Shown: piece after piece, positions 1 through 64,000 of the stretch
Layout: each line of letters opens with the position of its first letter
Numbering within the stretch: position 1 is the stretch's first letter
NCBI GenBank assembly: GCA_000004695.1
Contig: CM000150.2
Coordinates: 4,064,001 to 4,128,000 of the forward strand
Direction: 5' to 3'
Length of the DNA: 64,000 nucleotides
Origin: Dictyostelium discoideum
Taxonomy: Eukaryota
The notes under the pieces: generated by a model
The model's database searches: none
The model's input: only the letters and a program-made list of their open reading frames with translations
Told to the model about the DNA's origin: nothing
Position numbers and translations under genes: made by a program

Positions 1-1675
1 GAACAATCATTACCAAACCATTTACCAATTTCACAAGAACAAATACCATTACTACTATCACATATACCTTGATTAGAATTTGTACAATTATTTAAACATT
101 GATAATAAGGTACTTCACAAACTCCTGTTGACAAATTACAAATTCCAATTGTATCATTACAATTATTTGGACATTGAATATTATTTAAAAAACCAGGTTG
201 AATTTTTATATAATAATTACTTGTTAAATTACCAACTGTGATTTGGAGTACATTTAAATCAATTGCAAAATCATTGGTGTTTGAAAATGTGCAATTTACA
301 TGGGCAAAACTTGTTGAATCAAAATCACATGGTACCCCATTAACTTTAATAGATTGATATGAGTAACCCATATAACTTGATAAGAACTCACCATTAATTG
401 ATAAAGTTGTTGGTGTTTGAAATATTGTTGATAATACTATTGGGAAAGTATAGTTATCTCGTGTTGGGAATGTTATAACTTGACTAATTGGTTGTGAAAA
501 TTCAATATCAATTCGATCACTATTAGCATACATATTAGGTGTTACAGTATAAATTAAATATTTTTTACCATAAACTATTGTCAGTTGGCCTGAGCTTGCC
601 TCGATTTTCCAATTGCTTGGTTCATAACCAATATCATTTCCATAGATTAAAATACCTCTTGTATCACTATAAACATCAACTCTTGGTGCAAATGTTGTAC
701 ATTTTAGATTTCTATTTAAATTTTTAAAATTATTACCAAGGAATCTATCATACATTGATGGGAATCCTGCAAATGATCCACTTGCTGGTGCATTAAAATA
801 ACATGAAAAACAACTTGGTATTTCACCTTCCATTTGATTATTTGTTAAAGAAATTTGTGTACCACACCAACTTGGATCAATTGTTGATGTAATATTATTA
901 TTTGAGAAATCAACTAAATAATTTGTTGAATTATATACACCTAATGGACCAGGGCCAATTGAATTATAAATGAAGAGGTTTTCCTTACCAAATTGACTAA
1001 ATGGTTGAACTGATGATATATTACAATTGTAAAATTTAACTTCAACATTTGATGGATAAATAAATGGAAATCTACCATCAATATTCAATGAATGTGCTCC
1101 AAATATTGATAATGTATGTTGACTTTTAATTGATCTTAAATCAATAACACTTGTTGGTCTTTCAACATCACCTTTTACTGTTATATATGAATATTTGGGT
1201 GAAGTTTGTGATACAACTGATAATGGTATTACAATTCCATTTTCAGATGATATAAAAAGTTGAAAACTTGTGATTGTATTTATTAAATCAAAATTACCTA
1301 AAAAACATGAAGATATTGTTAAATTTAATTCGACCAATTTTGGTAAATTTGTAAAATCTATAAAATTACAAATTTCTAATTCTAATACAGCCAATGAATT
1401 TAATGGTCCTATTAAATCATTTTCCAATTTAACAGATGATCCTGATATTTTAAATGCTGTCAATCCTTGTAAAGATGATAATTTTAAATCTGGTCCTAAA
1501 TCTGTTTCAATAATCTCTCTATTTTCAAAAAAAATAAAAATAAAAATAATAATAAAAAATTATAAATTAAATTAGAAAACCATTATAATAATTAAAATAA
1601 TAGTAAGTAATCTTACATTGATTGATATTGCGGCATGGGTGTTAATAAAACTGATTCATCTATAAGGAGATTCAT
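1..1675 (-). CDS. Partial two-exon gene (3' end beyond window start): LRR-like plus EGF-like cysteine-rich secreted/membrane protein
   Basis: ATG at 1675..1673 on the minus strand. Exon 1 is 1617..1675 (MNLLIDESVLLTPMPQYQS). The intron is 1519..1616 (GTAAGA...ATAG). Exon 2 is 1..1518 and stays open to the window edge. The translation shows LxxLxLxxC leucine-rich repeats followed by CPNNCNDTIGICN...GICDSSNGICSCEIGKW EGF-like modules. It is absent from the ORF track because there is no stop codon inside the window. Confidence 0.6.
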
Positions 1676-1929
1676 TATAATTTTTCTATAAATAATTGAA
1701 ATACAAGATAGTTTAGCTTGAAAAAAGGTTTTTGTAATTTCAAACCCAGTTAAATCTCTATTTAATAAAAAAAATTAAAAATTAAAATTCTAATCATATT
1801 TTGTATAAGTAATATTAATTCATACAATGTTACGAAATTACCAAGGCATGTGAATTGTGTTGGGTCTAAAATACCTTGTGTTTTATTACTTGCAATTAAG
1901 GTCACACTATAAAAATAAAAAATAAGATA

Positions 1930-1931
<2 letters not shown>

Positions 1932-1977
<46 letters not shown>

Positions 1978-2228
1978 ATCTTGTCAAAAGTAAAATGCAA
2001 TACCAACGTTCCATTAAGATAACCATTATCATCACAATCAATTAAAGGAACAACATTGCAAAAATTATAAAAACCTGAAGCATCCTTTGAAAAGGTATCA
2101 ATTTCATATTGGGTAACAATGCCTTTAAGACATTCATAAACAGGACTTTTTAAAAGCACTGATAAGTTTGATGGAATTGATATAATAATAAAAAATATTG
2201 AAACTAAAAGAACTATTGATTTATTCAT
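1932..2228 (-). CDS. Possible small secreted Cys-containing protein (signal peptide MNKSIVLLVSIFFIIISIPS), about 98 aa
   Basis: ORF-track ORF 1932..2294, taken from its second Met. It has an N-terminal hydrophobic signal-like segment and 4 Cys. The C-terminal poly-Lys comes from reading through an A-run, so the true 3' end is uncertain. Confidence 0.25.
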
Positions 2229-2646
2229 TTTTTTCTTTTTTTTTTTTTTTTTAATTAAAAAAAAAAAATCAAAAATGAAATAGATAAATTTCAAATATAA
2301 ATAGAATTTATTTTAAAAAAAAAAAATATGAACAAAATAAAAATAAAAATAAAGGGTAAAAAAAAAATAAAATAAAATAAAATAGCAAACAAAAAATAAA
2401 AAAAAACCATTATTTTTTTATTTTTATTTTTTTGATCATAAAAATATCTTTTTCTTTTCAAAAATATCTAAATATTTTTTTTTTTTTTTTTTTAATAATT
2501 TCTCTTTAACTAAAAAATTTTTCAAAATGGTTTATAAATTAAAAAATAAAATAAAATAAAATAAAAATAAGAATTTAAAAAAAAAAAATAAAAAAAAAAA
2601 TTATTTGACACAAAAGATCTTTTTATTAACTCTTTTAATTTATTTA

Positions 2647-2696
<50 letters not shown>

Positions 2697-2935
2697 TTTT
2701 ATTTCCACATTTTTCTGACCAGACAAATCACCCAATTTTTAAGGTAGGCCCTTATAACCAAAACACGTAAATTAATTTTTATTTTTTTTTTTATTTTTTT
2801 TATTTTTTATTTTTAATTTTATTTTTTTTTTTTTTGAATTAAATTTTTTTGTTTTGTTTTGTTTTTTTTTTTTTTTTTTTTTTTTTTTTTCTCAATTAAA
2901 ATTTTTATAACAATTTAAAAAAAAAAAAGAAAAAG

Positions 2936-3804
2936 ATGGGTGTACCAGAAGAGTATCAACAAATTCCAATAAACCAACCACAACAACAACCACAACAACA
3001 ACCACAACAACCACAACAACAACAACAACAACAATATCATCCACAACAACCACCACAGCAACCATCATCATCACCAGTACAACAACTATTAAATCAAAAT
3101 TATGATGTAAATTCATATACACCATCAATTGTAAAAACCCAACAATATAAATTAGCCTATGAAAAAGGTCATTTCAATTTTATGAATGGTTTTTCAAAAA
3201 TATACCCAAACGAATTAAATAATATATTAACACCAAATGAATATAATGATCTTGTAATTGAACTTAATGATATATGCCAACAAGATCCAAGAAAATTAAT
3301 TTTAGCAATTGTTATAGGTGTTATCTTAATTATTGTTGTACCATTTTCAATCGTTTTATCACTTATTTTAATTCCACTTGCTATACTTTTATTTTATAAA
3401 AGAGTAATTATTATTATTAAAAAAAAAAAAAAAAAAAAGAAAAAATATACACACCCATAAAAATAAAAATGATTCTAACTTTATTTATTTAATTTTATAA
3501 TTAGATGGATGCCAAAATGCAAAAAGTTATAGAAAAATATAATTGTAGTTTAATTACACGTGGTATCTATATTAACATTGCTAAAAGAATTGAAAGAAGA
3601 GATGTTTTAATTAATTATCCAATTGAATTAGCTTATTCTTTACAACCACAACAACAACCACAAGTTCCATTATATGTTCCACAACCATATCCACAACAAC
3701 AACCACAACAACAACAACAACAACCACAAATGATGGTTTTTAGTCAACAACCAATGAATAATGCTGTTGTTGGTGATAATATTACCCTTTTAGATAAATA
3801 TTAA
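2936..3804 (+). CDS. Two-exon hypothetical protein, Q/P-rich with one transmembrane segment (join 2936..3403, 3505..3804)
   Basis: Two same-strand ORFs are joined by a phase-0 intron 3404..3504 (GTAATT...TTAG). The N-terminus is (CAA/CCA)n Q/P-rich. The hydrophobic segment LILAIVIGVILIIVVPFSIVLSLILIPLAILLF follows. The second exon is Q/P-rich. Confidence 0.5.
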
Positions 3805-3912
3805 TTTAATTTATATTAATTTTAATATTAATAATTTTGGTATTAATATTAGTTAATTATGTATATGTAATAAAAAAAAAAAAAAAAATTTAAAAAAAAT
3901 TATTTACCTTTA

Positions 3913-3926
<14 letters not shown>

Positions 3927-3996
<70 letters not shown>
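3927..3996. repeat. (ATT)n microsatellite, about 23 units
   Basis: Uninterrupted attattatt... run in the intergenic region. Confidence 0.9.
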
Positions 3997-3998
<2 letters not shown>

Positions 3999-4159
3999 TC
4001 AATTAATTTTTTGGATTTTTAACTTTATAAAATATATTAAATTAGATTAATATAAATTAAAATTATTTATTTTCATTTTTTTTTTTTTTTTTTTTTTTCC
4101 AAATTTTTTTTTTTTAATTTTTTTTTTTTTATATTTTATTTTTCAATTATTACAAAACA

Positions 4160-4462
4160 ATGGCAACAACACAACAACCTGAAGCTACAGAACATCAACA
4201 TTTTGGAGTAGTTGAAATTAAAGATTTAGAAAATCATAAATTTATAAAACCAGTAAAAGTTGTAACAAATGAAGATGATATTAAAAAGTTTTTACGTTCA
4301 GGTGCATGTAGAGATTTATTAGAATATATTCAAACATTAAGTGATAAAATTAAATCAAAACCAAATTCAACTAAAACTCAAAATTCAAATGTAATTATTA
4401 AATTATTATTTTTTAAAATTTTATTTAATTAAATATTTTATAATTTTATTAAAATAATAATA

Positions 4463-4498
<36 letters not shown>

Positions 4499-5244
4499 AA
4501 ATTAAAAATATAGTATCAATGTTAAATGAAATTAGTGTATATATTGATAATATACCACCATTAGCACAACCAATGAGATATGGTAATAAAGCATATCGTA
4601 CATTTTATCAAAAATTATTAGACAATGTTGAAGAATTACATAAACATTTATTACCACAATCAATGCATTCATCAATTATTGAATTATCATCATATTTAAT
4701 GGACGCAATGGGAAATCAAACTCGTTTAGATTATGGCACAGGCCATGAACTACATTTTGTTGTTTGGACTTACTGTTTGAGAAGAATTGGTTTTTTAAAA
4801 TCAACAGATGAGGAAGACATCGTATTGAATGTGTTCACTACATATTTGGATTTAGTTAGAAAGTTACAAAGAGTTTATGGATTGGAACCAGCTGGCACTC
4901 ATGGTGTTTGGAGTTTAGATGATTATCAATTCATTCCTTTCATTTGGGGTGCTTCGCAATTAATTGGGAATCCATTCGATATTAAACCTGCAAGTGTTAC
5001 AATTGAAAAAGTGGTCGATCAATATTATAAAGAATATCTTTACATTGCTTGTATTAAATATATTAACACCGTTAAAAAAGGTCCATTTCACGAACATTCT
5101 CGTGACCTTTTCAATATAAGTGGTGCTGCATCTTGGCAAAAAATTAATACCGGTATGATGAAAAAGTTCTATGACGATGTTTTATCAAAGGTACCAATCA
5201 TTCAACATTTTTTATTTGGTTCTTTAATTTCTTTTTCTGTTTAA
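4160..5244 (+). CDS. Serine/threonine-protein phosphatase 2A activator (PTPA / PPP2R4 family), two exons (join 4160..4390, 4498..5244)
   Basis: The translation contains RYGNKAYRTFYQKL, DYGTGHELHFVVW, EPAGTHGVWSLDDYQFIPFIWGASQL and GPFHEHS, matching the PTPA core. The intron is 4391..4497 (GTAATT...AAAG). The acceptor was chosen so that EIKNIVSMLNEIS aligns with human PTPA EAIEKLVALLNTL. Confidence 0.85.
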
Positions 5245-5506
5245 AAAAAAAAAAAACAATAAAAAAAAAAAAACAACAAAAAAAAAAAAACAATAAAAAA
5301 AAAAAACAATAAAAAATAACCCAAACTCTTTTTTTTTTTTGAAAAAAACTTTTTTTTTTTTTTATTATTAACAAATCTCAAATCCAATTTAGATCTAACT
5401 AGCGAGTTTTCATGAAAAAATAAAAAAAATTAAAAAAAAAGTAAAAAAAAAAAGTAAAAAAAAAATGATTAAAAAAAAAAAAAATATTAAAAAACAAAAA
5501 AAAAAA

Positions 5507-5537
<31 letters not shown>

Positions 5538-7064
5538 TATAATAATATTTTTAAAAAAAAATTATAAAAAAAAAAAATAAAAAAAAAACCACAGGTTCTA
5601 TTTATTGTAATTTACTTGAATTCACACTTAAAGGTCTTTGCAGAACTTTTTTTTTTTTTAATAGTGGCGGGTCTTTGATTTTTTTTTTATTTTATTTATT
5701 TTTTTTTGATTTTTTTTTTATTTTATTTATTTTTTTTTGATTTTTTTTTTTTTTTTTTTTTTTAATTTTTTTTAATTTTTTTTTTTTTTTTTTTTTTTTT
5801 TTGATTTTTTAAAATTCTCAACACGAACAGTGTTTGATTTTAACTACACACTAAAGCAGTTTCATATTTTATTAATAAAATAATAAATAAAAAAGTCAAT
5901 TTATTTTCTTTAGTCAAACTAAGATTGTAATGTAAGATAACACTTTTTTTAAAAATTTATTTATTTTTATTTTTATTTTTTTTCTTTTTTTGGTTTGTCT
6001 GTTTTCCAAAAAAAAATTTATACGAAAATCACACACATTTGGGTGTTTTTTTTTTTTTTTTTTATTATTTTATTTTATTTTTTTAATTTAATTTATTTAA
6101 TTTATTTTCACTTTGTTATTTTCATATTTTTATTTGTATAAAATTATGTCCAAATAACGATATCATAATAAACAATCCAAACAGATCGCAACATATGTTG
6201 GCGGTCAAATAATAATATGAAGTGCCGCATTACAAAAAAAAAAAAAAAAATTAAAAAAAAAAAAAAAATTAAAAAAAATAATAAAAAAAAAAAAAATAAA
6301 TAAATAAATAATAATAATAGTAAATTGTAAATAGATATAAATATTTTGGTTTTATTAATCATAGATATTGATATCTCTATATAAATATTTTTAAAACTTT
6401 TTTTTTTTTTTTTTTTTTTTTATATTATTTATTTTTATCTTATTATTTTCTATTTATTTCATTTTTTTTTTTTTTTAATTCTATTTTTATTTTTTTTATT
6501 TTTATTTTTATTTATGTTTTTTCTTCTTTTATTATTGTTGGTAGTTGTTGTTGTAATAATCTTTGTGAAAGTGGGTGGTAAATTATTTAAAATTTTTTTT
6601 TATAATTATCCGTTTGTACTTTTTGGAATTGATTTATAATTAAATACAAGTTATCAAGAGTGGGGGTTATTAAAATTTTTACTTCTACCAATTTATTACA
6701 ATTAAAAAAATACCATATTTGCTTGGATTATTAATTTCAAGCAATGGATTGGTGGTCACATTAATAATAATTTTAATAAAAAAAAAAAATAATAAATAAA
6801 TAAAAAAAAAAAAAGTTATCCAGCAAAATTAACCGCTCATACATTACAACTTTACCAATACATAACTTTGTAAAAAAAAAAAAAAAAAAAATAGAAATAA
6901 AATTATAATAATAATAATAAAAATAAAAGAGGATGAGCACTTTTGCATAATTTTCTTATAACCATCAAACAAAAAAAAAAAAAAAAAAAATAAATAAATA
7001 AATAAAAAAAAAAAAAAAAAAAAAAATAAATAAAATATAATAATGGAAATACCAAATACTGATG

Positions 7065-7099
<35 letters not shown>

Positions 7100-7940
7100 T
7101 ATATATACTATACCATGAAGCTCATATAAATGTCAAAAATGGCACATCATAAATCTAAAAATAAATTTCACCACCATATAGACATTGTGTAGATTTAAAC
7201 CCTATTTTCAGATGTTGTTATAAATAACAATTCAAATAAAGACACACACACACATTTTCACACAAATAGATACAAGTGGCAAAAATGTGGAGTAGTCCAA
7301 CAAAAATACTAAAATGTAATACAAAGATATTTTAGTGTGCTTGTGTGTGTGTTTTTTATTGAAACTTGTATTAAGAATTTGCCAATATTTCAATTTTTTT
7401 TATTTATTCAATTTTTTATTTATTTATTTACTTTTTTTTTTATTTTTTATTTTTTATTTTTTTTATTTATTTATTTATCTCCAATTTTTTTTTTTTTTTT
7501 TTTTAATAATTGATTCATATTATTGCCATTTAATTTCATTTAAAACTTTATTCTAGACCACCCACACACTTTTGCTTCCACCTGTTTCGTACTTTTTTAT
7601 TTATTTTTTATTTTTATTTTTTTCCCACACCCAAATAATATAACAATAATAAAATTGATCTAAGCGAAGTAGTATTTGCTTTCGTTTTTCTAAATTGGAT
7701 CTACATTTACTCTATTATATATTATAATTTAATTTTAATTCGGATTTCCAATTTTTTATTTTATTTAATTTATTTTATTCTCCTACCTATTTTTAATTAT
7801 TATTTTTATTTTTTTATTTTTTTTTATTTTTATTTTTTTATTTAAATTCTTTTAAAAATCACATATCAAATTATTATAATTATTTTATAAAAATATCCAA
7901 TAATAAATTTAATTAAGATCATCATATAGTTTTTATTTAT

Positions 7941-8060
7941 TTGTTCTTTCATCTTGGAAAAGTTCATATTATTTTTTTATTTTTTTTTGTTCTTTCATCT
8001 CCTCAAAAAAATTTTTTTTTTTTTGTTCTTTCATCTCCTCAAAAAAATTTTTTTTTTTCA
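7941..8060. repeat. Direct repeats of ttgttctttcatct(cctcaaaaaaa t-run), three copies; the last two are a 36-bp tandem
   Basis: Copies start at 7941, 7987 and 8023. Confidence 0.7.
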
Positions 8061-8557
8061 TTTGGTTTCTTTGTCTAAAAAAAAAAAAAAAATAATCTTT
8101 TAAGGGTTTAAAAAATATATATATTTAAATTAGATCCTTCGATATTTTGTTCTATTTCTTATTTTGACCGTTTTTTTTATTTAAAATTTTTATTTTTTAA
8201 AATATTTTTTAAAGATTTTAATTTTATATTTTCCCATATTCATAAAAAAATCTTCAGTTTCCCTGCTAAAAACATACCAATTTTATTTATTTTTTTTCAT
8301 TTTTTTTATTTTTTTTTATTTTTTTTATTTTTATTTTATTATTTTATTATTTTATTTTTTTTTTTTTGGTGGGAGAGAGTATGTGTGGGGTAATCAAAAC
8401 TTTGAAAAACACAAAACATTTCTTTATCGTTAAACATTTCACCTCGTCTCAATTTTTTTATTTTTTTTTAAATTAATTTTTATTTTTTTTAAATTAAATT
8501 TATATTTTTTTAATTTAAAATTATTTCTAACCTTTTTTAACACAAACATTTTTTTTT

Positions 8558-8591
<34 letters not shown>

Positions 8592-8696
8592 TATTTAATA
8601 TCACACAATTTATTTTACATATTTATTTTTATTTTTTTTTTTAAAAAAAAAAAAAAAATAAAAATAAAAATAAACTTTTGGTGTATTCCCATTAAA

Positions 8697-8729
<33 letters not shown>

Positions 8730-8746
8730 TAATAATAATAAAAAAA

Positions 8747-9187
8747 ATGCTATTCGCTCCACCAAATTTAGAAACTAAAGAGTTATTTTGGATTATATAT
8801 ATTTTAATCCTTATACCAAAAGTATTCGCTAAAGTAATGTCTGTAAGAGAATTATTTCCTTTTTTTAAATGGGTAAGTTTAATAATAATAATAATAATAA
8901 TGATAACAATCAAAAAAAAACAAATAATTAATAAATCGATTAATTAATCTTGACTTTACATATTTTTTTTTTTTTTTTTTAGGGATTTAATATAAGAAGA
9001 TCAAATTTTTTAGTACCAATTCTCAGTAATAACGTTATTGTTACTGGAGAAGAGGCAGTACAATATGAAAAACCTTTACCTTATATACCTCAACATAATC
9101 AACAACAGCAACAAAAACAACAACCATCACAAGATTATATACAGCAACCACAAAACGATAATAATATAAATAGTGGAAAAGAACAAG

Positions 9188-9222
<35 letters not shown>

Positions 9223-10515
9223 ACACCAGATATTACAAATCAACCAACAAAAACTAATAAAAAAATACCAATTAAAGAATTAAGTAATGAAGAAATTTTA
9301 ATTAAATTAGAAAAAGGTGAAGTATTGGCATATAGATTAGAAAATGAATTAGGTGATTGTTCACGTGCAGTAGAGATTAGAAGAATGTTGTTAGAGAAAC
9401 AATTATCGAAAAAGATTGAACCAATTCCACATGAAGGTTTTGATTTTGCAAAGGTTCAAGGACAATGTTGTGAGAATGTTATCGGTTACGTACCAATACC
9501 TGTTGGTACCGCTGGCCCAATTCAATTGAATGGACAATTGGTTACAATTCCAATGGCAACAACTGAAGGATGTTTAGTTGCCTCAACTCATCGTGGTTGT
9601 AAAGCAATCACTGAGAGTGGTGGTGCAAAATGTACAATCACATCACGTGGTATGACTCGTGCACCTGTCGTTAGATTTAGTGATATCGTTAAAGCATCAG
9701 AATTTGTATCTTGGATCAATGATACTGATAACTATCAAGCTTTAAAGGCTGTTTTCGATTCAACTTCACGTTTTGCACGTCTTTCCGCTATTAAATGCAC
9801 AATTGCTGGTCGTTCAGTATATATTCGTTTCAAATGTGACACTGGTGATGCCATGGGTATGAATATGGTTTCCAAGGGTGTTGAGGCCGTATTGGAACAT
9901 TTAAAGATCATTTTCGATGATATGACACTCTTAAGTATTAGTGGTAACATGTGCACCGATAAGAAACCTTCCTCAATCAATTGGACCGAAGGTCGTGGTA
10001 GAAGCGTAGTTTGTGAGGCCATGATCACTGGTGATGTCGTTCAAAGAGTTTTAAAAACAAACGTTCAAGCATTGGTAGATTTAAATATCGCCAAAAATTT
10101 AATTGGTTCAGCTATGGCTGGTTCAATTGGTGGTTTCAATGCTCACGCTTCAAATATCGTCACTGCTATCTTTTTAGCAACTGGTCAAGATTGTGCTCAA
10201 AATGTTGAATCTTCAAATTGTATCACCCAAATGGAGGCTTGTAACGATGGTCAAGATCTTTATATCACTGTCACTATGCCTTCAATTGAAGTTGGTACAG
10301 TTGGTGGTGGTACTTCATTACCTGCCCAATCTGCTTGTTTAGATATCATTGGTGTTAAAGGTTCTTCATCAAGTAAACCGGGTGCAAATGCTGATCAATT
10401 AGCTAAAACTATTGCTTCTGCCGTTATGGCTGGTGAATTAAGTTTAATGTCTGCATTATCTGCTGGTCATTTAATGAAATCTCATCTTCAATATAATAGA
10501 GCAAAAACAAATTAA
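8747..10515 (+). CDS. hmgA: 3-hydroxy-3-methylglutaryl-CoA reductase, two exons (join 8747..8872, 8983..10515), 552 aa
   Basis: Exon 1 encodes a short hydrophobic anchor ([29 protein letters not shown]...FKW). The phase-0 intron is 8873..8982 (GTAAGT...TTTTAG). Exon 2 carries the catalytic domain ([64 protein letters not shown]). I assign hmgA rather than hmgB because my recollection is that HMDH1_DICDI is 552 aa; that assignment is not certain. Confidence 0.85.
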
Positions 10516-10912
10516 TAATTTAAATAATAATAATAATAATAATAACAATAATACAGTTTCCTCTTCTTCTTCTTTCATCTTCTTCAAGAATCTCGACGAA
10601 TTGTTAATGTTAAACTTTAACATTACAAAAAAAAAATCAAAAAAAAAATCAACCATAATTATAATATATACTCATTGATTATGTACACTATATAATATAT
10701 ATGGCGTGTATAATATGTGTATATAATGATAAAAAAAAAGAAAACAAAACAAAAAAAAAAAACGATTAAAATTTTTTTTTTTTAAAAATCTTCTTTTTAC
10801 AAAAATGTTTAAAGAAAAAAAAAAATTACTTGATAATACCATCTTTTGTATAAATAAAATTACTTTTTTTTTTTTAATTAAATTATATCGTTTTCTTTTA
10901 TTTCTTTTTAAT

Positions 10913-11410
10913 TTAATTTTGTACTAATGCTTGTGAAGCACTTCTAAAAGAATAAATCTTTTTAATTTTTGATTTAAATTTATCACATTCTTCATCAGAT
11001 AATTGTGATAATTGTTCTGAAGTTGTTATACCAAATCCATTAAGCTCTTTAATGGTCTTTGGACCAATTCCTTTAATATTGACTAAATCTATATAAATTT
11101 TATTGTTTTTATTATTGTTTGTAACAGGTGTTGTGATTGGAGTATCAATATTTGTGGTGGTAGTGGGAGTGGTTTCAATTGGTTCTGACAATGATGGGGT
11201 TGTATGGTTGTTATTATTTTTTAATAATGATTCATTTAATATTATATTAGTTGGTTTGGTGGTTGGTTGTTCTTTTTGTTCTTGTTGAATTCTTATTCTT
11301 TTTGCAAATTCTTCTCTAGTTCTCTTTTGAATTTGTGCCCATGGTTTTGCAATGATACCTTTAACATGAGTGAAACCTACTTTACATAAATCAAAAATAC
11401 CCATTTTCAA
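10913..11410 (-). CDS. Hypothetical protein with a helix-hairpin-helix motif (LVNIKGIGPKTIKELNGFGI), about 165 aa
   Basis: Single ORF whose composition is less AT-rich than its flanks. It has a T/N-rich linker and a C-terminal HhH-like motif. Function is unknown. Confidence 0.5.
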   Translation of the reverse strand: MKMGIFDLCKVGFTHVKGIIAKPWAQIQKRTREEFAKRIRIQQEQKEQPTTKPTNIILNESLLKNNNNHTTPSLSEPIETTPTTTTNIDTPITTPVTNNNKNNKIYIDLVNIKGIGPKTIKELNGFGITTSEQLSQLSDEECDKFKSKIKKIYSFRSASQALVQN

Positions 11411-11427
11411 TTAATTTATCTTTTTTT

Positions 11428-11512
11428 TGTTGGAATTGCGAAATGAAAAAAAAAATAAAAAAAAAAATACGAAAAAACTTCACCTTTTTTTTTTAATTTC
11501 GCAATTCCAACA
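11428..11512. repeat. Perfect 17-bp inverted repeat (tgttggaattgcgaaat / atttcgcaattccaaca), extendable to about 21 bp with A/T pairs, with a 51-nt A-rich loop
   Basis: The arms are 11428..11444 and 11496..11512. They lie in the 160-bp spacer between two minus-strand genes (3' UTR of the upstream gene, promoter of the downstream gene). Confidence 0.9.
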
Positions 11513-11571
11513 AAAATAAGAAAAAAAAAAAAAAAAAGTGTTTAGAAAAAAAAAAAAAAAAAATAGAAAAT

Positions 11572-15519
<3,948 letters not shown>

Positions 15520-15579
15520 CTTTGATAATAATAAATATAAATTTGATGTGTGTTTTTTTTTTTGGAATTGAAAATGAAA

Positions 15580-15613
<34 letters not shown>

Positions 15614-15614
15614 A

Positions 15615-15651
<37 letters not shown>

Positions 15652-15744
15652 ATAATTAATTAATTAATCACAAAGAATTTAAAATATAAATGTTTTATTT
15701 TTAATAATTTAATGAACAATAATTTTTTTTTTACCAAATTAATT

Positions 15745-16356
15745 TTAACTTGAAATTGATGGTGAGGTTTGATTTGATTTGATAGGTGTTATATCTTTTG
15801 TGCATGGATTTATATAACTTGTTTTATAAAGAATTTTATTATTATATGGATTAATTATACTAATGTCACTGCCACATCCTTTTGGAAAATTTAATAAAAA
15901 AGTTGATTTTTTTATATGTTGAACTTTAACAACTTTATTATAAATTACTTGATCAAGATCTTTTGAAAATATATAAATTTGAACAGGTTTTAACACTCTT
16001 TTACCATCAAAAAAGAATTGACCACGAAATTGTACATCTCCACCTGAATTTGGAATTTTTTCAATTGAATCAATCTCTTGGTCAAATGTAATTAATGGAC
16101 CACCATTAAATGATTGATCATGAAGTTTATGTTGATATTTTCTTGGATAAAAAAAGTGTTCACCTTGATCTTCAATTAATTCATATCTTAATAATTGATT
16201 ACTTAACGAGTGAAATGATATAATTTGATCTTTACCACATTCAATTATAACATTCGGACTAACCCCTTTAATTGGATAACATTTACCATTGACCCCAAAT
16301 TTGGTATAGTTAATATTAATTATTAAAATAATTAATAAAAATATAATTGTTTTCAT
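15745..16356 (-). CDS. Secreted hypothetical protein, 203 aa, with a signal peptide (MKTIIFLLIILININY) and several Cys
   Basis: Complete ORF with an N-terminal hydrophobic leader and non-low-complexity composition. There is no recognisable domain. Confidence 0.55.
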   Translation of the reverse strand: MKTIIFLLIILIININYTKFGVNGKCYPIKGVSPNVIIECGKDQIISFHSLSNQLLRYELIEDQGEHFFYPRKYQHKLHDQSFNGGPLITFDQEIDSIEKIPNSGGDVQFRGQFFFDGKRVLKPVQIYIFSKDLDQVIYNKVVKVQHIKKSTFLLNFPKGCGSDISIINPYNNKILYKTSYINPCTKDITPIKSNQTSPSISS

Positions 16357-16389
16357 AATTTATTTTTATTAGTTTTATTTTTTATTATA

Positions 16390-16390
<1 letters not shown>

Positions 16391-16455
<65 letters not shown>
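16391..16455. repeat. (ATT)n microsatellite, followed at 16508..16552 by (ATTTT)n
   Basis: Direct reading of the sequence. Confidence 0.9.
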
Positions 16456-18407
16456 ATTATAATTAATATTATTATTATTATTTTTTTTTTAAAATTGCAA
16501 TCTTTAATTTTTATTTTATTTTATTTTATTTTATTTTATTTTATTTTATTTATTTTATAAAGTACAAAAAAAACAATACAATTATAAATAAATAAATAAA
16601 TATACGAAAAACTTAAAAAATAGAACAAAATTACTAATATCCAATAAATAATTTAAATTATTTTTTTTTTAAATTTTTAATTTTTGAAATAAAATAAAAA
16701 AAAAAAACAAAAACAATGATTTTTAGATATATTTTAAAAATAGAAAAAAGTAAAAAAATTTTAAATTGTTAAATTGATTTTTTGATTTTTATTTTAAAAA
16801 AAGAACGAATTAATAAAATTAACTTTTTTTTTTTTTTTAAATCTTTTTTTTTTTTTTTTTGTTTTAAGAAAAAAATAAAATAAAAAAAAATAAAATAATT
16901 AATAATATAAAATAAAAAATTTATTTTAAAACAATAATTGATTTGTGTTCTTACCCATAGTTCAAATTCTTCATATATTCAACACTAGATTATTCCAAAG
17001 GGTAGGTTATTTTAGTTGTTAAGTAAAAAATAATATAGAGTGGAGAGAGTAATATTAAATTAAAATATCATAAAAAATAGTAATTATGATTATTTGCATT
17101 TGATTCAAACACATACCAACATATAACCACATATATTTATACATTTAAAAAATGGAATTTTATTAAAAATTCATAAAAATAAATCTAAATAAAAAAATGA
17201 TGATTTTTCATATTTATCTTTCAAATTTTCAAAGGAAATAATAATGGTGGTGTAAAAAATGGTAAATGGTTTGGTAATTTTCGGAAAAATTATTCACACA
17301 CCCCACACACAAAAATAAAAAATATTTTTCATTCAAATCCAAGTAAATACCTCTAATACACATCCGATACCCCTTTTTTATCAATTTTATATAGATTATG
17401 AGAGATAAAAAAAGATATTTCTCTTTGTTTAAAATATTGACACACAAAAATAAATATACACACTCACATCGAATGAACATATTCAAATTATTTTCTTTTT
17501 AGCTTGTGTCCAGGTATAAAATTATTGTTTGTAAGTGTGTGAATGTGTGGGAATTTTATTGTGTCATGTAGTGAGTGATATTATAAAGAAAAATAATTTA
17601 AAAAATAAATAAAAAATAAATAATTTTATAAAATAAATAAAAAAATAAGATATATATGTGTGTGGTTATATATGTATTACTATTTTAAATCTTTTTTAAA
17701 AAAAAAGGTTTAAGTATTGTTGAATGTGGGTGAATGGGTGGGGGTGGGTTAATAAAAGGTGGTGTGTGTTTTTAAGTAATTTGTAAGATTACTCAGTTAT
17801 CTCATTCATGATGATATAAAAAAAAAAAAAATAAAAAAAAAAATGGTTTGGGGGTTATTTGTATATTTTCGGTAACATTGTTTAGAAATAAATATAAATG
17901 TGTGAAGTAATGATATATACATATTTTAGTATACAAAAAAAGGTATATTAATATGATTAAGTGTACATGAGAATATTGGAATTTTTTAAAATAGTATATT
18001 CATTAATTTTAATTTATATTTACTCATTGTATGAATAAATATATAAGCATATAAGTGGTCATTCATAATTTTCCAATTAATTTCTTTTTATTATTATTAT
18101 TATTAATATTATTATATTTTTTTAAAATTGTAATAATTATTTTAAAAATTCAAATAATGATGTTTGACTTAAATATATATTTAATTTTTTTTTATTTTTT
18201 TACTTTTTTTTTTTTTGTTGAAATTATTAATATATATGGGTACTATTAGTACTAATTGATTATTAATTGCTTGACTTTTTTTTTTTTTATATGACCAAAC
18301 TATTAAATTAAATTATTAATAATATTTGTAGTTTTAATTTTTAATTTTTTTTTTTTATTTATTTAATAATAACATTATTTTTTTATTTTTTTTATTTTTT
18401 TATTTAT

Positions 18408-21400
18408 TTATTCATCCATTTCATTATCTTCTTCTTCATCTTCATCTTCATCTTCAATTTCAGCAGGTAAAATATTAATATTTAATTCATGTTCTTGATC
18501 ACAACCATTATAAGAATCAGAGAAAAGATAAAGTGATAATTGATGTTTACCAACAGCAGGAGTTGGGAATTCAAATTTAACCTTTGTTTTCTTTAGGAAA
18601 GTGATTCTTTTGATTGCTAATAAATGATTATTCTTTGAATCACCAATTAAAGCCCACCAACCACAAATCTTTTCTTTTGGATAGTAAGGAGCAGAGACAA
18701 CATTGATTGAATCATTGATTTCGATTGGGTTTTCTTCATCATCACCTAAATCTCTTTCGATAACCATTTCAACCGTCATAATTGAGTCAGCATGTAAATC
18801 ATCTTCATCTTGAACTTGATAGGAGATATCGATATCAGGATATTTCATAAAGGATTGAACGAGATCATTTGATTCTTGTTGTGAGAGATCTAATAACTGT
18901 ATACGACTATTGTCATCCAATGACATTAAATCGAAAACACTTTCAATACCTTGAGATGTGATTGCATCGATACGACGTTTATTCATATGTGGTAATTGTT
19001 TGAAAACACTATCACTATCCCACATTGCTTGAGTGATCATTTGAGATAATTCCATAGCAGCAATTGCAGGTTGTAACCAACTATTACTTGAGATAACATC
19101 CACAATCGCTTGAAGTAAACGAGTTGCATTCTCTAATATGAATTTCTGATCTTGATAAAGGTCAGCAGAGATTGATTCTCTACTGAAATGACATTGAAGA
19201 AGTACATTAACTTTGGTTGAAATCTCTTGATAGTTTGGCTTATCAATCTTTTGAGGTAAATGTGAAGCTAGTTTCATCAAAATTTGATCCTCACGATGAC
19301 GAATTGGTAAAGAGTTAAACTCTGGTGCATTTGAAATAATATCCATGATACCTCTACGACGAGTGGTTGACTTTAATGATGAACCAAACAATTCGATAGT
19401 TTGATATTTAAGATAGTAATAACTTGCAATGATACCTAAATTCAATGGGGAAACTTTATCTTGATCGTCTTGAATGGTGATACAATTTGATTGTTCTAAC
19501 TCCACCAATGTATTTTCAACCAATTCTGAAAGATGTTCAGATAGATGTAAATGTGATACACCGGATAGATTGTAATAATTTGGGTTTTGATTTAAACGAC
19601 GATATAAGAAAGTCCAAGTTAGGTAATCCAAAGCATCTTGTTTCTTTGTGATGGTTTTAGTTACAATCTCTGAATTGAATTGATCATGTAAACAATGATC
19701 TAAATGTGATTCAACTGGTAATGGTTCATTTAAAAACATTTTGTAATACTCTTTCTTTGGTGCATGACATAGTAATAAAACTTTGGCAACTTTATTACTA
19801 ATGACACCACCACCCTCTTGTTTGCCAGCACGACCAATCATTTGTAGGATATCATTGATTGGATAATCAATGTATCTAATGTCTTTGCCTTGATATAATT
19901 GTGTACCCATAATAACTACCAATTGTGCAAAAACATTATCTAATAACCATGCGACTGAATGAGTTGCAATCAATACTCTTATTGAACCAGATCTAAATAG
20001 AATTTCAACTACACGTCTTTCTCTTTCGGTTAAACCATCATGATAGAATGCAACACCCATTTGAAGTGATTGTTTCAATGCAAATGAATCAACATCCTCT
20101 AGATAGGGTGTCAATACATGTTCTTCACAAACTAGATATGGTTTAGTTAAAGTATCCTCGAATGAACTAACATTTGCAATGATATCGGCTGCTAATGATC
20201 TTGATAACTTTCTTGTTGGTACGAATACAATTGATTGTTGATTCTTATTTTTGGCAACTTCATAAACTGTTGGTTTTGTCATTGCCAACATTCTTGCATT
20301 GAAATGTGGGAATTCGAAACCTTGAATTTGATATTCCACTGGTATTGGACGAACATTTGGATGGAAATTATAACAAGTTTGTGGTGTTGCACCAATCCAT
20401 AATACTAAATCTCTAGCGTTGGCAATGGAAGAGGATAAAGCAATCACACGAAGTGCATTACCAGTTTGTGTTGAAATGTAACGCATTCTTGAAACGACAA
20501 TCTCCATTGTTGGACCATATTCACCACCAATTAAATGTAATTCATCAACAATCAATAGATTGATAGATTGTAAAGCTTTACGTTGTTTCCATTTTCTAGA
20601 GAGGATATCCCATTTCTCACAATTTGTAACGATAATATTTGAACGATCTAAAATTTTATTATCAGTAACTGCATCACCAGTTAAATCAGAAACTACCAAA
20701 CCAAATGGTGATTTCACACCAAATTTGTTTGACCAATCCTTTAATCTAACAGAAGCTAAATCTTGCATTGGTGCTAAATAAACAACCTTTGCTTTTGGAT
20801 TTTGTTTGAAACATCTAATCAAAGCAATCTCTGCACAAACGGTTTTACCACTATTGGTTGGTGCAGAAATGAATGCATTATCATTGGATTGATACATACA
20901 ATTGAAGACTTGAGTTTGAATTGCATTGAAAATGGAGAAAGTTGGCTTAAAGATTGATTCAGCTTTTGGATCTTTTAAAACTTGAATTGGTAATGGTTGA
21001 AGATCTAACAAAGGTCTACATGGTGGATATTTCTCTGGTAAAATTAAATGTTGGAAACTGATTGGTAATGAATATTCTGCACCAATCCAATGATCACTAA
21101 TAACACGTACATAATATTGTGGTGGTAATGGTTGTGATAATGGTACGGTGAAACTAACCAATTGATCCTCACCATTGACCATCTTTTTCTTTAATGAGAA
21201 ATACTCAAAGTATAGAATTCTCTCACCATCCACATCCTCAACTATAATCCACCAACCGATTGAATTGTTATGATAACGTTCATCATACTGAAAATCGGGA
21301 GTAATTGATAATTCAACCCTTAAAAGGCCATGTAAAATTGGTTGAACATGTGCAGTTAAATCTAATTTTGGGAAATTATGAATTAAATCGAATAATTGTT

Positions 21401-24400
21401 TACCTTCGGATGGATTTTGAATTGCATTACCAAGTTGTTGAGAATTATATTCGTAGAGATCTTCAATTGGGATACCTCTTCTCTCGAGTTGATTCAATAC
21501 TTTTGGAGAGATCTTGTGGAATTGACGTAGTGGTGATTGTGATGACCACATTTTACTATCGATCATTTTTGCAAGGTTAAGTATTTTCTTTGCCAATTGT
21601 GCCCAACCTTTCTTTAGAACAATTTCAAACAATGCTCTTGTAATACGTGATGCAGATTGTGCAATATAAAACATATCGACCACCAATGCAAAACCATCCA
21701 ATTTCAAATTACTAATATAGGTTTGTAATAAAACATTGATCTTTGAGGAAGGTTCTTCTATATTCTCTTTGATTGGAATTGGTACACGTTCTAGTAATTT
21801 CTCTAATTCGAATTTTTCACCCTCTCTAACAACGACATTTTTAAATTCTGAAGAGAGTGAGAAAACACGAAGTAATTCGATATCAGACATTGAAGGTTTC
21901 AAATGTTCTTGATAGATTGACATTGATGAATTGGTGATATAATAATGTGATGCGACTTTACCCAATTCTGTCGATTGTAATTTACCTGATTTTCTATCAT
22001 ACTTTATGAGGGAATTCTTTTCTAAAATAGTTGCAGCTGAATGAACTAAATCTAGACGACGTTGTTCCAACAATGGGTCCTTTTCAAAGTCATCATAGGA
22101 TATCTCGTAAAGTGGTGGATTTCTAATCATACAAATGTAAAGATAAGTATAGCCTAACCAATTTACAGCATCACGTACGGTTTGAATTGAACCCAATACA
22201 ATCTCTGCATTTAAATTATCGGCTATTCTACTAATGAATTGACTCTCGATTGAGAGTTGAGTATTTAACAAAGAGAGATAGAATTGAAGTTCATGTTGAC
22301 TAGTGATAATTATACCCTCACCTTCTTTATCAAAAGGTGGACGACCTGCTCTACCCAACATTTGAGTTACATCCAATGGTGATAATTCACACCAACCTTT
22401 CTCTGGATTATAAATTTGTGTACCTTTGATGATTACAGTATGTGCTGGTAAATTTACACCCCATGCTAAAGTAGCAGTTGAAATGAGTACTTGAATTCTA
22501 TTATCCCCGAAAAGATCTTCAACCAATGAACGATCGGATCTTGATAGACCAGCATGATGTATACCAATACCATAGGGTAAAAGATCTTTTAACTCTGCAT
22601 TTTGAATTTGTTTTGATGCTGTTGCTCTCAAGATCTCTCTAGATGCTGGATCTCTAATATATCTATCTATCGATTGATCTTCGACGGCACGATCACGTAA
22701 ATCCTTACCTGTCTTTGCAGTTTCACGACGAGAATGAACGAAAATTAATATTTGATGATCACCAACTCTTTCTGATACTTTTGTGAATGTAATGTCATTG
22801 CAACGTTGTAATTGTTTAATACCTCTATCAGAGATACCAATGTATTGTTGCTCCAATGGTATTGGTCTATAGGATGAGTCAAAGTAGAACACACCATCGG
22901 GTTCAACACGTAAAAAGGTTGCAACATCTTCATAGTTTGGTAATGTAGCTGATAAACCAACCAAACGTACCATTTGTTGAGTTGATTCAATCATACGCAA
23001 TGTTCTTGCAACGATGCACTCCAACACAGGTCCTCTTTCATCATGAAGTAAATGAATCTCATCGATAATGATTAACTTCACCAATTGAGTGTATGCACGG
23101 TCACCTGACTTTCTAGTGATAATATCCCATTTCTCTGGTGTTGTCACAATGATTTGAGTCTCTGAGATTTGTTTATTAGTTAATGATTGATCACCAGTGA
23201 GCTCATTCACTACGATGCCATAGGATTTCAAACGTTTACTGAAATTACCCACCATCTCCTGTACGAGTGATTTCATTGGTGCAATGTAAACAATCTTAAA
23301 GGCATCCAATCTGATCTTACCACTATCTCTATCACGATTCTTTCCAATTTCATGTAGAATAGTTAACATTGCAACATTAGTCTTACCACTCGACGTTGGT
23401 GCACTCAACAATAAATTATTATCAGTCTTGAATGCACAATCAAATAATTTACTTTGAACTCTATTTAAACTCTTTACACCAGACTCTTCAAATGGTAATC
23501 TTGACCATTCTGGTAACTCCTCAATCGATATCAAACGTTCATTTGGATTAAATGGTGGATTTGCTCTTGCTGGTACATGAATCTCTTCAAATCCTTTATA
23601 TTGTTCACGTTTACTACCTTTTGGAAATTTAAATTCTTTATTTGTCATTAAATGACTACCTTGTTGAAATGATAATTCTTCTAAATTTAATAATTTTTTT
23701 GGTTTTTTAATTTCATCTTGTTGTTGTTGTTGTTGTTGTTTCATTTCAACATCTTTTTTATTTGATTCTGTTTTTTCTATTGTTTTTTCTGTTGTTGCTG
23801 CTGTAACTTCATTACCCTTTAATCTATTCAATATACTTAATGTTACTGGATTACTTGACATTTCATCTTCAATTTTTTTTCTTTCTTGATCGTTCTCTGC
23901 TTTTGCTAATAATGTACAATATAAAACTAAAAAAAAAAAAAATGTTAGTAAAAAAAAATTAATAAATTTTAATAAAATCAATTTGAAAAAAAATACTTAC
24001 TAGTTTGTTTATTATTTATAATTAATTTTAAAAAATCTAATTTATCAATTGTAAAAAGGTCAACTAATTGTTGTTCACATCTTCTAACATTTGGTTGACG
24101 TAAAATATTTAAAGTTTTCTCTGCTAATTGTTTTGATAAATCATGATCTCTTTCAAATTCACTAATTTTTCTTTGAATCCAAAATGAATCGATTTCATTT
24201 GGACTAATTAATTTACTATTATTATTTTTATCATCTTTTGTATTTTTTGTATCTGGTTTTTGTGATTTATTATTATTATTATTATTCTCTTTAATTTTTT
24301 GATTTTCATCATCATCATTATTATTTTCATCTTTAGTTTGAATTTCAGAATCTTGAGCTTCACTATCATTATTATTATTATCATCAACTTCATTATTATC

Positions 24401-25294
24401 AACATCATCATCATCATCATCATCATCTCTAATTTCAAAATCACTTAAATTCTCTTCTTCCTCTTCTTCATCAATAATGACAGCAACACCTTGCTCATCA
24501 TCTAAAGAATCCATTGATTGTTGTTGTTGCTGTTGTTGTTGTTGTTTTGCTAATTCGCTATCTTTGAAATCTGTAATTTGTTTACCAAGTTGAGTTAATT
24601 CAGCAAATGATACATCATTTAAACCTTTTAATAATTTTGAAATTTCAATTTTCTTTTCAGGTGCACGAATTGTATCGTCCTTTAAGATTGATAAAATTTC
24701 ATCCAATGCGCCTTTAACGACTTCAGTTGGTTGATCACCAACATAACGTTGAATAAATGTTAATAATGTTTCATAGGTTATACGAGTTTCTTTGGTTTTT
24801 GGTTTATATAATCCTTGAAATGATTCAGTTGCTGATAAAATATCAATTGGTTTTTCATTATTATTATTACCATTGGATTTTCTATTGGTTGATTTCTTTT
24901 CCAATGGATTTTGATTCTTTACTTTTTTAGTGGTTGAATAGGTATCATTGGATGAATTTACATCACCACCTTCCTTTTCAATGGTTTTTCTCTTTAAATT
25001 TTGCATCTTTTCTAATAATTCCAAAGGTTTTGAGTAGTTAACTCTATCTCCCATTTCACCTCTTAATCTACCCCATAATGTTTCTGGTTCACCCTTTGGT
25101 TCTTTTAATTCACTTCTATTTCTTTCTGAATAAAATACTAAATTTGAATTCTAAAAAAAAATAAAGAATAAAAATAAAAATAAAAATAATTAAAATTAAA
25201 ATTTATAAGTTGAGAGTTAAAAAAAAAAATAAAAAAAATAAATACTTACTTCTTTATATCCATATTGTTTTGATCTTGCTAATTCTTCAGACAT
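18408..25294 (-). CDS. ascc3l: U5 snRNP 200-kDa helicase Brr2 / ASCC3-like: tandem Ski2-type DEAD/DEAH helicase cassettes each followed by a Sec63 domain. Three exons, about 2237 aa
   Basis: complement(join(18408..23926, 24001..25150, 25250..25294)). Exon 1 gives MSEELARSKQYGYKE, then NSNLVFYSE..., matching the human SNRNP200 N-terminus (ARSLQYEYKANSNLV). [20 protein letters not shown] matches [20 protein letters not shown]. There are two helicase cassettes (APTSSGKT...DEIHLL and APTNSGKT...DELHLI), and LYCTLLA is conserved across the second splice junction. Both introns begin GTAAGT and end TTTTTTTTTAG. The symbol comes from my recollection of the Brr2 homologue name in dictyBase. Confidence 0.9.
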
Positions 25295-25971
25295 GTTTTT
25301 TAAGTGAAAAAAAATTAATTAATTAATTAATAAAAAAACAATGTCCTATTTGTTTGTTTATAAATAAAAAAAACAAATATGTTGAAATGAAATTTTTTAA
25401 AATTTTCTGAAATAAAAAAAAAAAAAAAATGGAAATTAAAAAAAATAAAAAAAAAAAAAAAAAAATTTAAAACAACGGTTTTTCATTTGTTGAATTTTTT
25501 CAAATGTGATCTTGAACTTCCCCATTTCTGTTTTTAAAATTTTTTTTTTAATTATCTTATTAAATTTTTTTCTTTTTTTCATAATTTAAAATTTTTCTTT
25601 TTTGGAATAATAATAATAATAAAACATTGGAAAAAAAGGTTTATAATAAATTTAATTTGGTTATCCTTACATTTTTTTTATTTTTATTTAACATTTCTTT
25701 ATTTAAAAAAAAAAAAAAAAAATAATAAAACTAAAATTAATAAAAAAGGAAAATAAAAAAAAAAAGGATTTAATAACAATTTCATTGCAACCATCAATAA
25801 ACGAATCGGGAAATTAAAAATAAACAAAAAAATAAAAATAATTCAAAAATAAAAAAAAATAAAATAAAAAAAAAAAAATTAAAAAAAAAAAAAAAAAAAA
25901 AAAAATCGCATTTTCATTAATTAAAAAAAAAAAAAAAAGCCCAATAATTATAGTTTTTATATATATATATA

Positions 25972-26727
25972 ATGAACAATGAAAACATAGAATCAATGGA
26001 TATTGAGCCTCCACCACCACCACCTTCACCACCACTTACAACAATAACATCATCATCATCGTCATTATCATTATCTTCATCATCATCAAACTTTAACAAA
26101 GAAGAATTAAAACTTTGGGTTGGTAGTTTACCAGATGAAGTAACAGAGTTAGAATTAAGAGAATTCTTTTCAAAATATTCAATTAACGAAATTAAATTAA
26201 CAGAGAATTCAAGTATACAAAAACAAAATGCATTTGTAACATTTTTCGATAAAGAATCAGCAAATAGAGCACGTGAAGAATTATCTCAACAATTATTTAA
26301 AAATCAAAGATTAAAAATCAATTGGGCAAGTGTAAAACCACAAAAATATTCTGATATGCCTGTAATAACAACAACAACAACGCCAACACCAACAACACCA
26401 CCATTAACAGCAACAGCAATAGCAATACCAACAACAACAGTATCAACACCACCTCATCATATTTCACAATTACATACGAAAACAATTCATATGGACCCAT
26501 ATAATAGTTTGAGTCATTATGGTACGGGTATTCATCATCATTATACTCATCCACAACCACCACAAACATTTTCAACTGGTTATCATTCAGTTTATTATGG
26601 TAATAAAGAAACTAGTGGTAAAGATAGTACTGAAACTAATAACTCCTCTGTAAATAATAAAGCATACCCACCAACACCACCAACCACAGTTTACCACCAC
26701 CACCACCACCACCACCACCACAAATGA
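25972..26727 (+). CDS. RNA-binding protein, N-terminal part: RRM1 (LWVGSLPDEVTELELREFFSKY...AFVTFFDKESANRAREEL) then T/P/H-rich low complexity. The frame ends in a (CAC)n tract
   Basis: ORF-track ORF in frame 1. Its stop TGA at 26725..26727 overlaps the ATG of the next ORF. See the finding on the frame break. Confidence 0.6.
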   Translation: MNNENIESMDIEPPPPPPSPPLTTITSSSSSLSLSSSSSNFNKEELKLWVGSLPDEVTELELREFFSKYSINEIKLTENSSIQKQNAFVTFFDKESANRAREELSQQLFKNQRLKINWASVKPQKYSDMPVITTTTTPTPTTPPLTATAIAIPTTTVSTPPHHISQLHTKTIHMDPYNSLSHYGTGIHHHYTHPQPPQTFSTGYHSVYYGNKETSGKDSTETNNSSVNNKAYPPTPPTTVYHHHHHHHHHK

Positions 26728-28037
26728 CAACAACATCAACAACAACTGTTGTATCAACACCACCACCACCTCATACACATCCACATACACATACACATCC
26801 ACACCCACACCCACATCCTCATTCATACCCTTACACTCATCAACATCATCCTCCCCCTCCTATTCCTATGCCCATTCCTATTCCTCTTCATCACCATCCA
26901 CATCATCCACATCATCCTCATCACCCTTCACCACCACCACCACCACCACCGCCACATTCATCACTTCATCATCATAGTAGTCATCATAGTAATCATCATC
27001 CAAAAATAATAAGTGATAATGATCCATATGTAAATAAAAAATTATTTTTGGGATCACTTGGTGATGAACCTGAAGAAGAAGTGCGTTATAGGTTTAGTAG
27101 ATTTGGTGAGATCGATTGTTTCGATTTAACAAGTAAAGGTGTCGCATTTGTTCGTTATTTAAAGACTGAGAGTGCAATTATTGCAAAAAGAGAATTGGGA
27201 TATAGATATAAGATACAATACGATAAAAGAGAACCAAGAGATCATTATCATTTCGATCCAAATGGACCATCTTCGTTCATTAGTGGTGGTGCTAGTCAAT
27301 ATTATGGTCCTGATTATTATTCTAAACAACAACAACAACCACAACAACAACCACAACAACCACCACTTTCATCTTCGACTTCGTCATCATTGTCATCATC
27401 TTCTTCACATCCAACACCACCACAACCATTACCATTACCATTACCACCATTACCACCAACGTCATCATCTTCCTTATCTACATTTTATAATGAACCTTTA
27501 TCAACAGAGGAATATAATCAATTTTTATTATTTTTAGAAAAATTACAACCAACTAGATCATTAATTAAAGTTTGTATATTCAAAAATAGTTTTAAATTAT
27601 TATTATCATCATCATTATTATTATTATTATAATTATTATCATCATAAATCCTAATATATATATGTACAACCCCACACATTCAAATATAGGAATCAAAAGA
27701 TTGGTTTATTTTACATTTAAAGAGTGGTAAACCAATAATTCAATTAATGAGCAAATATATTAATAATCAATTAACATTGACAACCGTTCAAAATAAGATT
27801 GAAATCATCTATTTAATCAATGATATTCTTTATTTTGGTGCATCAAGAAGGGGAAGTGAACAAAGTGATCAAATCTCTGATTTATTTGAACCATTTCTAC
27901 CAATTATTATTACTTCTTTCTCTAAAGAACCAATTCAAGTTCAACAAAAATTATTTCATGTATTGGATATTTGGGATTCAAGATATTTTTATCCTTATAA
28001 AGTTATTCAACATTTTAAAAATTTATTAAATAAATAA
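26658..28037 (+). CDS. Same RNA-binding gene, continued in frame 0: His/Pro-rich tract, RRM2 (KLFLGSLGDEPEEEVRYRFSRFGEIDCFDLTSKGVAFVRY), then after a phase-0 intron (27570..27689, GTTTGT...ATAG) a CID/RPR-like C-terminal domain (KIEIIYLINDILYFGASRRG); join 26724..27569, 27690..28037
   Basis: Frame 0 is open from 26658 (the first Met is at 26724). The splice joins ...PTRSLIK to ESKDWFILHLKSG.... The last exon ends TAA at 28035..28037. The RRM and CID motifs were recognised by eye. Confidence 0.55.
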
Positions 28038-28099
28038 AATAAAAATAAAAATAATAATAATAATATCTTTACCATTATCATTTGTATTTGATTTTAAAT

Positions 28100-28131
<32 letters not shown>

Positions 28132-28192
28132 TATTACTATTAAAATAATTTATATGTATTGTTTTTTTTTTTATTTCTTTTTTTTTTTTTTT

Positions 28193-28792
28193 TTATAAAT
28201 ATGATACTGTTAGTGGTACATCATTGGTATGACCCATTGATACAACACTATCTAACATCATTGTATATAAATATAAAATTTTTTCTACTGATTCAGGACT
28301 TTTAGCCCAAATTGATTCCTCGTTTGAATCAATTTCTAATACCAATTGATAAGTACCATTTGGGAATTCTAAATTTGTACGACCTTCTTTACAACCTACA
28401 ATACTATCTTTTGATAAAGCTAAATCAATTGGACAATCATTGAAACCAATTGATGGTAATAATTCAGTCTTTAAACGTGTTAAAGCCTCTTTTAATAATA
28501 AACATTTTCTTACATTATCACCATTTTCATTAACGCTATTATTATTACTATTATTATTATTATCTTCATTTGTATTGATCCAATTTGTAAATTCTTTATT
28601 TTTATCATTACCAACTGTCGTTATAAAAATTTTATCAAAATCACAATCTGCTTTAACTTTACCAGTTGTTAATAATCTATCTAATGTTGAATGAATACTT
28701 TCAAAAGAAAATGTAAATTCGCTTGATAATTTAATTGGTGTCTAAATTAATTATTATTATTATTATTTTTATAATTAGGATAAATTAATAAA

Positions 28793-28832
<40 letters not shown>

Positions 28833-29572
28833 ATAATATTAAATTTAATATTATTATAATTATTTACTTTAATTTTTAAAATGAATGATGGTTCATTATC
28901 TTTATTTTGTGGTTCAATTCTTTCAACGATTGTACTAATCCATTGATTTTTATAAAGTATATGAATTGGACCAATTGAAGTATCGTCATCAGTTAATACT
29001 GGGAAATCTCTTTCATCTCCATTATCATCAGTTCTAAAGAGTTTATTTTCTTTTTCTTTTTCTTTTTCTAATCTTTCCTTTTCTATTTGTTCTTCTTGTT
29101 TTTGCTCTGTTACATATTGATCTTTAGCTGAAATCATCTCTTTAATTAATTGTTTTCTACTTGCTGATAATGGTAAATTTAAATCTAATTTATATTGTGA
29201 TTGTGGTGTTGAAGTTGGCTGTTTTTGTTTTTGTTGTTGTAATAAAATTGCTCTTTCATCTTCATATTTAATTGGTTTAATTAGTGATGATTCTATTCTT
29301 TTTCCAACTAATTTACAACTTAAAACACACCAACATTTTGGTTTTGGTGGTATTGAAGTGGTTGGTATATCTAAAATATTTGGAGTTGCTGTTGATGGTG
29401 ATGATGTTATTGGTGGTGGTGTTTGTTGTTTATTCTTTGGGTCAACTTCTTCATCCAAGTGTGGTGAGGTTGATGTACTACTAAAATCTCTTTTTGTATT
29501 GATTGTATTATTAAAAAATTTATTTGAATTAATTTTTAATTTTCTAATTTTTATTATGTTATTACTAATCAT
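28193..29572 (-). CDS. Two-exon hypothetical protein, about 418 aa (complement(join(28193..28741, 28868..29572)))
   Basis: The upstream ORF (S/T/P-rich then KE-rich coiled segment) ends at ...FILKIK followed directly by GTAAAT. The intron is 28742..28867 and ends TTTAG. The downstream exon TPIKLSSEFTFSFESIHSTLDRLL...SIGFNDCPIDLALSKDSIVGCKEGRTNLEFPNGTYQLVLEID...VSYL stays in phase and stops at 28193..28195. Confidence 0.5.
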
Positions 29573-29668
29573 TTTATATAAATGTATATATTGTTTTATT
29601 TACAAATATCAAATATCAAAAAAAAAAAAAAATTATGAAAAAAAGAAAAGTTTTTTTTTTTAAAATTG

Positions 29669-29711
<43 letters not shown>

Positions 29712-30260
29712 TAAAAATTATGTATTTGTTTCTTATTTACACCCTTATTTGAAACATTTTTTTTATATTTTTTTTATTTTTTTATTTTTTTTTTTTATTT
29801 TTTTTTTATATTTACTTTATAATATAAAAATTGTTGTTATATTCAAAAAAAAATTATTTGCACTATAATTGGAAAAAAAAAAATGAAAATTAAAAAAAAA
29901 AAAAAACAAATAATTAATTAATTTAATAAATTTTTTTTTTTTTTTTCTTTTTTTATTATAATCATTAAAATAGAAAAATATATATTTTTGATTTATTAGA
30001 TATATTGTATCTAAAATGTGTGCCATAAATCTTTTTTTTTTTTTATTTTAATTTTCATTTTTTTTTTAATTTTTTTTTTTAATTTATACATTTGTTATTT
30101 CTAGGAAATCAAAATAATTTAATATTTAAATCATAGTTTAAAAAAAATAAAAAAATAAAAAACATTTTTTTAAAAAATTTTCAAAACTAACAAATAATTA
30201 ATTCCCACAGCAACATTATTACTTAATTCAGTAAGGGATCTTTTTTTTTTTTACACACAA

Positions 30261-30300
<40 letters not shown>

Positions 30301-30303
<3 letters not shown>

Positions 30304-31092
30304 AGTTTTTCACAAAAAAAAAAAATTCACTCACTCCTCCAAAAATCAAACCAACAAACATTCAATGATAATATTTTAAATAATGACAACAACAACTACA
30401 ACAACAACTACAACATTGAAAATGGTATTGGTTTAATAGATGTATCATCATTTACAAATCTCTCAACTCCATTCTTAACATTTAAAAAAGATGCATTTTC
30501 AATTCCACCATCCGTATCTCCACCATTGTCACCAAGTCTTTCATTTGTTATTGCACCAACTCCGATTATTGCCTCTCCAATTGCTTTGTTGTCTTCATCG
30601 GTATCAAGTACACCATCTACCTCTCCATTTGCTTCTCCAATTAAACACTTTCAAGATCCTACTGATTCTAATTTAAATTATAACAATAATAATAATAATA
30701 ATAACAACAACAATAATAACAACAACAACAACGATAATAATAATAATTATAATAATAATAATAGTGGTACCTTTAGCTTTTATGATAGCATAAATAACAA
30801 CAATAATACTCAAGGATATTATTATTCTAATGGTTCATCATTATCATTATCATCGTCTTCATCATTATCATCTCAAAACTCTGGATACAGTGTTGAATCA
30901 TTCTATTCACCATCAAATTCATACTCTCCTTTTGATGATAGTATTCTCTCCCCTTCTTTGTGCTTAATTTCTCAATCTCCATCTCAGTTTTTATCATCTC
31001 ATTCACCATTTCAATCATTTTCACCACCACCAACACCATCACCATGTACTATTCATAATAACTTTAACAACAGCAACATTAATAAACAATCA

Positions 31093-31171
<79 letters not shown>

Positions 31172-31921
31172 GTAGTAATTTAATAACATCACCACCACCA
31201 AGTTCATTACCACATCAACAATGTCCAATTCAAGAGAATATTCGTAATGTAATTAATTATTTAGGATGTTGTTATAGATTTGGAAAAGTTGAAAAGAGTA
31301 CATTGGTAAAGTATTTGGATTTAGCATTCAATGATTTTGGTGTATCTGCCGAGTATTTCGCAAAGAGATCATTGGAAAAGGATGCAATCATTCCAGACGT
31401 TTATTGTAAAATGATGGATATGAACATTGATAATTTATTGAATGAATTGGTAAACTTTGGTTCAAAGAGACATTTCTATTCATTTGCAAGAAAGTATTCA
31501 TGTCTCGATTCAAGAAGTTACTTTGATGATTATATCGAAGGTACAATCATTAAACAAATCTTGATCGAAATTAAAACCACAACCGATACTGGTACTTTAT
31601 TGGTAGATAATGAAAAATTTAATGAAATCTATTCAGATGGTTTAATTTGTTTCAATGATAGCGAATTGTTAAACTCAAAAGGTTTCATTCCATCAGAAGC
31701 TTTACCATCGAATCATATCACCGAGAATGTTCTCTCAAAGAAGGATTCAAAAGCTGCCATCAACTATTTCAATTATTTAATTCATGGTTCGGTAAAATTA
31801 ATCATTGGTAGAATTGAATATACTTGTGTTGGTTCTGTTGATATCCTTCCAAATAGAAAGTTATGTGGTAGTTTAAAAAATAAATTCTTAAATGCCTATG
31901 CAATTCATCAACAATTGACTC

Positions 31922-31986
<65 letters not shown>

Positions 31987-32106
31987 AAACAACAAATTGG
32001 TAAAGAATTTACTTCTAAAATGTATGCTCTCAAAACTATGATAATGACTGCTTTTTATTATCACCTTTATCATTTCAGTTCATCCAATTTTGTATTACAC
32101 AAATAA
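30301..32106 (+). CDS. Hypothetical protein, 601 aa: N/S-rich N-terminal half, structured C-terminal domain, poly-Gln tract near the C-terminus
   Basis: Single long ORF. The (AAT)n and (CAA)n coding repeats are typical for this genome. I found no recognisable domain. Confidence 0.5.
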
Positions 32107-32585
32107 TTATTTTCACAGTTTATAAAAAAAAAAGAAAAAAAGAAAAAAGAAAAAAAAAAAAAAAACAAAAATAATATGTATAAATATATAAATAAATATA
32201 TTTATATCTACAAAAAAAAAAAAAAAATAACCACATAAAAAGAAAAACGTGATTAAAAAAAAAAAAAAAAAATTTTAAAAATATATATCTACAAAAATTA
32301 ATTTTGACTAATAACCTAATTGTTATTGTCCGACTGTTTAAAAAATAAAAAGATAAAAAATAAAAGATTTCTATAACTATTTATTTCAAAAGAAAGATTA
32401 ACAAGTTATTAAAATATATTAATTAGACCATCTATTTGTATAGATTAAAAAAATGAAATAATAATTGTTAAATTTATTTATTAATAATTTTTTTATTTTT
32501 TTTATTTTTTTTTTTCTAAAAATTTTATTAATTTATAACCTTTAAAATAAATATTTTTTAAATAATTATATTTCATTAATTAAAA

Positions 32586-32767
32586 ATGGATAAAAGTTTA
32601 GCAGAAAAAATAAAAAATGTGGATATTACCCCAAAAGAAATTTCCCATTTTAAAACAAAGGGTTTTATTCAAATAGATGATGTTTTTGATGTTAATTTAG
32701 TAGATCAAAAGTTGAAACACTTTTCGATGGAAAATTTCCAACTAATATATGGCCAGATGGTACTTAA

Positions 32768-32818
<51 letters not shown>

Positions 32819-33420
32819 TTTAATAATTATATTAGTAACCTTTCTTTATTAAATAAATTTTAGAATGGAATTATCGTAAAGGGTTATCAGTTGAAAATTC
32901 AACAAGAGAAATTGTTAATATTTGGAAGTGTGATCCATTTTTTGCTAAAATTATATTTAATGAAAATATTGGAAAAATGATTTGCGATTTAATGGGATGG
33001 TCAGGATGTCGTTTAGCACAAGACGAGTTATTTTGGAAACCACATTTAGGTGGTAGTGTAGGGTATCATCAAGATGGACCATATTTAGATTTTTTACCAG
33101 CTGAAACTATTGCAATATGGGTACCATTAAATGATGTTTCAATTGAAAATGGTACACTAGAATATGCAACTGGAAGTCATAATTGGAAAACTCCAAGTGG
33201 TATAATAGATGATTTTCATAATCCATTAAAATTTAAACTAAAAATGGAGGATGCTGCCATGATTGAAGGAATTGAAAAACCAGATATTCATGTGGTAACT
33301 TTGAAAAGAGGTGGAGTATCATTTCATCATGGTAAATTATGGCATGGTTCTTCAAAGAATCCAAGTTCTACCAAAGAGATGTGCTTTTCATTTCATACCA
33401 GAAAATTGTGTATTCAATGA
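32586..33420 (+). CDS. Phytanoyl-CoA dioxygenase (PhyH) family Fe(II)/2-oxoglutarate oxygenase, PHYHD1-like. Exon 1 is 32586..32759, exon 2 about 32864..33420
   Basis: Exon 1 (ITPKEISHFKTKGFIQIDDVFD) resembles the PHYHD1 N-terminus. Exon 2 has HQDGPYLDF, IWVPLNDVSIENGTLEYATGSH and FHHGKLWHGS (the HxD...H iron-binding motifs). The intron starts GTACTT at 32760. With the obvious TTTTAG acceptor at 32863 the phases do not match; see the finding. Confidence 0.7.
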
Positions 33421-33593
33421 TAATACTGGTTATTTTTATGGTCATTATAAATTCTTTGACAGTAATAGAGTTGAAGAATCATTCTTCCCAATTACTTATT
33501 CATCTTCAGGTAAAAGATCAAAGTGTTGTGATTATTTTTATTCTGATGATAGGATAATTAATAAATTTTAATTAAATATTGAAAGTATAAAAA

Positions 33594-33626
<33 letters not shown>

Positions 33627-34006
33627 AATAAAAATTAAATGTTTAGACTGCAAATCAATAACATTTATAAATTTAATTTCTTGTTAATTTAATTTTCAGG
33701 ATAAAAATATTATTTTAAATTTTTTTTTTCTGCCATATAAAAATCTCATTACGCAGCTCCCCTTAATTTTTTTAATCATAAAAAAAATTCTTTTTTTTAT
33801 TTTAAGATTTTTTTTTTATTTTTTTTTTTTAAAATATAGAAAAAGTTGGCACGTGGTTTAGATTTTTATATACTGATTCTTTGAAATGGTTTTTTTTTTT
33901 TTTTTTATTTTTTTTTTTTATTGTTTTTTTAAAACAAAAACCTTCTTTTTTCACTTTTACTTTTACTTTTTTTTTATTTTTTTATTTTATTTTATTTTTT
34001 TTAAAG

Positions 34007-34451
34007 ATGTCAAAAATATCAAATAAAATGAAAGCTTATGGGGGAATAGTATTCTTTTTTTTATTTATTTTTTTCAATAAAGTTAGTTGTCAATTGGTTA
34101 GAGATTCAATACCGAACCAATTGGATATAGAGAGTTTCTCACAACAACAAAGTTATTTATTTTATCAAGATACATCAAATTCAACAAAATGCTCTTATAC
34201 TTTAAGGTTTATTGTAAAAGATAACGATAGTGGTACATTAAGTTTAAAAAAACTTTTTTCAACAGATAGCCCAAATATTTTATACTCGACAAAAACTTCG
34301 ACATCAACGGTTTTAGTTGTTGAATTTAGTGGAATAATTCCTATTGGTTCCCACACTTCAAATTTAACGGCAATGTCATTATATCCACCAATTCGAATTG
34401 TCCAATCTGATTATAGTTTAACTTTAACTTGTTCATGTAATATTTTTTTGA

Positions 34452-34506
<55 letters not shown>

Positions 34507-37500
34507 ATAATAATAATAATTTATTTATAAAAAATAATAATAATAATAATTATATAAAATATTAATATTTTATTTTTCTTCTTATAAAAATAAATATAAA
34601 ATAAAAATAAATGATCAAAAAAAAATAAAAATTATAGTGGTTGATTCGTCAACATTAACAATAACAATTGATGATGTGATAAATTATGATACAAATATGG
34701 CATTTTATTCATCAATTAGAATTCATGGTATGGATTATCATAGATTTAATTCATTGGATTCTTTAGGTTCAGATATTTTTTTCCCATTCGCCAGAACTAA
34801 TATATTTGGATATAATTGGGATCCTTTAATATTTGAAAATCAAAGAAATTCAATTTTTACAATTTCAATTGTAGTTTCAGGTGTAATAATAAATTTAAAA
34901 ACAAAATCTTTTTATTTTAATGGTAAAAATCTATTTATCTTATTTATATTTAATATTATTGAAAAAAAAAAAAAAAAAAATTAATTAAATTATTATTATC
35001 ATAGTTCCATATCCAACAGCTCAAATTTATTATTTTTTTCCACAAAACATTATATCTACCCCTTTTAATGAATTCGGATTTCATTATTCCCCAGTGCTTT
35101 CTACCACTAGTAACACACAAACAGCAAAACCATATCAACTATTATTATCACCTAATAAATTATATACTTTTTCAAAACCAATTTCTGGTAAAAAAGGTAG
35201 AATGTCTTTTATTGCAGCTTTTCAGAATTCATATGGGTTAAATAACTTTTCACTTATCAGTCCACTTGAAGATCAGCCAAGAATATCATTACCTCTGAAT
35301 ATAAAAGGTACGTACTTTAATAATAATAATAATAATAATAAAAATAATAATAATGATTATTAATATTATTAACTGGGAAAAAAAAACTTTTAAAGAATTT
35401 TATAATGGTTCATATGGAAATCCTCAACTTATTTTGTCGTTATATGGTTTTGGTTCTATAAATATACCAACTTTGATACCATTATTTCAAGTGACATTTA
35501 CTGGTAGTTATTATAGATTTTTTGATAATCAATACAAGGTTGGAGTTGATAAACTTGATGCTGGTTGGCCATTTGGGTATATTAGTGGTAATCAAACAAC
35601 CTATGTTCACTCTGTTGACTTTTTAAGACCAATAAACTATTCAGCACTATCTATCATATATAGATTTGGAAGTACTTTACCAAATGAATTTTTTTATCAA
35701 TCTGTTGTAACCAACCTTGGTAAGTAAAATAACAATACTTTTTATTATTATTATTATTATTATTATTTAAACCTCTTGGTGATGAAATGCCATTATGATG
35801 ATTATTATTATTATTATTATTATTAATTAAAAACACATAATAAATTATTTACATTTAATTAAATTATTTTATAGTAACGGAAACAACCCAACCAATTTTG
35901 GTCAGTTATAGCTTCAAACGTTTAAAAGGAAAGAATTCAAATTATTTATTCACAGCAAATATAATTTCAAAGAATGGAGTAAAGAGAATTATATTTGATG
36001 ATATTGATTATGGTTTAAAAACATTAGTTTCAGGTTCAAATAAAAATGGTGTTTATGAAATTATATATACACCATCACAAAATTCATTCTCTGGGATAAT
36101 TTCTTTTTTATGTTATGACATTTATGAAAATAATTTCTACTATTTCCAAGACCAAATTGTTTCTTATGAACCATTTTTAGTTTTTAAAGTTCCTGATTGT
36201 CTTTCAAATTGTAGTTATTTTTATTTAAAATTTAAAAGTATATATAAATATATTAATTATTTGTTTTTTTTAATTTAGATATAAGCGTGGATAGTTTTGA
36301 TAACATCAGTTTCGCAAAGAATAATTTAAATTTATTAAATTCAGCAGGTTATAATACAATGTATTTAAATTCGAGTAAAATTGATCCTGATTCACAACTA
36401 GTACTAATTTTGATGGATCCAATTTCAAAATCATATCAAAGTGCTCAAGGTAATATTCTTTATGGTTCATTTCCAATTGTTTATGATTCAAATTTAAAAT
36501 TATTTACATGTGATTTCATTGTACCAAAAAATAATTTATTTGGTGAAGTTTCGTACTATATTAAATTTACAAATGGTGTTTTGACAAGTAATGAATTAGG
36601 ACCAAATACACCAAAATTATTAGTAAATGAAACATGTATGTATTTTTTTAATTTTTAAAAAATAAATAGTTTAAATTTTTATTTTTTTAACCTTTTTTTT
36701 TTTAATTAAATAAATTTAGATCTAGATAATCAAGGACCAATTTTTAGTTTATTAGTCCCGTTAAATAATGGAGTAATGGTTGATGATAATAGTAGGGAAT
36801 ATGGATATATTTTTAATATTACAGATGATCTTAATGGATTTAGTAGCGGTAGTATAACAGTAAAAGGTTCAATAGATAATTCAAAATATGTATTCAACTT
36901 TTCATTATCAGATGCAATGTATGGTAATAAATTTGAAAGTCAATATCAAATTTTAATTCCAGTTTCAAAACAATGTATATCACAAGTTTATATTATCACC
37001 AATGTAATTTTAAGAGATACAAATAATATTACATCAATTTATAATATTTATAGTAATAATCCAGACCCAACCATAACTCCATTTTTAAAATTTTATGATG
37101 ATGGTATTGGATCAACATATTTAAATATAATTTGTAATCCTCCTATACCAATTGATGAAGATTATCAACAATTAGTTTCTTTCAAACATTCAATTACAAA
37201 CTCAATTATTGATGTTGGTAAATTAAATAATTCAATTAGATTTGACTTTTCAATTGATACACCTAGAACAGGTATAAAAGATAATCAATTACCAATAGTT
37301 TATATAATTAGTGAAAAATTGGATAAAGTCGAATGCCTTTCAACTTTAGAACTAGTAGATAAAATATATGGAACTACAAATTACACATGTACAACTACAT
37401 TACCAATTGGTTTTGGTTATCCTGGTATTTTGATTTTTTCAATTTATGGTTTTATAAATAATGCAGGTTATTTTTTTGGTTATCCAACAGATACAATTGC

Positions 37501-38857
37501 TAAATTTTTTCCATCATCATATTATGTCAATATAAACTACCTTGTTGATGAAGAACCAATTATTACATCGACTGATAATATTTTTTCAACTGGTGGTAAT
37601 TTATTAATTTATGGTAAATCATTATCAAATACAAAACAAGTATCAATTTATTATTCTGAAACCAATGTACAAAGTACAATAGTTCAAGATGAAATATATG
37701 GATCAAGTGCAGTTTTAATCAATTCAATTTCGGAAACATCAAAACCATTTAAAATTCAAATAATTACAACTTCTGGTTTAAAATCAAATGAATATTGGGT
37801 AACTCCAATTTATTTTGAAACAACAACCCCAGTAATTCCAACTAATCCACCACAAAAATGTAGTGGTAATCCAGAATGTGGCGGTAAATCACAAGGTTAC
37901 TGTTCACCAAATGGTTGTATTTGTTTTTCACCTTGGATTGGTACAAGCTGTCAATCAAAAGTTATAGTTGTACCACCACCAATTGTAAATCCAAATGAAC
38001 CATCAACTAATATTATAACCAATTCAAGCAAAAGTGAAACATCATCGTTAGTTGGTGTAATTTCAATTGTTTCATTAAGAGAATTAGATCATAACAATAA
38101 AGTTATTAAAATTTTTAAATTTGAAAAATGGAATCAAACAAATTTAGAAAAGAATAAAAATATCTATTCAACAAGCATTAAATTTCAAGATAATAATAGT
38201 AATAACGATTGTTTTATAAATGTTGAAACTGAATGGTATGAAACATTAAGAAATATAACATTTGCAAATCAATTATTAGTAATGAATCCCTCAACATTAA
38301 AATATAATATAAACATTACAGCATATCCATTCCAATCGAAATTAAATACACTCCAATTAGTAATCAGAGCAAAACTAACTCAAAATGATTATAATGATGA
38401 TATATGCTCAAATCAAGAATTTGGTAAAACAGTTGCAGATAATTCAGATTTTATTCAATTATCAGTAAAAGATCATTCGTTATATGGTAGATTTGTTAAA
38501 AGAGGTATCGTAGATGGTAGAATTACATCAATTGGTAATGTTAAACTTAATGATTTAGATGATGAATCAAATTATTATACATCAGATTCATTCGTTGGTA
38601 TTGTAATTCCACAATACACAAATCTAATTCAACTAGATCCTGATTTTGGTTTATTGGTAGATAGTTCACCAACTGATTCAACATGTAAAAAAAGTGCATC
38701 ACTTTCAAAAGAAGCAAAGATTGGTATAATCGTAGGTTGTATTGGTTTTGTAATTGTTGTTGTAATAGTTGTAACTTTATGTGTAAAATATAAATATCAT
38801 ATTAGAAATTTAAAATCTGTTATTAAAATGAATCAAATCAAAGCGAATAAAAATTAA
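34007..38857 (+). CDS. Seven-exon gene, about 1399 aa: type I membrane glycoprotein with signal peptide, large extracellular region, EGF-like module (CSGNPECGGKSQGYCSPNGCICFSPWIGTSCQ), a single transmembrane segment (IGIIVGCIGFVIVVVIVVTLCV) and a short basic tail
   Basis: join(34007..34436, 34638..34922, 35005..35307, 35396..35719, 35875..36237, 36279..36635, 36720..38857). The donors are GTAATA, GTAAAA, GTACGT, GTAAGT, GTATAT and GTATGT, and the acceptors are all (T)nAG. All six introns are phase 1, and the frames of the ORF-track pieces are reproduced across every junction. Confidence 0.7.
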
Positions 38858-39220
38858 AATATTATTTCTATCTTTTTTTTTTTCAAATAAATAAATATTA
38901 TCTCCTTTTTTTTTTTTATTATTTTTATCTCTTTTTAGGTTTGAAAAAAAAAAAAAAAAAAATAATAATGTTATTTATCTTTTTTTTTTTCTTTTTTATC
39001 TCTTTTTTATCTCTTTTTTTATCTTATTTTTTTTAAAAAAAAAATAAATTTAACAATAAAAATAATTACTTTAAAAAACTTATTTTAACCAAAAAAAAAA
39101 AAAGAAAAAAATAAGAAAAAGATTTTTTGAGATAAAAATTTTTTTTTTTTTTTTTTGTGATGATTAATAATTTGAAGTTTTTTTTTTTATTTTTTTTTAT
39201 ATTTAATTCAAAAATTAATA

Positions 39221-40786
39221 ATGGATAGTAATAGTAATAATAATAATAATATTAATAATGATATTAAACCAAATGAAAAATTGTTTTTTTCAGTATGGAG
39301 AAATATTTTTTTAAAAAATAATATATTTGTTCAATTAAATTTATTAAAAAGTTATAAAAAAGTTTCTATACAAACTTTGGAAAATTTAAAAAATCAAAAA
39401 TATAAAAAATATATTGAAAAGATTGTTTATTATAGCGATGATAATATATTAGACGAAAATATTTTATTAGAATTCGATATTTTAAAAACTATTAAATTTA
39501 TGCATCAAGGGTTTGAATTGATTTCTCCATCAGTTTTACCAATTGGTTTAAAAAAGTTAATATTCCCAATAAAGAGTAACTCTTTAATTCATAATTTTAA
39601 AGATAATGAAACATGTAGTTTTTCATTGTTCCCAAGTTCAGTTACTGATGTTAGAAATGTTTATGCAAAGGATCCAATTATTTCAATTCCTTCAAATATT
39701 AAAAGAATTCATTTTAGGAGTATTTCTCAAAATGCATTGAATAAAAGTGATTTTAATAGTGGTGGTTTTGGTGGTGTTGGTGGAAATTCAATAACAGAAC
39801 TTGGATTTTATATTGATGAAAGTACAATTAAATTAAATTTTGGTATGATTCCATTTGGATTAATAAAAAGATTACATATGGAAACAATGTCATTAGATTT
39901 TAATAAATTACCAATATCATTAACACACTTGAAATTAGATATTAGAATGGAGATTGTAATAAATAATGTTTTGTATTTTTCATTTGGTAAACTTAAAAAA
40001 CTTGAATTAATTTCAAAAAATAAAATTGAAATTCATAATAATATGTTTCCTGAATCTCTCACTCATTTAAAAATGGGGTCACCATCTATAAGATTAGGTC
40101 AAAAATCACTACCATCAGGTTTATTATTTTTAATGGTTACAGATACTATCCAAGGTATGAATAATAATAATTGGTTACCCCTATCATTGAAAACATTAAT
40201 TGTAAAAGGCCATCCTAAAAGTGGTTGGTATGGTTACCAATTTAGTTCATTGATAATTCAACATGTTAATTTACCACCAAAACTTGTACATCTACAATTT
40301 GATGACAAAGGTTTTGGATATGGTGATAATCAAATACTTACACCTGGTTGCATCCCACGATCATTAACCTATTTAAATTTTGGTTCAAATTTTAATCAAG
40401 AAATTTACAAAGATGCACTTCCAAATTTAGTTGAAATCAATTTTGGTTCAAGATTTAATAGATATTTAGATCCAGGTGTACTTCCAATAAATTCATTGAA
40501 AAAATTAACTTTATCAACTGATTTCAATAAGAAACTTGAGATTGGTTCATTACCAGATTCAATAACTCATTTAACATTTGGTTATAATTATAATCAACCA
40601 ATAATATCATTACCATCCTCATTAACTTGCTTAGAATTAAATTGTCCAAATTATTCTCATAAAATTGATACTTCAAATTTATTCCCACCTTGTCTATCAA
40701 AATTAGTTTTATCAAAAAATTTTAAACAAAATGATTTAATTTCAAGAGATTGTTTTTATTCTATTGATAAAGTTTTAATTGAATAA
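39221..40786 (+). CDS. FNIP repeat-containing protein, 521 aa
   Basis: Repeated units of the form LPxSLTxLxFGxxFNQxI (for example LTYLNFGSNFNQEIYKDALPNLVEINFGSRFNRYLDPGVLPINSLKKLTLSTDFNKKLEIGSLPDSITHLTFGYNYNQPI), characteristic of the Dictyostelium FNIP repeat family. Confidence 0.8.
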   Translation: MDSNSNNNNNINNDIKPNEKLFFSVWRNIFLKNNIFVQLNLLKSYKKVSIQTLENLKNQKYKKYIEKIVYYSDDNILDENILLEFDILKTIKFMHQGFELISPSVLPIGLKKLIFPIKSNSLIHNFKDNETCSFSLFPSSVTDVRNVYAKDPIISIPSNIKRIHFRSISQNALNKSDFNSGGFGGVGGNSITELGFYIDESTIKLNFGMIPFGLIKRLHMETMSLDFNKLPISLTHLKLDIRMEIVINNVLYFSFGKLKKLELISKNKIEIHNNMFPESLTHLKMGSPSIRLGQKSLPSGLLFLMVTDTIQGMNNNNWLPLSLKTLIVKGHPKSGWYGYQFSSLIIQHVNLPPKLVHLQFDDKGFGYGDNQILTPGCIPRSLTYLNFGSNFNQEIYKDALPNLVEINFGSRFNRYLDPGVLPINSLKKLTLSTDFNKKLEIGSLPDSITHLTFGYNYNQPIISLPSSLTCLELNCPNYSHKIDTSNLFPPCLSKLVLSKNFKQNDLISRDCFYSIDKVLIE

Positions 40787-41352
40787 ATACAAATATAATA
40801 ATTTTAAATAATAAAAATCTTTTAATTTTGGGAATAAAAGGGGATGATTTTTTTTTTTAAAAAAATAAAAATAAATAAATATTCCCTCATTTTTCAAAAT
40901 AAAAAGACAATTACGAAATCTATAATAATTCATATTTAAAATAAATAGAATTAAATGAAAAAAATAAAAAAAAAGTTCTTTATTACAAGACAAAAAGTAA
41001 TAAAAAAAACTTTGTAAAGTTTTTTTTTTTTTTTTTGTTTTATCATACTTTTTTTTTTTTTTTTTTTTTTTAACCATTTTTCAATTTTTATTTATTTTAA
41101 TATTATAAAAAGTTGGTATTATTTTCTTTTTTTTTGAAACGATAAATATCTATATTTAAAAAGTCAACCGTTTGATATTTTGAAAAAAAAAAAAAAAAAT
41201 TAAAAAATTAAAAAATAAAAAAAAATTAAAAATAAAATATCTAAAAATACAAAGGAAAAAAAAAAAAAAAATAGATTAATTTCAAATAAAAAACATTAAA
41301 TTTCCAACTTTTTTCAATCACGCTCGATCATTTCCTTTTTTTTCTTCATCAA

Positions 41353-41415
41353 ATAATTTTAATTTTTTTAATTTTTTTAATTTTTTTAATTTTTTTAATT
41401 TTTTTAATTTTTTTT
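41353..41415. repeat. (AATTTTTTT)n tandem repeat, about 6 units, 240 bp upstream of the 4-TM gene
   Basis: Direct reading of the sequence. Confidence 0.8.
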
Positions 41416-41624
41416 TTTTTTTCAGACTTTATCCTTTCATTTTTGTGTGAGCCCTGCATATTTTTGTAACTGCTATCAAATTTTCAAATTATGCGTTGAA
41501 TTACCAAAAAAAATCTTTTTTTTTTTTTTTTTTTTTGACGTAAATATAAATAGTTTTTATTTTTAAACATTTCATTTTCCATAATTCATTAATAAAATAT
41601 ATTTATAAATAATTATAAAAACAA

Positions 41625-41654
<30 letters not shown>

Positions 41655-41658
<4 letters not shown>

Positions 41659-42522
41659 TTAAAGTCTTACCACTCATTTCTTTTATTTTAATCATATTAG
41701 CAGCTGTATGTACTATCATTGGTTTTTCAAGTATGTATTAATTTATTTGTCTTTATCTTTTTATTTTTAATTTTTTTTTTCTATTTTATTTTTTTTTTTT
41801 TTAATTTTTTTTTTTTTTTATTAATTTTTAAATCATTTTATTATTTAAGCTTATTGGTATCAAATAAAAATCGAGGGTGCTGATGGTGCAGTTATTGAAA
41901 CTTATTATAAATATAATAAAGTTAATGTTATTGTTTCAATTGATGGAGATGAAGTATCAGGAACAACTGGATATGATGAAGTAGATGGAGAATTCTCAGC
42001 TCAATTAAAATTCTATAAAGCTGCCTTAGCTATGGATATTTTAGCCTTTGTCAATTTATTCTTTTCAGCATGCTACTTGGGTTTTGCATTATTCAAAGGA
42101 ATTTCTCAAGCCAGTCAAACAAAATTTAAGAATTCATTAAATGGTGCAACTATATTTTTAATTATTGCTACATTTGTTGTATTAGGTTTACCAAAGGTAT
42201 TTTTTCAATAATTTTTTTATTTTTTTATTTTTTTTTTTATTCATTTCGTAAATTAACAATTCATTTCTATTTTTTTTAAAAGGCTCGTAGAGAGGATTGT
42301 GAAGATTATGCTAATGACAGTAGTTATAATTACTCTGGTAGCCAAGTTAAAGATATTTGTAGTATCGGAATTAATAAAAAATTCATTGGTAGTGAAACTG
42401 AAGTTGATGGTTCAAAATATTCATGGGGACCAACAACTGCTTGGATTGCCATTGTAATTGGTCTTGGTCTCACATTCTTTAACAATGTCTTTGTTTACAT
42501 TGCTCCAATTTTCAAAGACTAA
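41655..42522 (+). CDS. Three-exon gene missed by the ORF track: 220-aa four-transmembrane protein (join 41655..41730, 41850..42196, 42283..42522)
   Basis: Exon 1 is ATG...GGTTTTTCAA followed by GTATGT. Exon 2 follows a TTTAAG acceptor and ends ...CCAAAG followed by GTATTT. Exon 3 follows AAAAG and ends TAA at 42520..42522. The phases are consistent (1 then 0). The hydrophobic segments are LPLISFILIILAAVCTIIGF, ALAMDILAFVNLFFSACYLGFALF, GATIFLIIATFVVLGLP and AWIAIVIGLGLTFFNNVFVYIA. A Cys-containing loop lies between segments 3 and 4. Confidence 0.6.
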
Positions 42523-42602
42523 AGAATTTTTTTTAAAAAAAAAAAAAAAAAACAAAAAAAATAAATTAACAACTTGCAAAAATAAACAAATATGTTTATT
42601 AG

Positions 42603-42637
<35 letters not shown>

Positions 42638-42976
42638 ATTCTACATGTTTCTTTTGTTTATTTAATAATTTTTAATTTAAAATCTAACTAGGACTAATAA
42701 GTAGAACAAGAATCGATGATATATTATTTTACAATTTGCAAAATATATTTATTAGATTAAAATAATAAAAAATATATTTATTAGACAAAAAAAAAAAAAA
42801 TGAAAAAAAAAAAAATGAAAAAAAAAAAAATTTCTATATGTTTCTTATATTTATTTAATAATTTTATTATTTCAAATCCAACCAGAATCAATAAGTTGAA
42901 CCATAGTCGTGATAATTTATTTATTTTTTTTTTTTTTTTTTTTTTTTTTTATTTTTTATTTTTTTTTAAAAAATCC

Positions 42977-45690
42977 TTAATTAACCCAATCCAAATCATA
43001 TTTATATAATTTATTATTAGATAAAGATATTTTAAGGTGGTTTAATAAAATTGGATCGTTTTTAATGCTATTGATTTTGTTACTATTGTCATTATAAAAA
43101 TATTTTAGAATATGAATATTATTGTTTTTGATTGCATGAGTGATTGAGTAATTTGTAATTTTAAATTGATTTGGATAATAAGAGATAACCAAGTTACATA
43201 AATGAGTAATACCTAAAACAAATGCACTTATAAATATATTATTATTATCATTAATATACTGATTTTTTAGTTCTTCTTCATCGTCCTGTTGTTGTTGTTG
43301 AAGAGTATCTTCTTGAAAAATTATTTTAAATAAATTTTGATATTCACTTTGATTAAAAAGTTTTGATAATACATTAGACTGAACCTTTGATTTTTCAATA
43401 CTAATTAATTCATGTTCTTTAGTAGGATTATCAATTTCATCTATTTCAAATTGATGTAATAAATAATTATAAGTTTCTTTTAAAATTAATTTTTTAATAT
43501 CAGATGGTGTTGAAGGATTAATTAATTTTTTATAATTATCTTGATTTTTAATCTTTAAGAAATGCGATTGTAAGAATTCTAAAAATCTAACTTCAAATAG
43601 TTTTTTTGATTGATTAAAAACCATTGATTGAAATTTAAAAGGCTTTTTTACTCTTTCGAAATAATTCTCTAAAAAGAATTTTGATTCTAAATAACTATCA
43701 CAACTATTAACTAATTGAGGTGTTGAAGTAATAGTATTTAAAGATGAAATGGTGATTTCATAATTCTCTAAGATAAATTTAGAAATTTCAAAATTATTTT
43801 TAAATATTGATTCATCAAAAATTGCAGAATGAAATGCTGATTGGTAAAAATTAAATTCTATAAATCTTTGAATTTCATCTGTGTTCATTATTTTACAAGA
43901 TAAACTTATTACTTTTGGAGAGAAATCAAAAGAGTTTATTAAAACAACGGGTTTAATAAATAGATCTTCTTGTTGTTTGATTTTAGTTGTTGTTAAAGGT
44001 TGTTCAGTTGGAGGCATTAAAGGTAACTTTCTAATAGATTCATCTCTTAACTTACTTGCTGATAATAGTGAAAATGCTGGTACTTGATATAAATAAGTTT
44101 TCAAAGGGAATGTTGAACCTATTGGTACTTTTTCACGTAGACAATCAATGTGATCTTGAATGATTTCAAATTGATCAAAGAATAAATCTACTCTTTTAAT
44201 TAATAATAAATACTCTAATGTTAAATTCATAAATTCATGAAATTCATCAAGATAATGTGGGTATTCAATTATATTGATATAATTTAAAAATAATTGTGAA
44301 ATTAACATTTCAATAATTTTATCGAATGAATTGATATAATCACCACTACCACCATTATTATTTTTACCAAATATAAAATCAAATGTAAATTTATCAGATT
44401 CAAAATAATCAATAATGTCATAAACAGTTGGATCAATTTGATACTCGATTGAACAATTATAATATCTTTCTTTTGATTTTGAAAAAGGTTCAGTTATTCT
44501 TGGTATTGATAAAATGAATTTTATAAATTTGGTATCTCTAATTTGTAGGTAATAGAATGAATGATATAAAGTGTGTTTAATTGGTACTGAATTACTTTGA
44601 AATAGTGTATTAATTTCTATAATTTGTTCTTTTGTTACTTTCTTTGATTGAATTAATTTTTCAAAAATAAATTTAATTATAAGAATCAATGATTCAAATG
44701 ATTCGATTGGAATTGATTTTAATCGTTCAATTAATTTTATAATTATTGAATGTAATTCCTTTGCATTTGATTTTTCATCATGATAAATCGTTGTACTAAA
44801 AATATATCTTGGTGAATCATAAAATCTATCACCTTCACTATCACTAAAAGATATTACTTTATTTGAGTTGAATTGATTGGTAGTTTCCTCTTTTTTCTTA
44901 TCAAAAATTGTACTATTTATTATTAATTCAAAAATTGGTAAATCTAATGATAAAGTTGATTCTATTAATAGATTTTTTATAATATCAACTTCCATATTTT
45001 CAATATTTAATTTAATATCTGAATAAATTTTTGAATTTTTGATTTGATTAATAATTTCATTTTGAAATAATTTAAATGAACTTTTTGAAAAGTTTTTAAA
45101 ACCAATTTCATTAAAATATTCAATTAATTCTAATACTTTTGTTTCTGTTGTAGTTTTAGTTTCTGTTGTTGTTATTATTATTGTTTCTGTTGTTGCTGTA
45201 CTTGAAATTAATTTTTCACCATCTTCTTCAAATATTACTCCTAAAGAATTTAAATATTTCAAATTATCAATATTAAAATTGATTACTGAATTATACCAAA
45301 TGAAATTATATATGAGTTTCTTTAATTTCCCTGCACAACCACTACTACTGCCACTGCCATTGCTACTGCTGCCACTGCTACTGCTACTAGAATTTAATTT
45401 CGATTCACATAGATTTAAAAAGTATGATAATAATTCTACAGATTCAAATCTAAATGATAATATATTTTTTTTTTCAATTAAAAATGATTGAACAATCCAT
45501 TTATCATTATTTTCAGAAATCCAATCTAAAATTGATTTTTCTTTAATTATAATAATATCATTATCCTTTTTTTTTAAAATCTCAAATAAAATTGGATTCC
45601 ATTTACAATTCTCTAAATCTATTGGAAGTTGAGTTTTTAAACTACCATTCTCTTTTAATTCTAAAATTCTAAAAAATTCAATAAATTCAC

Positions 45691-45750
<60 letters not shown>

Positions 45751-46189
45751 CATTATTATCATTGTTGTGTAGTTCTTTGATTGTTTTTTTATATTTTAGT
45801 GTGTATTCTAAATAAAAGTCAATTATTTGTTTATAAATAATTTCATCAGTTTTATTTGATTTTTGAGAACCTTTTGAAGATAATGATTTTTTTATTATTG
45901 TTTTTATAAATAATTTTTGTAGTTTTTTAATTGACTTCTCATTGTTATTATTTTTATCATTATCGTAATTAAAAATTATTTTATCATTATCATTATCTAT
46001 ACAATAATTATTATATATTTTTAATACTAATAGAAGTTCACCGATTGTGCTATTTATTGAAAGGTCTGGTAGTTTTCCATTTTCTTTTAAAACTATATCT
46101 AAATCAATTAATTTATTCCTTAATTCTATATCTTTAAATAATAAAAACATTGAGTACCCAATTTTAGTTATATCAATTTCAATAATTTC

Positions 46190-46281
<92 letters not shown>

Positions 46282-46313
46282 TTGATTTAAATCTCTTTAA
46301 AGGCTGTTCCTCT

Positions 46314-46376
<63 letters not shown>

Positions 46377-47104
46377 TTAAAATCAAAAACTGAAAATAAG
46401 GAAATTAGTTGGTTTTCAGTAAATTCATTAATTTTAGATTTTAATGCCAAGTTGATTGAATTCTTTTTTATTCTTTGAATTTCCATATTATAGATAATAT
46501 TGTTTTTATCACTGTTGGTGTTGATGAGTTTTAATAAGATTTGAAGGATTTGTGGATCAGAATAAGTTGATATTGCATATTCTAAAGCTGATGGGTTAAC
46601 TTTTAAAGAGTATTCTTGATTTCCTAATATTTCCAATGCATCAACACAATTACATTTGGTAGCTACATGTATTAAATCTACGATTTCAAATTCTATTCTT
46701 TTATTTTTTAATAATAATATTAAAATCTCTTTTAATATACCATTGTTATTATTATTAGTTGTTGTTGATGCTGTTGTTGTGGTTATTGTTGTTGTTGATG
46801 TAGTATTAACGAATTCAATTCTTGATTTTGACAATGCTGAAAAAAATGTAGTGATTGAATTTTTACTAATTTTAATATAATCATTGGATTCCAATTTACA
46901 CTTTATTAATTGATAAAGGTTCTTTTTAATCATCCAATCTAAAGAATGAATATCTTTAAATTTTTTACGATTTTCTGGGTGAATGTTTTGTGGATCATCA
47001 TATTCAATCCATTCTAAACAATGAATTTGTTTAAAAATTAAACTAAGCAAATATTTATTATGAAATATTTGCCAAAATAATCCTTCAATATAATTATCAC
47101 CCAT
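42977..47104 (-). CDS. Large hypothetical protein (1375 aa), paralogue A of a tandem pair. It has ankyrin-like N- and C-terminal segments with poly-Asn, poly-Ser and poly-Thr inserts
   Basis: Single ORF. The N-terminus (FWQIFHNKYLLSLIFKQIHCLEWIEYDDPQNIH...KFKDIHSLDWMIKKNLYQLIKCKL) and C-terminus (YYPNQFKITNYSITHAIKNNNIHILKYFY...YDLDWVN) are clearly homologous to the ORF at 48718..53547. Confidence 0.7.
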
Positions 47105-48139
47105 ATTGTGATCAAAAAAAAAAAAAAAAAAAAAAAAACCAAAAAAAAAAAAAAAAAAAAACCACTCAAAATTTTTCTTTTTTTTCCTTTTTTTTCTTTT
47201 TTTTTTTTTTTTTTGATATGATATTCATATAATATGTTATATTTAATAATTTAAATTACATTTTAAATTACATTTTAATAGATAAAATTTAATATTAAAT
47301 TACCATGATTTTTAAGTAATTCAGCAAAATTATATTTTAAGTATTATATCGAGCGATTAACCCTATTTTTTGAGCGTAATATGATATTTCAAGCGTTTAT
47401 CTATTATTTTATATGTTTATCATTGATTATAAAGCATATTTCACTTGCTAATGATATTTATTAATTTTGTTAAAATTAATATGGGAAAAAATCTTGGAAA
47501 AATTTTTTTTTTTTTTTTTGAATTAATTTTTAATTTTTTAATTTATTTTACTTATTTTTAATTATTTTTAATTTTTTTTTTTTTGAATTTAATTTAAAAA
47601 CACTCAATGGTTAACAGTTTTATACTAATATCAGCTATTTTTAAATAAATTAAAGGGGTTAGTTATTATTTTCTTTTAAACAAAATTAATATTTAAAATC
47701 AAAAAAAAAAGGAAAAATGGAAAAAAGTTTTTTTTTTTTTCAAGGACTTATTTACAATTTTTTCATCACCAAAAAAAAAATAATCAAAAAATAAAAAAAA
47801 AAAACAATTTTTGTGGCTTTCACCAAAAAAAAACAATAAACAAATAAAAAAAATCATTGATTATAATAAAATTATTATTAAAATATTTTATTATTTATTT
47901 TCATCTTTTATTGCTCCTTATAGGATATTACTCAACAATATAAATATGTTATATAATAAAAAAATAAATAAATTTTTTTGATTTTTTTTTTTTTTTAAAC
48001 ATAAGACGTTTTTTGAAAATGAAAAAAAAAAAAATTTTTTTTCAAATCTGTCAAAAAAAAAAAAAAACAAAATAAAATAAAATAAAAGAGGATAACCAGA
48101 ACAAAAAGAAGATGGACTAAAAATCAAAAGAAGATTCTG

Positions 48140-48205
48140 GTGATGAAAGTGGTGGAGAAAAAAGTTGTAGTAAAGAAATCTAAAACACCAAACACATCAC
48201 CATCG

Positions 48206-48257
<52 letters not shown>

Positions 48258-48469
48258 CCAATGACAAATCATTTAATCTTTCAGATAAAAGAAAAATTTC
48301 ATATAGTAACTTTAAAGGTTTAGAACGTATTGATATCCGTGAATTTTTTGAAGATAAGTCTGGTGAATTAAAACCAAGTTCAAAAGGTATTTCATTAACA
48401 AGAGAACAACTTGTGGTTATATTAGAAAATGGTGATACAATTAAAGATTGGATAAAAGAAAGTAAATAA
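48140..48469 (+). CDS. Transcriptional coactivator PC4 / Sub1 (p15) homologue, 109 aa
   Basis: N-terminal Lys-rich segment and poly-Ser, then a ssDNA-binding PC4 domain: FNLSDKRKISYSNFKGLERIDIREFFEDKSGELKPSSKGISLTREQLVVILENGDTIKDWI. Confidence 0.75.
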
Positions 48470-48717
48470 ACGATTTTCTTTAACAAATTACCACGATTTT
48501 GAAACAATTTATTAAATTTTAATCTTTTATGATAATAATTGGCAAAAAAAAGAATATAGATGATTTAGAACAAGTGGAAACATAATAATAATAAAAAAGA
48601 AAAGTTAATTAATATAAAATTTGCCTTATAAAAATTCTCGCGTTTAACAAAATGCCACAATTTGTTGTGTATTATTATAATTTTTTTTTTTTTTTTTTTA
48701 TGTTTATTACATTAATA

Positions 48718-51700
48718 TTAATTTAACCAATTTAAATCAAATTTATAATTATAATGATTGTTTAGTTCTTTTTTTAAATGATCCACTAAATCCTTGTTAC
48801 TTGAAATGAAGAAAGAGGAAGAATTTTCAAATCTATTATTATTATCAAGAATATGGTTTGGTAATATTGATATTATTTGACTCTTATTATAATTATTATT
48901 ATTATTATTATTATTAATATTATTATTAATATTATTATTTTTATAATAATATTTTAAAATATGAATATTATCTTTGTTGATAGCTTGAGTGATAGCATAA
49001 GTTGTTATTTTAAATTGATTTGGATAATATTTTAAAAATAGATTACACATTTGAATATTTCCTTTTATAAAGTATTTAATAAAAATATTATCATTTTGAT
49101 TTCTGTATTCTTTATCTGCATTTTCTTCATCATTATTAAATAACAATTGACCAAATAAAATTTTTAAACTATCTTGAATCTCTGATTGTTTATAAATTTG
49201 ATTTAATTTTCTATAATCTATATTTACAATTTCTTCTTGCTCTTCTTCATCATCATCTTCATCCACATCATCTTCTTCTACTTCATCTTCTTCATCTTCT
49301 TCATCATCTTCTTCTTCTTCTTCTTCATCTTCTTCTTCTTCATCTTCATCTTCTTCCTGTTCTTTCTGTTGTTTCTGTTCTTGTTGCTGTTCTTGCTGTT
49401 GCTGTTGTTGATGATTATGTTGTTGTTGTTTTTTTTGTTGATTTAATAAAATTAAAACCAATTCTTCTAATAATTGTTTTCTTTGAATTAAAGTTAAATT
49501 TTGATTTATAAATTCTCTATATTTATTTTCATTCTTTTGAAAATAATTATTTAATAATTCAAAGAATCTAAAAGTGAACAATTTCATTTCAAATTTATTT
49601 TTATCAAATTTGAATCTAATTGGATATTTAACTTTTTCAAAATAATTTTCAAGTAAAAACTTTGTTTCTAAATAATGGTCACGATTTAATTTTGGTGATT
49701 GGATTTGTTTACTTTGAATATCATCTTCATTATTATTATCATCATCATCATCGTCTGTAGCTGTTGTTGTCGTAGTAATTGGATCTAGTTGTGGTTGTGT
49801 AATTGATGATGATGTTGTTGTTGATGATGATGATGGTGGTACTGGTATTATTACCATTTTATTTAAATCATTCATTTCAATTTCATAATTATTTAAAATG
49901 AATTTTGAAATTTCAAAACAACCACTCAGAATTGAACAAAAGTAAACAATTTTTTGAAATGGAGTTTGATAGAAATTGAATTCAATTAACCTTTGAATAT
50001 TATCAACATCCATTAATCTACAAGCCAATTTAAGAACACTTGCAGAGAATTTGAATGAGTTTACCAAGAATTGTGGTTTAAAAGATTTCATTAAAGAGAT
50101 CATTGCATGATTAGTTGGTGGTGTTGTAGTTGCCTCTGTTGAAGAATTTAAATCTTGAGTTGTCATCCAATTTGAAGATAACATTGGTTTCGATAAAGGA
50201 ATCATTGGAAACTGTTTAGCATTACCACCACCAGCAGTGGTTTCATAGAGTTTACTAGTTAATAGAATGGTTGAAGCTGGTGATTTATGAATTGGTGTTG
50301 TGTGTGGAAATAATTCATTTTGATCGAAATGACCACTTTGATTCTCTTTATTTAAATAAACTTGAATGAATTGTAATTGTTTGAAAAATAAATCAATATT
50401 TTTAATCTCTAAACAATATTGTAAATAAACATTCATTAAAACTTGTAATACAATTCTATAAATACCACGTTTCTCTTCGAATAATATAATATAATTATGA
50501 ACTAATTGATATATAATTTTTTCAATTATATCATTTAATGAATTTGAAAATTCAAAATTATTATTATTATAATTATCTTTTAAAGTACGACCTAAAATAT
50601 AATTATAAGTGAATACATTTGTATCTAAATAATCCTTAATATCCGGTATACCATCGCCACCACCACCGCCACCAATATTACCAACACCAGAATTTGTGCC
50701 ATATTCAGTTGAACAATTATAATAATTTGAATAATCAGATTGAATAATAATTGAAATGAATGGATTTGTAAGTATACATTTTGATAATTTTGTTGACCTA
50801 ATTTGAAGATAATAGAATGAATGAAATAATGTATGATTTATTGAAATTGAAAGTTGATTTATTAATTTAAAATAAATCTTTTCAACCAAATCAATTGAGA
50901 TACCTTTAATTTGAATTAACTTTTCAAAGTAGTAATTGAAAATTTCATTATACGCTTGTTTAACTGATTTATTATTTGAAGCAACTAAATTGGATTGTCT
51001 ATATTTACAAACCAACTTTTCAATGATATCTATTATGGTATTACTATTGACTTTATTGATTTTATTTGTACAACCACCTATTCTATTCGCAATGAATTGA
51101 TCATAATGAAAGATGTTACGATCCTTATCGAAAATGTATCTACATTGTTTTAATCTACTGAATTCGAAATAATCATTTGCGAAAATCTGTTGTTCTACCA
51201 TATCATTATTTATCAATAATAAATGAATCATTACAATATCAGAGAACAACATTGACTCTATTAAAAAGAAGAATAAAGAATCTTTATTCATCAATGATAA
51301 ATCCAATCTTAATTCCAATACTTGATTAATTGGTATTGATTTCATTACAATCTCTTTAATAAATAATTCCAATGAATTATATGAAAAACATGAAAATCCA
51401 TATGAATTATAAAATTCAATAATTTTAATAATTGATTCTTCATTTAAAATTATATTACCACTATTCTCTTCACTACAACCACAGTTACCATCACTTGAAT
51501 TACTAATACCAATATTATTATTATTCTGATCTTGAATGAAATCATTTAAATGAAAAAATTGAATTTTTAAATTTATTGGTGATGAAATTAGTATCTTTAA
51601 ATTTTGAATATCACAATTCTTTATAGCCTCAACCCATGTATTTTTGTATATTTGTGCTCTAATTGAATTCAAACCAGCCATTTCAAATAGACTTGGTAAA

Positions 51701-52485
51701 ATTGTATCCTTTTCAGTATAAATCGCTAATTCCAATGACTGAATTTCAAATTTATTAAAACTATATACATTCTCACCAAGTATTATTTTCTTTAACCATG
51801 GCAATTTAATATTTGTAATCCAATCAATTGTCTCTCTATCTCTTATAATTATCTTCTCCTTAATAAATCCATTACCATCTACACCAATACTAATTAAATC
51901 AATTAAAATTGGATTCCAAATTAATTGATTCTCTTTAATTTCTTTAATAATTCTTTGGAATATATCTTTAAATGATAAATTATTACAATCACTACAACCA
52001 TTATTATTATTATTATTATTATTATAATCAACGATTTCACAATTTGTTTGAGTTGTTGTAAATTTAATAAATTGATGAAACACTTTTAAGTATCTAAAAA
52101 AATTAATAAATTCAATTTGATAATTATAATTAATTTGTTCTATAATTTGATTCTTATAAATTGATTCTAATTCAATCTCATTTATTAATTCTCTATATTT
52201 ATATATATATTCTTTATAGTATCTATTACTATTTGATTCAATTATTATTAATTTTTGTAATTCTTTTTCTTCATTTATTTCTTGTAATTTATTATTATCA
52301 CAATTATTATTATTATATTTTCTTATTATCACTAATAAATATTTCAATTCTTCAATTGATAATTTAATAAATGATTCTTCATCTTCTAAAAAATCAATAT
52401 TTGTTTTAATAACTAAATTTAATTCCATTAATTTACATTTAGTTTTTAAACATTTTAATGATTTAAATGTTTTAAAATCAATAAA

Positions 52486-52584
<99 letters not shown>

Positions 52585-52633
52585 ATTATTATTATTACTA
52601 TATCTAATTCTTTTTTGTGGTGGTTCTTCATTA

Positions 52634-52710
<77 letters not shown>

Positions 52711-53162
52711 GTTATTATTATTATTGTTATTATTACTATTATTATTATCTGGTAATATTAATACTTTATTATTATTATTATTATTTTTATTTTGAAAATT
52801 TAAACTATTAATTATATAATAAATCATTTCTTCTTTAAAATTATTATTTTTTAATGCAAATGAGAATGATTTAGTTTGTATAATTTCATCAATTATTAAA
52901 TTGAATTCTTTATATGTTTTATTAAAAGTTGATATTAAATATGAAACTATTGTTGGGTTTGAATTTAAAATTGCAAATTCAAAAGTTGATGGATAAACTA
53001 TAATAGAGTAAGGATCATTGGTAAGAATTTCCAATACACAAATACAATTACATTTCACTGCTAAAAATGTTAAATCTGTAATTTCAACTTCTGTTCTCTT
53101 CTTTTCTAATAACAAATGGATAATTTCTTTTAATATTTCTAAAGAAGAAGAGGATGAGGATG

Positions 53163-53260
<98 letters not shown>

Positions 53261-53547
53261 GAATTTATTGATAAATTTGAAATCGTTGTAAATAATATAT
53301 CTATTGAATCTTTATCAATTTGTATATAATCATTATTTGATTGTAATTTACATTTTATTAATGAAAATAACTTTTTATTTATCATCCAACTTAATGAGTG
53401 AATATCTTTAAACTTTAATCTATTATCTGCATGAATTTGTTTTGGGTCATCGTATTCTACCCATTCTGTATTTTGAATATGTTTTATAATACAACGTAAT
53501 AAAAATTTATTATGAAAAACTTTCCAAAAGAAATCTTCATTATTCAT
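48718..53547 (-). CDS. Large hypothetical protein (1609 aa), paralogue B of the tandem pair, with additional poly-Ser, poly-Asn and acidic E/D-rich inserts
   Basis: Single ORF. It is homologous end to end with 42977..47104, for example FFWKVFHNKFLLRCIIKHIQNTEWVEYDDPKQIH, NIQRLIEFNFYQTPF, YYPNQFKITTYAITQAINKDNIHILKYYY and FDLNWLN. Confidence 0.7.
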
Positions 53548-53578
53548 GCTGATTACTATTAAAAATATAATAGATTTG

Positions 53579-53609
<31 letters not shown>

Positions 53610-54817
53610 TTTATTGGCTAATATGTTCTAATTTTTTTTATTATTTTTATTATTTTTTTTTTTTATTACTTAAACACTATTTTAATTTTATTATTTATTA
53701 TTATTTATTATAATTTTTTTTTTTTTTTTTTTTAATAATAATCATAAATTTTAAAAAATTGAATTAAAAAAAAAAAAAAAAAAGTAAAAAGTAATTATAA
53801 AAAAATTTTATAAGAAAAAAAAAAAAAAAGTATAAATACAAAAAAATTATAAAAATAAAAAAAAATAAAATTAAAAAAAAAATTTTTTATGACGTTGATC
53901 TCAGATTAATTATTTTTTTTTTTATTTTTATTTTTAATTTTATTTTTATTTTTATTTTTATTTTTTTTTTTTTTACACAGCTGCGTTACTGAGTGATATA
54001 TTTTTTCAAAAGATTTTTAATTATTCTTCAGACTTTTATTTCGCCATTTTAACCCAAATTAATTAGTGGCACTGGCATTTATGGAAATTAAGAAAAAATT
54101 ATGATCCAGGATGTGTTTAAACTGGGAATTTTTTTTTTTAATTATTTTTTTTTTTTTAAATTTCTTTCGGCAATTTAAAAAAAAAAAAAAATCTTTTAAA
54201 ATGTCAAAAAAATAAATTAATTAATTAAGAATTCTTATATTTCATCAAAAAAAAAAAACCATAATGAACAAATATAACCGTTAGGTGGCTTATGAGATTT
54301 ACATAATCATTAGGTCATTAATATTTTTTTTTTTTTTTTATTTTTTTTTTAAAACAAATATAAAAGAATTAATTATTTATTCTGAATTTTTTTATTCTTT
54401 CTTCTAGAATTTTAAAAAAAAAAAAAAAATATCCATTATTTATTATAAAATAATAAATTGTTTTTTTTTTTTTTTTTGTTTTGATAAATTAAATGTTTTA
54501 AAAGTTGATTTTTATGCCTCTATTAAATTTTAATGGTTTTTTTTTTTTTTTTTTTCAACTAAACTATTCATTCTAACAATGGACAATTAATTAAAAAAAA
54601 AAAAAAAATAATTAAAAATATTTTTTAATTTTTGTGTTTTTGCTATTCTATCTAGTAAATAATTGTTTTTTTTTTAGATGGAAATTTTTGAAAAATATAG
54701 GATTTTCACCAAAGGAAATATTTATATATTTTTTTAATTACCTCATCTCAATTTAGGATGTGAACTAGTTTTATTTAATTTATTTTATAAATGATTTTTT
54801 TGTATCTGAATTTATTA

Positions 54818-54833
54818 AAAAAATTTAAAATCC
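54818..54833. repeat. Target-site duplication (3'-side copy): aaaaaatttaaaatcc
   Basis: Identical to 61176..61191. It is directly followed by the element's terminal T-run (poly(A) on the element strand). Confidence 0.8.
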
Positions 54834-54930
54834 TTTTTTTTTTTTTTGAATTGGATAACGCAATTATTATTTGCTTCTCCTTGAGATGCTAGATCTCATT
54901 TTATTTTTTTTTTTTTTTTACAGGGTCTTT

Positions 54931-55164
54931 TTGATTAAAACATCTTTTTTGTCCAAACTTTTTTCTAAATCTTTTTTTATTTTATCGTCTGGTTCGTGAT
55001 TGATGTTTATGACGTATTTGAATTGTTTTTTTTTTTTTTTAATTGAGTTTTATCCACAATTTCGCTTATTTTTTGTAGGCATTTGTGTTGCTTAATATTT
55101 GTGGTGTTGTTTGTGATTTTCATTTTATTTTCTTTCTATCTTTTTTATTTTTCTGATTAACTTG

Positions 55165-55170
<6 letters not shown>
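54931..55170. repeat. 3' copy of the TRE5 B-module, including the first ~65 codons of ORF1; direct repeat of 59801..60060
   Basis: About 230 bp is nearly identical between 54931..55170 and 59801..60060. Each copy abuts a T-run. The 5' copy has a roughly 30-bp insertion before aattaacttgggtt. Confidence 0.85.
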
Positions 55171-55219
<49 letters not shown>

Positions 55220-55223
<4 letters not shown>

Positions 55224-58200
55224 TTATAGAAAGTACTGAGTGAATTATTGTTTTTTTTGAGATGTTTAGGAAGTTCTATTGCGTGAAGAGGTGAGTTCCA
55301 TTGTCTGCTAAATTGTAATAGCTTTAGCGAGATTAGTGAGTCTAATTTATTTTGTTCTTCTGGCCGTTGCTTTGATTTGATTCTTAATGTTTTGTTTATA
55401 ACCGCTTGTGTCCTGTCCCATGCAGCTCTTTGTGTTTTAATTAGTTCACGTATGACTTGTTGTCTGTGAATTATTATTTCTTTTTCATCGTGAATGAGTT
55501 TATTTCTTTTGTGCCAGATTTTATCGAATATAATAGCTATTAAATTGGCTACTAGTGCAATTTGTAGATGGTTTAAAATCTTCACATTCCAGGTGTGAGT
55601 GGTGTGTCCACACTTAGTTAGGGTGTAGTTGAAGATTTCTTGTGTGTTTTTGATGTGGGCTTTGCAGTTGAAGAATATATGTTCTGAGGTCTCATCTTCC
55701 CCACACTGTTGGCATGGCATGTTGTATATTTTTGGTAGTGCTTTCAGTGTGTATCTCCATAATAGATCTCTACCTTTCATGTTTATTATTTTTTTGATTT
55801 CTTTAAATGGAAGGTGTTTGCTATTAATTTTGGTCATTATTTCTTTTTGGCCAGGAGTTGGTATGAATTTGTTGTGTTCAGGAGATTGAGTTGTCATCAT
55901 ATCTTCGTATATTTTTTTTAATTTTGGGAGGTGTTCGTAGTGTGTTTGTTTATTTTGTGGAGTTTTTAATTGGGTCCATGCTTGCTTGCATTGCCAGTGT
56001 AGTTGTAGTTGATTTTGTTTTGTTGTTGTTTTGTTGTTGTTGTTGTTTTTGAGTTCCTCTTCCCACAGTTTTATATATGAACTAGGAGTGTTACTTACTC
56101 TTTGGTGGAGGTATCTTTCGAATAACCATGCTTTCTGTGCTAGTTCTCTTGTCTTCAGGTTCCATAAGTTTAGGCCACCATTGATATAGTTGTTTTGTCT
56201 TCTTTGTAGTGAAAGAGAGTTTTTAGATTTTGTGTTGAAAACGAATTTTACGATGTTATTTTCAATACTATTGTGTTGTGGTGTGGTGTTGATGTAAGTG
56301 TGGAACGTTAACTGAGATAGTGCATATGTTTTTGCCATTATGAGTCTGCCCATATAGGTTGATGAAGTTGAGTTCCATGTTACTAGTTTAGCTCTGATGT
56401 TGTCTGAGATTGTATTGATTTTGGATTTGATACCCTTATTGTTGAAGTCAAAGCCGAGGTACCTTTCGTTTGATTTTATGACGGTGTATAGCGTTCTGGT
56501 GTTCCATTTGAAAGTGATACACGAGCATTTGGTTTGGTTTATTTTTGCGCTGGTTGCTTGGCAAAACTTCTTGATCCATTCATTCATGAGGAAATGGTCC
56601 ATAAAGTTGTATGCTATTGTTGCTGTATCATCGGCGAACTGTAGTATTTTAATGGTTTCTTTGGTTACACCATTGATGCAGCGGTCATTTATTATAGTAG
56701 TTGCCATGCATTCAACCACTAATGCGAAGATAGTGGGAGAGATAGGATCACCTTGTTTGGTTCCTCTTTTTGATGTAAAGCTTTTAGATAATGAGTTATT
56801 GATGTACACTGATGTTTCTGATTCATTGAGTAAGTTCATTATTGTGAGGACCATTTTGAGTGGTAGTTTTAGATGTGCAAGAGTACGTAGAATGGCGTTA
56901 TGTGAGATTGAATCGAATGCTTTTTCAAAATCATAAAATGTTATGATTGGTTCCATATCCTCTTTTGTGTTAATCTCTCGTTTTATTATTTCTATTGTTG
57001 AGTTTAAGGTGATGATGTTATCGTGCAGTAGTCTTCTTGGTACGAATCCAGTTTGGAATGGTGAGATTATTTTGTTTAAGAACTTCAGGATCCTATTGTT
57101 GATTATTTTCGAATAGATTTTGTAATCGACATTTAGAAGTGTTATTGGTCTATAATTATCCAGGTTGTTTGGGTCTCCTTTGTTTTTATATATAGTAATC
57201 AATATCCCTTGTTTGAAGTCCTTTGGGATTGTTGTGTTCCAGAAGTGATTGTATAGTTTTGATATTATTGGTAGAATTTCATTAATGTGGTTTTTGTAAA
57301 ATGTTGGAAGGAGTCCATCTTTACCAGGTGCTTTTCCTTCTTGTATTTTTTCAATGCCTAGTCTGATTTCATATCCTTCTATTGGTTGATTAATTTCGTC
57401 CAATATCTTTTGATCAATCCTTTTATTGAATGTTTTTAGGAGTTCGTGGTGAGTGTCTTCGTTGCATTCTCTCTTCTGGTACAGGTTCTCGTAATATCTT
57501 CTTGCTACTTCGAGGATATCCTCGTGTTTTGTTACCAAACAATTGTTGCTTGGATCTAGAATTTGAGGGATTTCATTTGTCTTTCTTTGGACTTTTAACC
57601 TTCTGGTTAAGTATTTTGATGGTGTTTCTTTGTTGTTGATGTGGGTGTTGGTTTGGTTTGCTTGTTTTATTCTTACTTGTTCCTTTAGAATATTGTTGAT
57701 CTCTTCTTTAAGGAAGATTGCTCTTGAATCTTTGGCTGTTTCGAGTTTTTCTGCGAGTTCTTTTAGTTTGTTTTTGGTTTTATTGCTTTCTCTAATTTCT
57801 ATATTAATTGACAGTTTCTTTATTTCATCTTTTAGTTTCAACCATTGTTCGCAAATGTTTAATTTGTACCATTTGCTGGTGTTCTCTTCGAATTTTTTAT
57901 TGTAGTATTTAATTGTTTTATTAATTTTGAGGCTGGTTGAATTCATTTTGAGAGTTTCTAGGTTTTGTCTCCATAGTCTTTCTCCTTTCTTTTGTTGCTC
58001 GTATTCTGGTATTTTTAATTCAATGATTACCATGTTGTGATCAGATTTTAATTTGATTTCCTTAGTAGTAACTATTGGGTTTAGATGGAGTATCTTCTTT
58101 GAGACAAAGACCCTATCGATGGTTGATTTGTTTCTTGGAAATGTGATTCCATTCTTAATTTCTGTAAATTCGAATTCGTCGAAGATTGTTTTAATATATT

Positions 58201-58441
58201 TGTTAAGGTTATTATCCACTGAACAGTCTACATTGAAGTCTCCAGTTATAATATCGCTGTGTAGTATTTCTTCTGTGAGATTTTCCTTATACCATTCATG
58301 TCTTTCGTTTGACTTTGCTGGGGCATAAATGGTTGTGCATTTGATCTGTGTTTTTGCAATCATCCATTCGGAAGATATAATTCTTTCGTTTATTGTTTTT
58401 GTTGTTGTTTTTATTTGGGTGTTGATGATGATTTGTGACAC
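55220..58441 (-). CDS. Retrotransposon ORF2: APE-type endonuclease, reverse transcriptase and zinc-finger domain (1073 aa from the first Met)
   Basis: It has endonuclease motifs (GDFNVD, SDHNMV), RT motifs (YRPITLLNVDYKIYSKIINNRI, FDFEKAFDSISH, QGDPISPTIFAL, LQFADDTA) and a CQQCGEDETSEHIFFNCKAH finger. The frame may be open upstream of the Met, towards ORF1. Confidence 0.85.
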
Positions 58442-58653
58442 CCCTTGTCCTGTTTTATCAATTGGTGCGTGGTGTGTTATTTTGTTTTTATATTGTTGAT
58501 TTATTGAGTAAATTTTATTTGTTTTTATATTTGTTTCAGTTAGAAGTGCTGCGTCCAGCTTGTTGTTGTCTAAAACGGTGTTTATTATGCTGGCAGATTG
58601 GATGGTGTTGGATCCTTGGACGTTCCAAACACCTATTCTTATTGTGTTTTTCT

Positions 58654-59988
58654 TTATAGTTTTATTTGGGGTAGATTTTTATCTACCTTTTGAAGTTTCT
58701 GGTTTATTTTGTCTTCTAACTGATCTTTACTTTGTTCGTTGTGTTGTTGGTCTTGTGTGTTTGTGGGGTTTTTTGATTTATTGATTTGTTTTAGAATTTC
58801 CTTGTTGAAGTTGTCTATATCTTCATCCATTTTTGTTTTTATGCTTTTTTGTCCATATTCACCCAATTTTGGTTTGACTGGTGTTTTGTTGGTCTTGTTT
58901 GTTTTGTCTTGTTGTTTCTTTTTTGGTGTGTTTAACAATTTACTTGGTGAATCGATAATTTTCGATGGTGTACCATAGGTTGGGCTGAAACTCATGATAT
59001 GTTTTATTGGAGAGGAGAAGAACCATTGATTTGAAGGGATTGAAAGTGGGAATTCTATTTTTCTTATTGCATCAGTGTTTGGGCTGGTGAAGTCGAAGAT
59101 ATCATTTGCCTCTCTAAGTTTTTCTTCCGTTGTTAGTCCCTTTGTTTCGCCGTGTTGTTTTATTGGTGTATTGTATGGAGATGGTGGTTCGATAGGTTTT
59201 TCTGATTTTGTTTTAATTTCTTGATTGTTTATCGATTGTGTATTGATCTCATTCTCTATTCTTGTTAGTTCATCTACGTTTTCTAGTGATGCTTCTATTA
59301 CCTTTTGAGCTGTATCATCTAGGGCCATAAATGTTTTATCATTAGATGAGGATGTGATTGGTGGGATAATGATTGTTCTTTTTCCTTGTTTTGGTATTTG
59401 TTCTGATGTAAATTGTGGTTGTTGTTCATCTGATTGTTTTTTATTTTTGTTTTCTTCTTGATTTTCTGGTAATGAGGTTTGATCTCTCCATCCTTTGTTG
59501 GAGTGTCCAATTAATGTTAAATTGTCTAGTTCAATGATAGTGTCAAATTCTTCTACGACTCTTTTCACTGTTTTGATAATTAGAGTTTCGCCTTTAATTT
59601 CTGATTTAATTAGTTTACATCCTTCATTTTCTATTACCCATTCTATTTCTGTGAGTGATTTATACCAATCAAAATCTGTATACATATTTTTTGGTCTTAT
59701 AGTGGTTATAAATTGTCCTTTTAATTCTGCATCAAACATATTTACAAAATAGATTACTGTACTAATACTGTCTGTGAGAATTTTGAATGTATTATTACTT
59801 TTGATTAAAACATCTTTTTTGTCCAAACTTTTTTCTAAATCTTTTTTTATTTTATCGTCTGGTTCGTGATTGATGTTTATGACGTATTTGAATTGTTTTT
59901 TTTTTAATTGAGTTTTATCCACAATTTCGCTTATTTTTTGTAGGCATTTGTGTTGCTTAATATTTGTGGTGTTGTTTGTGATTTTCAT
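58654..59988 (-). CDS. Retrotransposon ORF1 (444 aa), basic and K/Q-rich
   Basis: ORF immediately 5' of ORF2 on the same strand. Its ATG lies inside the B-module. Confidence 0.75.
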   Translation of the reverse strand: MKITNNTTNIKQHKCLQKISEIVDKTQLKKKQFKYVININHEPDDKIKKDLEKSLDKKDVLIKSNNTFKILTDSISTVIYFVNMFDAELKGQFITTIRPKNMYTDFDWYKSLTEIEWVIENEGCKLIKSEIKGETLIIKTVKRVVEEFDTIIELDNLTLIGHSNKGWRDQTSLPENQEENKNKKQSDEQQPQFTSEQIPKQGKRTIIIPPITSSSNDKTFMALDDTAQKVIEASLENVDELTRIENEINTQSINNQEIKTKSEKPIEPPSPYNTPIKQHGETKGLTTEEKLREANDIFDFTSPNTDAIRKIEFPLSIPSNQWFFSSPIKHIMSFSPTYGTPSKIIDSPSKLLNTPKKKQQDKTNKTNKTPVKPKLGEYGQKSIKTKMDEDIDNFNKEILKQINKSKNPTNTQDQQHNEQSKDQLEDKINQKLQKVDKNLPQIKL

Positions 59989-60064
59989 TTTATTTTCTTT
60001 CTATCTTTTTTATTTTTCTTTAAAAAGTTAAAAATCTGGAAATTTTCTAATTAACTTGGGTTCC

Positions 60065-60107
<43 letters not shown>

Positions 60108-60110
<3 letters not shown>

Positions 60111-61175
60111 TCTTTTTTATATGAAAAATGAAATAATCAAAAAAAGAGATTGTTGTTGTTGTTTGTTTTTTTCGATCTGATTATTTTTTGCTTTTTTTTT
60201 GAAAATTTTGCTACGCAAAATTCTCAAAACGAAACAAATAATAAATTACAATAAAGTAAAAAGATGGCTTTTTAAAATAGTTTATTTATTTATTTATTTG
60301 TTTTTTAAGTCTTTTTTATATGAAAAATGAAATAATCAAAAAAAGAGATTGTTGTTGTTGTTTGTTTTTTTCGATCTGATTATTTTTTGCTTTTTTTTTG
60401 AAAATTTTGCTACGCAAAATTCTCAAAACGAAACAAATAATAAATTACAATAAAGTAAAAAGATGGCTTTTTAAAATAGTTTATTTATTTATTTATTTGT
60501 TTTTTAAGTCTTTTTTATATGAAAAATGAAATAATCAAAAAAAGAGATTGTTGTTGTTGTTTGTTTTTTTCGATCTGATTATTTTTTGCTTTTTTTTTGA
60601 AAATTTTGCTACGCAAAATTCTCAAAACGAAACAAATAATAAATTACAATAAAGTAAAAAGATGGCTTTTTAAAATAGTTTATTTATTTATTTATTTGTT
60701 TTTTAAGTCTTTTTTATATGAAAAATGAAATAATCAAAAAAAGAGATTGTTGTTGTTGTTTGTTTTTTTCGATCTGATTATTTTTTGCTTTTTTTTTGAA
60801 AATTTTGCTACGCAAAATTCTCAAAACGAAACAAATAATAAATTACAATAAAGTAAAAAGATGGCTTTTTAAAATAGTTTATTTATTTATTTATTTGTTT
60901 TTTAAGTCTTTTTTATATGAAAAATGAAATAATCAAAAAAAGAGATTGTTGTTGTTGTTTGTTTTTTTCGATCTGATTATTTTTTGCTTTTTTTTTGAAA
61001 ATTTTGCTACGCAAAATTCTCAAAACGAAACAAATAATAAATTACAATAAAGTAAAAAGATGGCTTTTTAAAATAGTTTATTTATTTATTTATTTGTTTT
61101 TTAAGTCTTTTTTATATGAAAAATGAAATAATCAAAAAAAGAGATTGTTGTTGTTGTTTGTTTTTTTCGATCTGA
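60108..61175. repeat. Tandem array of 199-bp units (5 full units plus a 73-bp partial), the A-modules of the retrotransposon 5' UTR
   Basis: Unit starts (aagtcttttttatatgaaaaatg...) are at 60108, 60307, 60506, 60705, 60904 and 61103. The period is exactly 199 bp and the copies are near-identical. The last copy is truncated at tctga (61175). Confidence 0.9.
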
Positions 61176-61191
61176 AAAAAATTTAAAATCC
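61176..61191. repeat. Target-site duplication (5'-side copy): aaaaaatttaaaatcc
   Basis: Identical 16-mer directly abutting the truncated A-module, 35 bp before the tRNA gene. Confidence 0.8.
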
Positions 61192-61225
61192 AAATTTGGT
61201 TAAAAAAATTTTTATTCTCATGTTA

Positions 61226-61298
61226 GCTCGATTAGCTCAGTCGGCAGAGCGTGGTGCTAATAACGCCACGGTCGCAGGTTCGATCCCTGCATCGAGCA
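61226..61298 (+). tRNA. tRNA-Ile (anticodon AAT), 73 nt
   Basis: GCTCGAT TA GCTC AGTCGGC AGAGC G TGGTG CTAATAA CGCCA CGGTC GCAGG TTCGATC CCTGC ATCGAGC A. The acceptor stem is 7 bp (GCTCGAT/ATCGAGC). The D-arm carries the A box (TAGCTCAGTCGG). The anticodon stem is 5 bp with loop CTAATAA, giving anticodon AAT. The T-arm is GCAGG/CCTGC with the B box GGTTCGATCC. Confidence 0.9.
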
Positions 61299-61335
61299 AA
61301 CAATTTTTTAAAAACGTAGAAATAAAATCACAGGT

Positions 61336-61346
61336 TCGATTCCCAA
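61336..61346 (+). promoter_or_regulatory. External B-box (exB) copy, GGTTCGATTCC, 38 bp downstream of the tRNA
   Basis: A second near-consensus polymerase III B-box sequence lies after the tRNA 3' end. Such extra B-boxes downstream of Dictyostelium tRNA genes are a described feature. Confidence 0.6.
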
Positions 61347-61799
61347 CAAATAAAAATAACCAGCTAACACTATATTCCAAAATCAGCACCCCCGAATCTA
61401 GTTTCATTTGACCACCAACTAACACAAATATTACTCCTAAAAATTAACATTAAACAAAAGATTTATTATCTTATAAAAAAAAAAATTTCACCAACTAAAC
61501 AATGTGCTTGTGACAAAATATATAAACTTTTTTTTTTATTTTTTTTTTTTTTTTTTTATTTTTTTTTTTTTTTTATGCAAAGGAAATAAGATTAGATGTG
61601 TTATTCCTGGGAATTTTTTGTGACACGACAATAATTTTTTACTTTTTTTTTATTTTATTTTTTTTTCGGAAAAAAAAAATCCAAAACAATTCGAGAACCA
61701 TCATTGCTTTTTTTTTTTTTTTTTATAAGCAATATTAAAAAAAATAACATTAAAAAAAAAAAATCAATTCAAAAAAAAAAAAAAAACATAATAAAATAA

Positions 61800-63359
61800 A
61801 TGGTAGAAACAATTCTGAGTAGTTTTAAAAGACATACCAATTTGAAAATATTATATTTTTTCCAGAGTGCATCAATAGCATGTTTTCAACCATTTATTAG
61901 TATATATTTAAGAGATAAAGAATTGAAACCATCGATAATTGGTATAATAACATGTTTAATTCCGCTGATATCTTTTATTTCCTCACCAATATGGTCAAAT
62001 ATATCGGATCGTTTTGGGATACAGAAAAAAGTAGTAATTTTTAATTTATTGATATCAATGGTAGCATTATTATTATTAATTCCAAATGGTAATAATGTAG
62101 TTGGAATATTTTTTTTAATTATTTTATATAGTATTGTAACAGCACCACTTTGTCCAATTATTGATTCATTGGTAATAAAAGATTTGGGTGAAGATTCTAA
62201 ACTCTATGGTCAACAAAGATTATTTGGTGCAATTAGTTATGGTATTGTTGCATTCTTAACAGGTATTTTAATTAATCATTATAATATTAATTTTATACAT
62301 GTATTTTATGCATTTTGGGTAATGGTTTTTTTAGTTTTCTATATATTTAATCAAACTAATTATGGTTCAAAATTAAAAATTACCAAGAATTTAAAAAATC
62401 CATTTATAAAATTAAATGATAACGAAAAAACACCTGTTGGTGATGAAATTGAAATTGTTGGTAGTGTAACTCCAAATGGTGAAAATATAATATCAAATGA
62501 AAATTTAATTGTTACTGAAATAAATAATTTAGAAAATGATAATAATAATAATAATAACTCAAATTTAGGAGAAGCAATAATATCTTCTGATTATAAAAAT
62601 AATCAAAATGATAATGGAAATGATGTTTTATTAGAAAAAGAAAAAAATAATTTTATAAATAATCAAAATGATAATGAAAATACTATTGGTGGTGATGTTA
62701 AAGAAGAATCAAATGAAAATATTAAATTAACAAATAAACAAGTTTTTAAAAATATTTTAAAAAATCCTCAAATGATGATATTTTTATTAGCAATGGCTAT
62801 TTGTGGTATGACATATAATATTATTAATAGTTTTTTATTCATTTTCCTAAGGGATCATTTAAAAGCTTCAAACTTTTTATTGGGTTCAACAATGCCATTC
62901 ACAGTTGTGATGGAATTACCATTCTTTTTCTTTGGTAAACAATTATTGGAGAAAGTTGGTGTAACTAAAATGATTATGATTGGTCATACAGCTTTTATTC
63001 TTAGATTGTGCCTTTATAATATCTTTGTAATTGATTCAATTTCACCTTGGTTTATTTTACCAATTGAAACTTTACATGGTATTGCTTTTGCTACTATTTG
63101 GGGAGCAGGTGTTGAATTTTCTTCAAAAATGGCTCCAAGAGGTTACGAAACTTTTTATCAAGGTATTTTCACTGGTCTCTATTCTGGTTTAGGTTCTTGT
63201 ATTGGTTCAATACTTGGTGGTTTCATTTATGAACATAAGTCTGCATTTTATTTATTTAGATTTAATGCAATCATAACCACAACAAGTTTAATTATCTTTT
63301 CATTAACACAATTCTTTTATTCAAAGGAATTTCAAAAATTTAAAACTTTATTTAATTAA
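61800..63359 (+). CDS. Major facilitator superfamily transporter (MFSD6-like), 519 aa, with an N/D-rich central loop
   Basis: Six hydrophobic helices, then a hydrophilic N-rich loop, then six more helices (a 6+6 MFS topology), with motifs such as ISDRFGIQKKV between TM2 and TM3. Confidence 0.65.
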   Translation: MVETILSSFKRHTNLKILYFFQSASIACFQPFISIYLRDKELKPSIIGIITCLIPLISFISSPIWSNISDRFGIQKKVVIFNLLISMVALLLLIPNGNNVVGIFFLIILYSIVTAPLCPIIDSLVIKDLGEDSKLYGQQRLFGAISYGIVAFLTGILINHYNINFIHVFYAFWVMVFLVFYIFNQTNYGSKLKITKNLKNPFIKLNDNEKTPVGDEIEIVGSVTPNGENIISNENLIVTEINNLENDNNNNNNSNLGEAIISSDYKNNQNDNGNDVLLEKEKNNFINNQNDNENTIGGDVKEESNENIKLTNKQVFKNILKNPQMMIFLLAMAICGMTYNIINSFLFIFLRDHLKASNFLLGSTMPFTVVMELPFFFFGKQLLEKVGVTKMIMIGHTAFILRLCLYNIFVIDSISPWFILPIETLHGIAFATIWGAGVEFSSKMAPRGYETFYQGIFTGLYSGLGSCIGSILGGFIYEHKSAFYLFRFNAIITTTSLIIFSLTQFFYSKEFQKFKTLFN

Positions 63360-63505
63360 TCACAAGAAATCTTTTTTTTCAAATTATTTAATTTATTATT
63401 ATTTAATTTGGAATAAATAAAAAATAAAATAAAATTAAATAATTTTAAAAAAAAATGTTTAAATTAATTTTGGTTTTTTTGTTTATATAAAATATATTTT
63501 ATTTT

Positions 63506-63940
63506 TTATTTTTTCTTTTCAATTAAAATAGAACAATTTCCAACAGAGAAACTAATTGCATCTTTGGCAGTAGTTAAGTATAACCAACGATAAGATGATT
63601 TTGGAGGAATTAAAATACTTGGAGGTAGAGAAATTTGAGTAGTCGAACCTTCCAAAGTATAATTCATACCAATAACATAAGATATATTATCCATTGTTGA
63701 TAATAAAAAGCTATTTATACTTTTATCCGAAAGATTCTCAATTGTACTTTCCCAGAAATTAAAAAATTTTGCATTATTATCAATCCATTGAAAGTATTTC
63801 TTTTGAGTGAATTCAATTTTACAATTGGTGTGTGCACTTTTAAAAGAGTTTGTTTTCTTTTTTGATCTTTCTAAATTATTTGAAGGATTTTCAAAATTAG
63901 ATTTTAATGATTTAATTTCATTTGGTTTTGTATTTATTAA

Positions 63941-64000
<60 letters not shown>
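63506..64000 (-). CDS. 3' portion of a gene whose 5' end lies beyond the window end; hypothetical protein
   Basis: The minus-strand frame is open from the window edge down to the stop at 63506..63508 (...FQWIDNNAKFFNFWESTIENLSDKSINSFLLSTMDNISYVIGMNYTLEGSTTQISLPPSILIPPKSSYRWLYLTTAKDAISFSVGNCSILIEKKK). The composition is not low-complexity. Confidence 0.45.

Follow-up and report, generated by a model that had tools for sequence, protein, structure and literature searches.

A perfect inverted repeat between two tandem genes of Dictyostelium discoideum AX4 appears to be a young palindrome of the AX4 lineage, made by homogenizing the arms of a weak quasipalindrome; we give this reading a probability of roughly 0.6. 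The palindrome is real, non-random and far beyond chance, and there is next to no doubt that it is derived in the AX4 lineage, since the relatives carry only an imperfect version of it. A templated origin, as opposed to a series of independent substitutions, is very probable, and the palindrome probably has no dedicated function. The template-switch mechanism, the transcript boundaries and the selective neutrality discussed below are what we infer on top of these observations. Throughout, the window means the whole 64,000-nucleotide stretch of AX4 chromosome 1 that was analyzed, and positions are counted from its first letter.

A G/C-containing inverted repeat at a gene boundary

The repeat lies inside the 167-bp spacer of two tandem genes, both encoded on the minus strand. 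Upstream of it is the last exon of a RINT1/TIP1-family gene (11572-11739, minus strand), with its stop codon at 11572-11574, and downstream of it is DDB_G0270038 (10913-11404, minus strand), which encodes a protein of 163 aa from an ATG at 11404; hmgA is convergent and located on the far side of DDB_G0270038. The translated downstream protein has 100% identity to the DDB_G0270038 product known from D. discoideum AX4, shows only weak matches to helix-hairpin-helix and S13-like sequences, and is also present as an identical protein (KAM9940831.1) in a second NCBI assembly. DDB_G0270038 is a regulated gene and has been chosen as a candidate dedifferentiation regulator (PMC7190356). The sequence-only reading, which set the repeat between the upstream stop codon and a start codon at 11410, was right about the spacer location and wrong about the start, which is the ATG at 11404, 11410 being a TTG that opens a mechanical open reading frame.

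On the plus strand, the arm at 11428-11444 reads TGTTGGAATTGCGAAAT, and its exact reverse complement ATTTCGCAATTCCAACA is found at 11496-11512. The loop between the two arms (11445-11495) is 51 nt long and A-rich on the plus strand. Four T residues (11424-11427) and four A residues (11513-11516) flank the arms and extend them to a perfect stem of 21 bp, so that the whole element, as recovered from the sequence, by repeat search and by folding, spans 11424-11516 without regard to strand. We name the arms relative to DDB_G0270038: the distal arm (11496-11512, minus strand; TGTTGGAATTGCGAAAT in the sense of the gene) is the one that was rewritten in the AX4 lineage, and the proximal arm (11428-11444, minus strand; ATTTCGCAATTCCAACA in the sense of the gene) is the putative donor or template. 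Past one G/A mismatch on the inner side of the stem, an A10 tract (11446-11455) stands opposite a T10 tract (11485-11494), which is why a repeat search lengthens the arms to an imperfect 57 nt with 82% complementarity; this A10/T10 inner stem cuts the effective loop to 29 nt.

An exhaustive scan of the window for perfect inverted repeats with loops of up to 120 nt identified this element as the sole long one that contains G/C. Its arm has six G/C positions, in contrast to all other perfect arms of at least 16 nt, which have at most one and are essentially poly-A/T runs. In 100 block-shuffles that preserve local composition, the longest G/C-containing arm had a mean length of 11.8 nt and never exceeded 16 nt. 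The analytic expectation for a perfect arm of at least 17 nt with at least six G/C and a loop of no more than 100 nt is 5e-5 per 64 kb, or 0.03 per 34-Mb genome. Folding of the two strands as RNA gave −35.8 and −39.3 kcal/mol (z = −8.9 and −8.3), and folding as DNA gave −30 and −31 kcal/mol (z about −8). What had been proposed from the letters alone is borne out by these results as regards the perfect 17-bp repeat (21 bp with flanks) around a 51-nt loop, its improbability by chance, and its ability to form a hairpin, predicted here to be very stable on either strand. The surroundings are AT-rich as had been stated, although the figure of about 78% is corrected to 76.9% AT for the window; the spacer itself is 85% AT.

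Related genomes and the changes on the AX4 branch

Homologs of the small downstream protein were found in six other assemblies. FIW and FIR (95% and 92% protein identity to AX4, respectively) are recorded as D. discoideum, FIZ and FIY (86% and 82%) as D. cf. discoideum, and the two remaining assemblies, CITU and CITV (57%), are from D. citrinum. The gene order, with the RINT1 gene followed by the helix-hairpin-helix gene and hmgA, is kept in all six. Over 6.5 kb, the DNA identity to AX4 is 95% for FIR, 94.5% for FIY, 92.6% for FIZ and 87% for D. citrinum, and the counts of shared derived sites, though partly in conflict, group the genomes as (((AX4,FIR),FIY),FIZ),citrinum. FIW, which stands outside this 6.5-kb analysis, probably groups with FIR, as suggested by the spacer variants that are common to both.

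The spacers of the relatives are collinear with that of AX4 across both arms and the loop in all six genomes aligned. In the sense of the gene, the distal arm reads TTTTTGTTGGAATTGCGAAAT in AX4, TTTTCGTAAAAATTGGGAAAT in FIR and FIW, TTTTCGTTAAAATTGGGAAAT in FIY, TTTTTGATAAAATTGGGAAAT in FIZ and TTTTTGTTTAAATT(G/A)GTAATA in D. citrinum, and the pattern of the relatives in the alignment is (T/C)GT(T/A)AAAATTGGGAAAT. The proximal core CAATTCC is common to AX4, FIR and FIY and is therefore taken to be ancestral. Of the 21 possible stem pairs, all 21 are formed in AX4, 14 in FIR, 14 in FIY, 13 in FIZ, 12 to 13 in D. citrinum and, by a hand count, about 12 in FIW. Folding of the relatives as RNA gave z values between +1.6 and −2.2, which is the level of shuffled sequences, against −8.7 for AX4, and folding as DNA gave −0.1 and +0.4. 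The relatives are without the hairpin and have only an imperfect version of the repeat.

Polarization with AX4, FIR, FIY and FIZ identified three substitutions in the distal arm that are unique to AX4, fall within 8 nt, and each turn a mismatch into a pair with an unchanged proximal base. Two of them form an AA>GG change at stem positions d9-d10 (11507-11508, minus strand), which now pairs with the proximal CC at 11432-11433; d10 is A in all six relatives, and d9 is A in the four genomes of the discoideum complex and T in D. citrinum. The third is a G>C change at d16 (11501, minus strand), now paired with the proximal G at 11439, where all six relatives have G at d16. The AX4 bases at 11501 and 11507-11508 occur in no other genome compared.

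A control scan of lineage-specific substitution clusters, covering four genomes with 6.5 kb each, found that only the AX4 distal-arm cluster gains a non-trivial reverse-complement match nearby: such a match exists 66 nt away for the derived GTTGGAATTGCGAA but not for the ancestral GTTAAAATTGGGAA. The remaining lineage-specific clusters are alignment shifts in homopolymers or repeats. With a rate of 0.0198 substitutions per usable site on the AX4 branch, the probability of an independent repair of three mismatches with 18 pairs left intact is about 1e-6, and it drops to about 2e-10 for five mismatches. About a million suitable quasipalindromes would be required for a single three-mismatch repair to be expected by independent substitution.

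A second, smaller change may have affected the outermost bases of the proximal arm (p16-p17, 11428-11429, minus strand), where AX4 has CCAACA and FIY and FIZ have CCAAACA. In AX4 these bases are complementary to the distal TG, and in FIY and FIZ both d5-p17 and d6-p16 are mismatches. FIR and FIW carry a deletion there, and the ancestral state at p16-p17 is uncertain for this reason; at distal d5, a C>T reversal in AX4 is possible. If p16-p17 and d5 are also derived in AX4, two events or a patchy bidirectional repair would be needed, whereas the three secure changes are compatible with one contiguous tract in the distal arm. All changes assigned to the AX4 branch create pairs and none breaks one.

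Proposed template switching and the boundary tracts

The features found at this locus, that is, an imperfect repeat in the outgroups, a cluster of changes on a terminal branch, a nearby donor and the inadequacy of independent substitution, are those by which quasipalindrome correction is recognized. In the correction process as described (Ripley model; Loytynoja & Goldman 2017; Abraham & Hazkani-Covo 2021; Monttinen & Loytynoja 2022), as in AX4, a repeat that is imperfect in the outgroup becomes perfect on a terminal branch by clustered substitutions, each derived base is the complement of its partner in the other arm, a donor is found within 100 nt, and the spacer is no longer than 70 nt. The definition used in yeast requires perfect arms no shorter than 7 bp, a spacer no longer than 70 bp and a multinucleotide change on a terminal branch; that work concerns coding genes, and the inverted repeats involved in template switching prefer short spacers (PMC8604942). 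Patterns resembling template switches in RNA stems turn several mismatches into perfect pairing at once (PMC8794818), and short template switching is known from human mutation clusters (PMC5453318). The AX4 case differs from these in several respects. Its 51-nt spacer is at the long end of the range, and its changes may touch both arms, which would call for a second event or for patchy repair. The palindrome lies at a gene boundary, in intergenic DNA of a very AT-rich amoebozoan genome and not in a coding or RNA gene, and the event is reconstructed from seven genomes.

On this basis, the following course of events can be proposed. The ancestral spacer would have paired at roughly 16 to 18 of the 21 positions, and much of this symmetry may have come from the gene-boundary architecture, with poly-A after the upstream gene and poly-T before the downstream start. 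On the short AX4 branch (about 2% substitutions per site), 8 nt or more of the distal arm would then have been rewritten as the reverse complement of the proximal arm; the copied tract may have been as long as 15 nt (d7-d21), with the unchanged d5-d6 as its outer limit. The rewriting probably came about by a short template switch, within a strand or between strands, in the course of replication, or by a templated repair inside a transient hairpin, and the second small change at the outer proximal end may have completed the 21-bp stem. An inversion of the spacer, a further hallmark and one of intermolecular switching, was not found, the loop being collinear in all genomes aligned; because the loop is not inverted, only the arms would have been homogenized. 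The existence of the palindrome could in this way be explained without a function.

[quoted passage not shown] 2012, PMC3371697). The sense strand of the AX4 spacer shows, in order, the distal arm, a T, A10, GGTGAAG, T6CGTA, T11-A-T10, a C and the proximal arm. The T10 (11446-11455, minus strand) at the 3′ end of the T11-A-T10 tract (11446-11467) is part of the inner stem and the predicted start marker, and it would put the transcription start of DDB_G0270038 between the arms, near 11444, where the proximal arm begins. The sense A10 directly after the distal arm (11485-11494, minus strand), a tract of A10 to A15 in the relatives of the discoideum complex, is a candidate 3′-end marker of the RINT1-like mRNA, which would accordingly end near 11495-11496. 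Use of the AATAAA at 11585-11590 would instead give this mRNA an earlier end, at about 11555-11571; in a scan for the signal, this AATAAA was the sole one on the sense strand near the spacer, and it sits just before the RINT1 stop codon. With a start between the arms and an upstream mRNA that ends at or before the loop, neither normal mRNA should carry both arms.

The A10/T10 inner stem would thus be ordinary gene-boundary architecture. The AX4 repeat shares with the boundary tracts of Dictyostelium genes (Chang et al. 2012, PMC3371697) both the inner A10/T10 and the outer T/A flanks, and a generic symmetry of this kind may seed quasipalindromes; it accounts for the pairing that involves A and T only, but not for the 17-bp perfect core that contains G/C. 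The best-conserved block of the spacer outside the homopolymers, AAGTTTTTTCGT at 11469-11480 (minus strand), is located in the loop and not in the arms, and it is recognizable as AAGTTTT(TT)CGT in all seven genomes including D. citrinum. Its conservation fits a candidate core-promoter element of DDB_G0270038 rather than a selected structure.

Alternative readings and biological meaning

Selection for pairing may have acted in the AX4 lineage. In FIZ, the d16-p6 mismatch was repaired independently by a change on the other arm, and a count of pairs over the alignment, with slightly more pairing and covariation than in its controls, gave 70.5% paired cells compared to 25% to 52% with slid partners; this count includes a few double-sided changes and comes from seven related sequences with the structure taken from one of them. 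One reading is a functional and recent RNA hairpin, carried by a read-through transcript or a long 5′ leader and selected in the AX4 lineage, which could, for example, block scanning 20 nt before the AUG or end read-through by RNase III-type cleavage. The hairpin predicted on the gene-sense strand is very stable (about −36 to −39 kcal/mol), the 167-bp spacer is short enough to make read-through plausible, the changes on the AX4 branch are solely pair-creating, and the downstream gene is regulated (PMC7190356). Templated mutation, however, accounts for pair-creating changes without selection, and the poly-T rule sets the start between the arms (PMC3371697). The hairpin is also missing in every one of the six syntenic relatives, which pair at 12 to 14 of 21 positions and fold at the level of shuffled sequences, and the earlier proposal of a 3′-end, stability or translational element is not upheld by this comparison. 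We regard the functional hairpin as unlikely.

A second possibility is that the arms represent one promoter or boundary motif in two opposite orientations (TTGGAATTG / CAATTCCAA), putatively bound by protein where the upstream gene ends and the downstream gene starts, and that the conversion in AX4 duplicated the proximal site. Both arm regions do fall in conserved blocks of the discoideum complex (AAATTGGGAAATT in the distal region and CATTTC.CAATTCC in the proximal one), and motifs with G/C are conspicuous in a spacer of 85% AT. The half-sites are nevertheless about 68 bp apart from center to center, unlike those of dimer-bound palindromes, and the AX4 change overwrote the distal block that is kept by the relatives of the discoideum complex, which suggests replacement of a site and not its preservation. 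A palindromic transcription-factor site consists of closely spaced inverted half-sites bound by a dimer, and the 51-bp gap between the half-sites speaks against the site of this type that the sequence-only reading had suggested. To our knowledge, the arms match no known Dictyostelium factor motif; presumed resemblances to heat-shock, STAT or C/EBP-like motifs were considered and dropped. This possibility appears distinctly unlikely.

It is also conceivable, though improbable, that template switching gave birth to a functional RNA element here, either as a proto-miRNA or hairpin RNA cut out of read-through transcripts or through a coupling of mRNAs in trans. The trans version presupposes the predicted boundaries: the very last bases of the RINT1-like mRNA and the cap-proximal first bases of the DDB_G0270038 mRNA would then be perfectly complementary over 21 nt, which would couple the two neighboring genes. 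A nascent miRNA or hairpin-RNA gene, from which DrnB/RbdB would release a 21-nt duplex of UUUUUGUUGGAAUUGCGAAAU and AUUUCGCAAUUCCAACAAAAA, is a little more improbable again. Its shape does resemble a miRNA precursor, and the only Rfam matches at 11300-11700 under permissive E-values are generic miRNA-precursor models. Most Dictyostelium miRNAs come from intergenic regions, have a lower AT content than the sequence around them and are for the most part specific to one species (PMC11014262), and for ddi-mir-1179 the orthologous site of D. firmibasis holds an imperfect hairpin (Edelbroek et al. 2024, PMC11014262); for young primate miRNAs, template switching has been proposed to have supplied the new hairpins (bioRxiv 10.1101/2023.04.19.537475; PMC10710096). 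Like these cases, the AX4 element is an intergenic and lineage-specific hairpin, less AT-rich than its surroundings, with an imperfect counterpart in sister genomes. It differs from them in its short stem, in a predicted transcription start that falls inside the hairpin, and in a sequence that is not in the published lists searched: the arms are not in the text-form supplements of two Dictyostelium miRNA surveys (PMC11014262, PMC6161686), and a search of the full-text literature for the arm sequences gave no match. The Rfam scores, 31 and 30 bits, stay well short of the gathering cut-offs (86 and 73), and the perfect stem has just 21 bp, with pairing of A and U only around it.

Dictyostelid Class I RNAs have a conserved 11-nt motif, CCTTACAGCAA, beside a short terminal stem. 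This class was considered separately and rejected, as the motif is missing from the entire window at up to one mismatch and no Rfam family reaches its gathering score at the repeat; at gathering thresholds, the whole window yields one tRNA only.

An error of the reference, a cloning artefact or a mutation private to the laboratory lineage is very improbable. Two Logan contigs, L001 and L002, contain the identical gene, and compared to the window they show zero substitutions over about 900 nt and differ from it in the length of homopolymers and of a GAA repeat. Both confirm the proximal arm. Of the independent D. discoideum contigs, L001 alone extends to the distal side, and its first 30 nt read T13-A-T5-AAA-T8-CGTA, without the GTTGGAATTGCG and the A10-GGTGAAG of the window, so that a contig matching the window without substitutions has no distal arm in its terminal 30 nt and in particular lacks the G/C part of that arm. 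Logan look-ups by three ORFs upstream of the spacer gave no match, and confirmation of the distal arm by independent sequence was not found in the Logan look-ups. Perfect palindromes are deletion-prone, and the tip of L001 could be either a real deletion allele or an artefact of the contig tip or library. Against an error in the reference, this discrepancy occurs at a contig tip in low-complexity sequence, and the flanks and loop of the window are collinear with the relatives and only three bases differ, a pattern that misassembly would not give.

The terminal inverted repeats or footprint of a MITE, which had also been suggested, are hardly credible: the likeness is superficial, consisting of terminal-looking perfect inverted repeats of 17 to 21 bp around a short AT-rich interior, but orthologous sequence is present in all relatives, whose spacers are collinear through arms and loop and thereby exclude a recent insertion, there is no insertion polymorphism or empty site among the six genomes and no target-site duplication flanking the repeat, no other copy of the 17-mer occurs in the 64-kb window even with up to three mismatches, and the arm was perfected by point changes and not by insertion. 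Beyond the window, the exact 17-mer gave 88 unpaired single matches in prokaryotic genomes (596 Gb), where roughly 70 are expected by chance, and at least 120 single matches in metagenomes, with both arms at no locus among the matches listed.

In summary, the AX4 palindrome is best explained as a new case of a mutational process already known, and a conserved function of the hairpin is not supported. Read as a homogenized quasipalindrome, it provides a clean and polarized case of a long, perfect, G/C-containing hairpin that arose essentially in a single step in intergenic, AT-rich DNA of a social amoeba, and with six collinear sister genomes the event can be read base by base. It also makes clear that even a conspicuous palindrome between genes may lack a function, which calls for caution in scans for regulatory hairpins. 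The same mechanism may possibly underlie some D. discoideum-specific miRNA hairpins whose counterparts in sister species are imperfect (Edelbroek et al. 2024, PMC11014262). Should the repeat prove to be a newborn RNA element after all, it would capture the birth of a regulatory RNA interaction inside the D. discoideum complex.

Variation in the stem arms

The palindrome is a perfect 21-bp inverted repeat at 11424-11516. In the proximal arm of FIZ (D. cf. discoideum, contig L005), ATTTCGCAAT is replaced by ATTTTCCAAT at the positions aligned to 11439-11440. This G>C change repairs the mismatch between distal stem position 16 and proximal position 6, the one that in AX4 was mended from the distal side, and the FIZ stem thereby reaches 10 bp. 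The repair may reflect recurrent homogenisation at this quasipalindrome, or it may be a coincidence.

On the distal side, the sequence to compare is L001, a Logan contig (SRR28564542) whose positions 1-60 correspond to 11470-11530 of the window. The contig is identical to the window over ~900 nt apart from its terminal 30 nt, in which two segments are missing: the A10-GGTGAAG block and the G/C-containing portion of the distal arm (GTTGGAATTGCG). Such a tip could represent a palindrome-associated deletion allele of another D. discoideum strain or an artefact of the contig end.

The loop and the flanking gene ends

Apart from homopolymers, the spacer is best conserved within the loop, in a block at 11469-11480 (gene-sense AAGTTTTTTCGT) that is found in 7/7 genomes, D. 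citrinum included. The predicted transcription start of DDB_G0270038 lies ~25-35 nt downstream of this block, the usual distance for a TATA-like core-promoter element, and the block is a candidate for such an element.

On the other side of the spacer, the RINT1-like gene has a single sense-strand AATAAA close to its 3′ end (11585-11590); this hexamer is within the coding sequence, 10 nt ahead of the stop codon, and is kept in all the relatives. An AUUAAA variant at 11493-11498 extends into the distal arm at its inner end. Whether this arm belongs to the RINT1-like 3′ UTR depends on which of the two hexamers specifies cleavage. The 3′ flank of the same gene also carries, in the D. discoideum sequence FIR (L003, ~2840-2885, aligned to 11535-11560), a tandem duplication with the unit CCCAAACAC plus a T-run, which is absent from FIW and AX4.

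Other features of the window and the downstream gene

The AT-rich spacer that precedes hmgA contains a G-rich, AX4-specific block (8368-8406, plus strand GGTGGGAGAGAGTATGTGTGGGGTAATC). Alignment with the relatives is poor here, with 20 apparent AX4-specific differences, and part of the hmgA promoter may have been inserted or replaced in this lineage. A G/C-richer segment with strong skew at 55220-59988 contains two long minus-strand ORFs, one encoding a reverse transcriptase (Pfam RVT_1, E = 3e-33), and stands head-to-head with a tRNA-Ile(AAU) gene (61226-61298) ~1.2 kb apart, an arrangement that resembles the TRE-type non-LTR retrotransposons of Dictyostelium, which target tRNA genes.

DDB_G0270038 itself (10913-11404) was targeted in a knockout set of candidate dedifferentiation regulators and is among the 17 genes listed there as yielding no simple insertional mutant (eLife 2020, PMC7190356), so the gene may be essential or difficult to disrupt.

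Follow-up and report, generated by a model that had tools for sequence, protein, structure and literature searches.

The window, a stretch of 64,000 nucleotides of Dictyostelium discoideum chromosome 1, carries single-exon ORFs identical to the AX4 proteins DDB_G0270048, DDB_G0270720 and DDB_G0271020. The locus described here is bordered upstream by a Brr2-type helicase gene on the minus strand and downstream by a minus-strand gene which, when modelled at 29572–28193 with one intron, is exactly DDB_G0270044. These identities mark the window as the AX4 chromosome 1 reference. Between these neighbours two open frames are found on the plus strand. The upstream frame (coordinate modulo 3 = 1) runs from an ATG at 25972 to a TGA at 26725–26727 and encodes 251 aa, as seen in both the ORF list and a three-frame translation, in agreement with the first-pass annotation of this DNA, in which the frame of the first RRM extended to that same TGA. 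The downstream frame (coordinate modulo 3 = 0) has its last stop, a TAA, at 26658–26660 and is open from 26661 to 27629, with a stop at 27630. This frame had been described as carrying the second RRM and the CID, which it does, and as open from 26658, which must be moved to 26661 given the position of the TAA. The two open frames overlap by 64 nt (26661–26724), with an (ACC)9 tract at 26693–26719 within the overlap that is read as His9 in the upstream frame and as Pro9 in the downstream frame. Conceptually joining the frames and splicing out 27570–27689 gives a protein of 648 aa. The features of the locus are as follows.

25972..26692, plus strand: exon 1, part upstream of the break, frame with coordinate modulo 3 = 1, collinear with the orthologous genes
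26113..26316, plus strand: RRM1, aa 48–115 (Pfam RRM_1)
26694..27569, plus strand: exon 1, part downstream of the break, frame with coordinate modulo 3 = 0
26725..26727, plus strand: TGA ending the frame with coordinate modulo 3 = 1, out of frame in the corrected gene
27036..27227, plus strand: divergent second RRM (KKLFLGSL...YRYKIQYDK; Pfam RRM_1, 21.7 bits)
27531..28013, plus strand: CID, split by the intron; aa 521–641 of the corrected protein (Pfam CID)
27570..27689, plus strand: sole intron, 120 nt, GT..AG, 82.5% A+T, with identical junctions in annotated orthologues
27690..28037, plus strand: exon 2, main part of the CID, with the stop TAA at 28035–28037

Pfam analysis of the joined protein found RRM_1 at aa 48–115 (whole-protein E-value of 1.6e-16), a CID at the C-terminus (E-value of 2.2e-18) and a second RRM that is weak, scoring 21.7 bits where the cut-off is 20.7. 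These domains, together with the continuous ORF found in orthologues, bear out the earlier proposal that the two halves are parts of a single RRM-RRM-CID gene. The splice across 27570–27689, also proposed in the first-pass annotation, holds as well, with the frame kept and with junctions (AAA/GTTTGTAT...ATATAG/GAA) that are the same in the annotated orthologues. The gene encodes an ordinary RRM-RRM-CID protein whose one unusual trait, long His/Pro/Thr/Ser linkers, is common in the D. discoideum genome.

The CID is a domain that binds the C-terminal domain (CTD) of RNA polymerase II. Compared with solved structures, the CID of this protein is closest to that of RPRD1A (E-value of 1.2e-5), followed by RPRD1B (about 1e-3) and Rtt103 (about 0.03). 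The likeness to RPRD1A/RPRD1B and yeast Rtt103 lies in this domain, but in those proteins the CID is N-terminal and there is no RRM. The best non-dictyostelid matches to the D. cf. discoideum orthologue (P0001) were U2SURP/SR140-type proteins with the architecture RRM-RRM-Surp-CID, and the alignments covered mainly the CID. U2SURP/SR140 (RRM-Surp-CID) shares with the Dictyostelium protein the N-terminal RRMs and the C-terminal CID; however, a Surp module was not detected by Pfam in the window protein or in the dictyostelid orthologues P0030–P0032, while it is present in the distant matches P0036–P0054, and the Dictyostelium protein has long low-complexity linkers in its place. The termination factors SCAF4/SCAF8, Nrd1 and Seb1 also combine a CTD-interaction domain and an RRM in one polypeptide. 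In these proteins the CID is N-terminal and the domain order reversed, and they are likened to the protein described here by domain content. From its domains, the protein is predicted to be nuclear, to bind RNA and to dock on the RNA polymerase II CTD.

To compare the locus with its counterparts, syntenic loci were taken from further assemblies via the cluster members of the neighbouring gene. The comparison set comprised six assemblies, three from D. discoideum, two from D. cf. discoideum and one from D. citrinum.

L004, GCA_054883475.1, D. discoideum: product of 648 aa
L005, GCA_054859355.1, D. discoideum: product of 668 aa
L006, GCA_054859385.1, D. discoideum: product of 665 aa
L007, GCA_054859205.1, D. 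cf. discoideum: product of 645 aa
L001, GCA_054859235.1, D. cf. discoideum: product of 607 aa
L002, GCA_054859145.1, D. citrinum: product of 588 aa

All six were found to have one called, uninterrupted gene between the Brr2 gene and the DDB_G0270044 orthologue, and for each of the six product lengths there is exactly one single-intron model that gives it, with junctions as at 27570–27689 of the window. Identity to the window over 11.4 kb is 99.6% for L004, compared with 87–94% for the wild isolates. The six belong to PRJNA1300491, whose assemblies were built from long Nanopore reads together with short Illumina reads, and the D. discoideum strains of that project are AX2-214, CR116C and OT3A, of which AX2-214 is the sole laboratory strain (Holland et al., PNAS 2025; PMC12745789). 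As L004 is nearly identical to the window and AX2-214 is the only laboratory strain in the project, L004 is most probably AX2-214. Both Ax2 and AX4 descend from DdB, and their axeB deletion is the same (PMC4374526).

When the joined sequence was used as query, a protein search returned three proteins, all of them full-length, single-chain orthologues: those of D. cf. discoideum (P0001, 607 aa), D. citrinum (P0002, 588 aa) and Cavenderia fasciculata (P0003, 622 aa, with an RRM plus a CID). An AX4 protein was not among the three; the same search also missed the products of L004–L007, and its result therefore says little about the AX4 annotation. RRM1 and the CID are joined in one chain in P0003 and in the dictyostelid orthologues P0030–P0032, and the RRM2 motif is kept in P0030–P0032. 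Codon differences from the orthologues within RRM2 amount to 5–16 synonymous against 0–6 non-synonymous, and because they are mostly synonymous the downstream frame is under purifying selection in the clade.

Across the 2,066 nt of the gene, DNA alignment of the window with L004 showed only three differing positions, as listed here with their states in the other assemblies.

26666, plus strand: A in the window, C in 6/6 other assemblies; Tyr instead of Ser
26692..26693, plus strand: frame-break site; C present in 6/6 other assemblies (GTTT[C]ACC, codon TCA = Ser) and absent from the window
26748, plus strand: G in the window, C in 6/6 other assemblies; Val instead of Leu

The reading frame is thus broken in the window and intact in six assemblies, and at all three sites the window is alone in its state. 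With the C restored, the junction reads ACA GTT TCA (CCA)9 CAA ATG, or Thr-Val-Ser-Pro9-Gln-Met, in a single frame. The window version at the break is GTTTACCACC, without the C, and the version carrying it is GTTTCACCACC; the corresponding peptides which tell the two apart are ...ASPPTPPTTVSPPPPPPPPPQMTTTSTTTLVSTPPPP... and ...AYPPTPPTTVYHHHHHHHHHK. Among the six assemblies the copy number of the ACC tract varies in frame between strains, from approximately 1 to 11 units. When the sequences are aligned, the break reads as a missing first base of the ACC tract and not as a repeat-unit slip, since a slip of whole units is a multiple of three and would be frame-neutral. The first-pass annotation had placed the break inside the repeat tract; the break is real and the dual His/Pro reading stands, but the lesion itself is to be assigned to the first base of the tract, at 26692/26693.

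It is considered probable (about 0.85) that the break represents a one-base omission in the Sanger-era (2005) AX4 chromosome 1 reference and that the real gene is intact and encodes 648 aa. Eichinger et al. 2005 is reportedly the source of this Sanger-era D. discoideum AX4 reference genome. The locus would then hold one two-exon gene with one 120-nt intron between the Brr2 helicase gene and DDB_G0270044, and the apparent frame break would result from the reference lacking a single C between 26692 and 26693. Base miscalls at 26666 and 26748 would flank the omission, and together the three would show that the reference is of poor quality locally, in a C-rich stretch. Among the explanations put forward in the first-pass annotation was a single-base indel in the assembly, and it is the one favoured here given the extra C in six independent assemblies. 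Between 23191 and 34605 (11.4 kb), L004 and the window otherwise differ only in the lengths of A/T homopolymers in non-coding DNA. Most of 29187–53900 again differs from the AX2-like assembly only in homopolymer lengths, with the remainder of the differences in a retrotransposon. For three random sites to fall within 83 bp of 11.4 kb, P = 1.6e-4; three discrepancies this close together are so improbable by chance that they point to poor local shotgun sequence and not to independent events. The C in L004 is not the typical Nanopore artefact, since it is an extra rather than a missing base, lies outside homopolymers and is common to five further assemblies. All three reference states are therefore probably base-calling or assembly errors and not mutations of AX4.

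This case resembles base-calling or indel errors known from Sanger-era reference genomes in being a single-base discrepancy in a C-rich low-complexity stretch that splits a conserved ORF, and in being unique to the reference, adjacent to two miscalls and absent from a near-isogenic re-assembly. It differs in that the error is here deduced from other assemblies and not from AX4 reads. Published work agrees with a reference error: in mutation-accumulation lines derived from AX4, 1,916 of 1,917 candidate substitutions relative to the reference were common to several lines, and these shared substitutions were ascribed to reference errors, to differences in the ancestor clone or to mutations arising during growth of the starting culture (PMC3466296). 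A collection of proteins searched by exact match contained neither the products of the broken version (the 251-aa ORF1, the 302-aa ORF2, the spliced product from ATG 26724 and the exon-2 ORF) nor those of the corrected version (648 aa, 553 aa if unspliced, and 668 aa), and so gives no vote either way. The literature on dictyBase frameshift and sequence-error notes and on programmed frameshifting in Dictyostelium held nothing specific to this locus.

It should be noted that the A/T homopolymers were always shorter in the AX2-like, Nanopore-based assembly, by 1–18 nt. The sites concerned are 25881, 28795, 32809, 33596, 33905, 34455, 39139, 41183, 42535, 42606, 42924, 47114, 47197, 55167 and 61554. 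This shortening looks systematic, due either to under-calling by long reads or to over-extension in the reference, rather than biological.

Of the other explanations, a real allele deserves the most attention, although it too is judged unlikely. The reference would be correct, with the AX3/AX4 lineage carrying a one-base deletion and two nearby substitutions, and the product would stop after 251 aa (RRM1, then His9-Lys as its tail), so that AX4 would be naturally null or hypomorphic for this gene. In its favour, the comparison assembly is not AX4 itself but what is taken to be AX2-214, and a very recent lesion would account for the otherwise intact downstream ORF just as well as an error would. 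However, three lineage-unique changes would be needed in 83 bp while the remaining 11.4 kb shows only homopolymer-length differences, which is the same improbable clustering (P = 1.6e-4) noted above. Nitrosoguanidine is a mutagen in the history of AX3 and its expected spectrum is G:C>A:T, which is not the spectrum of the changes here, namely C>A, loss of C and C>G. The measured mutation rate of 2.9e-11 per site per generation also weighs against such a cluster (PMC3466296). If the allele were real, AX2 and the wild isolates would be intact and AX3/AX4 broken in a conserved RRM-RRM-CID gene, and the two laboratory strains in widest use would be distinguished by a natural loss-of-function allele of a gene for an RNA-binding protein putatively associated with the RNA polymerase II CTD.

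The explanations that accept the window sequence and join or separate its frames by other means fare far worse. Programmed recoding, in which the frames would be joined at the CAC/CCA tract, either in the mRNA by transcriptional slippage or during translation by −1 ribosomal frameshifting, is suggested by their overlap across a triplet repeat, but slippage by triplet units leaves the frame unchanged, and a scan of the upstream frame over 26600–26725 for a slippery heptamer of the form X XXY YYZ found none, so that the overlap lacks this element. Neither the six relatives nor dictyostelid orthologues at a greater distance show the two-frame arrangement, and in all of them the junction is in a single frame in the DNA; as the extra base is present in the relatives' own DNA, recoding is unnecessary, and the slippage put forward earlier is considered extremely improbable. 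Two separate genes can be drawn mechanically, one with RRM1 only and the next, from ATG 26724, with RRM2 and the CID, as this ATG overlaps the TGA at 26725–26727. However, the junction has no A+T-rich spacer or promoter-like region, with a GC content of 36–49% at the break compared with 8–19% in the flanking intergenic DNA and 17–20% across the real intron. A check of other dictyostelids for two independent genes, which had been proposed in the first-pass annotation, found a single chain at the locus in all orthologues examined; with one continuous ORF in every orthologue, and RRM1 and the CID in one chain in P0003 and P0030–P0032, the two-gene reading is refuted. The last of these explanations is an unconventional or very short intron that removes 3n+2 nt and so restores the frame, for which the segment GTAAAT...ACAG at 26650–26689 is a candidate. 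This segment, however, is 40 nt long (1 modulo 3, the wrong phase) and coding-like, and the homologous stretch is translated in relatives, which makes such an intron highly implausible. A frame-joining intron needs a length of 2 modulo 3, and all GT..AG segments of this phase were enumerated. The only candidates use a donor at 26148, inside RRM1, and this agrees with the earlier statement that no plausible intron fits. These rejected candidates are 515–866 nt long with 63–70% A+T, compared with 82.5% for the real intron.

Should the one-base omission be the correct reading, the true 648-aa protein cannot be obtained from the AX4 reference as it stands here. Annotation based on AX4, proteomics searches, RNA-seq quantification and knock-out design would then miss or truncate a conserved RRM-RRM-CID gene. 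The repair would consist of one C added after 26692, with 26666 and 26748 changed to C. More generally, where the 2005 Sanger reference shows a frame break beside a low-complexity tract, the 2025 long-read assemblies should be consulted before the break is read as biology such as recoding or pseudogenisation.

A number of other differences were noted elsewhere in the window. Downstream of DDB_G0270044 (window 30301–38857; L008 1115–9638; L005 1–4298; L006 1–4305) the annotation differs between assemblies. This stretch is called as one 2,161-aa gene in the AX2-like assembly and as separate genes of 586/626 aa, 299 aa (PhyH) and 1,389/1,647 aa in the wild isolates. Within a 1,609-aa ORF at 48718–53547, an in-frame difference in the length of an ATT repeat relative to the AX2-like assembly was found at 52486–52488, and is an ordinary microsatellite slip.

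The region 54000–61298 contains a non-LTR retrotransposon on the minus strand, with an ORF1 of 444 aa (58654–59988) that is multi-copy in AX4 and an ORF2 of 1,073 aa (55220–58441) with a reverse-transcriptase domain. The element ends approximately 50 bp upstream of tRNA-Ile(AAT) (61226–61298), a TRE5-A-like position. At the same site the AX2-like assembly (L009) lacks 55284–58416, which is most of ORF2. The 5′ end of the element contains a 199-bp tandem repeat (60082–61175), whose copy number is 5.5 in the window and 2.5 in the AX2-like assembly. T/A substitutions form a second small cluster of differences from that assembly at 53999–54022 and 55252, in the repeat-associated flank of the retrotransposon, and this cluster is likely to represent differences between copies of the element or mis-assembly of copies.

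Follow-up and report, generated by a model that had tools for sequence, protein, structure and literature searches.

DDB_G0270050 of Dictyostelium discoideum, a member of a dictyostelid-specific family of small four-pass membrane proteins with a predicted claudin fold

The three-exon gene at positions 41655–42522 of the window, the 64,000-nucleotide stretch of Dictyostelium discoideum DNA analysed here, encodes DDB_G0270050. Judged by its sequence, this protein is a member of an uncharacterised, dictyostelid-specific family of small four-pass membrane proteins, and it is predicted at high confidence to adopt the claudin fold. The best overall explanation of the locus, which we consider very probable, is that it belongs to a tandem-duplicated dictyostelid family with claudin-fold architecture. 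The spliced product matches DDB_G0270050 of D. discoideum AX4, which we take to be placed on chromosome 1, with 100% identity over 100% coverage. The same three-exon gene is called in D. discoideum assembly GCA_054883475.1, in which the DNA is identical over the gene. A sequence-only reading of the window had described the gene as unannotated. This is wrong for the public annotation because the product equals a protein already deposited as a "hypothetical protein" (EAL72375.1, XP_646502.1, UniProt Q55CH9), and for the same reason the locus adds nothing as a gene call. DDB_G0270050 is an ordinary gene, known but uncharacterised, and novelty is limited to its family and its classification as a claudin fold; the reading of the sequence itself was correct and its structural guess largely so. 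The features of the gene and its neighbours are given below by position in the window, and the protein segments are predicted.

36776–38857, plus strand: ComC-like gene, neighbour of DDB_G0270050
39221–40786, plus strand: FNIP-repeat gene, neighbour of DDB_G0270050
41655–41730, plus strand: exon 1, 76 nt; ATG in an A-run context; encodes MVK and TM1
41664–41729, plus strand: TM1, residues 4–25, pLDDT about 97
41731–41849, plus strand: intron 1, 119 nt, gtatgt...tttaag, 6.7% GC, phase 1
41850–42196, plus strand: exon 2, 347 nt; loop 1, TM2, cytoplasmic loop and TM3
to 41995, plus strand: extracellular loop 1, residues 26–74, ~49 residues, four predicted β-strands
41996–42094, plus strand: TM2, predicted helix, exon 2
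42095–42130, plus strand: Lys-rich cytoplasmic loop between TM2 and TM3, short, 12 residues
42131–42196, plus strand: TM3, extended into exon 3
42197–42282, plus strand: intron 2, 86 nt, gtattt...aaaag, 10.5% GC, phase 0, between LGLPK and ARREDC
42283–42522, plus strand: exon 3, 240 nt; TM3 extension, loop 2, TM4, 6-residue C-terminal tail and stop
to 42435, plus strand: extracellular loop 2, residues 142–192, ~51 residues, β-hairpin
42298–42300, plus strand: Cys147, loop 2
42358–42360, plus strand: Cys167, loop 2
42436–42501, plus strand: TM4, predicted helix, exon 3
42520–42522, plus strand: stop codon, ends the 220-residue ORF
42560–42565, plus strand: AATAAA hexamer, candidate polyadenylation signal 38 nt past the stop, a consensus match alone
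42977–47104, minus strand: 1375-residue gene, convergent neighbour of DDB_G0270050

Joining the three exons gives a 663-nt ORF of 220 codons plus stop. From the ATG at 41655, exon 1 comprises 25 codons and one base, hence the phase-1 intron, and the boundaries (slashes mark the junctions) are CAA/gtatgt...tttaag/CTT for intron 1 and AAG/gtattt...aaaag/GCT for intron 2. The proposal of three exons, spliced at GTATGT...TTTAAG and GTATTT...AAAAG into a continuous ORF, agrees with this model in all coordinates and boundaries. Retention of either intron introduces a stop codon within ~5 codons. The window is ~20% GC and contains long runs of A and T as well as short, very AT-rich introns; at the locus, the GC content is 28–34% in the exons, 7–10.5% in the introns and 12–16% in the flanks. 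The frame of exon 2 is free of stops over 41849–42211, a run of 120 codons that is unlikely to be due to chance because just 0.12 stop-free runs of ≥115 codons are expected per 64 kb at the local composition. The statement that a track of Met-to-stop ORFs is empty at this locus is nearly accurate, the exception being a 59-residue ATG ORF (42032–42211) in the frame of exon 2. Across the locus the opposite strand has no ORF of more than 52 residues and none with an ATG start, so that an opposite-strand gene, the competitor that the sequence-only reading had named as a possible refutation, was rejected. A tblastn search with the DDB_G0270050 protein identified no paralogue within the 64-kb window.

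Several other features of the window were recorded. A 9-nt microsatellite (TAATTTTTT) with ~6 copies is located at 41356–41413, ~250 nt before the ATG. Between DDB_G0270050 and the convergent 1375-residue gene, the 3′ intergenic DNA contains a 63-nt direct repeat (42610–42672 and 42803–42865, 89% identity) composed of an A-run followed by TTCTAYATGTTTCTT..TTTATTTAATAATTTT. The region 55220–59988 on the minus strand contains two large ORFs with a GC content of 31–34% and strong strand skew, one of which (1073 residues) has a reverse-transcriptase domain (RVT_1, E 3e-33). A tRNA-Ile(AAT) gene is present at 61226–61298 on the plus strand, ~1.2 kb from these ORFs, which resemble one of the tRNA-gene-targeting non-LTR retrotransposons of Dictyostelium. 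The 1857-residue ORF at 18408–23981 on the minus strand, with DEAD, Helicase_C, Sec63 and SNRNP200 wHTH domains, is a Brr2/SNRNP200-type spliceosomal helicase, and its location accounts for the GC-richer block at 18–24 kb.

The gene model was compared with those of related loci in other dictyostelids. The syntenic orthologues from D. citrinum (84% amino acid identity; exons of 76, 347 and 240 nt) and D. firmibasis (71%; exons of 76, 347 and 237 nt), and a close paralogue at a non-syntenic locus (L006, from the P0003 cluster that contains DDB_G0274245; exons of 76, 347 and 240 nt), have identical intron phases and junction positions, with GT..AG introns in the orthologues. The length of exon 1 and its junction are identical across four comparison loci (L001, L002, L003 and L006), and the position of intron 2 is retained in the orthologues and in L006; intron lengths vary between DDB_G0270050 and its two orthologues. 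The orthologues in D. citrinum, D. firmibasis and a second D. discoideum assembly have the same neighbouring genes. The site of intron 1, FS/[ST]YW in phase 1, is also found in the distant members P0018 of D. purpureum and P0039 of Acytostelium, and its position is common to P0003, P0018 and P0039. Identity in the coding sequence is 88% with D. citrinum and 79% with D. firmibasis, and in the introns 59–66% and 44–50%, respectively. The dN/dS ratio is ~0.22–0.26 over the whole coding sequence, with values of 0.09–0.15 in the TM helices as compared with 0.24–0.35 in the loops.

A paralogue from D. firmibasis, P0010 (L007:4001–4648), is intronless and collinear with DDB_G0270050 across both junctions, and its DNA encodes GFSTYW and VPKARRQDC without interruption; this independently shows that the spliced reading corresponds to the real protein. 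P0010 has 215 residues and is 57% identical. Its genomic context differs, with genes for an ABC transporter and a methyltransferase alongside, and it could have arisen as a retrocopy or by intron loss. A degenerate pattern for junction 2, run against metagenome contigs, gave one match, by chance, in an unrelated contig of 44% GC. At the level of sequence, these comparisons demonstrate the gene model, purifying selection on it, and the family and its distribution.

A word-indexed search identified 10 close Dictyostelium proteins, and a HMMER profile search of 1.84 billion representatives identified 33 relatives at E≤1e-3, of which 10 reached E≤1e-10. DDB_G0270050 was the seed of the profile and its own match is by construction, so that the behaviour of the relatives constitutes the test. 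A second search, with the 36-member alignment against a collection of 5.8 billion proteins, returned at least 13 proteins and added little. The relatives are from Dictyostelium species, D. purpureum, Polysphondylium violaceum, Tieghemostelium, Heterostelium, Acytostelium, Cavenderia and Synstelium; all for which a source organism was retrieved are dictyostelids, a count that excludes three members from JGI metagenome contigs, EukProt entry P0022, and P0037. The family is defined here by a full-length profile match, FS[ST]YW, the Cys pair of loop 2, WGPxxxW and the phase-1 intron within FS[ST]YW. Of its conserved motifs, FS[ST]YW follows TM1, KYN is found in loop 1, LPxAxxxDC closes TM3, with the second Cys of loop 2 ~20 residues beyond it, and WGPxxxW precedes TM4. 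The median C-terminal tail across the family is 6 residues. Members are genomic neighbours in several genomes (PPL_04599/04600, DFA_02760/02761, ACTFIV_010656/010657 and two genes on one D. purpureum contig), and the family therefore expands by tandem duplication.

AX4 contains at least two more members, DDB_G0274245 and DDB_G0284119, the former being 74% identical to DDB_G0270050. DDB_G0274245 was chosen as a gene that starvation induces about 3-fold, independently of rapamycin, and aggregation and CAR1 expression were normal in its GWDI null mutant (PMC6637605); among the family genes searched in the literature, just this one appears, in that one paper. Literature searches with DDB_G0270050, Q55CH9, XP_646502, EAL72375 and DDB_G0284119 found no paper, the three AX4 gene identifiers are absent from the text supplements of PMC6637605, PMC4931340, PMC8535579 and PMC5282741, and searches for an earlier description of claudin-like proteins in Dictyostelium or Amoebozoa gave nothing relevant.

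Some models within the family have unusual structures. In D. discoideum assembly GCA_054859385.1, the 202-residue model P0009 (L004:5001–5872) uses a different donor (TTAATG/gtgcaa) that deletes TM3 and is, for that reason, probably mis-annotated. A second copy ~4 kb away is contained within the 404-residue model P0045 (L004:1–1314), so that the locus holds two nearby copies of the DDB_G0274245 type. In Acytostelium a family member (L008:5605–5967) adjoins an HMG-box gene, and in Cavenderia the family domain of P0025 (DFA_02761-type, 349 residues) is annotated inside a "high mobility group box-containing protein"; this association reflects either conservation of the neighbourhood or a fusion introduced by annotation. 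The family domain is at the extreme C terminus of P0021 from Synstelium (2437 residues) and of P0037 (549 residues), which could be either fused gene models or genuine multi-domain variants.

Hydropathy analysis of the 220-residue product gives hydrophobic segments at about residues 4–25, 85–107, 120–141 and 193–214, in accord with the four-TM protein initially proposed. The loop between TM2 and TM3 has three basic and no acidic residues, and the two long loops have 3 basic and 10 acidic and 6 basic and 9 acidic residues, respectively (K+R and D+E). By charge, the TM2–TM3 loop would be inside, and both termini would therefore be inside also. The cytoplasmic mass is minimal, consisting of 3 residues at the N terminus, the 12-residue loop and a C-terminal tail of 6 residues (APIFKD). 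Constraint on the protein is strongest in the TM helices, which have a majority-residue fraction of 0.86–0.92, as compared with 0.69–0.74 in the loops, and invariant polar residues that include D88, N94 and N208. The Cys-containing loop that had been quoted from the sequence, EDCEDYANDSSYNYSGSQVKDICSIG, corresponds to residues 145–170 and lies in loop 2, which also contains the N-glycosylation sequons N152 and N157; an NY[ST] sequon recurs in close orthologues. Exactly two Cys are present in loop 2 of 34 of the 36 members and none in one member, and loop 1 lacks Cys in 33 of 36. This all-or-none pattern in loop 2 across the family suggests that a disulfide between Cys147 and Cys167 is probable.

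Fold and topology prediction for the spliced product, proposed at the outset as a check, supported the four-helix reading. AF2 with the 36-sequence alignment gave a model with four helices and extracellular strands (pLDDT 91.0, pTM 0.85), in the order helix, four strands, helix, helix, two strands, helix; with the 10 close sequences alone, the order was the same at a pLDDT of 60.6. The predicted model conforms to the claudin fold, which comprises four TM helices and a five-stranded extracellular sheet on a left-handed bundle. Structural matches to the model included TARP gamma-3, claudin-4 and TARP gamma-7, with 146–172 residues aligned at 8–15% identity; lower-ranked matches were generic four-helix bundles with only ~120 residues aligned. 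In a Foldseek comparison with the PDB, the best 50 matches were all TARP, LHFPL4, claudin, DUOXA1 or GSG1L structures. Profile searches with the close and family alignments against all PDB sequences gave no meaningful match. Alignment of the family profile with human PMP22 by hhalign gave a probability of 2.9%, which is a lead at most.

By sequence, DDB_G0270050 falls outside all named claudin-clan families. A Pfam search with the protein gave only noise (E≥0.75), with no match at all to amastin, SUR7/PalI or Fig1. The Pfam matches of other family members (Amastin, 4; Claudin_2, 4; SUR7, 4; PMP22_Claudin, 2; also Fig1 and L_HMGIC_fpl) are all below the gathering score, those to PMP22_Claudin and Claudin_2 having E values of 0.004–0.02, and they do not discriminate between families because MARVEL scores as high as Amastin. 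Classical claudins (PF00822) have a W-[GN]LW-C-C signature in loop 1 that a regular-expression search found in none of the 36 dictyostelid members, [GN]LW itself being absent from all 36. They also have a long C-terminal tail that ends in a PDZ-binding -YV, whereas the 6-residue tail of DDB_G0270050 lacks YV, and a -YV C terminus is present in 1 of the 36 members. The disulfide of claudins is in loop 1, but in the dictyostelid family the Cys pair is in loop 2. Loop 2 of DDB_G0270050 (~51 residues) is far larger than that of claudin-15, -19, -4, -3 and -9 and, unlike that of claudins proper, contributes two strands and short helices. In contrast to the claudins, the family is dictyostelid-specific by sequence.

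Similar distinctions apply to the other claudin-fold groups. PMP22/EMP/MP20 (LIM2) (PF00822/PF13903) has 12% identity to DDB_G0270050 with sub-threshold Pfam scores, and DDB_G0270050 differs in that its Cys pair belongs to loop 2 instead of loop 1 and that its loop 2 is long and contributes two strands. With TARP/Cav gamma, LHFPL4 (GARLH4), GSG1L and DUOXA1, sequence similarity is undetectable; DDB_G0270050 has neither the long C-terminal tail of TARP nor the fifth helix of DUOXA. Amastins (PF07344) are lineage-specific and tandemly duplicated, as is the dictyostelid family, and Cavenderia P0017 has an in-register match to them, although this is sub-threshold (24.4 bits as compared with a cutoff of 27.2), and the amastin loop 1 signature, C-[IVLYF]-[TS]-[LF]-[WF]-G-x-[KRQ]-x-[DENT]-C, is present in none of the 36 members. 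SUR7/PalI (PF06687) matches four members in register at ≤16.3 bits (cutoff, 29.6), and Fig1 (PF12351) gives 14.6 bits (cutoff, 25.3; E 0.033).

Three alternatives concern the nature of the locus and its product. The lack of a Pfam family for the protein would fit a chance spliceable ORF or a decaying pseudogene, but a dN/dS of 0.22–0.26, a frame and junctions conserved in at least three species, synteny, the expectation of 0.12 open runs of this length per 64 kb and the confident AF2 model leave this with a practically negligible probability, and it was rejected. It is also very improbable that TM1 is a cleaved signal peptide and that the mature protein has three TM helices with an extracellular N-terminal β-domain. 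The first hydrophobic segment does begin at residue 4, straight after MVK, as a signal peptide would; however, its hydrophobic core of ~22 residues is long for one, it ranks among the best-conserved segments (0.88 for the close set, in which AVCTIIGFSTYW is invariant), and in the model it is packed in the bundle at a pLDDT of about 97. Only a slight chance is given to a tetraspanin-like, MARVEL-like or other generic four-helix membrane protein in place of the claudin fold. The earlier suggestion of a claudin/PMP22-like or tetraspan-like fold is upheld by AF2 and Foldseek for the claudin part and fails for the tetraspanin part. As had been noted, the product has no CCG motif, and tetraspanins (PF00335), which are defined by CCG and further Cys in a large helical EC2 together with a small EC1, were rejected. 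MARVEL (PF01284), defined by an M-shaped four-helix domain that lacks an extracellular sheet and by an above-threshold Pfam score, was likewise rejected.

With the claudin-fold reading, the path from gene to function may be pictured as follows. Removal of two short AT-rich GT..AG introns yields the 220-residue membrane protein, which would have both termini cytoplasmic and TM1 serving as a signal-anchor. Loop 1 (~49 residues) would fold into four β-strands, TM3, kinked at Gly-Leu-Pro, would reach beyond the membrane, and loop 2, with its probable disulfide and two sequons, would form a β-hairpin that completes the extracellular sheet. Through the conserved TM bundle and this sheet, DDB_G0270050 may form lateral associations, either with further copies of itself or with a different membrane protein, that would organise, stabilise or traffic the partner. 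With its minimal cytoplasmic mass the protein must act via the bundle and sheet, and signalling through cytoplasmic scaffolds is not expected because almost none of it is cytoplasmic. From the architecture and the pattern of conservation, a role like that of the claudin-fold proteins that have short tails and do not form junctions (PMP22/EMP/MP20, LHFPL, calcium-channel gamma and DUOXA-type accessory subunits) has, in our estimate, an about even chance of being right; membrane proteins in general tend to be best conserved in their TM helices, which qualifies the argument from conservation.

The main alternative function, which we regard as unlikely, is that of an analogue of claudins, MP20 and PMP22 in which extracellular sheets from neighbouring cells or the same cell form adhesive or sealing contacts in multicellular stages. 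The predicted fold is that of claudins and MP20, the family was detected in the multicellular Dictyostelia only, and the paralogue DDB_G0274245 is induced by starvation, when cells turn adhesive; yet its null mutant aggregates normally, albeit with possible redundancy (PMC6637605). Further arguments against contact formation are that W-[GN]LW-C-C is present in none of the 36 members, that DDB_G0270050 has no PDZ-binding tail, and that the extracellular loops are the least conserved parts. It is distinctly improbable that DDB_G0270050, DDB_G0274245 and the rest of this claudin-fold family supply the missing membrane part by which Dictyostelium cells seal or contact one another in the multicellular stage. 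The catenin-dependent tip epithelium of Dictyostelium is one candidate site for such a role, which, if true, would mean that the claudin fold was recruited independently for tissue-level contacts outside animals.

Proteins labelled "hypothetical" or "transmembrane" across the Dictyostelia can now be read as one lineage-specific family with a predicted claudin fold, whose hallmarks are paired Cys in loop 2, the FSTYW motif and cytoplasmic tails of minimal length. The family lies outside any Pfam family, and no paper that mentions its members as claudin-like was found. It would be a further case in which the claudin fold is found outside animals and fungi, and it offers a concrete hypothesis for work on dictyostelids, in which DDB_G0270050 and its relatives may be accessory or organiser membrane subunits or else cell-contact proteins.

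What the first reader, a model, noticed from the sequence alone, without database searches (positions are those of the whole stretch)
42977..53547. Tandem pair of very large, rapidly diverging paralogous genes flanking a PC4/Sub1 coactivator gene
Two same-strand single-exon ORFs of 1375 and 1609 aa share a conserved N-terminus (FW.IFHNK.LL...EW.EYDDP..IH...KFKDIHSL.WMI), ankyrin-like blocks, a conserved central region (IQRLIEFNFYQ) and the C-terminus (YYPNQFKIT.Y.IT.AI...NIHILKY.Y...DL.W.N). They differ by large lineage-specific insertions of poly-Asn, poly-Ser, poly-Thr and acidic E/D tracts. The family looks amoeba-specific, and I recognise no catalytic domain. A conserved PC4-type ssDNA-binding coactivator gene is embedded in the opposite orientation between the two copies. 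The duplication and simple-sequence expansion suggest a fast-evolving family of unknown function.
Basis: partly seen in the sequence, partly recalled or inferred. Interest (0 to 1): 0.6.

Follow-up and report, generated by a model that had tools for sequence, protein, structure and literature searches.

The report
Two old ankyrin-like Dictyostelium paralogues

Summary
Window 42977-47104 (-) and 48718-53547 (-) are intact ORFs of 1375 and 1609 aa. They are colinear over their full length (39% identity outside homopolymer runs). A PC4/Sub1 gene (48143-48469, +; Pfam PF02229, E 5e-18) lies between them on the other strand.

The window is D. discoideum. A profile search of 1.84 billion protein representatives found 104 relatives. 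All but two are dictyostelid, and every one I looked up is named hypothetical or uncharacterised. No Pfam domain, PDB sequence match or catalytic domain was found.

"Rapidly diverging" is not shown. Synonymous sites between the copies are saturated and no gene-conversion tract appears. A second strain has an identical copy A, and its copy B differs by one Asn codon.

Most likely these are non-enzymatic protein-binding scaffolds or adaptors. They are new, uncharacterised members of a known kind, a lineage-expanded family of degenerate ankyrin/alpha-solenoid proteins. Interest is modest.

The parts
42977..47104 (-). Gene A: intact single-exon ORF of 1375 aa, member of the dictyostelid family
   Evidence: ORF scan. 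Called as an identical 1375-aa gene in GCA_054883475.1. Family profile score 1489 bits.
46385..47104 (-). Gene A aa 1-240: conserved N-terminal cap (LFWQIFHNKYLL...) plus about 4 degenerate ankyrin-like repeats, interrupted by a T/N-rich loop (aa 99-121)
46175..46387 (-). Gene A aa 240-310: two poly-Asn tracts flanking the conserved EEEQPLKRFKSS segment
   Evidence: Entropy mask. The B counterpart is NEEPPQKRIRYS at the same alignment position.
46286..46303 (-). Gene A aa 268-273, PLKRFK: a candidate monopartite nuclear localisation signal, conserved in B as PQKRIR
   Evidence: Pattern scan and alignment. The function is inferred, not tested.
42980..46174 (-). Gene A aa 311-1375: large all-alpha body with conserved blocks (HTLYHSFYYLQIR, RVDLFF, IQRFIEFNFYQ, YLESKFFLENYFERVK, YYPNQFKIT...NIHILKYFY, ...DLDWVN)
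48143..48469 (+). PC4/Sub1-type gene, 108 aa, with a Lys-rich and poly-Ser N-terminus followed by the PC4 ssDNA-binding domain. It is unrelated to the flanking family.
   Evidence: Pfam PF02229, E 4.9e-18, 64.8 bits. Called as a 108-aa gene in GCA_054883475.1.
48718..53547 (-). Gene B: intact single-exon ORF of 1609 aa, paralogue of A
   Evidence: ORF scan. Family profile score 1445 bits. The other strain has 1608 aa, one Asn codon fewer.
52798..53547 (-). Gene B aa 1-250: N-terminal cap plus ankyrin-like domain, interrupted by a 46-residue poly-Ser loop
   Evidence: Alignment to A. N-terminal module HMM score 112.5 bits.
49225..49443 (-). Gene B aa 1369-1441: Q-rich then E/D-rich acidic tract, absent from A
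   Evidence: Entropy mask and alignment. It produces spurious sub-threshold Pfam hits, such as Rpc31.
47105..48142 (.). Divergent intergenic region between the start of gene A and the start of PC4 (1038 bp, A/T homopolymer-rich)
   Evidence: Sequence read directly.

Best explanation
Genes A and B are two anciently duplicated, still intact tandem paralogues. They belong to an unnamed family that is confined to Dictyostelia and expanded in group-4 Dictyostelium. AX4 members include DDB_G0282641 and DDB_G0274845.

Each protein is a large, soluble, non-enzymatic, all-alpha protein. It starts with a conserved two-helix N-terminal cap and about four degenerate ankyrin repeats (aa 1-240). A poly-Asn linker follows, carrying a conserved NLS-like P-x-K-R-x-K/R motif. 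The remaining roughly 1000 residues form a helical body with no solved counterpart. That body holds at least two more ankyrin-like units, one in the IQRLIEFNFYQ...FEISKFIL region and one at the C-terminus (NIFI..F..G....CNL...YYPN).

Most likely the proteins act as protein-binding scaffolds or adaptors. The well conserved termini would dock a common partner or hold the fold. The poorly conserved middle would provide paralogue-specific surfaces.

The poly-N, S, T and E/D tracts are microsatellite-driven insertions in surface loops, as is usual in this genome. PC4 is an unrelated housekeeping-type gene that happens to lie between the copies.

Shown here: paralogy, family distribution, absence of known domains, predicted fold, placement of the tracts in loops, the age of the duplication, and intactness in two strains. 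Inferred: the binding or scaffold function, nuclear localisation, and neutrality of the tracts.
For: - Paralogy and colinearity.
- Family: 104 representatives at E<=1e-3 and 81 at E<=1e-10 among 1.84 billion. Composition and N-termini are dictyostelid. Named species are D. discoideum, D. cf. discoideum, D. dimigraforme, D. purpureum, Tieghemostelium, Cavenderia and Polysphondylium, and every protein is 'hypothetical' or 'uncharacterized'.
- No Pfam domain in A, B or the paralogues. A PDB profile search found nothing at E<=1.
- Distant family members that share only the N-terminal module are bona fide Pfam Ank proteins.
- The family profile matches canonical ankyrin repeats of two mussel proteins nine times each, at profile positions 893-969 and at the C-terminal unit.
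- The body model is confident and helical, with only weak, generic or local ankyrin matches.
- There is no conserved hydrophobic segment typical of a membrane span, and the NLS-like motif is conserved.
- Low-pLDDT segments coincide with the tracts.
- Old duplication: pS 0.56, pN 0.40. The termini are conserved (pN 0.20-0.25) and the middle is not (pN about equal to pS).
- Copy A is identical in a second strain, and copy B differs by one Asn codon.
Against: - No functional data of any kind exist. Neither paralogue ID appears in the searchable literature.
- The Pfam Ank models do not detect A or B. An ankyrin HMM built from a canonical protein scores A and B no better than shuffled sequences.
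- A profile self-comparison finds no significant internal repeat.
- The ankyrin call therefore rests on predicted structure and on transitive, weak profile matches.
- About 1000 aa have no structural counterpart, so a new functional domain there, even a catalytic one, is not excluded.
- The NLS-like motif is short and is not conserved in P0001 to P0003.
Confidence: 0.55

Rival explanations
1. The proteins are substrate adaptors of a ubiquitin ligase. In this reading the highly conserved N-terminal roughly 95-aa module is a cryptic F-box-like or other E3-docking domain. The divergent ankyrin-like or helical remainder would select substrates, as in F-box, SOCS-box (ASB) or FEM1-type ankyrin adaptors.
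For: - The N-terminal module is the best conserved part.
- It survives on many otherwise different proteins: canonical ankyrin proteins of Cavenderia and Polysphondylium and, weakly, the neighbouring FNIP/LRR protein (best domain 14.8 bits, E 4.7e-4).
- Megavirus FNIP/FGxxFN proteins are often fused to N-terminal F-boxes (PMC9525666).
- A small conserved head on variable repeat bodies is the typical adaptor architecture.
Against: - No F-box or F-box-like Pfam hit appears even at E<=10, on the N-terminal 100 aa of A and B or on eight N-terminal fragments of the family.
- In the model, helices 4-29 look like a cap on the ankyrin stack rather than a separate three-helix F-box.
Confidence: 0.12
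2. The genes belong to a conflict or recognition family under diversifying selection, for example social cheating, kin discrimination or defence against pathogens. In this reading the divergent middle is positively selected and the gene family turns over quickly.
For: - The family is lineage-restricted and expanded, with about 100 clusters at 50% identity.
- There are many truncated members and a family fragment beside DDB_G0282641 (L002 9046-9444, E 2e-48).
- In the central third pN is about equal to pS.
- Lineage-specific repeat-protein expansions in amoebae are often discussed in this light (my own knowledge, not tested here).
Against: - Two D. discoideum assemblies have an identical copy A, and their B copies differ only by one Asn codon. 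That is the opposite of the hyper-polymorphism seen at known recognition loci.
- pN about equal to pS at saturated synonymous sites is not evidence of positive selection.
- The proteins have no signal peptide or membrane span, so they are not surface receptors.
Confidence: 0.13
3. The roughly 1000-aa body hides a new functional domain, enzymatic or nucleic-acid-binding, and the ankyrin part is only an accessory.
For: - The central blocks (HTL.HSFYYLQIR, YYNCS.EY, FTF.Y..G, R.DLFF) are strongly conserved across the family. Y852 is 93%, L853 90%, and R971, D973, L974 and F975 are 77-88% conserved.
- The confident model has no structural counterpart in the PDB.
Against: - The conserved positions are overwhelmingly aromatic or aliphatic (51 columns at 70% or more, almost all F/Y/L/I). 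They look like core residues. There is no constellation of invariant polar residues.
- No Pfam or PDB sequence match was found.
- The fold is purely helical and solenoid-like.
Confidence: 0.1
4. One or both ORFs are decaying pseudogenes or annotation artefacts.
For: The exact proteins are absent from the large protein collection, and the search returned no close orthologue.
Against: - Uninterrupted ORFs of 1375 and 1609 codons exist in about 20% G+C DNA.
- Both are intact in a second assembly, and the only difference is in frame.
- The same gene models are called there.
- Domains are conserved end to end, with pN below pS at both termini.
- The absence from the library is better explained by low-complexity filtering or clustering. 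Gene A is on record with an identical product in an assembly whose other proteins are in the library.
Confidence: 0.03

Closest known systems
Unnamed dictyostelid family, including D. discoideum AX4 DDB_G0282641 (P0001) and DDB_G0274845 (P0018) and D. purpureum DICPUDRAFT_146599 and 151927
   Same: - Full-length colinear homology: profile scores are 1757 bits for DDB_G0282641 and 1489 and 1445 bits for A and B.
- They share the N-terminal LFWKVF.NKYL cap, the central blocks and, in the long subtype, the C-terminal ...YPN.FKIT...IHI.K.Y...W.N.
   Different: - A and B are only 33-35% identical to DDB_G0282641 and carry much more simple sequence.
- They are the only tandem pair seen. P0001 and P0003 lie singly on another chromosome-scale contig.
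- Many family members stop at about profile position 815-830 and lack the C-terminal third.
Ankyrin-repeat proteins (Pfam clan Ank; e.g. KANK3 6tlh, DARPins, ankyrin-1, IkB)
   Same: - Local ankyrin-like stacks occur in the body.
- Distant relatives with the same N-terminal module are Pfam-positive ankyrin proteins.
   Different: - No Pfam Ank model detects A or B.
- There is no TPLH/GH consensus, no regular 33-residue periodicity and no significant internal repeat.
- Most of the protein is not a regular ankyrin array.
FNIP/FGxxFN LRR proteins of Dictyostelium and giant viruses (Pfam PF05725; Crov588 and Crov539 structures, PMC9525666)
   Same: - Both are lineage-expanded repeat families of unknown function in the same genomes.
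- The neighbouring FNIP gene (window 39221-40786) opens with a similar motif, EKLFFSVWRNIFLKNNIF.
   Different: FNIP proteins are beta/alpha LRR solenoids. A and B are all-alpha and have no FNIP repeat.
PC4/Sub1 transcriptional coactivator (for the middle gene only)
   Same: It has the PC4 ssDNA-binding domain (PF02229, E 4.9e-18) preceded by Lys-rich and Ser-rich segments.
   Different: It is small (108 aa) and has a poly-Ser run instead of the metazoan SEAC motif. It has no relation to the flanking paralogues.

Membership tests
Dictyostelid DDB_G0282641/DDB_G0274845-like family (unnamed) | Colinear full-length match to the family profile (N-terminal cap, ankyrin-like domain, central blocks, C-terminal unit) | tested here: met
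   hmmsearch with the A3 profile scores A at 1489 bits and B at 1445 bits, covering profile positions 1-1182.
Dictyostelid DDB_G0282641/DDB_G0274845-like family (unnamed) | Restriction to Dictyostelia | tested here: met
   Of 104 hits among 1.84 billion representatives, 102 have dictyostelid composition and N-termini. All 18 dictyostelid-type representatives whose source I looked up come from dictyostelid species. The 2 exceptions are canonical mussel ankyrin proteins that match only one repeat unit. No relative was found in IMG/VR viral contigs.
Ankyrin repeat (Pfam clan Ank) | Detection by the Pfam Ank, Ank_2, Ank_3, Ank_4 or Ank_5 models | tested here: not met
   No Ank hit for A or B at E<=1, nor for P0001-P0004, P0007 or P0031.
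Ankyrin repeat (Pfam clan Ank) | Recurring 33-residue sequence repeat | tested here: not met
   The hhalign self-comparison gives a best off-diagonal E of 0.64. A canonical repeat HMM scores A at -0.1 and B at 0.0 bits, within the range of shuffled sequences.
Ankyrin repeat (Pfam clan Ank) | Stacked helix-turn-helix repeat fold | tested here: met
   [not shown]
Ankyrin repeat (Pfam clan Ank) | Homology link to bona fide ankyrin proteins | tested here: inconclusive
   The family profile hits the mussel ankyrin proteins P0074 and P0081 (E 1.8e-15 and 2.2e-12, summed over 9 weak stretches of 3-16 bits). The edge members P0098, P0105, P0106 and P0108 are Pfam Ank-positive, but they share only the N-terminal region with A and B.
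F-box proteins | F-box motif detectable by Pfam PF00646, PF12937 or related models | tested here: not met
   No hit at E<=10 on 10 N-terminal sequences, and none at E<=1 on full-length A and B.
F-box proteins | Three-helix F-box fold that binds Skp1 | tested here: not met
   [not shown]
PC4/Sub1 (middle gene) | PC4 ssDNA-binding domain above the Pfam gathering score | tested here: met
   PF02229 scores 64.8 bits against a cutoff of 25, covering profile positions 1-51 of 52.
FNIP/FGxxFN LRR | FNIP repeats (PF05725) | tested here: not met
   No FNIP hit in A or B. The neighbouring gene at 39221-40786 does have them (E 1.9e-38).

The most novel reading that the evidence does not exclude
The conserved roughly 95-aa N-terminal module (LFWKVF.NKYL...I...FKDI.S..WMI....LLK.KL) may be a previously unrecognised, dictyostelid-specific docking domain. 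It would be shared by several repeat-protein classes: this family, canonical ankyrin proteins and perhaps FNIP/LRR proteins. It would plug them into one common machine, such as a ubiquitin ligase or a nuclear complex. A and B would then be two members of a very large, unrecognised adaptor system. Their roughly 1000-aa bodies would represent a new helical fold.
Probability: 0.12. Interest if true: 0.55.

Novelty: new member of a known kind. Interest (0 to 1): 0.27.

Why it matters
The result gives a structural label to about 100 clusters of dictyostelid 'hypothetical proteins': an N-terminal ankyrin-type domain followed by a large helical body with no solved counterpart. It also removes the suggestion that this pair is evolving unusually fast. 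For Dictyostelium biology the family is a candidate set of lineage-specific scaffolds or adaptors that nobody has studied. The conserved N-terminal module, possibly shared with other repeat families, is the one lead that could be of wider interest. Otherwise the locus shows ordinary features of this genome: old tandem duplicates, homopolymer tracts in loops, and a housekeeping gene in between.

Tried and rejected
- **Word-indexed protein searches, family queries.** These were largely defeated by low complexity. Raw A gave 3 hits. The cleaned 5-sequence profile gave 1 weak hit.
- **Word-indexed protein search, PC4 core.** The 70-aa core, meant to find orthologues for a synteny test, gave only a coral protein. 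Synteny in other species could therefore not be tested.
- **Exact look-ups.** A, B and PC4 with the GTG start are not in the protein collection. B is not on record anywhere.
- **Canonical ankyrin HMM** built from a mussel protein. It gives no signal in A or B above shuffled sequences.
- **Internal repeat detection** by profile self-alignment. Nothing significant.
- **PDB sequence profile search.** Nothing at E<=1.
- **afdb50 library.** Unavailable, so the AlphaFold DB entries and UniProt IDs of A and B were not obtained.
- **Viral relatives.** None in IMG/VR.
- **Neighbours of paralogues.** The 1194-aa gene next to P0003 is an RCC1/TBC-type protein, not a family member. The neighbours of P0007 in L004 do not match the profile.
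- **Membrane protein idea.** Rejected. The most hydrophobic 19-mers (KD about 2.0) are at non-homologous positions in A and B and lie in predicted packed helices.
- **Literature.** There is no paper with DDB_G0282641 or DDB_G0274845. No Dictyostelium PC4 gene ID was found.


Full report
**Source and observation.** The window has about 20% G+C. It is 99.7% identical to contig JBTAPE010000039.1 of a Dictyostelium discoideum assembly, GCA_054883475.1. Gene A is 42977-47104 (-), 1375 aa. Gene B is 48718-53547 (-), 1609 aa. The other assembly's annotation calls single-exon genes of 1375 and 1608 aa at the same places, with a 108-aa gene between them. That middle gene (48143-48469, +) is a PC4/Sub1 gene (Pfam PF02229, 64.8 bits, E 4.9e-18). 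It has a Lys-rich and poly-Ser N-terminus. Its start is divergent from A's start (1038 bp apart) and its end is convergent with B's end (248 bp apart).

**Paralogy.** BLASTP aligns the N-termini of A and B (E 7e-39, 40% identity) and the C-termini (E 7e-19). Outside homopolymer runs there are 1170 aligned codons with 39% amino-acid identity. The simple-sequence content is 189 residues in A and 338 in B. Several tracts sit at homologous positions: a T/N tract against a poly-S tract near residue 100, and poly-N on both sides of a conserved EE.P.KR..S segment. Others are unique, such as the 73-aa Q/E/D tract of B.

**Is the pair diverging fast?** Synonymous differences are saturated (pS 0.56, dS about 1.05), and pN is 0.40. 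In sliding windows of 60 codons pS never falls below 0.37, so no recent gene-conversion tract is visible. The two ends are constrained (pN 0.20-0.25). The middle third is not distinguishable from neutral at this level of saturation (pN about equal to pS). Between the two assemblies A is identical at every nucleotide. B differs only by one in-frame AAT codon in a poly-Asn run, and PC4 is identical. A and B are each other's nearest full-length relatives (39%). They are only a little closer than the DDB_G0282641 lineage (33-35%). This is therefore an old duplication under purifying selection. Its only visible ongoing change is microsatellite length. Homopolymer tracts are a general property of this proteome: nearly 10,000 tracts are longer than 10 aa, with N and Q the commonest (PMC13093961, abstract).

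**The family.** Neither A, B nor the paralogues first found has any Pfam domain at E<=1 beyond low-complexity noise. Those paralogues are P0001 (DDB_G0282641), P0002 and P0003. A profile of the five proteins (1182 positions) finds nothing in PDB sequences at E<=1.

The same profile was scored with HMMER against 1.84 billion cluster representatives. It returned 104 proteins at E<=1e-3, 81 at E<=1e-10 and 33 at E<=1e-30. Of these, 102 have the N/K/I-rich, A/G-poor composition of dictyostelids, and most begin with LFWKVF.NKYL...IF. The twenty I looked up come from D. discoideum strains, D. cf. discoideum, D. dimigraforme, D. purpureum, Tieghemostelium lacteum, Cavenderia fasciculata and Polysphondylium violaceum, plus two mussel proteins. 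All are named hypothetical or uncharacterised.

Full-length matches come only from group-4 Dictyostelium. The Cavenderia, Polysphondylium and Tieghemostelium proteins match only the N-terminal 70-260 profile positions. They are Pfam-positive or near-positive ankyrin proteins. Many members end near profile position 815-830, so there is a long subtype (A, B, DDB_G0282641) and a short one.

The two non-dictyostelid hits are canonical ankyrin proteins of the mussel Potamilus (P0081 has 19 Ank_2 stretches). Their repeats align nine times each to profile positions 893-969 (the IQ.LIEF...F.IS.FLL.NYEI region) and to the C-terminal unit DNIF...F..G.I..C.L..K.YPN. No relative exists in IMG/VR viral contigs. 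In the window itself only A and B match the profile. Neither AX4 paralogue ID occurs in the searchable literature.

At the sequence level the ankyrin character is not detectable. The Pfam Ank models are silent. An HMM built from canonical repeats scores A and B like shuffled sequences. A profile self-comparison finds no significant repeat; its best off-diagonal pair (E 0.64) is the same two units that align to the mussel repeats.

**Other features.** No signal peptide is evident. The most hydrophobic 19-mers are at non-homologous positions in A and B and lie in packed helices, so nothing suggests a membrane span. A short basic motif, PLKRFK in A and PQKRIR in B, is conserved between the two poly-Asn tracts and looks like a monopartite NLS. 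This is an inference only. The columns conserved at 70% or more across the family are almost all aromatic or aliphatic. The few polar exceptions (R971, D973, E1140, N1147) do not form a recognisable catalytic signature.

**Interpretation.** The best-supported reading is that A and B are intact, anciently duplicated members of a dictyostelid-specific, group-4-expanded family of non-enzymatic helical proteins. They have an ankyrin-type N-terminal domain and most likely act as protein-binding scaffolds or adaptors. The simple-sequence tracts are loop insertions typical of the genome. PC4 is an unrelated neighbour.

**Caveats.**
- Neither A, B nor anything more than 50% identical to them came back from the exhaustive search or the exact look-up. 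Yet gene A is called with an identical product in an assembly whose other proteins are in the library. The library probably filters or mis-clusters very low-complexity proteins, so I cannot say whether close orthologues exist in other species.
- I could not test synteny of the A-PC4-B arrangement elsewhere.
- All structural statements rest on predictions.

**Verdict.** The pair is a new, uncharacterised member of a known kind, a lineage-expanded family of degenerate ankyrin/alpha-solenoid proteins. Interest is modest.

Noticed in passing
window about 55000-61000 (-), with tRNA-Ile(AAT) at 61226-61298 (+): A non-LTR retrotransposon lies next to a tRNA gene. It has a 444-aa ORF (58654-59988), a 1073-aa reverse-transcriptase ORF (55220-58441, RVT_1 E 2.9e-33) and roughly 199-bp tandem repeats at 60281-60976. 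The layout resembles TRE5-A (AB-ORF1/ORF2-BC, integrating about 50 bp upstream of tRNA genes; PMC3159450). I did not confirm the element by sequence comparison.
   Followed up: partly
window 55284-58416, compared with L001 position 17121: This 3.1-kb stretch, almost all of the reverse-transcriptase ORF, is absent from the otherwise 99.7% identical assembly GCA_054883475.1. The difference looks like a full-length TRE5-A.1 against the ORF2-deleted, non-autonomous TRE5-A.2 at the same site (PMC3159450). It could be a strain polymorphism or an assembly difference.
   Followed up: partly
window 39221-40786 (+): A 521-aa FNIP-repeat protein (PF05725, E 1.9e-38) has the N-terminus EKLFFSVWRNIFLKNNIF. 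This resembles the N-terminal cap of the family studied here (best domain 14.8 bits, E 4.7e-4). The N-terminal module may be shared between repeat-protein classes.
   Followed up: partly
L002 9046-9444 (+), just upstream of DDB_G0282641 (P0001): A 133-aa ORF matches family profile positions 1057-1159 (E 2e-48). It is a detached C-terminal fragment or pseudogene of the family, lying beside a full-length member.
   Followed up: no
window 36776-38857 (+) and 61800-63359 (+): The neighbouring genes are a ComC-like protein (DUF7035, DUF7034 and the ComC supersandwich domain) and an MFS_1_like transporter (E 2e-126). Neither is related to the finding.
   Followed up: no
window 46047-46373 (+), 48124-48507 (-), 53018-53329 (+): Three ORFs of 100-130 aa lie antisense to the poly-N, poly-S and acidic tracts and read as poly-L, poly-D and poly-D/E. 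They are mechanical by-products of the triplet repeats, not genes.
   Followed up: no
window 48118-48180 (+), frame +2 relative to PC4: Just upstream of, and overlapping, the PC4 start, another frame reads KSKEDSGDESGGEKSCSKEI between two stop codons. This is reminiscent of the Ser/acidic N-terminus of metazoan PC4 (a resemblance from memory). It has no ATG and is probably coincidence, but the 5' end of the PC4 gene model may deserve a check against cDNA.
   Followed up: no
window 18408-25054 (-): Two further large ORFs (1857 aa and 358 aa, abutting at 23978-23981) lie in a locally G+C-richer stretch (0.33). I did not examine them.
   Followed up: no

Follow-up and report, generated by a model that had tools for sequence, protein, structure and literature searches.

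Background

TRE5-A is the best-studied retrotransposon that targets tRNA genes, and the copy considered here raises the question of whether an element that looks complete in a reference genome is the element that originally inserted. The 6.34-kb element lies on the minus strand at 54834..61175 of a 64-kb stretch of Dictyostelium discoideum DNA (hereafter "the window"), and an earlier note, made from the sequence alone, described it as an intact and possibly retrotransposition-competent copy. It is already annotated in chromosome 1 of the AX4 reference (ORF1 as DDB_G0271020 and ORF2 as DDB_G0271018), and is therefore not new as an element; the proteins of ORF1, ORF2 and the neighbouring MFS gene in the window match EAL72860.1, EAL72859.1 and EAL72710.1 of AX4 chromosome 1 exactly and in that order.

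In TRE5-A elements, also called DRE, the order is A-B-ORF1/ORF2-B-C, the B-module occurring a second time in the 3' UTR, and TRE5-B and TRE5-C are without a 3' B-module (PMC3159450). Two types of TRE5-A are relevant here, namely TRE5-A.1, the autonomous form with the structure AB-ORF1/ORF2-BC and a reference length of about 5.65 kb, and TRE5-A.2, a non-autonomous form with a large deletion in ORF2 and a 72-bp BC deletion that leaves about 87 nt of the C-module (PMC3159450).

We compared the window with the orthologous site, L010, in GCA_054883475.1, a combined Nanopore and Illumina assembly whose structural quality was validated by its authors (PMC12745789). Its near-identity to AX4 and the strain list in the same paper indicate that it presumably represents AX2-214. 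Three wild genomes (L011, L012 and L013) were also compared, two of which (L011 and L013) could be read through the insertion site.

Structure of the element and its insertion site

The window contains the following features.

54817..54833, no strand: target-site duplication on the side away from the tRNA gene, of which 16 nt (54818-54833) are certain; exact repeat, single at the empty sites L011 and L013
54834..54847, minus: terminal oligo(A)14 (T14 on the plus strand), read from the sequence; equal length in L010
54848..54928, minus: C-module remnant of TRE5-A.2 type, 81 nt, with 3' stem-loops, from alignment to A.1 and A.2 copies
54929..55166, minus: 3' B-module copy of A.2 type, 238 nt; 97-98% direct repeat of 59799-60019 (repeat families D7 and D8)
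55167..55219, minus: internal A-run from the ORF2 stop to the 3' B-module, about 55-59 A; exceeds that of the AX2-type ortholog by 17 nt
55220..58678, minus: ORF2 open frame, 1152 codons plus stop (codons 58678-55223), from translation; exact match to EAL72859.1
55284..58417, minus: ORF2 body of A.1 type, 3,134 bp (+/-1 nt); absent from L010 and exactly the canonical TRE5-A.2 deletion
58654..59988, minus: ORF1 of TRE5-A.2 type, 444 aa, DDB_G0271020; exact match to EAL72860.1
59778..60068, minus: 5' B-module, about 291 nt, holding the ORF1 ATG at 59988; limits set by where the 3' B-modules of A.1 copies are similar (element positions about 1107-1398)
60069..60107, minus: A39 run at the junction of the A-module array and the B-module, read from the sequence
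60108..61175, minus: A-module array (plus-strand promoter module), five identical 199-nt copies and a 73-nt partial copy; TRF period 199, 99% matches
61175..61191, no strand: target-site duplication, tRNA-proximal copy; exact repeat, single homologous target at L011 and L013
61226..61298, plus: tRNA-Ile(AAU) gene, ARAGORN; Rfam RF00005, 64.1 bits

The minus-strand layout, the coordinates, the flanking 16-mer and the tRNA spacing are all as the earlier note described them, and no TRE5-A fragment other than this element was found in the window. Base 61175, the 5' end of the element, lies 50 nt from position +1 (61226) of the tRNA gene on the opposite strand, an orientation and a distance that are canonical for TRE5-A (PMC3159450, PMC5391098). 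It is well supported that the insertion was directed by this tRNA-Ile(AAU) gene as its Pol III target.

The 16-mer AAAAAATTTAAAATCC has exactly two exact occurrences in the window, at 54818-54833 and 61176-61191, and the number of matches with at most one mismatch expected by chance in the whole window is about 0.4; we regard a one-mismatch copy at 28089 as such a chance match. Because the homologous target occurs only once at the tRNA locus in L011 and L013, where the element is absent, the flanking repeat is a true target-site duplication, as previously proposed, and a pre-existing local duplication is ruled out as its source. The third wild genome, L012, has the same tRNA gene and likewise lacks TRE5-A. 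The direct repeat can be extended to 17 nt (54817-54833 and 61175-61191), the additional base (54817/61175) being ambiguous in that it may just as well belong to the A-module as its first base. A perfect 16-17-nt duplication next to an A14 tail is as expected for the family, where duplications in de novo events vary from 10 to 16 bp (PMC9012585), a range that 17 nt would slightly exceed. The insertion is common to AX4 and the AX2-type assembly and absent from the three wild genomes, and that it arose in the lineage leading to the NC4-derived laboratory strains is well supported.

The modular layout of TRE5-A is present, with 199-nt A-modules, a 5' B-module of 291 nt (290 bp in PMC3159450), a 238-nt 3' B-module and a C-module remnant. 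There are no differences among the A-module copies of the element, which number 5.4 in the window versus 2.37 (~2.4) in L010 and range from 1.4 to more than 15.4 in other copies of the long-read assembly; our literature search found no papers describing multiple A-modules.

Both reading frames are open over their full length. ORF2 lies in the -1 frame relative to ORF1, which it overlaps by 25 nt, and contains no ATG until codon 106, where the AX4 model DDB_G0271018 starts (Met106); inspection of the overlap by eye found no canonical -1 slippery heptamer. The endonuclease, reverse transcriptase and zinc finger that the earlier note assigned to ORF2 differ in how clearly they are recognized. The reverse transcriptase matches Pfam RVT_1 (E=3e-33), and the endonuclease and the zinc finger are sub-threshold in Pfam (Exo_endo_phos, E=4e-4, 20.6 versus a threshold of 24.5 bits; zf-RVT, E=0.03), with the motifs GVWNVQG, LLTET, GDFN, SDHN, FADD and CCHC (the last as CX2CX7HX4C) all present, including the APE catalytic motifs. 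With the first 240 aa of ORF2 as the query, a PDB sequence search returned only noise, and a Pfam search with ORF1 gave no match.

At the protein level, ORF2 is 99.6-99.9% identical to other AX4 and AX2-type TRE5-A ORF2s. The module architecture with its 3' B-module, the hairpin positions of the C-module and this ORF2 identity bear out the assignment to TRE5-A. An identity as TRE5-B or TRE5-C is ruled out by the presence of the 3' B-module and by the fact that the next, non-A, ORF2 groups in Dictyostelium are only 53-64% identical.

The C-module described earlier is present, in the short TRE5-A.2-type version rather than the 134-137-bp version of TRE5-A.1. Its RNA is predicted to fold into two hairpins (-11.3 kcal/mol, z=-3.3). 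The positions C38, A35, C26 and T15 of the stem-loops essential for retrotransposition, which were mutated by Siol et al. 2011 (PMC3159450), are all matched in the element when counted from 54848.

A TRE5-A.2 backbone with an A.1-type ORF2 body

Judged by its diagnostic positions, the element as it stands in the reference is a mosaic, namely a TRE5-A.2 backbone that carries an A.1-type ORF2 segment. At the diagnostic sites in ORF1 and the start of ORF2, the A.2 state is found at 20/20 and the A.1 state at 0/20, and the alignment gives the A.2 state at all of the ~23 fixed A.1/A.2 sites over the 5' B-module, ORF1 and the start of ORF2. The ORF1 protein differs by one residue (S193F) from the common A.2 ORF1, P0086, and by 11 residues from A.1-type P0090 (22-23 nt in comparison with A.1 copies). 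All 3'-UTR indels are likewise of A.2 type, including the ~70-bp BC deletion seen in alignment to A.1 and A.2 copies. In the 3' B-module, CCTGGGAA, a 29-nt segment and the last ~20 nt are absent, a pattern identical in the alignment to that of the A.2 copies L010 and L001.

The ORF2 body, with breakpoints that match the deletion in L001, differs from A.1 copies by only 2-5 substitutions (0.1-0.2%), versus about 1.7% for ORF1, and the ORF2 protein is identical to that of another AX4 copy (P0043) except for N1143Y, which lies outside the 3.1-kb body. The switch between the two states is clean and occurs inside the homologous stretches 58574-58417 and 55283-about 55220. The window element consequently combines the complete ORF2 of TRE5-A.1 with the BC deletion of TRE5-A.2, and has neither the full BC and A.1-type ORF1 of the former nor the large ORF2 deletion of the latter.

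The orthologous locus in L010 is a canonical TRE5-A.2, without window positions 55284-58417 and without three of the A-modules. Its flanks are only a handful of substitutions apart from those of the window, and the target-site duplication is identical. Of the entries sampled in the long-read assembly, 14 combine an A.2-type ORF1 with the A.2 deletion junction and the short BC and 21 combine an A.1-type ORF1 with the ORF2 body, without exception, and no mosaic was found among the about 35 TRE5-A copies sampled. Since the backbone is A.2, the body is missing in the ortholog and no other mosaics occur, the full-length ORF2 is probably an artefact of the reference assembly, or at best a secondary conversion, and was not in the copy that inserted. 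The view of this copy as intact, autonomous and possibly competent is not supported by this comparison.

Origin of the mosaic

TRE5-A inserts by target-primed reverse transcription guided by contact between the ORF1 protein and TFIIIB. It is well supported that a non-autonomous TRE5-A.2, mobilized in trans by the ORF2 protein of A.1 elements, inserted in this way 50 nt upstream of the tRNA-Ile(AAU) gene, with its 5' end towards that gene, and generated the 16-17-nt target-site duplication. In the AX4 reference, the 3.1-kb A.1-type ORF2 body would then be foreign to the real locus, as would, probably, the three extra A-modules; they would have been brought in when the Sanger-era assembly bridged the repeat with pooled or consensus transposon sequence. 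We assign a probability of about 0.58 to this reading, in which the copy is a TRE5-A.2 and not autonomous and the mis-assembly is inferred from sequence comparison. Two observations go against an assembly fill-in. The switch from A.2 to A.1 is clean, with no jumble of mixed calls, as real recombination would also give, and Sanger reads over the A.2 deletion junction should have existed and blocked the fill-in. In the literature searched, we found no statement that euchromatic TRE5-A copies of chromosome 1 were consensus-filled.

The mosaic could be real if, after the Ax2 split, gene conversion or gap repair with an ectopic TRE5-A.1 as donor restored the TRE5-A.2 already resident in the Ax3/AX4 lineage, and if unequal exchange raised the A-modules from 2.4 to 5.4. 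The confinement of the clean switch to homologous stretches fits such an event, as do the open state of both ORFs, the intact essential hairpin region of the C-module, the natural range of A-module numbers in the long-read assembly and the head-to-tail TRE5-A arrays with shared B-modules seen there, which show that these elements recombine. The conversion tract would however have to span 3.1 kb and still stop short of unconverted markers that lie just 157 nt upstream and about 65 nt downstream, the long-read assembly offers 0 mosaics among its sampled copies, and Ax2 and Ax3/4 are independent derivatives of the NC4 clone DdB (PMC2643946), which leaves only decades of laboratory culture for a real structural change of this rare kind. 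We consider the repair doubtful, while still well ahead of the two remaining explanations.

That an intact autonomous TRE5-A.1 inserted as it stands and lost its ORF2 body later in the AX2-type strain is suggested by the complete ORF1 and ORF2, the target-site duplication and the poly(A) tail in the window, and is already largely refuted by the A.2 state of every scored site and 3'-UTR indel. Divergence from A.1 copies is moreover 10-fold lower in the ORF2 body than in ORF1, and the body therefore cannot be the old full-length sequence from which the A.2 lineage arose; in addition, the canonical A.2 breakpoints would have to be recreated exactly by a later deletion in AX2. We judge this course very improbable. 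It is equally hard to believe that the reference is correct and that the long-read assembly collapsed or mis-polished the locus to a TRE5-A.2. Homopolymer and repeat lengths do differ between the two assemblies, so neither is error-free, but 6 kb is readily spanned by Nanopore reads, elsewhere the assembly resolves numerous full-length copies as well as tandem arrays and A-module arrays of >3 kb, its structure was validated, and an A.2 element is what the reference's own A.2 backbone would lead one to expect here.

In practical terms, the matter is one of quality control: the reference contains at least one TRE5-A that looks "full-length, intact" but is an A.2/A.1 chimera, and this chimera is not borne out by the long-read assembly of a sister strain. 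A chimera in the reference calls for caution on counts of autonomous copies, on A-module numbers and on the gene models DDB_G0271018 and DDB_G0271020. If the mosaic is real, a defective retrotransposon would have been repaired rapidly by recombination, an autonomous element with the ORF1 and 3' end of A.2 would have newly formed within decades of culture, and there would be direct evidence that non-autonomous copies can revert to autonomous ones in a haploid, gene-dense genome.

Comparison with known systems

Among the closest relatives of the window element is TRE5-A.2, whose ORF1 sites, 3' B-module indels, ~70-bp BC deletion (leaving a C-module of about 81-87 nt) and tRNA position and orientation it shares, and which its ortholog represents in canonical form; it differs in having the 3,134-bp ORF2 body and 5.4 rather than 2.4 A-modules. 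With TRE5-A.1 it has in common the full ORF2 (APE, RT and CCHC), the 199-nt A-module, the ~291-nt B-module duplicated at the 3' end, the 50-nt tRNA spacing and the target-site duplication, but its ORF1 is 11 residues off, its 3' UTR is without the A.1-specific segments and its C-module measures 81 nt, not 134-137 nt. TRE5-B and TRE5-C belong to the same non-LTR clade and also insert about 50 bp upstream of tRNA genes, and the C-module of TRE5-C is related to that of TRE5-A (PMC3159450). Mammalian LINE-1 and other APE-type non-LTR elements resemble TRE5-A in having two ORFs, of which ORF2 contains APE, RT and a C-terminal CCHC motif, in ending in a poly(A) tail and in their variable target-site duplications; they likewise use target-primed reverse transcription and have non-autonomous partners that are mobilized in trans. 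Unlike LINE-1, TRE5-A has an ORF1 without detectable similarity to L1 ORF1 (no Pfam match), targets Pol III genes, has modular UTRs and carries its ORF2 in the -1 frame, overlapping ORF1 and without an ATG of its own.

Results

The element occupies 54834-61175 of the window on the minus strand (6,342 nt) and has a G+C content of 29.5%, compared with 23.1% for the window. The features of the element and of the adjacent tRNA gene are as follows.

61226-61298, plus strand: tRNA-Ile(AAT) gene, on which ARAGORN and Rfam agree
5' part of the element, minus strand: A-module array of five identical 199-nt copies and a 73-nt partial copy
Between A-module array and B-module, minus strand: A39 run
5' B-module, minus strand: about 291 nt; the ORF1 ATG (59988) lies within it
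ORF1, minus strand: 444 aa, ATG at 59988
58678-55223, minus strand: ORF2 open frame, 1152 codons
3' of ORF2, minus strand: A-run of about 55-59 nt
After this A-run, minus strand: 3' copy of the B-module, shorter than the 5' copy
C-module remnant, minus strand: 81 nt
Terminal end of the element, minus strand: A14 tail

The 16-mer AAAAAATTTAAAATCC has two exact matches in the 64-kb window (54818-54833 and 61176-61191) and a third with one mismatch at 28089. The direct repeat may also be read as 17 nt (54817-54833 and 61175-61191). Since the 17th base doubles as the first nucleotide of the A-module, the target-site duplication (TSD) is 16 or 17 nt long. Between the element end (61175) and the tRNA-Ile gene lie 50 nt. 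The exact 16-mer pair, this distance and the order of modules are thus as described in the earlier note. A second B-box-like motif, GGTTCGATTCC, is found at 61333-61343, 35 nt downstream of the tRNA gene. The internal B box of that gene is GGTTCGATCCC (61278-61288), and the downstream motif is similar to the external B box known for many Dictyostelium tRNA genes.

ORF2 contains a strong Pfam match to RVT_1 (E=3e-33), the FADD motif within the reverse transcriptase (RT) and a CX2CX7HX4C finger at the C-terminus. The match of its N-terminal part to Exo_endo_phos is below threshold (E=4e-4, 20.6 bits vs a cut-off of 24.5), and the APE motifs GVWNVQG, LLTET, GDFN and SDHN are all found. ORF1 has no Pfam match, as also in the published description of TRE5-A (PMC5391098). 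ORF2 opens in the -1 frame with a 25-nt overlap with the end of ORF1 (58654-58678), in which no canonical slippery heptamer was seen, and it has no ATG of its own before codon 106 (58361-58363). The AX4 and AX2 gene models begin at this Met106 (1047 aa in AX4) and so lose N-terminal sequence of the endonuclease domain; the GTG start chosen by the gene caller also truncates this domain. ORF2 from Met106, ORF1 and the product of the neighboring MFS gene match exactly EAL72859.1 (DDB_G0271018), EAL72860.1 (DDB_G0271020) and EAL72710.1 (DDB_G0270720), respectively, all from D. discoideum AX4 chromosome 1; the window is therefore AX4 reference sequence, in which the element is already annotated.

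Via the flanking MFS protein, the orthologous locus was retrieved in four further assemblies, all produced by the project of Holland et al. 2025 (PMC12745789). TRE5-A is absent from the locus in all three wild genomes (L011, L012 and L013). The earlier note had taken the 16-mer for a TSD, and this reading holds: L011 (wild D. discoideum) and L013 (D. cf. discoideum) have one diverged copy of the target before the same tRNA-Ile gene (AAAAAAAATTTAGCAAATCG-AAATTTCGATAAAAAAATTT... in L011 vs AAAAAAATTTAAAATCC-AAATTTGGTTAAAAAAATTT... in the window). Therefore, it was the insertion, an event specific to the lab-strain lineage, that made the duplication. L012, also a wild D. discoideum, instead has about 390 bp of other inserted sequence (8988-9379) ending about 10 nt upstream of the same tRNA gene, with 91% identity over 322 nt to L006:8655-8965, just past the 3' end of a TRE5-A. 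This insertion may be some other tRNA-targeted element, or else a solo LTR.

The fourth assembly (GCA_054883475.1, a long-read assembly; locus L010) has exact proteins in common with AX4, and we infer that it represents AX2-214, the sole lab strain in that project. The flanks of L010 differ from the window only by a few substitutions and homopolymer lengths, and the TSD at both ends and the A14 tail are identical; therefore, the two loci carry the same insertion event. The L010 element is only 2.6 kb long: window positions 55284-58417 (3,134 bp, +/-1 nt; hereafter the ORF2 body) are missing, and there are 2.37 A-modules vs 5.37 in the window. The gap has the same endpoints as the canonical TRE5-A.2 deletion, as in the A.2 copy at locus L001; the A.2 junction reads ...CAACACCC|GCAATAG...

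We compared the window copy with autonomous (A.1) and non-autonomous (A.2) copies from the long-read assembly. At all of the ~23 fixed A.1/A.2 differences in the 5' B-module, ORF1 and the start of ORF2 the window copy has the A.2 state (20/20 of the diagnostic sites scored in ORF1 and the ORF2 start), including the A.2-specific T at 58574 (element strand). Its 3' UTR has every A.2-specific indel, lacking CCTGGGAA and a 29-nt B-module segment, and a BC deletion of ~70 nt (published as 72 bp for TRE5-A.2; PMC3159450) leaves about 81-87 nt of C-module. Between the ORF2 body and A.1 copies, 2-5 substitutions were counted over 3.1 kb, compared with 22-23 in 1.36 kb for ORF1, and the ORF2 protein is identical to the AX4 A.1-type model P0043 except for N1143Y, outside the ORF2 body. 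Judged by these sites and indels, the window copy is a mosaic of an A.2 backbone and an A.1-type ORF2 body, with switch points within 58574-58417 and 55283-about 55220.

No other mosaic was found among 35 ORF1-containing entries at 27 loci of the long-read assembly, some of which overlap so that distinct copies are somewhat fewer. A.2-type ORF1 always occurs with the A.2 deletion junction and short BC (14 entries), and A.1-type ORF1 always with the ORF2 body (21 entries); where the latter have a C-module downstream, the BC is long.

Three substitutions (59411, 59520 and 55252) set the reference copy apart from every A.1 and A.2 copy in the comparison; of the two in ORF1, one produces S193F, and 55252 produces N1143Y in ORF2. 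They may be AX4-lineage mutations or reference errors. The window copy also shares the ORF2 variant H385/G435 with P0043 (AX4 loci DDB_G0273345, DDB_G0281941 and others), which carries AX4 accessions only and has no exact-sequence copy in a contig index that includes the AX2-type assembly; the variant could represent an active subfamily specific to AX4, or a consensus sequence peculiar to the reference.

A-module arrays in the long-read assembly (L001-L010; e.g., L003:1191-3254 and L004:199-3257) range from about 1.4 to >15.4 copies with exact 199-nt spacing and 0-1 differences per array, each closing with the same 73-nt partial module and an A-run. The published descriptions of TRE5-A consulted give a single 200-bp A-module (PMC3159450). 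Head-to-tail TRE5-A arrays occur at L007:2786-13071, L008, L009, L025, L026 and L031, where the next ORF1 begins ~120 nt past ORF2 and the 3' B-module of one unit is the 5' B-module of the next, with no C- or A-module in the interval. This use of one B-module by neighboring units suggests unequal B-B recombination.

Discussion

On the sequence comparison, the element that inserted at this site was a TRE5-A.2, which is non-autonomous and mobilized in trans by the A.1 ORF2 protein (PMC5391098). An autonomous A.1 that arrived in its present form, the reading closest to the earlier note, conflicts with the A.2 backbone and is very improbable. Both ORFs are open, as that note stated, but an intact and possibly competent copy is doubtful given this backbone and the missing ORF2 body in L010. 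An error of the long-read assembly at this locus is equally improbable, as it resolves other TRE5-A copies well.

The ORF2 body in the reference is then probably an assembly artefact (we put this at about 0.6). Complex repeats of the AX4 chromosomes were reportedly rebuilt in part from pooled reads. Sanger reads are unable to resolve near-identical transposons, and the perfect 1.07-kb tandem array and the A-runs (39 and about 55-59 nt) defeat read-based assembly. An artefact is also favored by the short time available, since only decades ago Ax2 and Ax3/4 arose as independent derivatives of DdB (an NC4 clone; PMC2643946). A possible but distinctly less probable source is a genuine event in the Ax3/AX4 lineage, either ectopic gene conversion or gap repair; this would likewise yield clean switch points, but the converted tract would have to cover 3.1 kb and leave markers at distances of 157 nt and about 65 nt untouched. 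The element itself is already known, and the interest of the mosaic copy is confined to the caution it raises over the reference sequence of TRE5-A copies.

From what is established for the family, the A-module would promote plus-strand transcription, ORF1 protein would contact TFIIIB at the tRNA gene, and the ORF2 endonuclease would nick ~50 bp upstream. The RT would recognize the C-module hairpin of the template RNA and prime at the nick, and second-strand cleavage 16-17 nt away would generate the TSD. For an A.2 copy, the ORF2 protein would be supplied from elsewhere.

The assignment to TRE5-A made in the earlier note is borne out by comparison with published elements. The window element fits the layout AB-ORF1/ORF2-BC with a 200-bp A-module, including the 3' copy of the B-module (290 bp), a duplication that TRE5-B and TRE5-C lack (PMC3159450), and its ORF2 shares only 53-64% identity with the other ORF2 groups of Dictyostelium. 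C-module stem-loops are needed for TRE5-A retrotransposition, and the residues C38, A35, C26 and T15 mutated in that work (PMC3159450) are at exactly matching positions, counted from 54848; two hairpins are predicted in the 3' 87 nt (-11.3 kcal/mol, z=-3.3). De novo TSDs are 10-16 bp long (PMC9012585). [quoted passage not shown]
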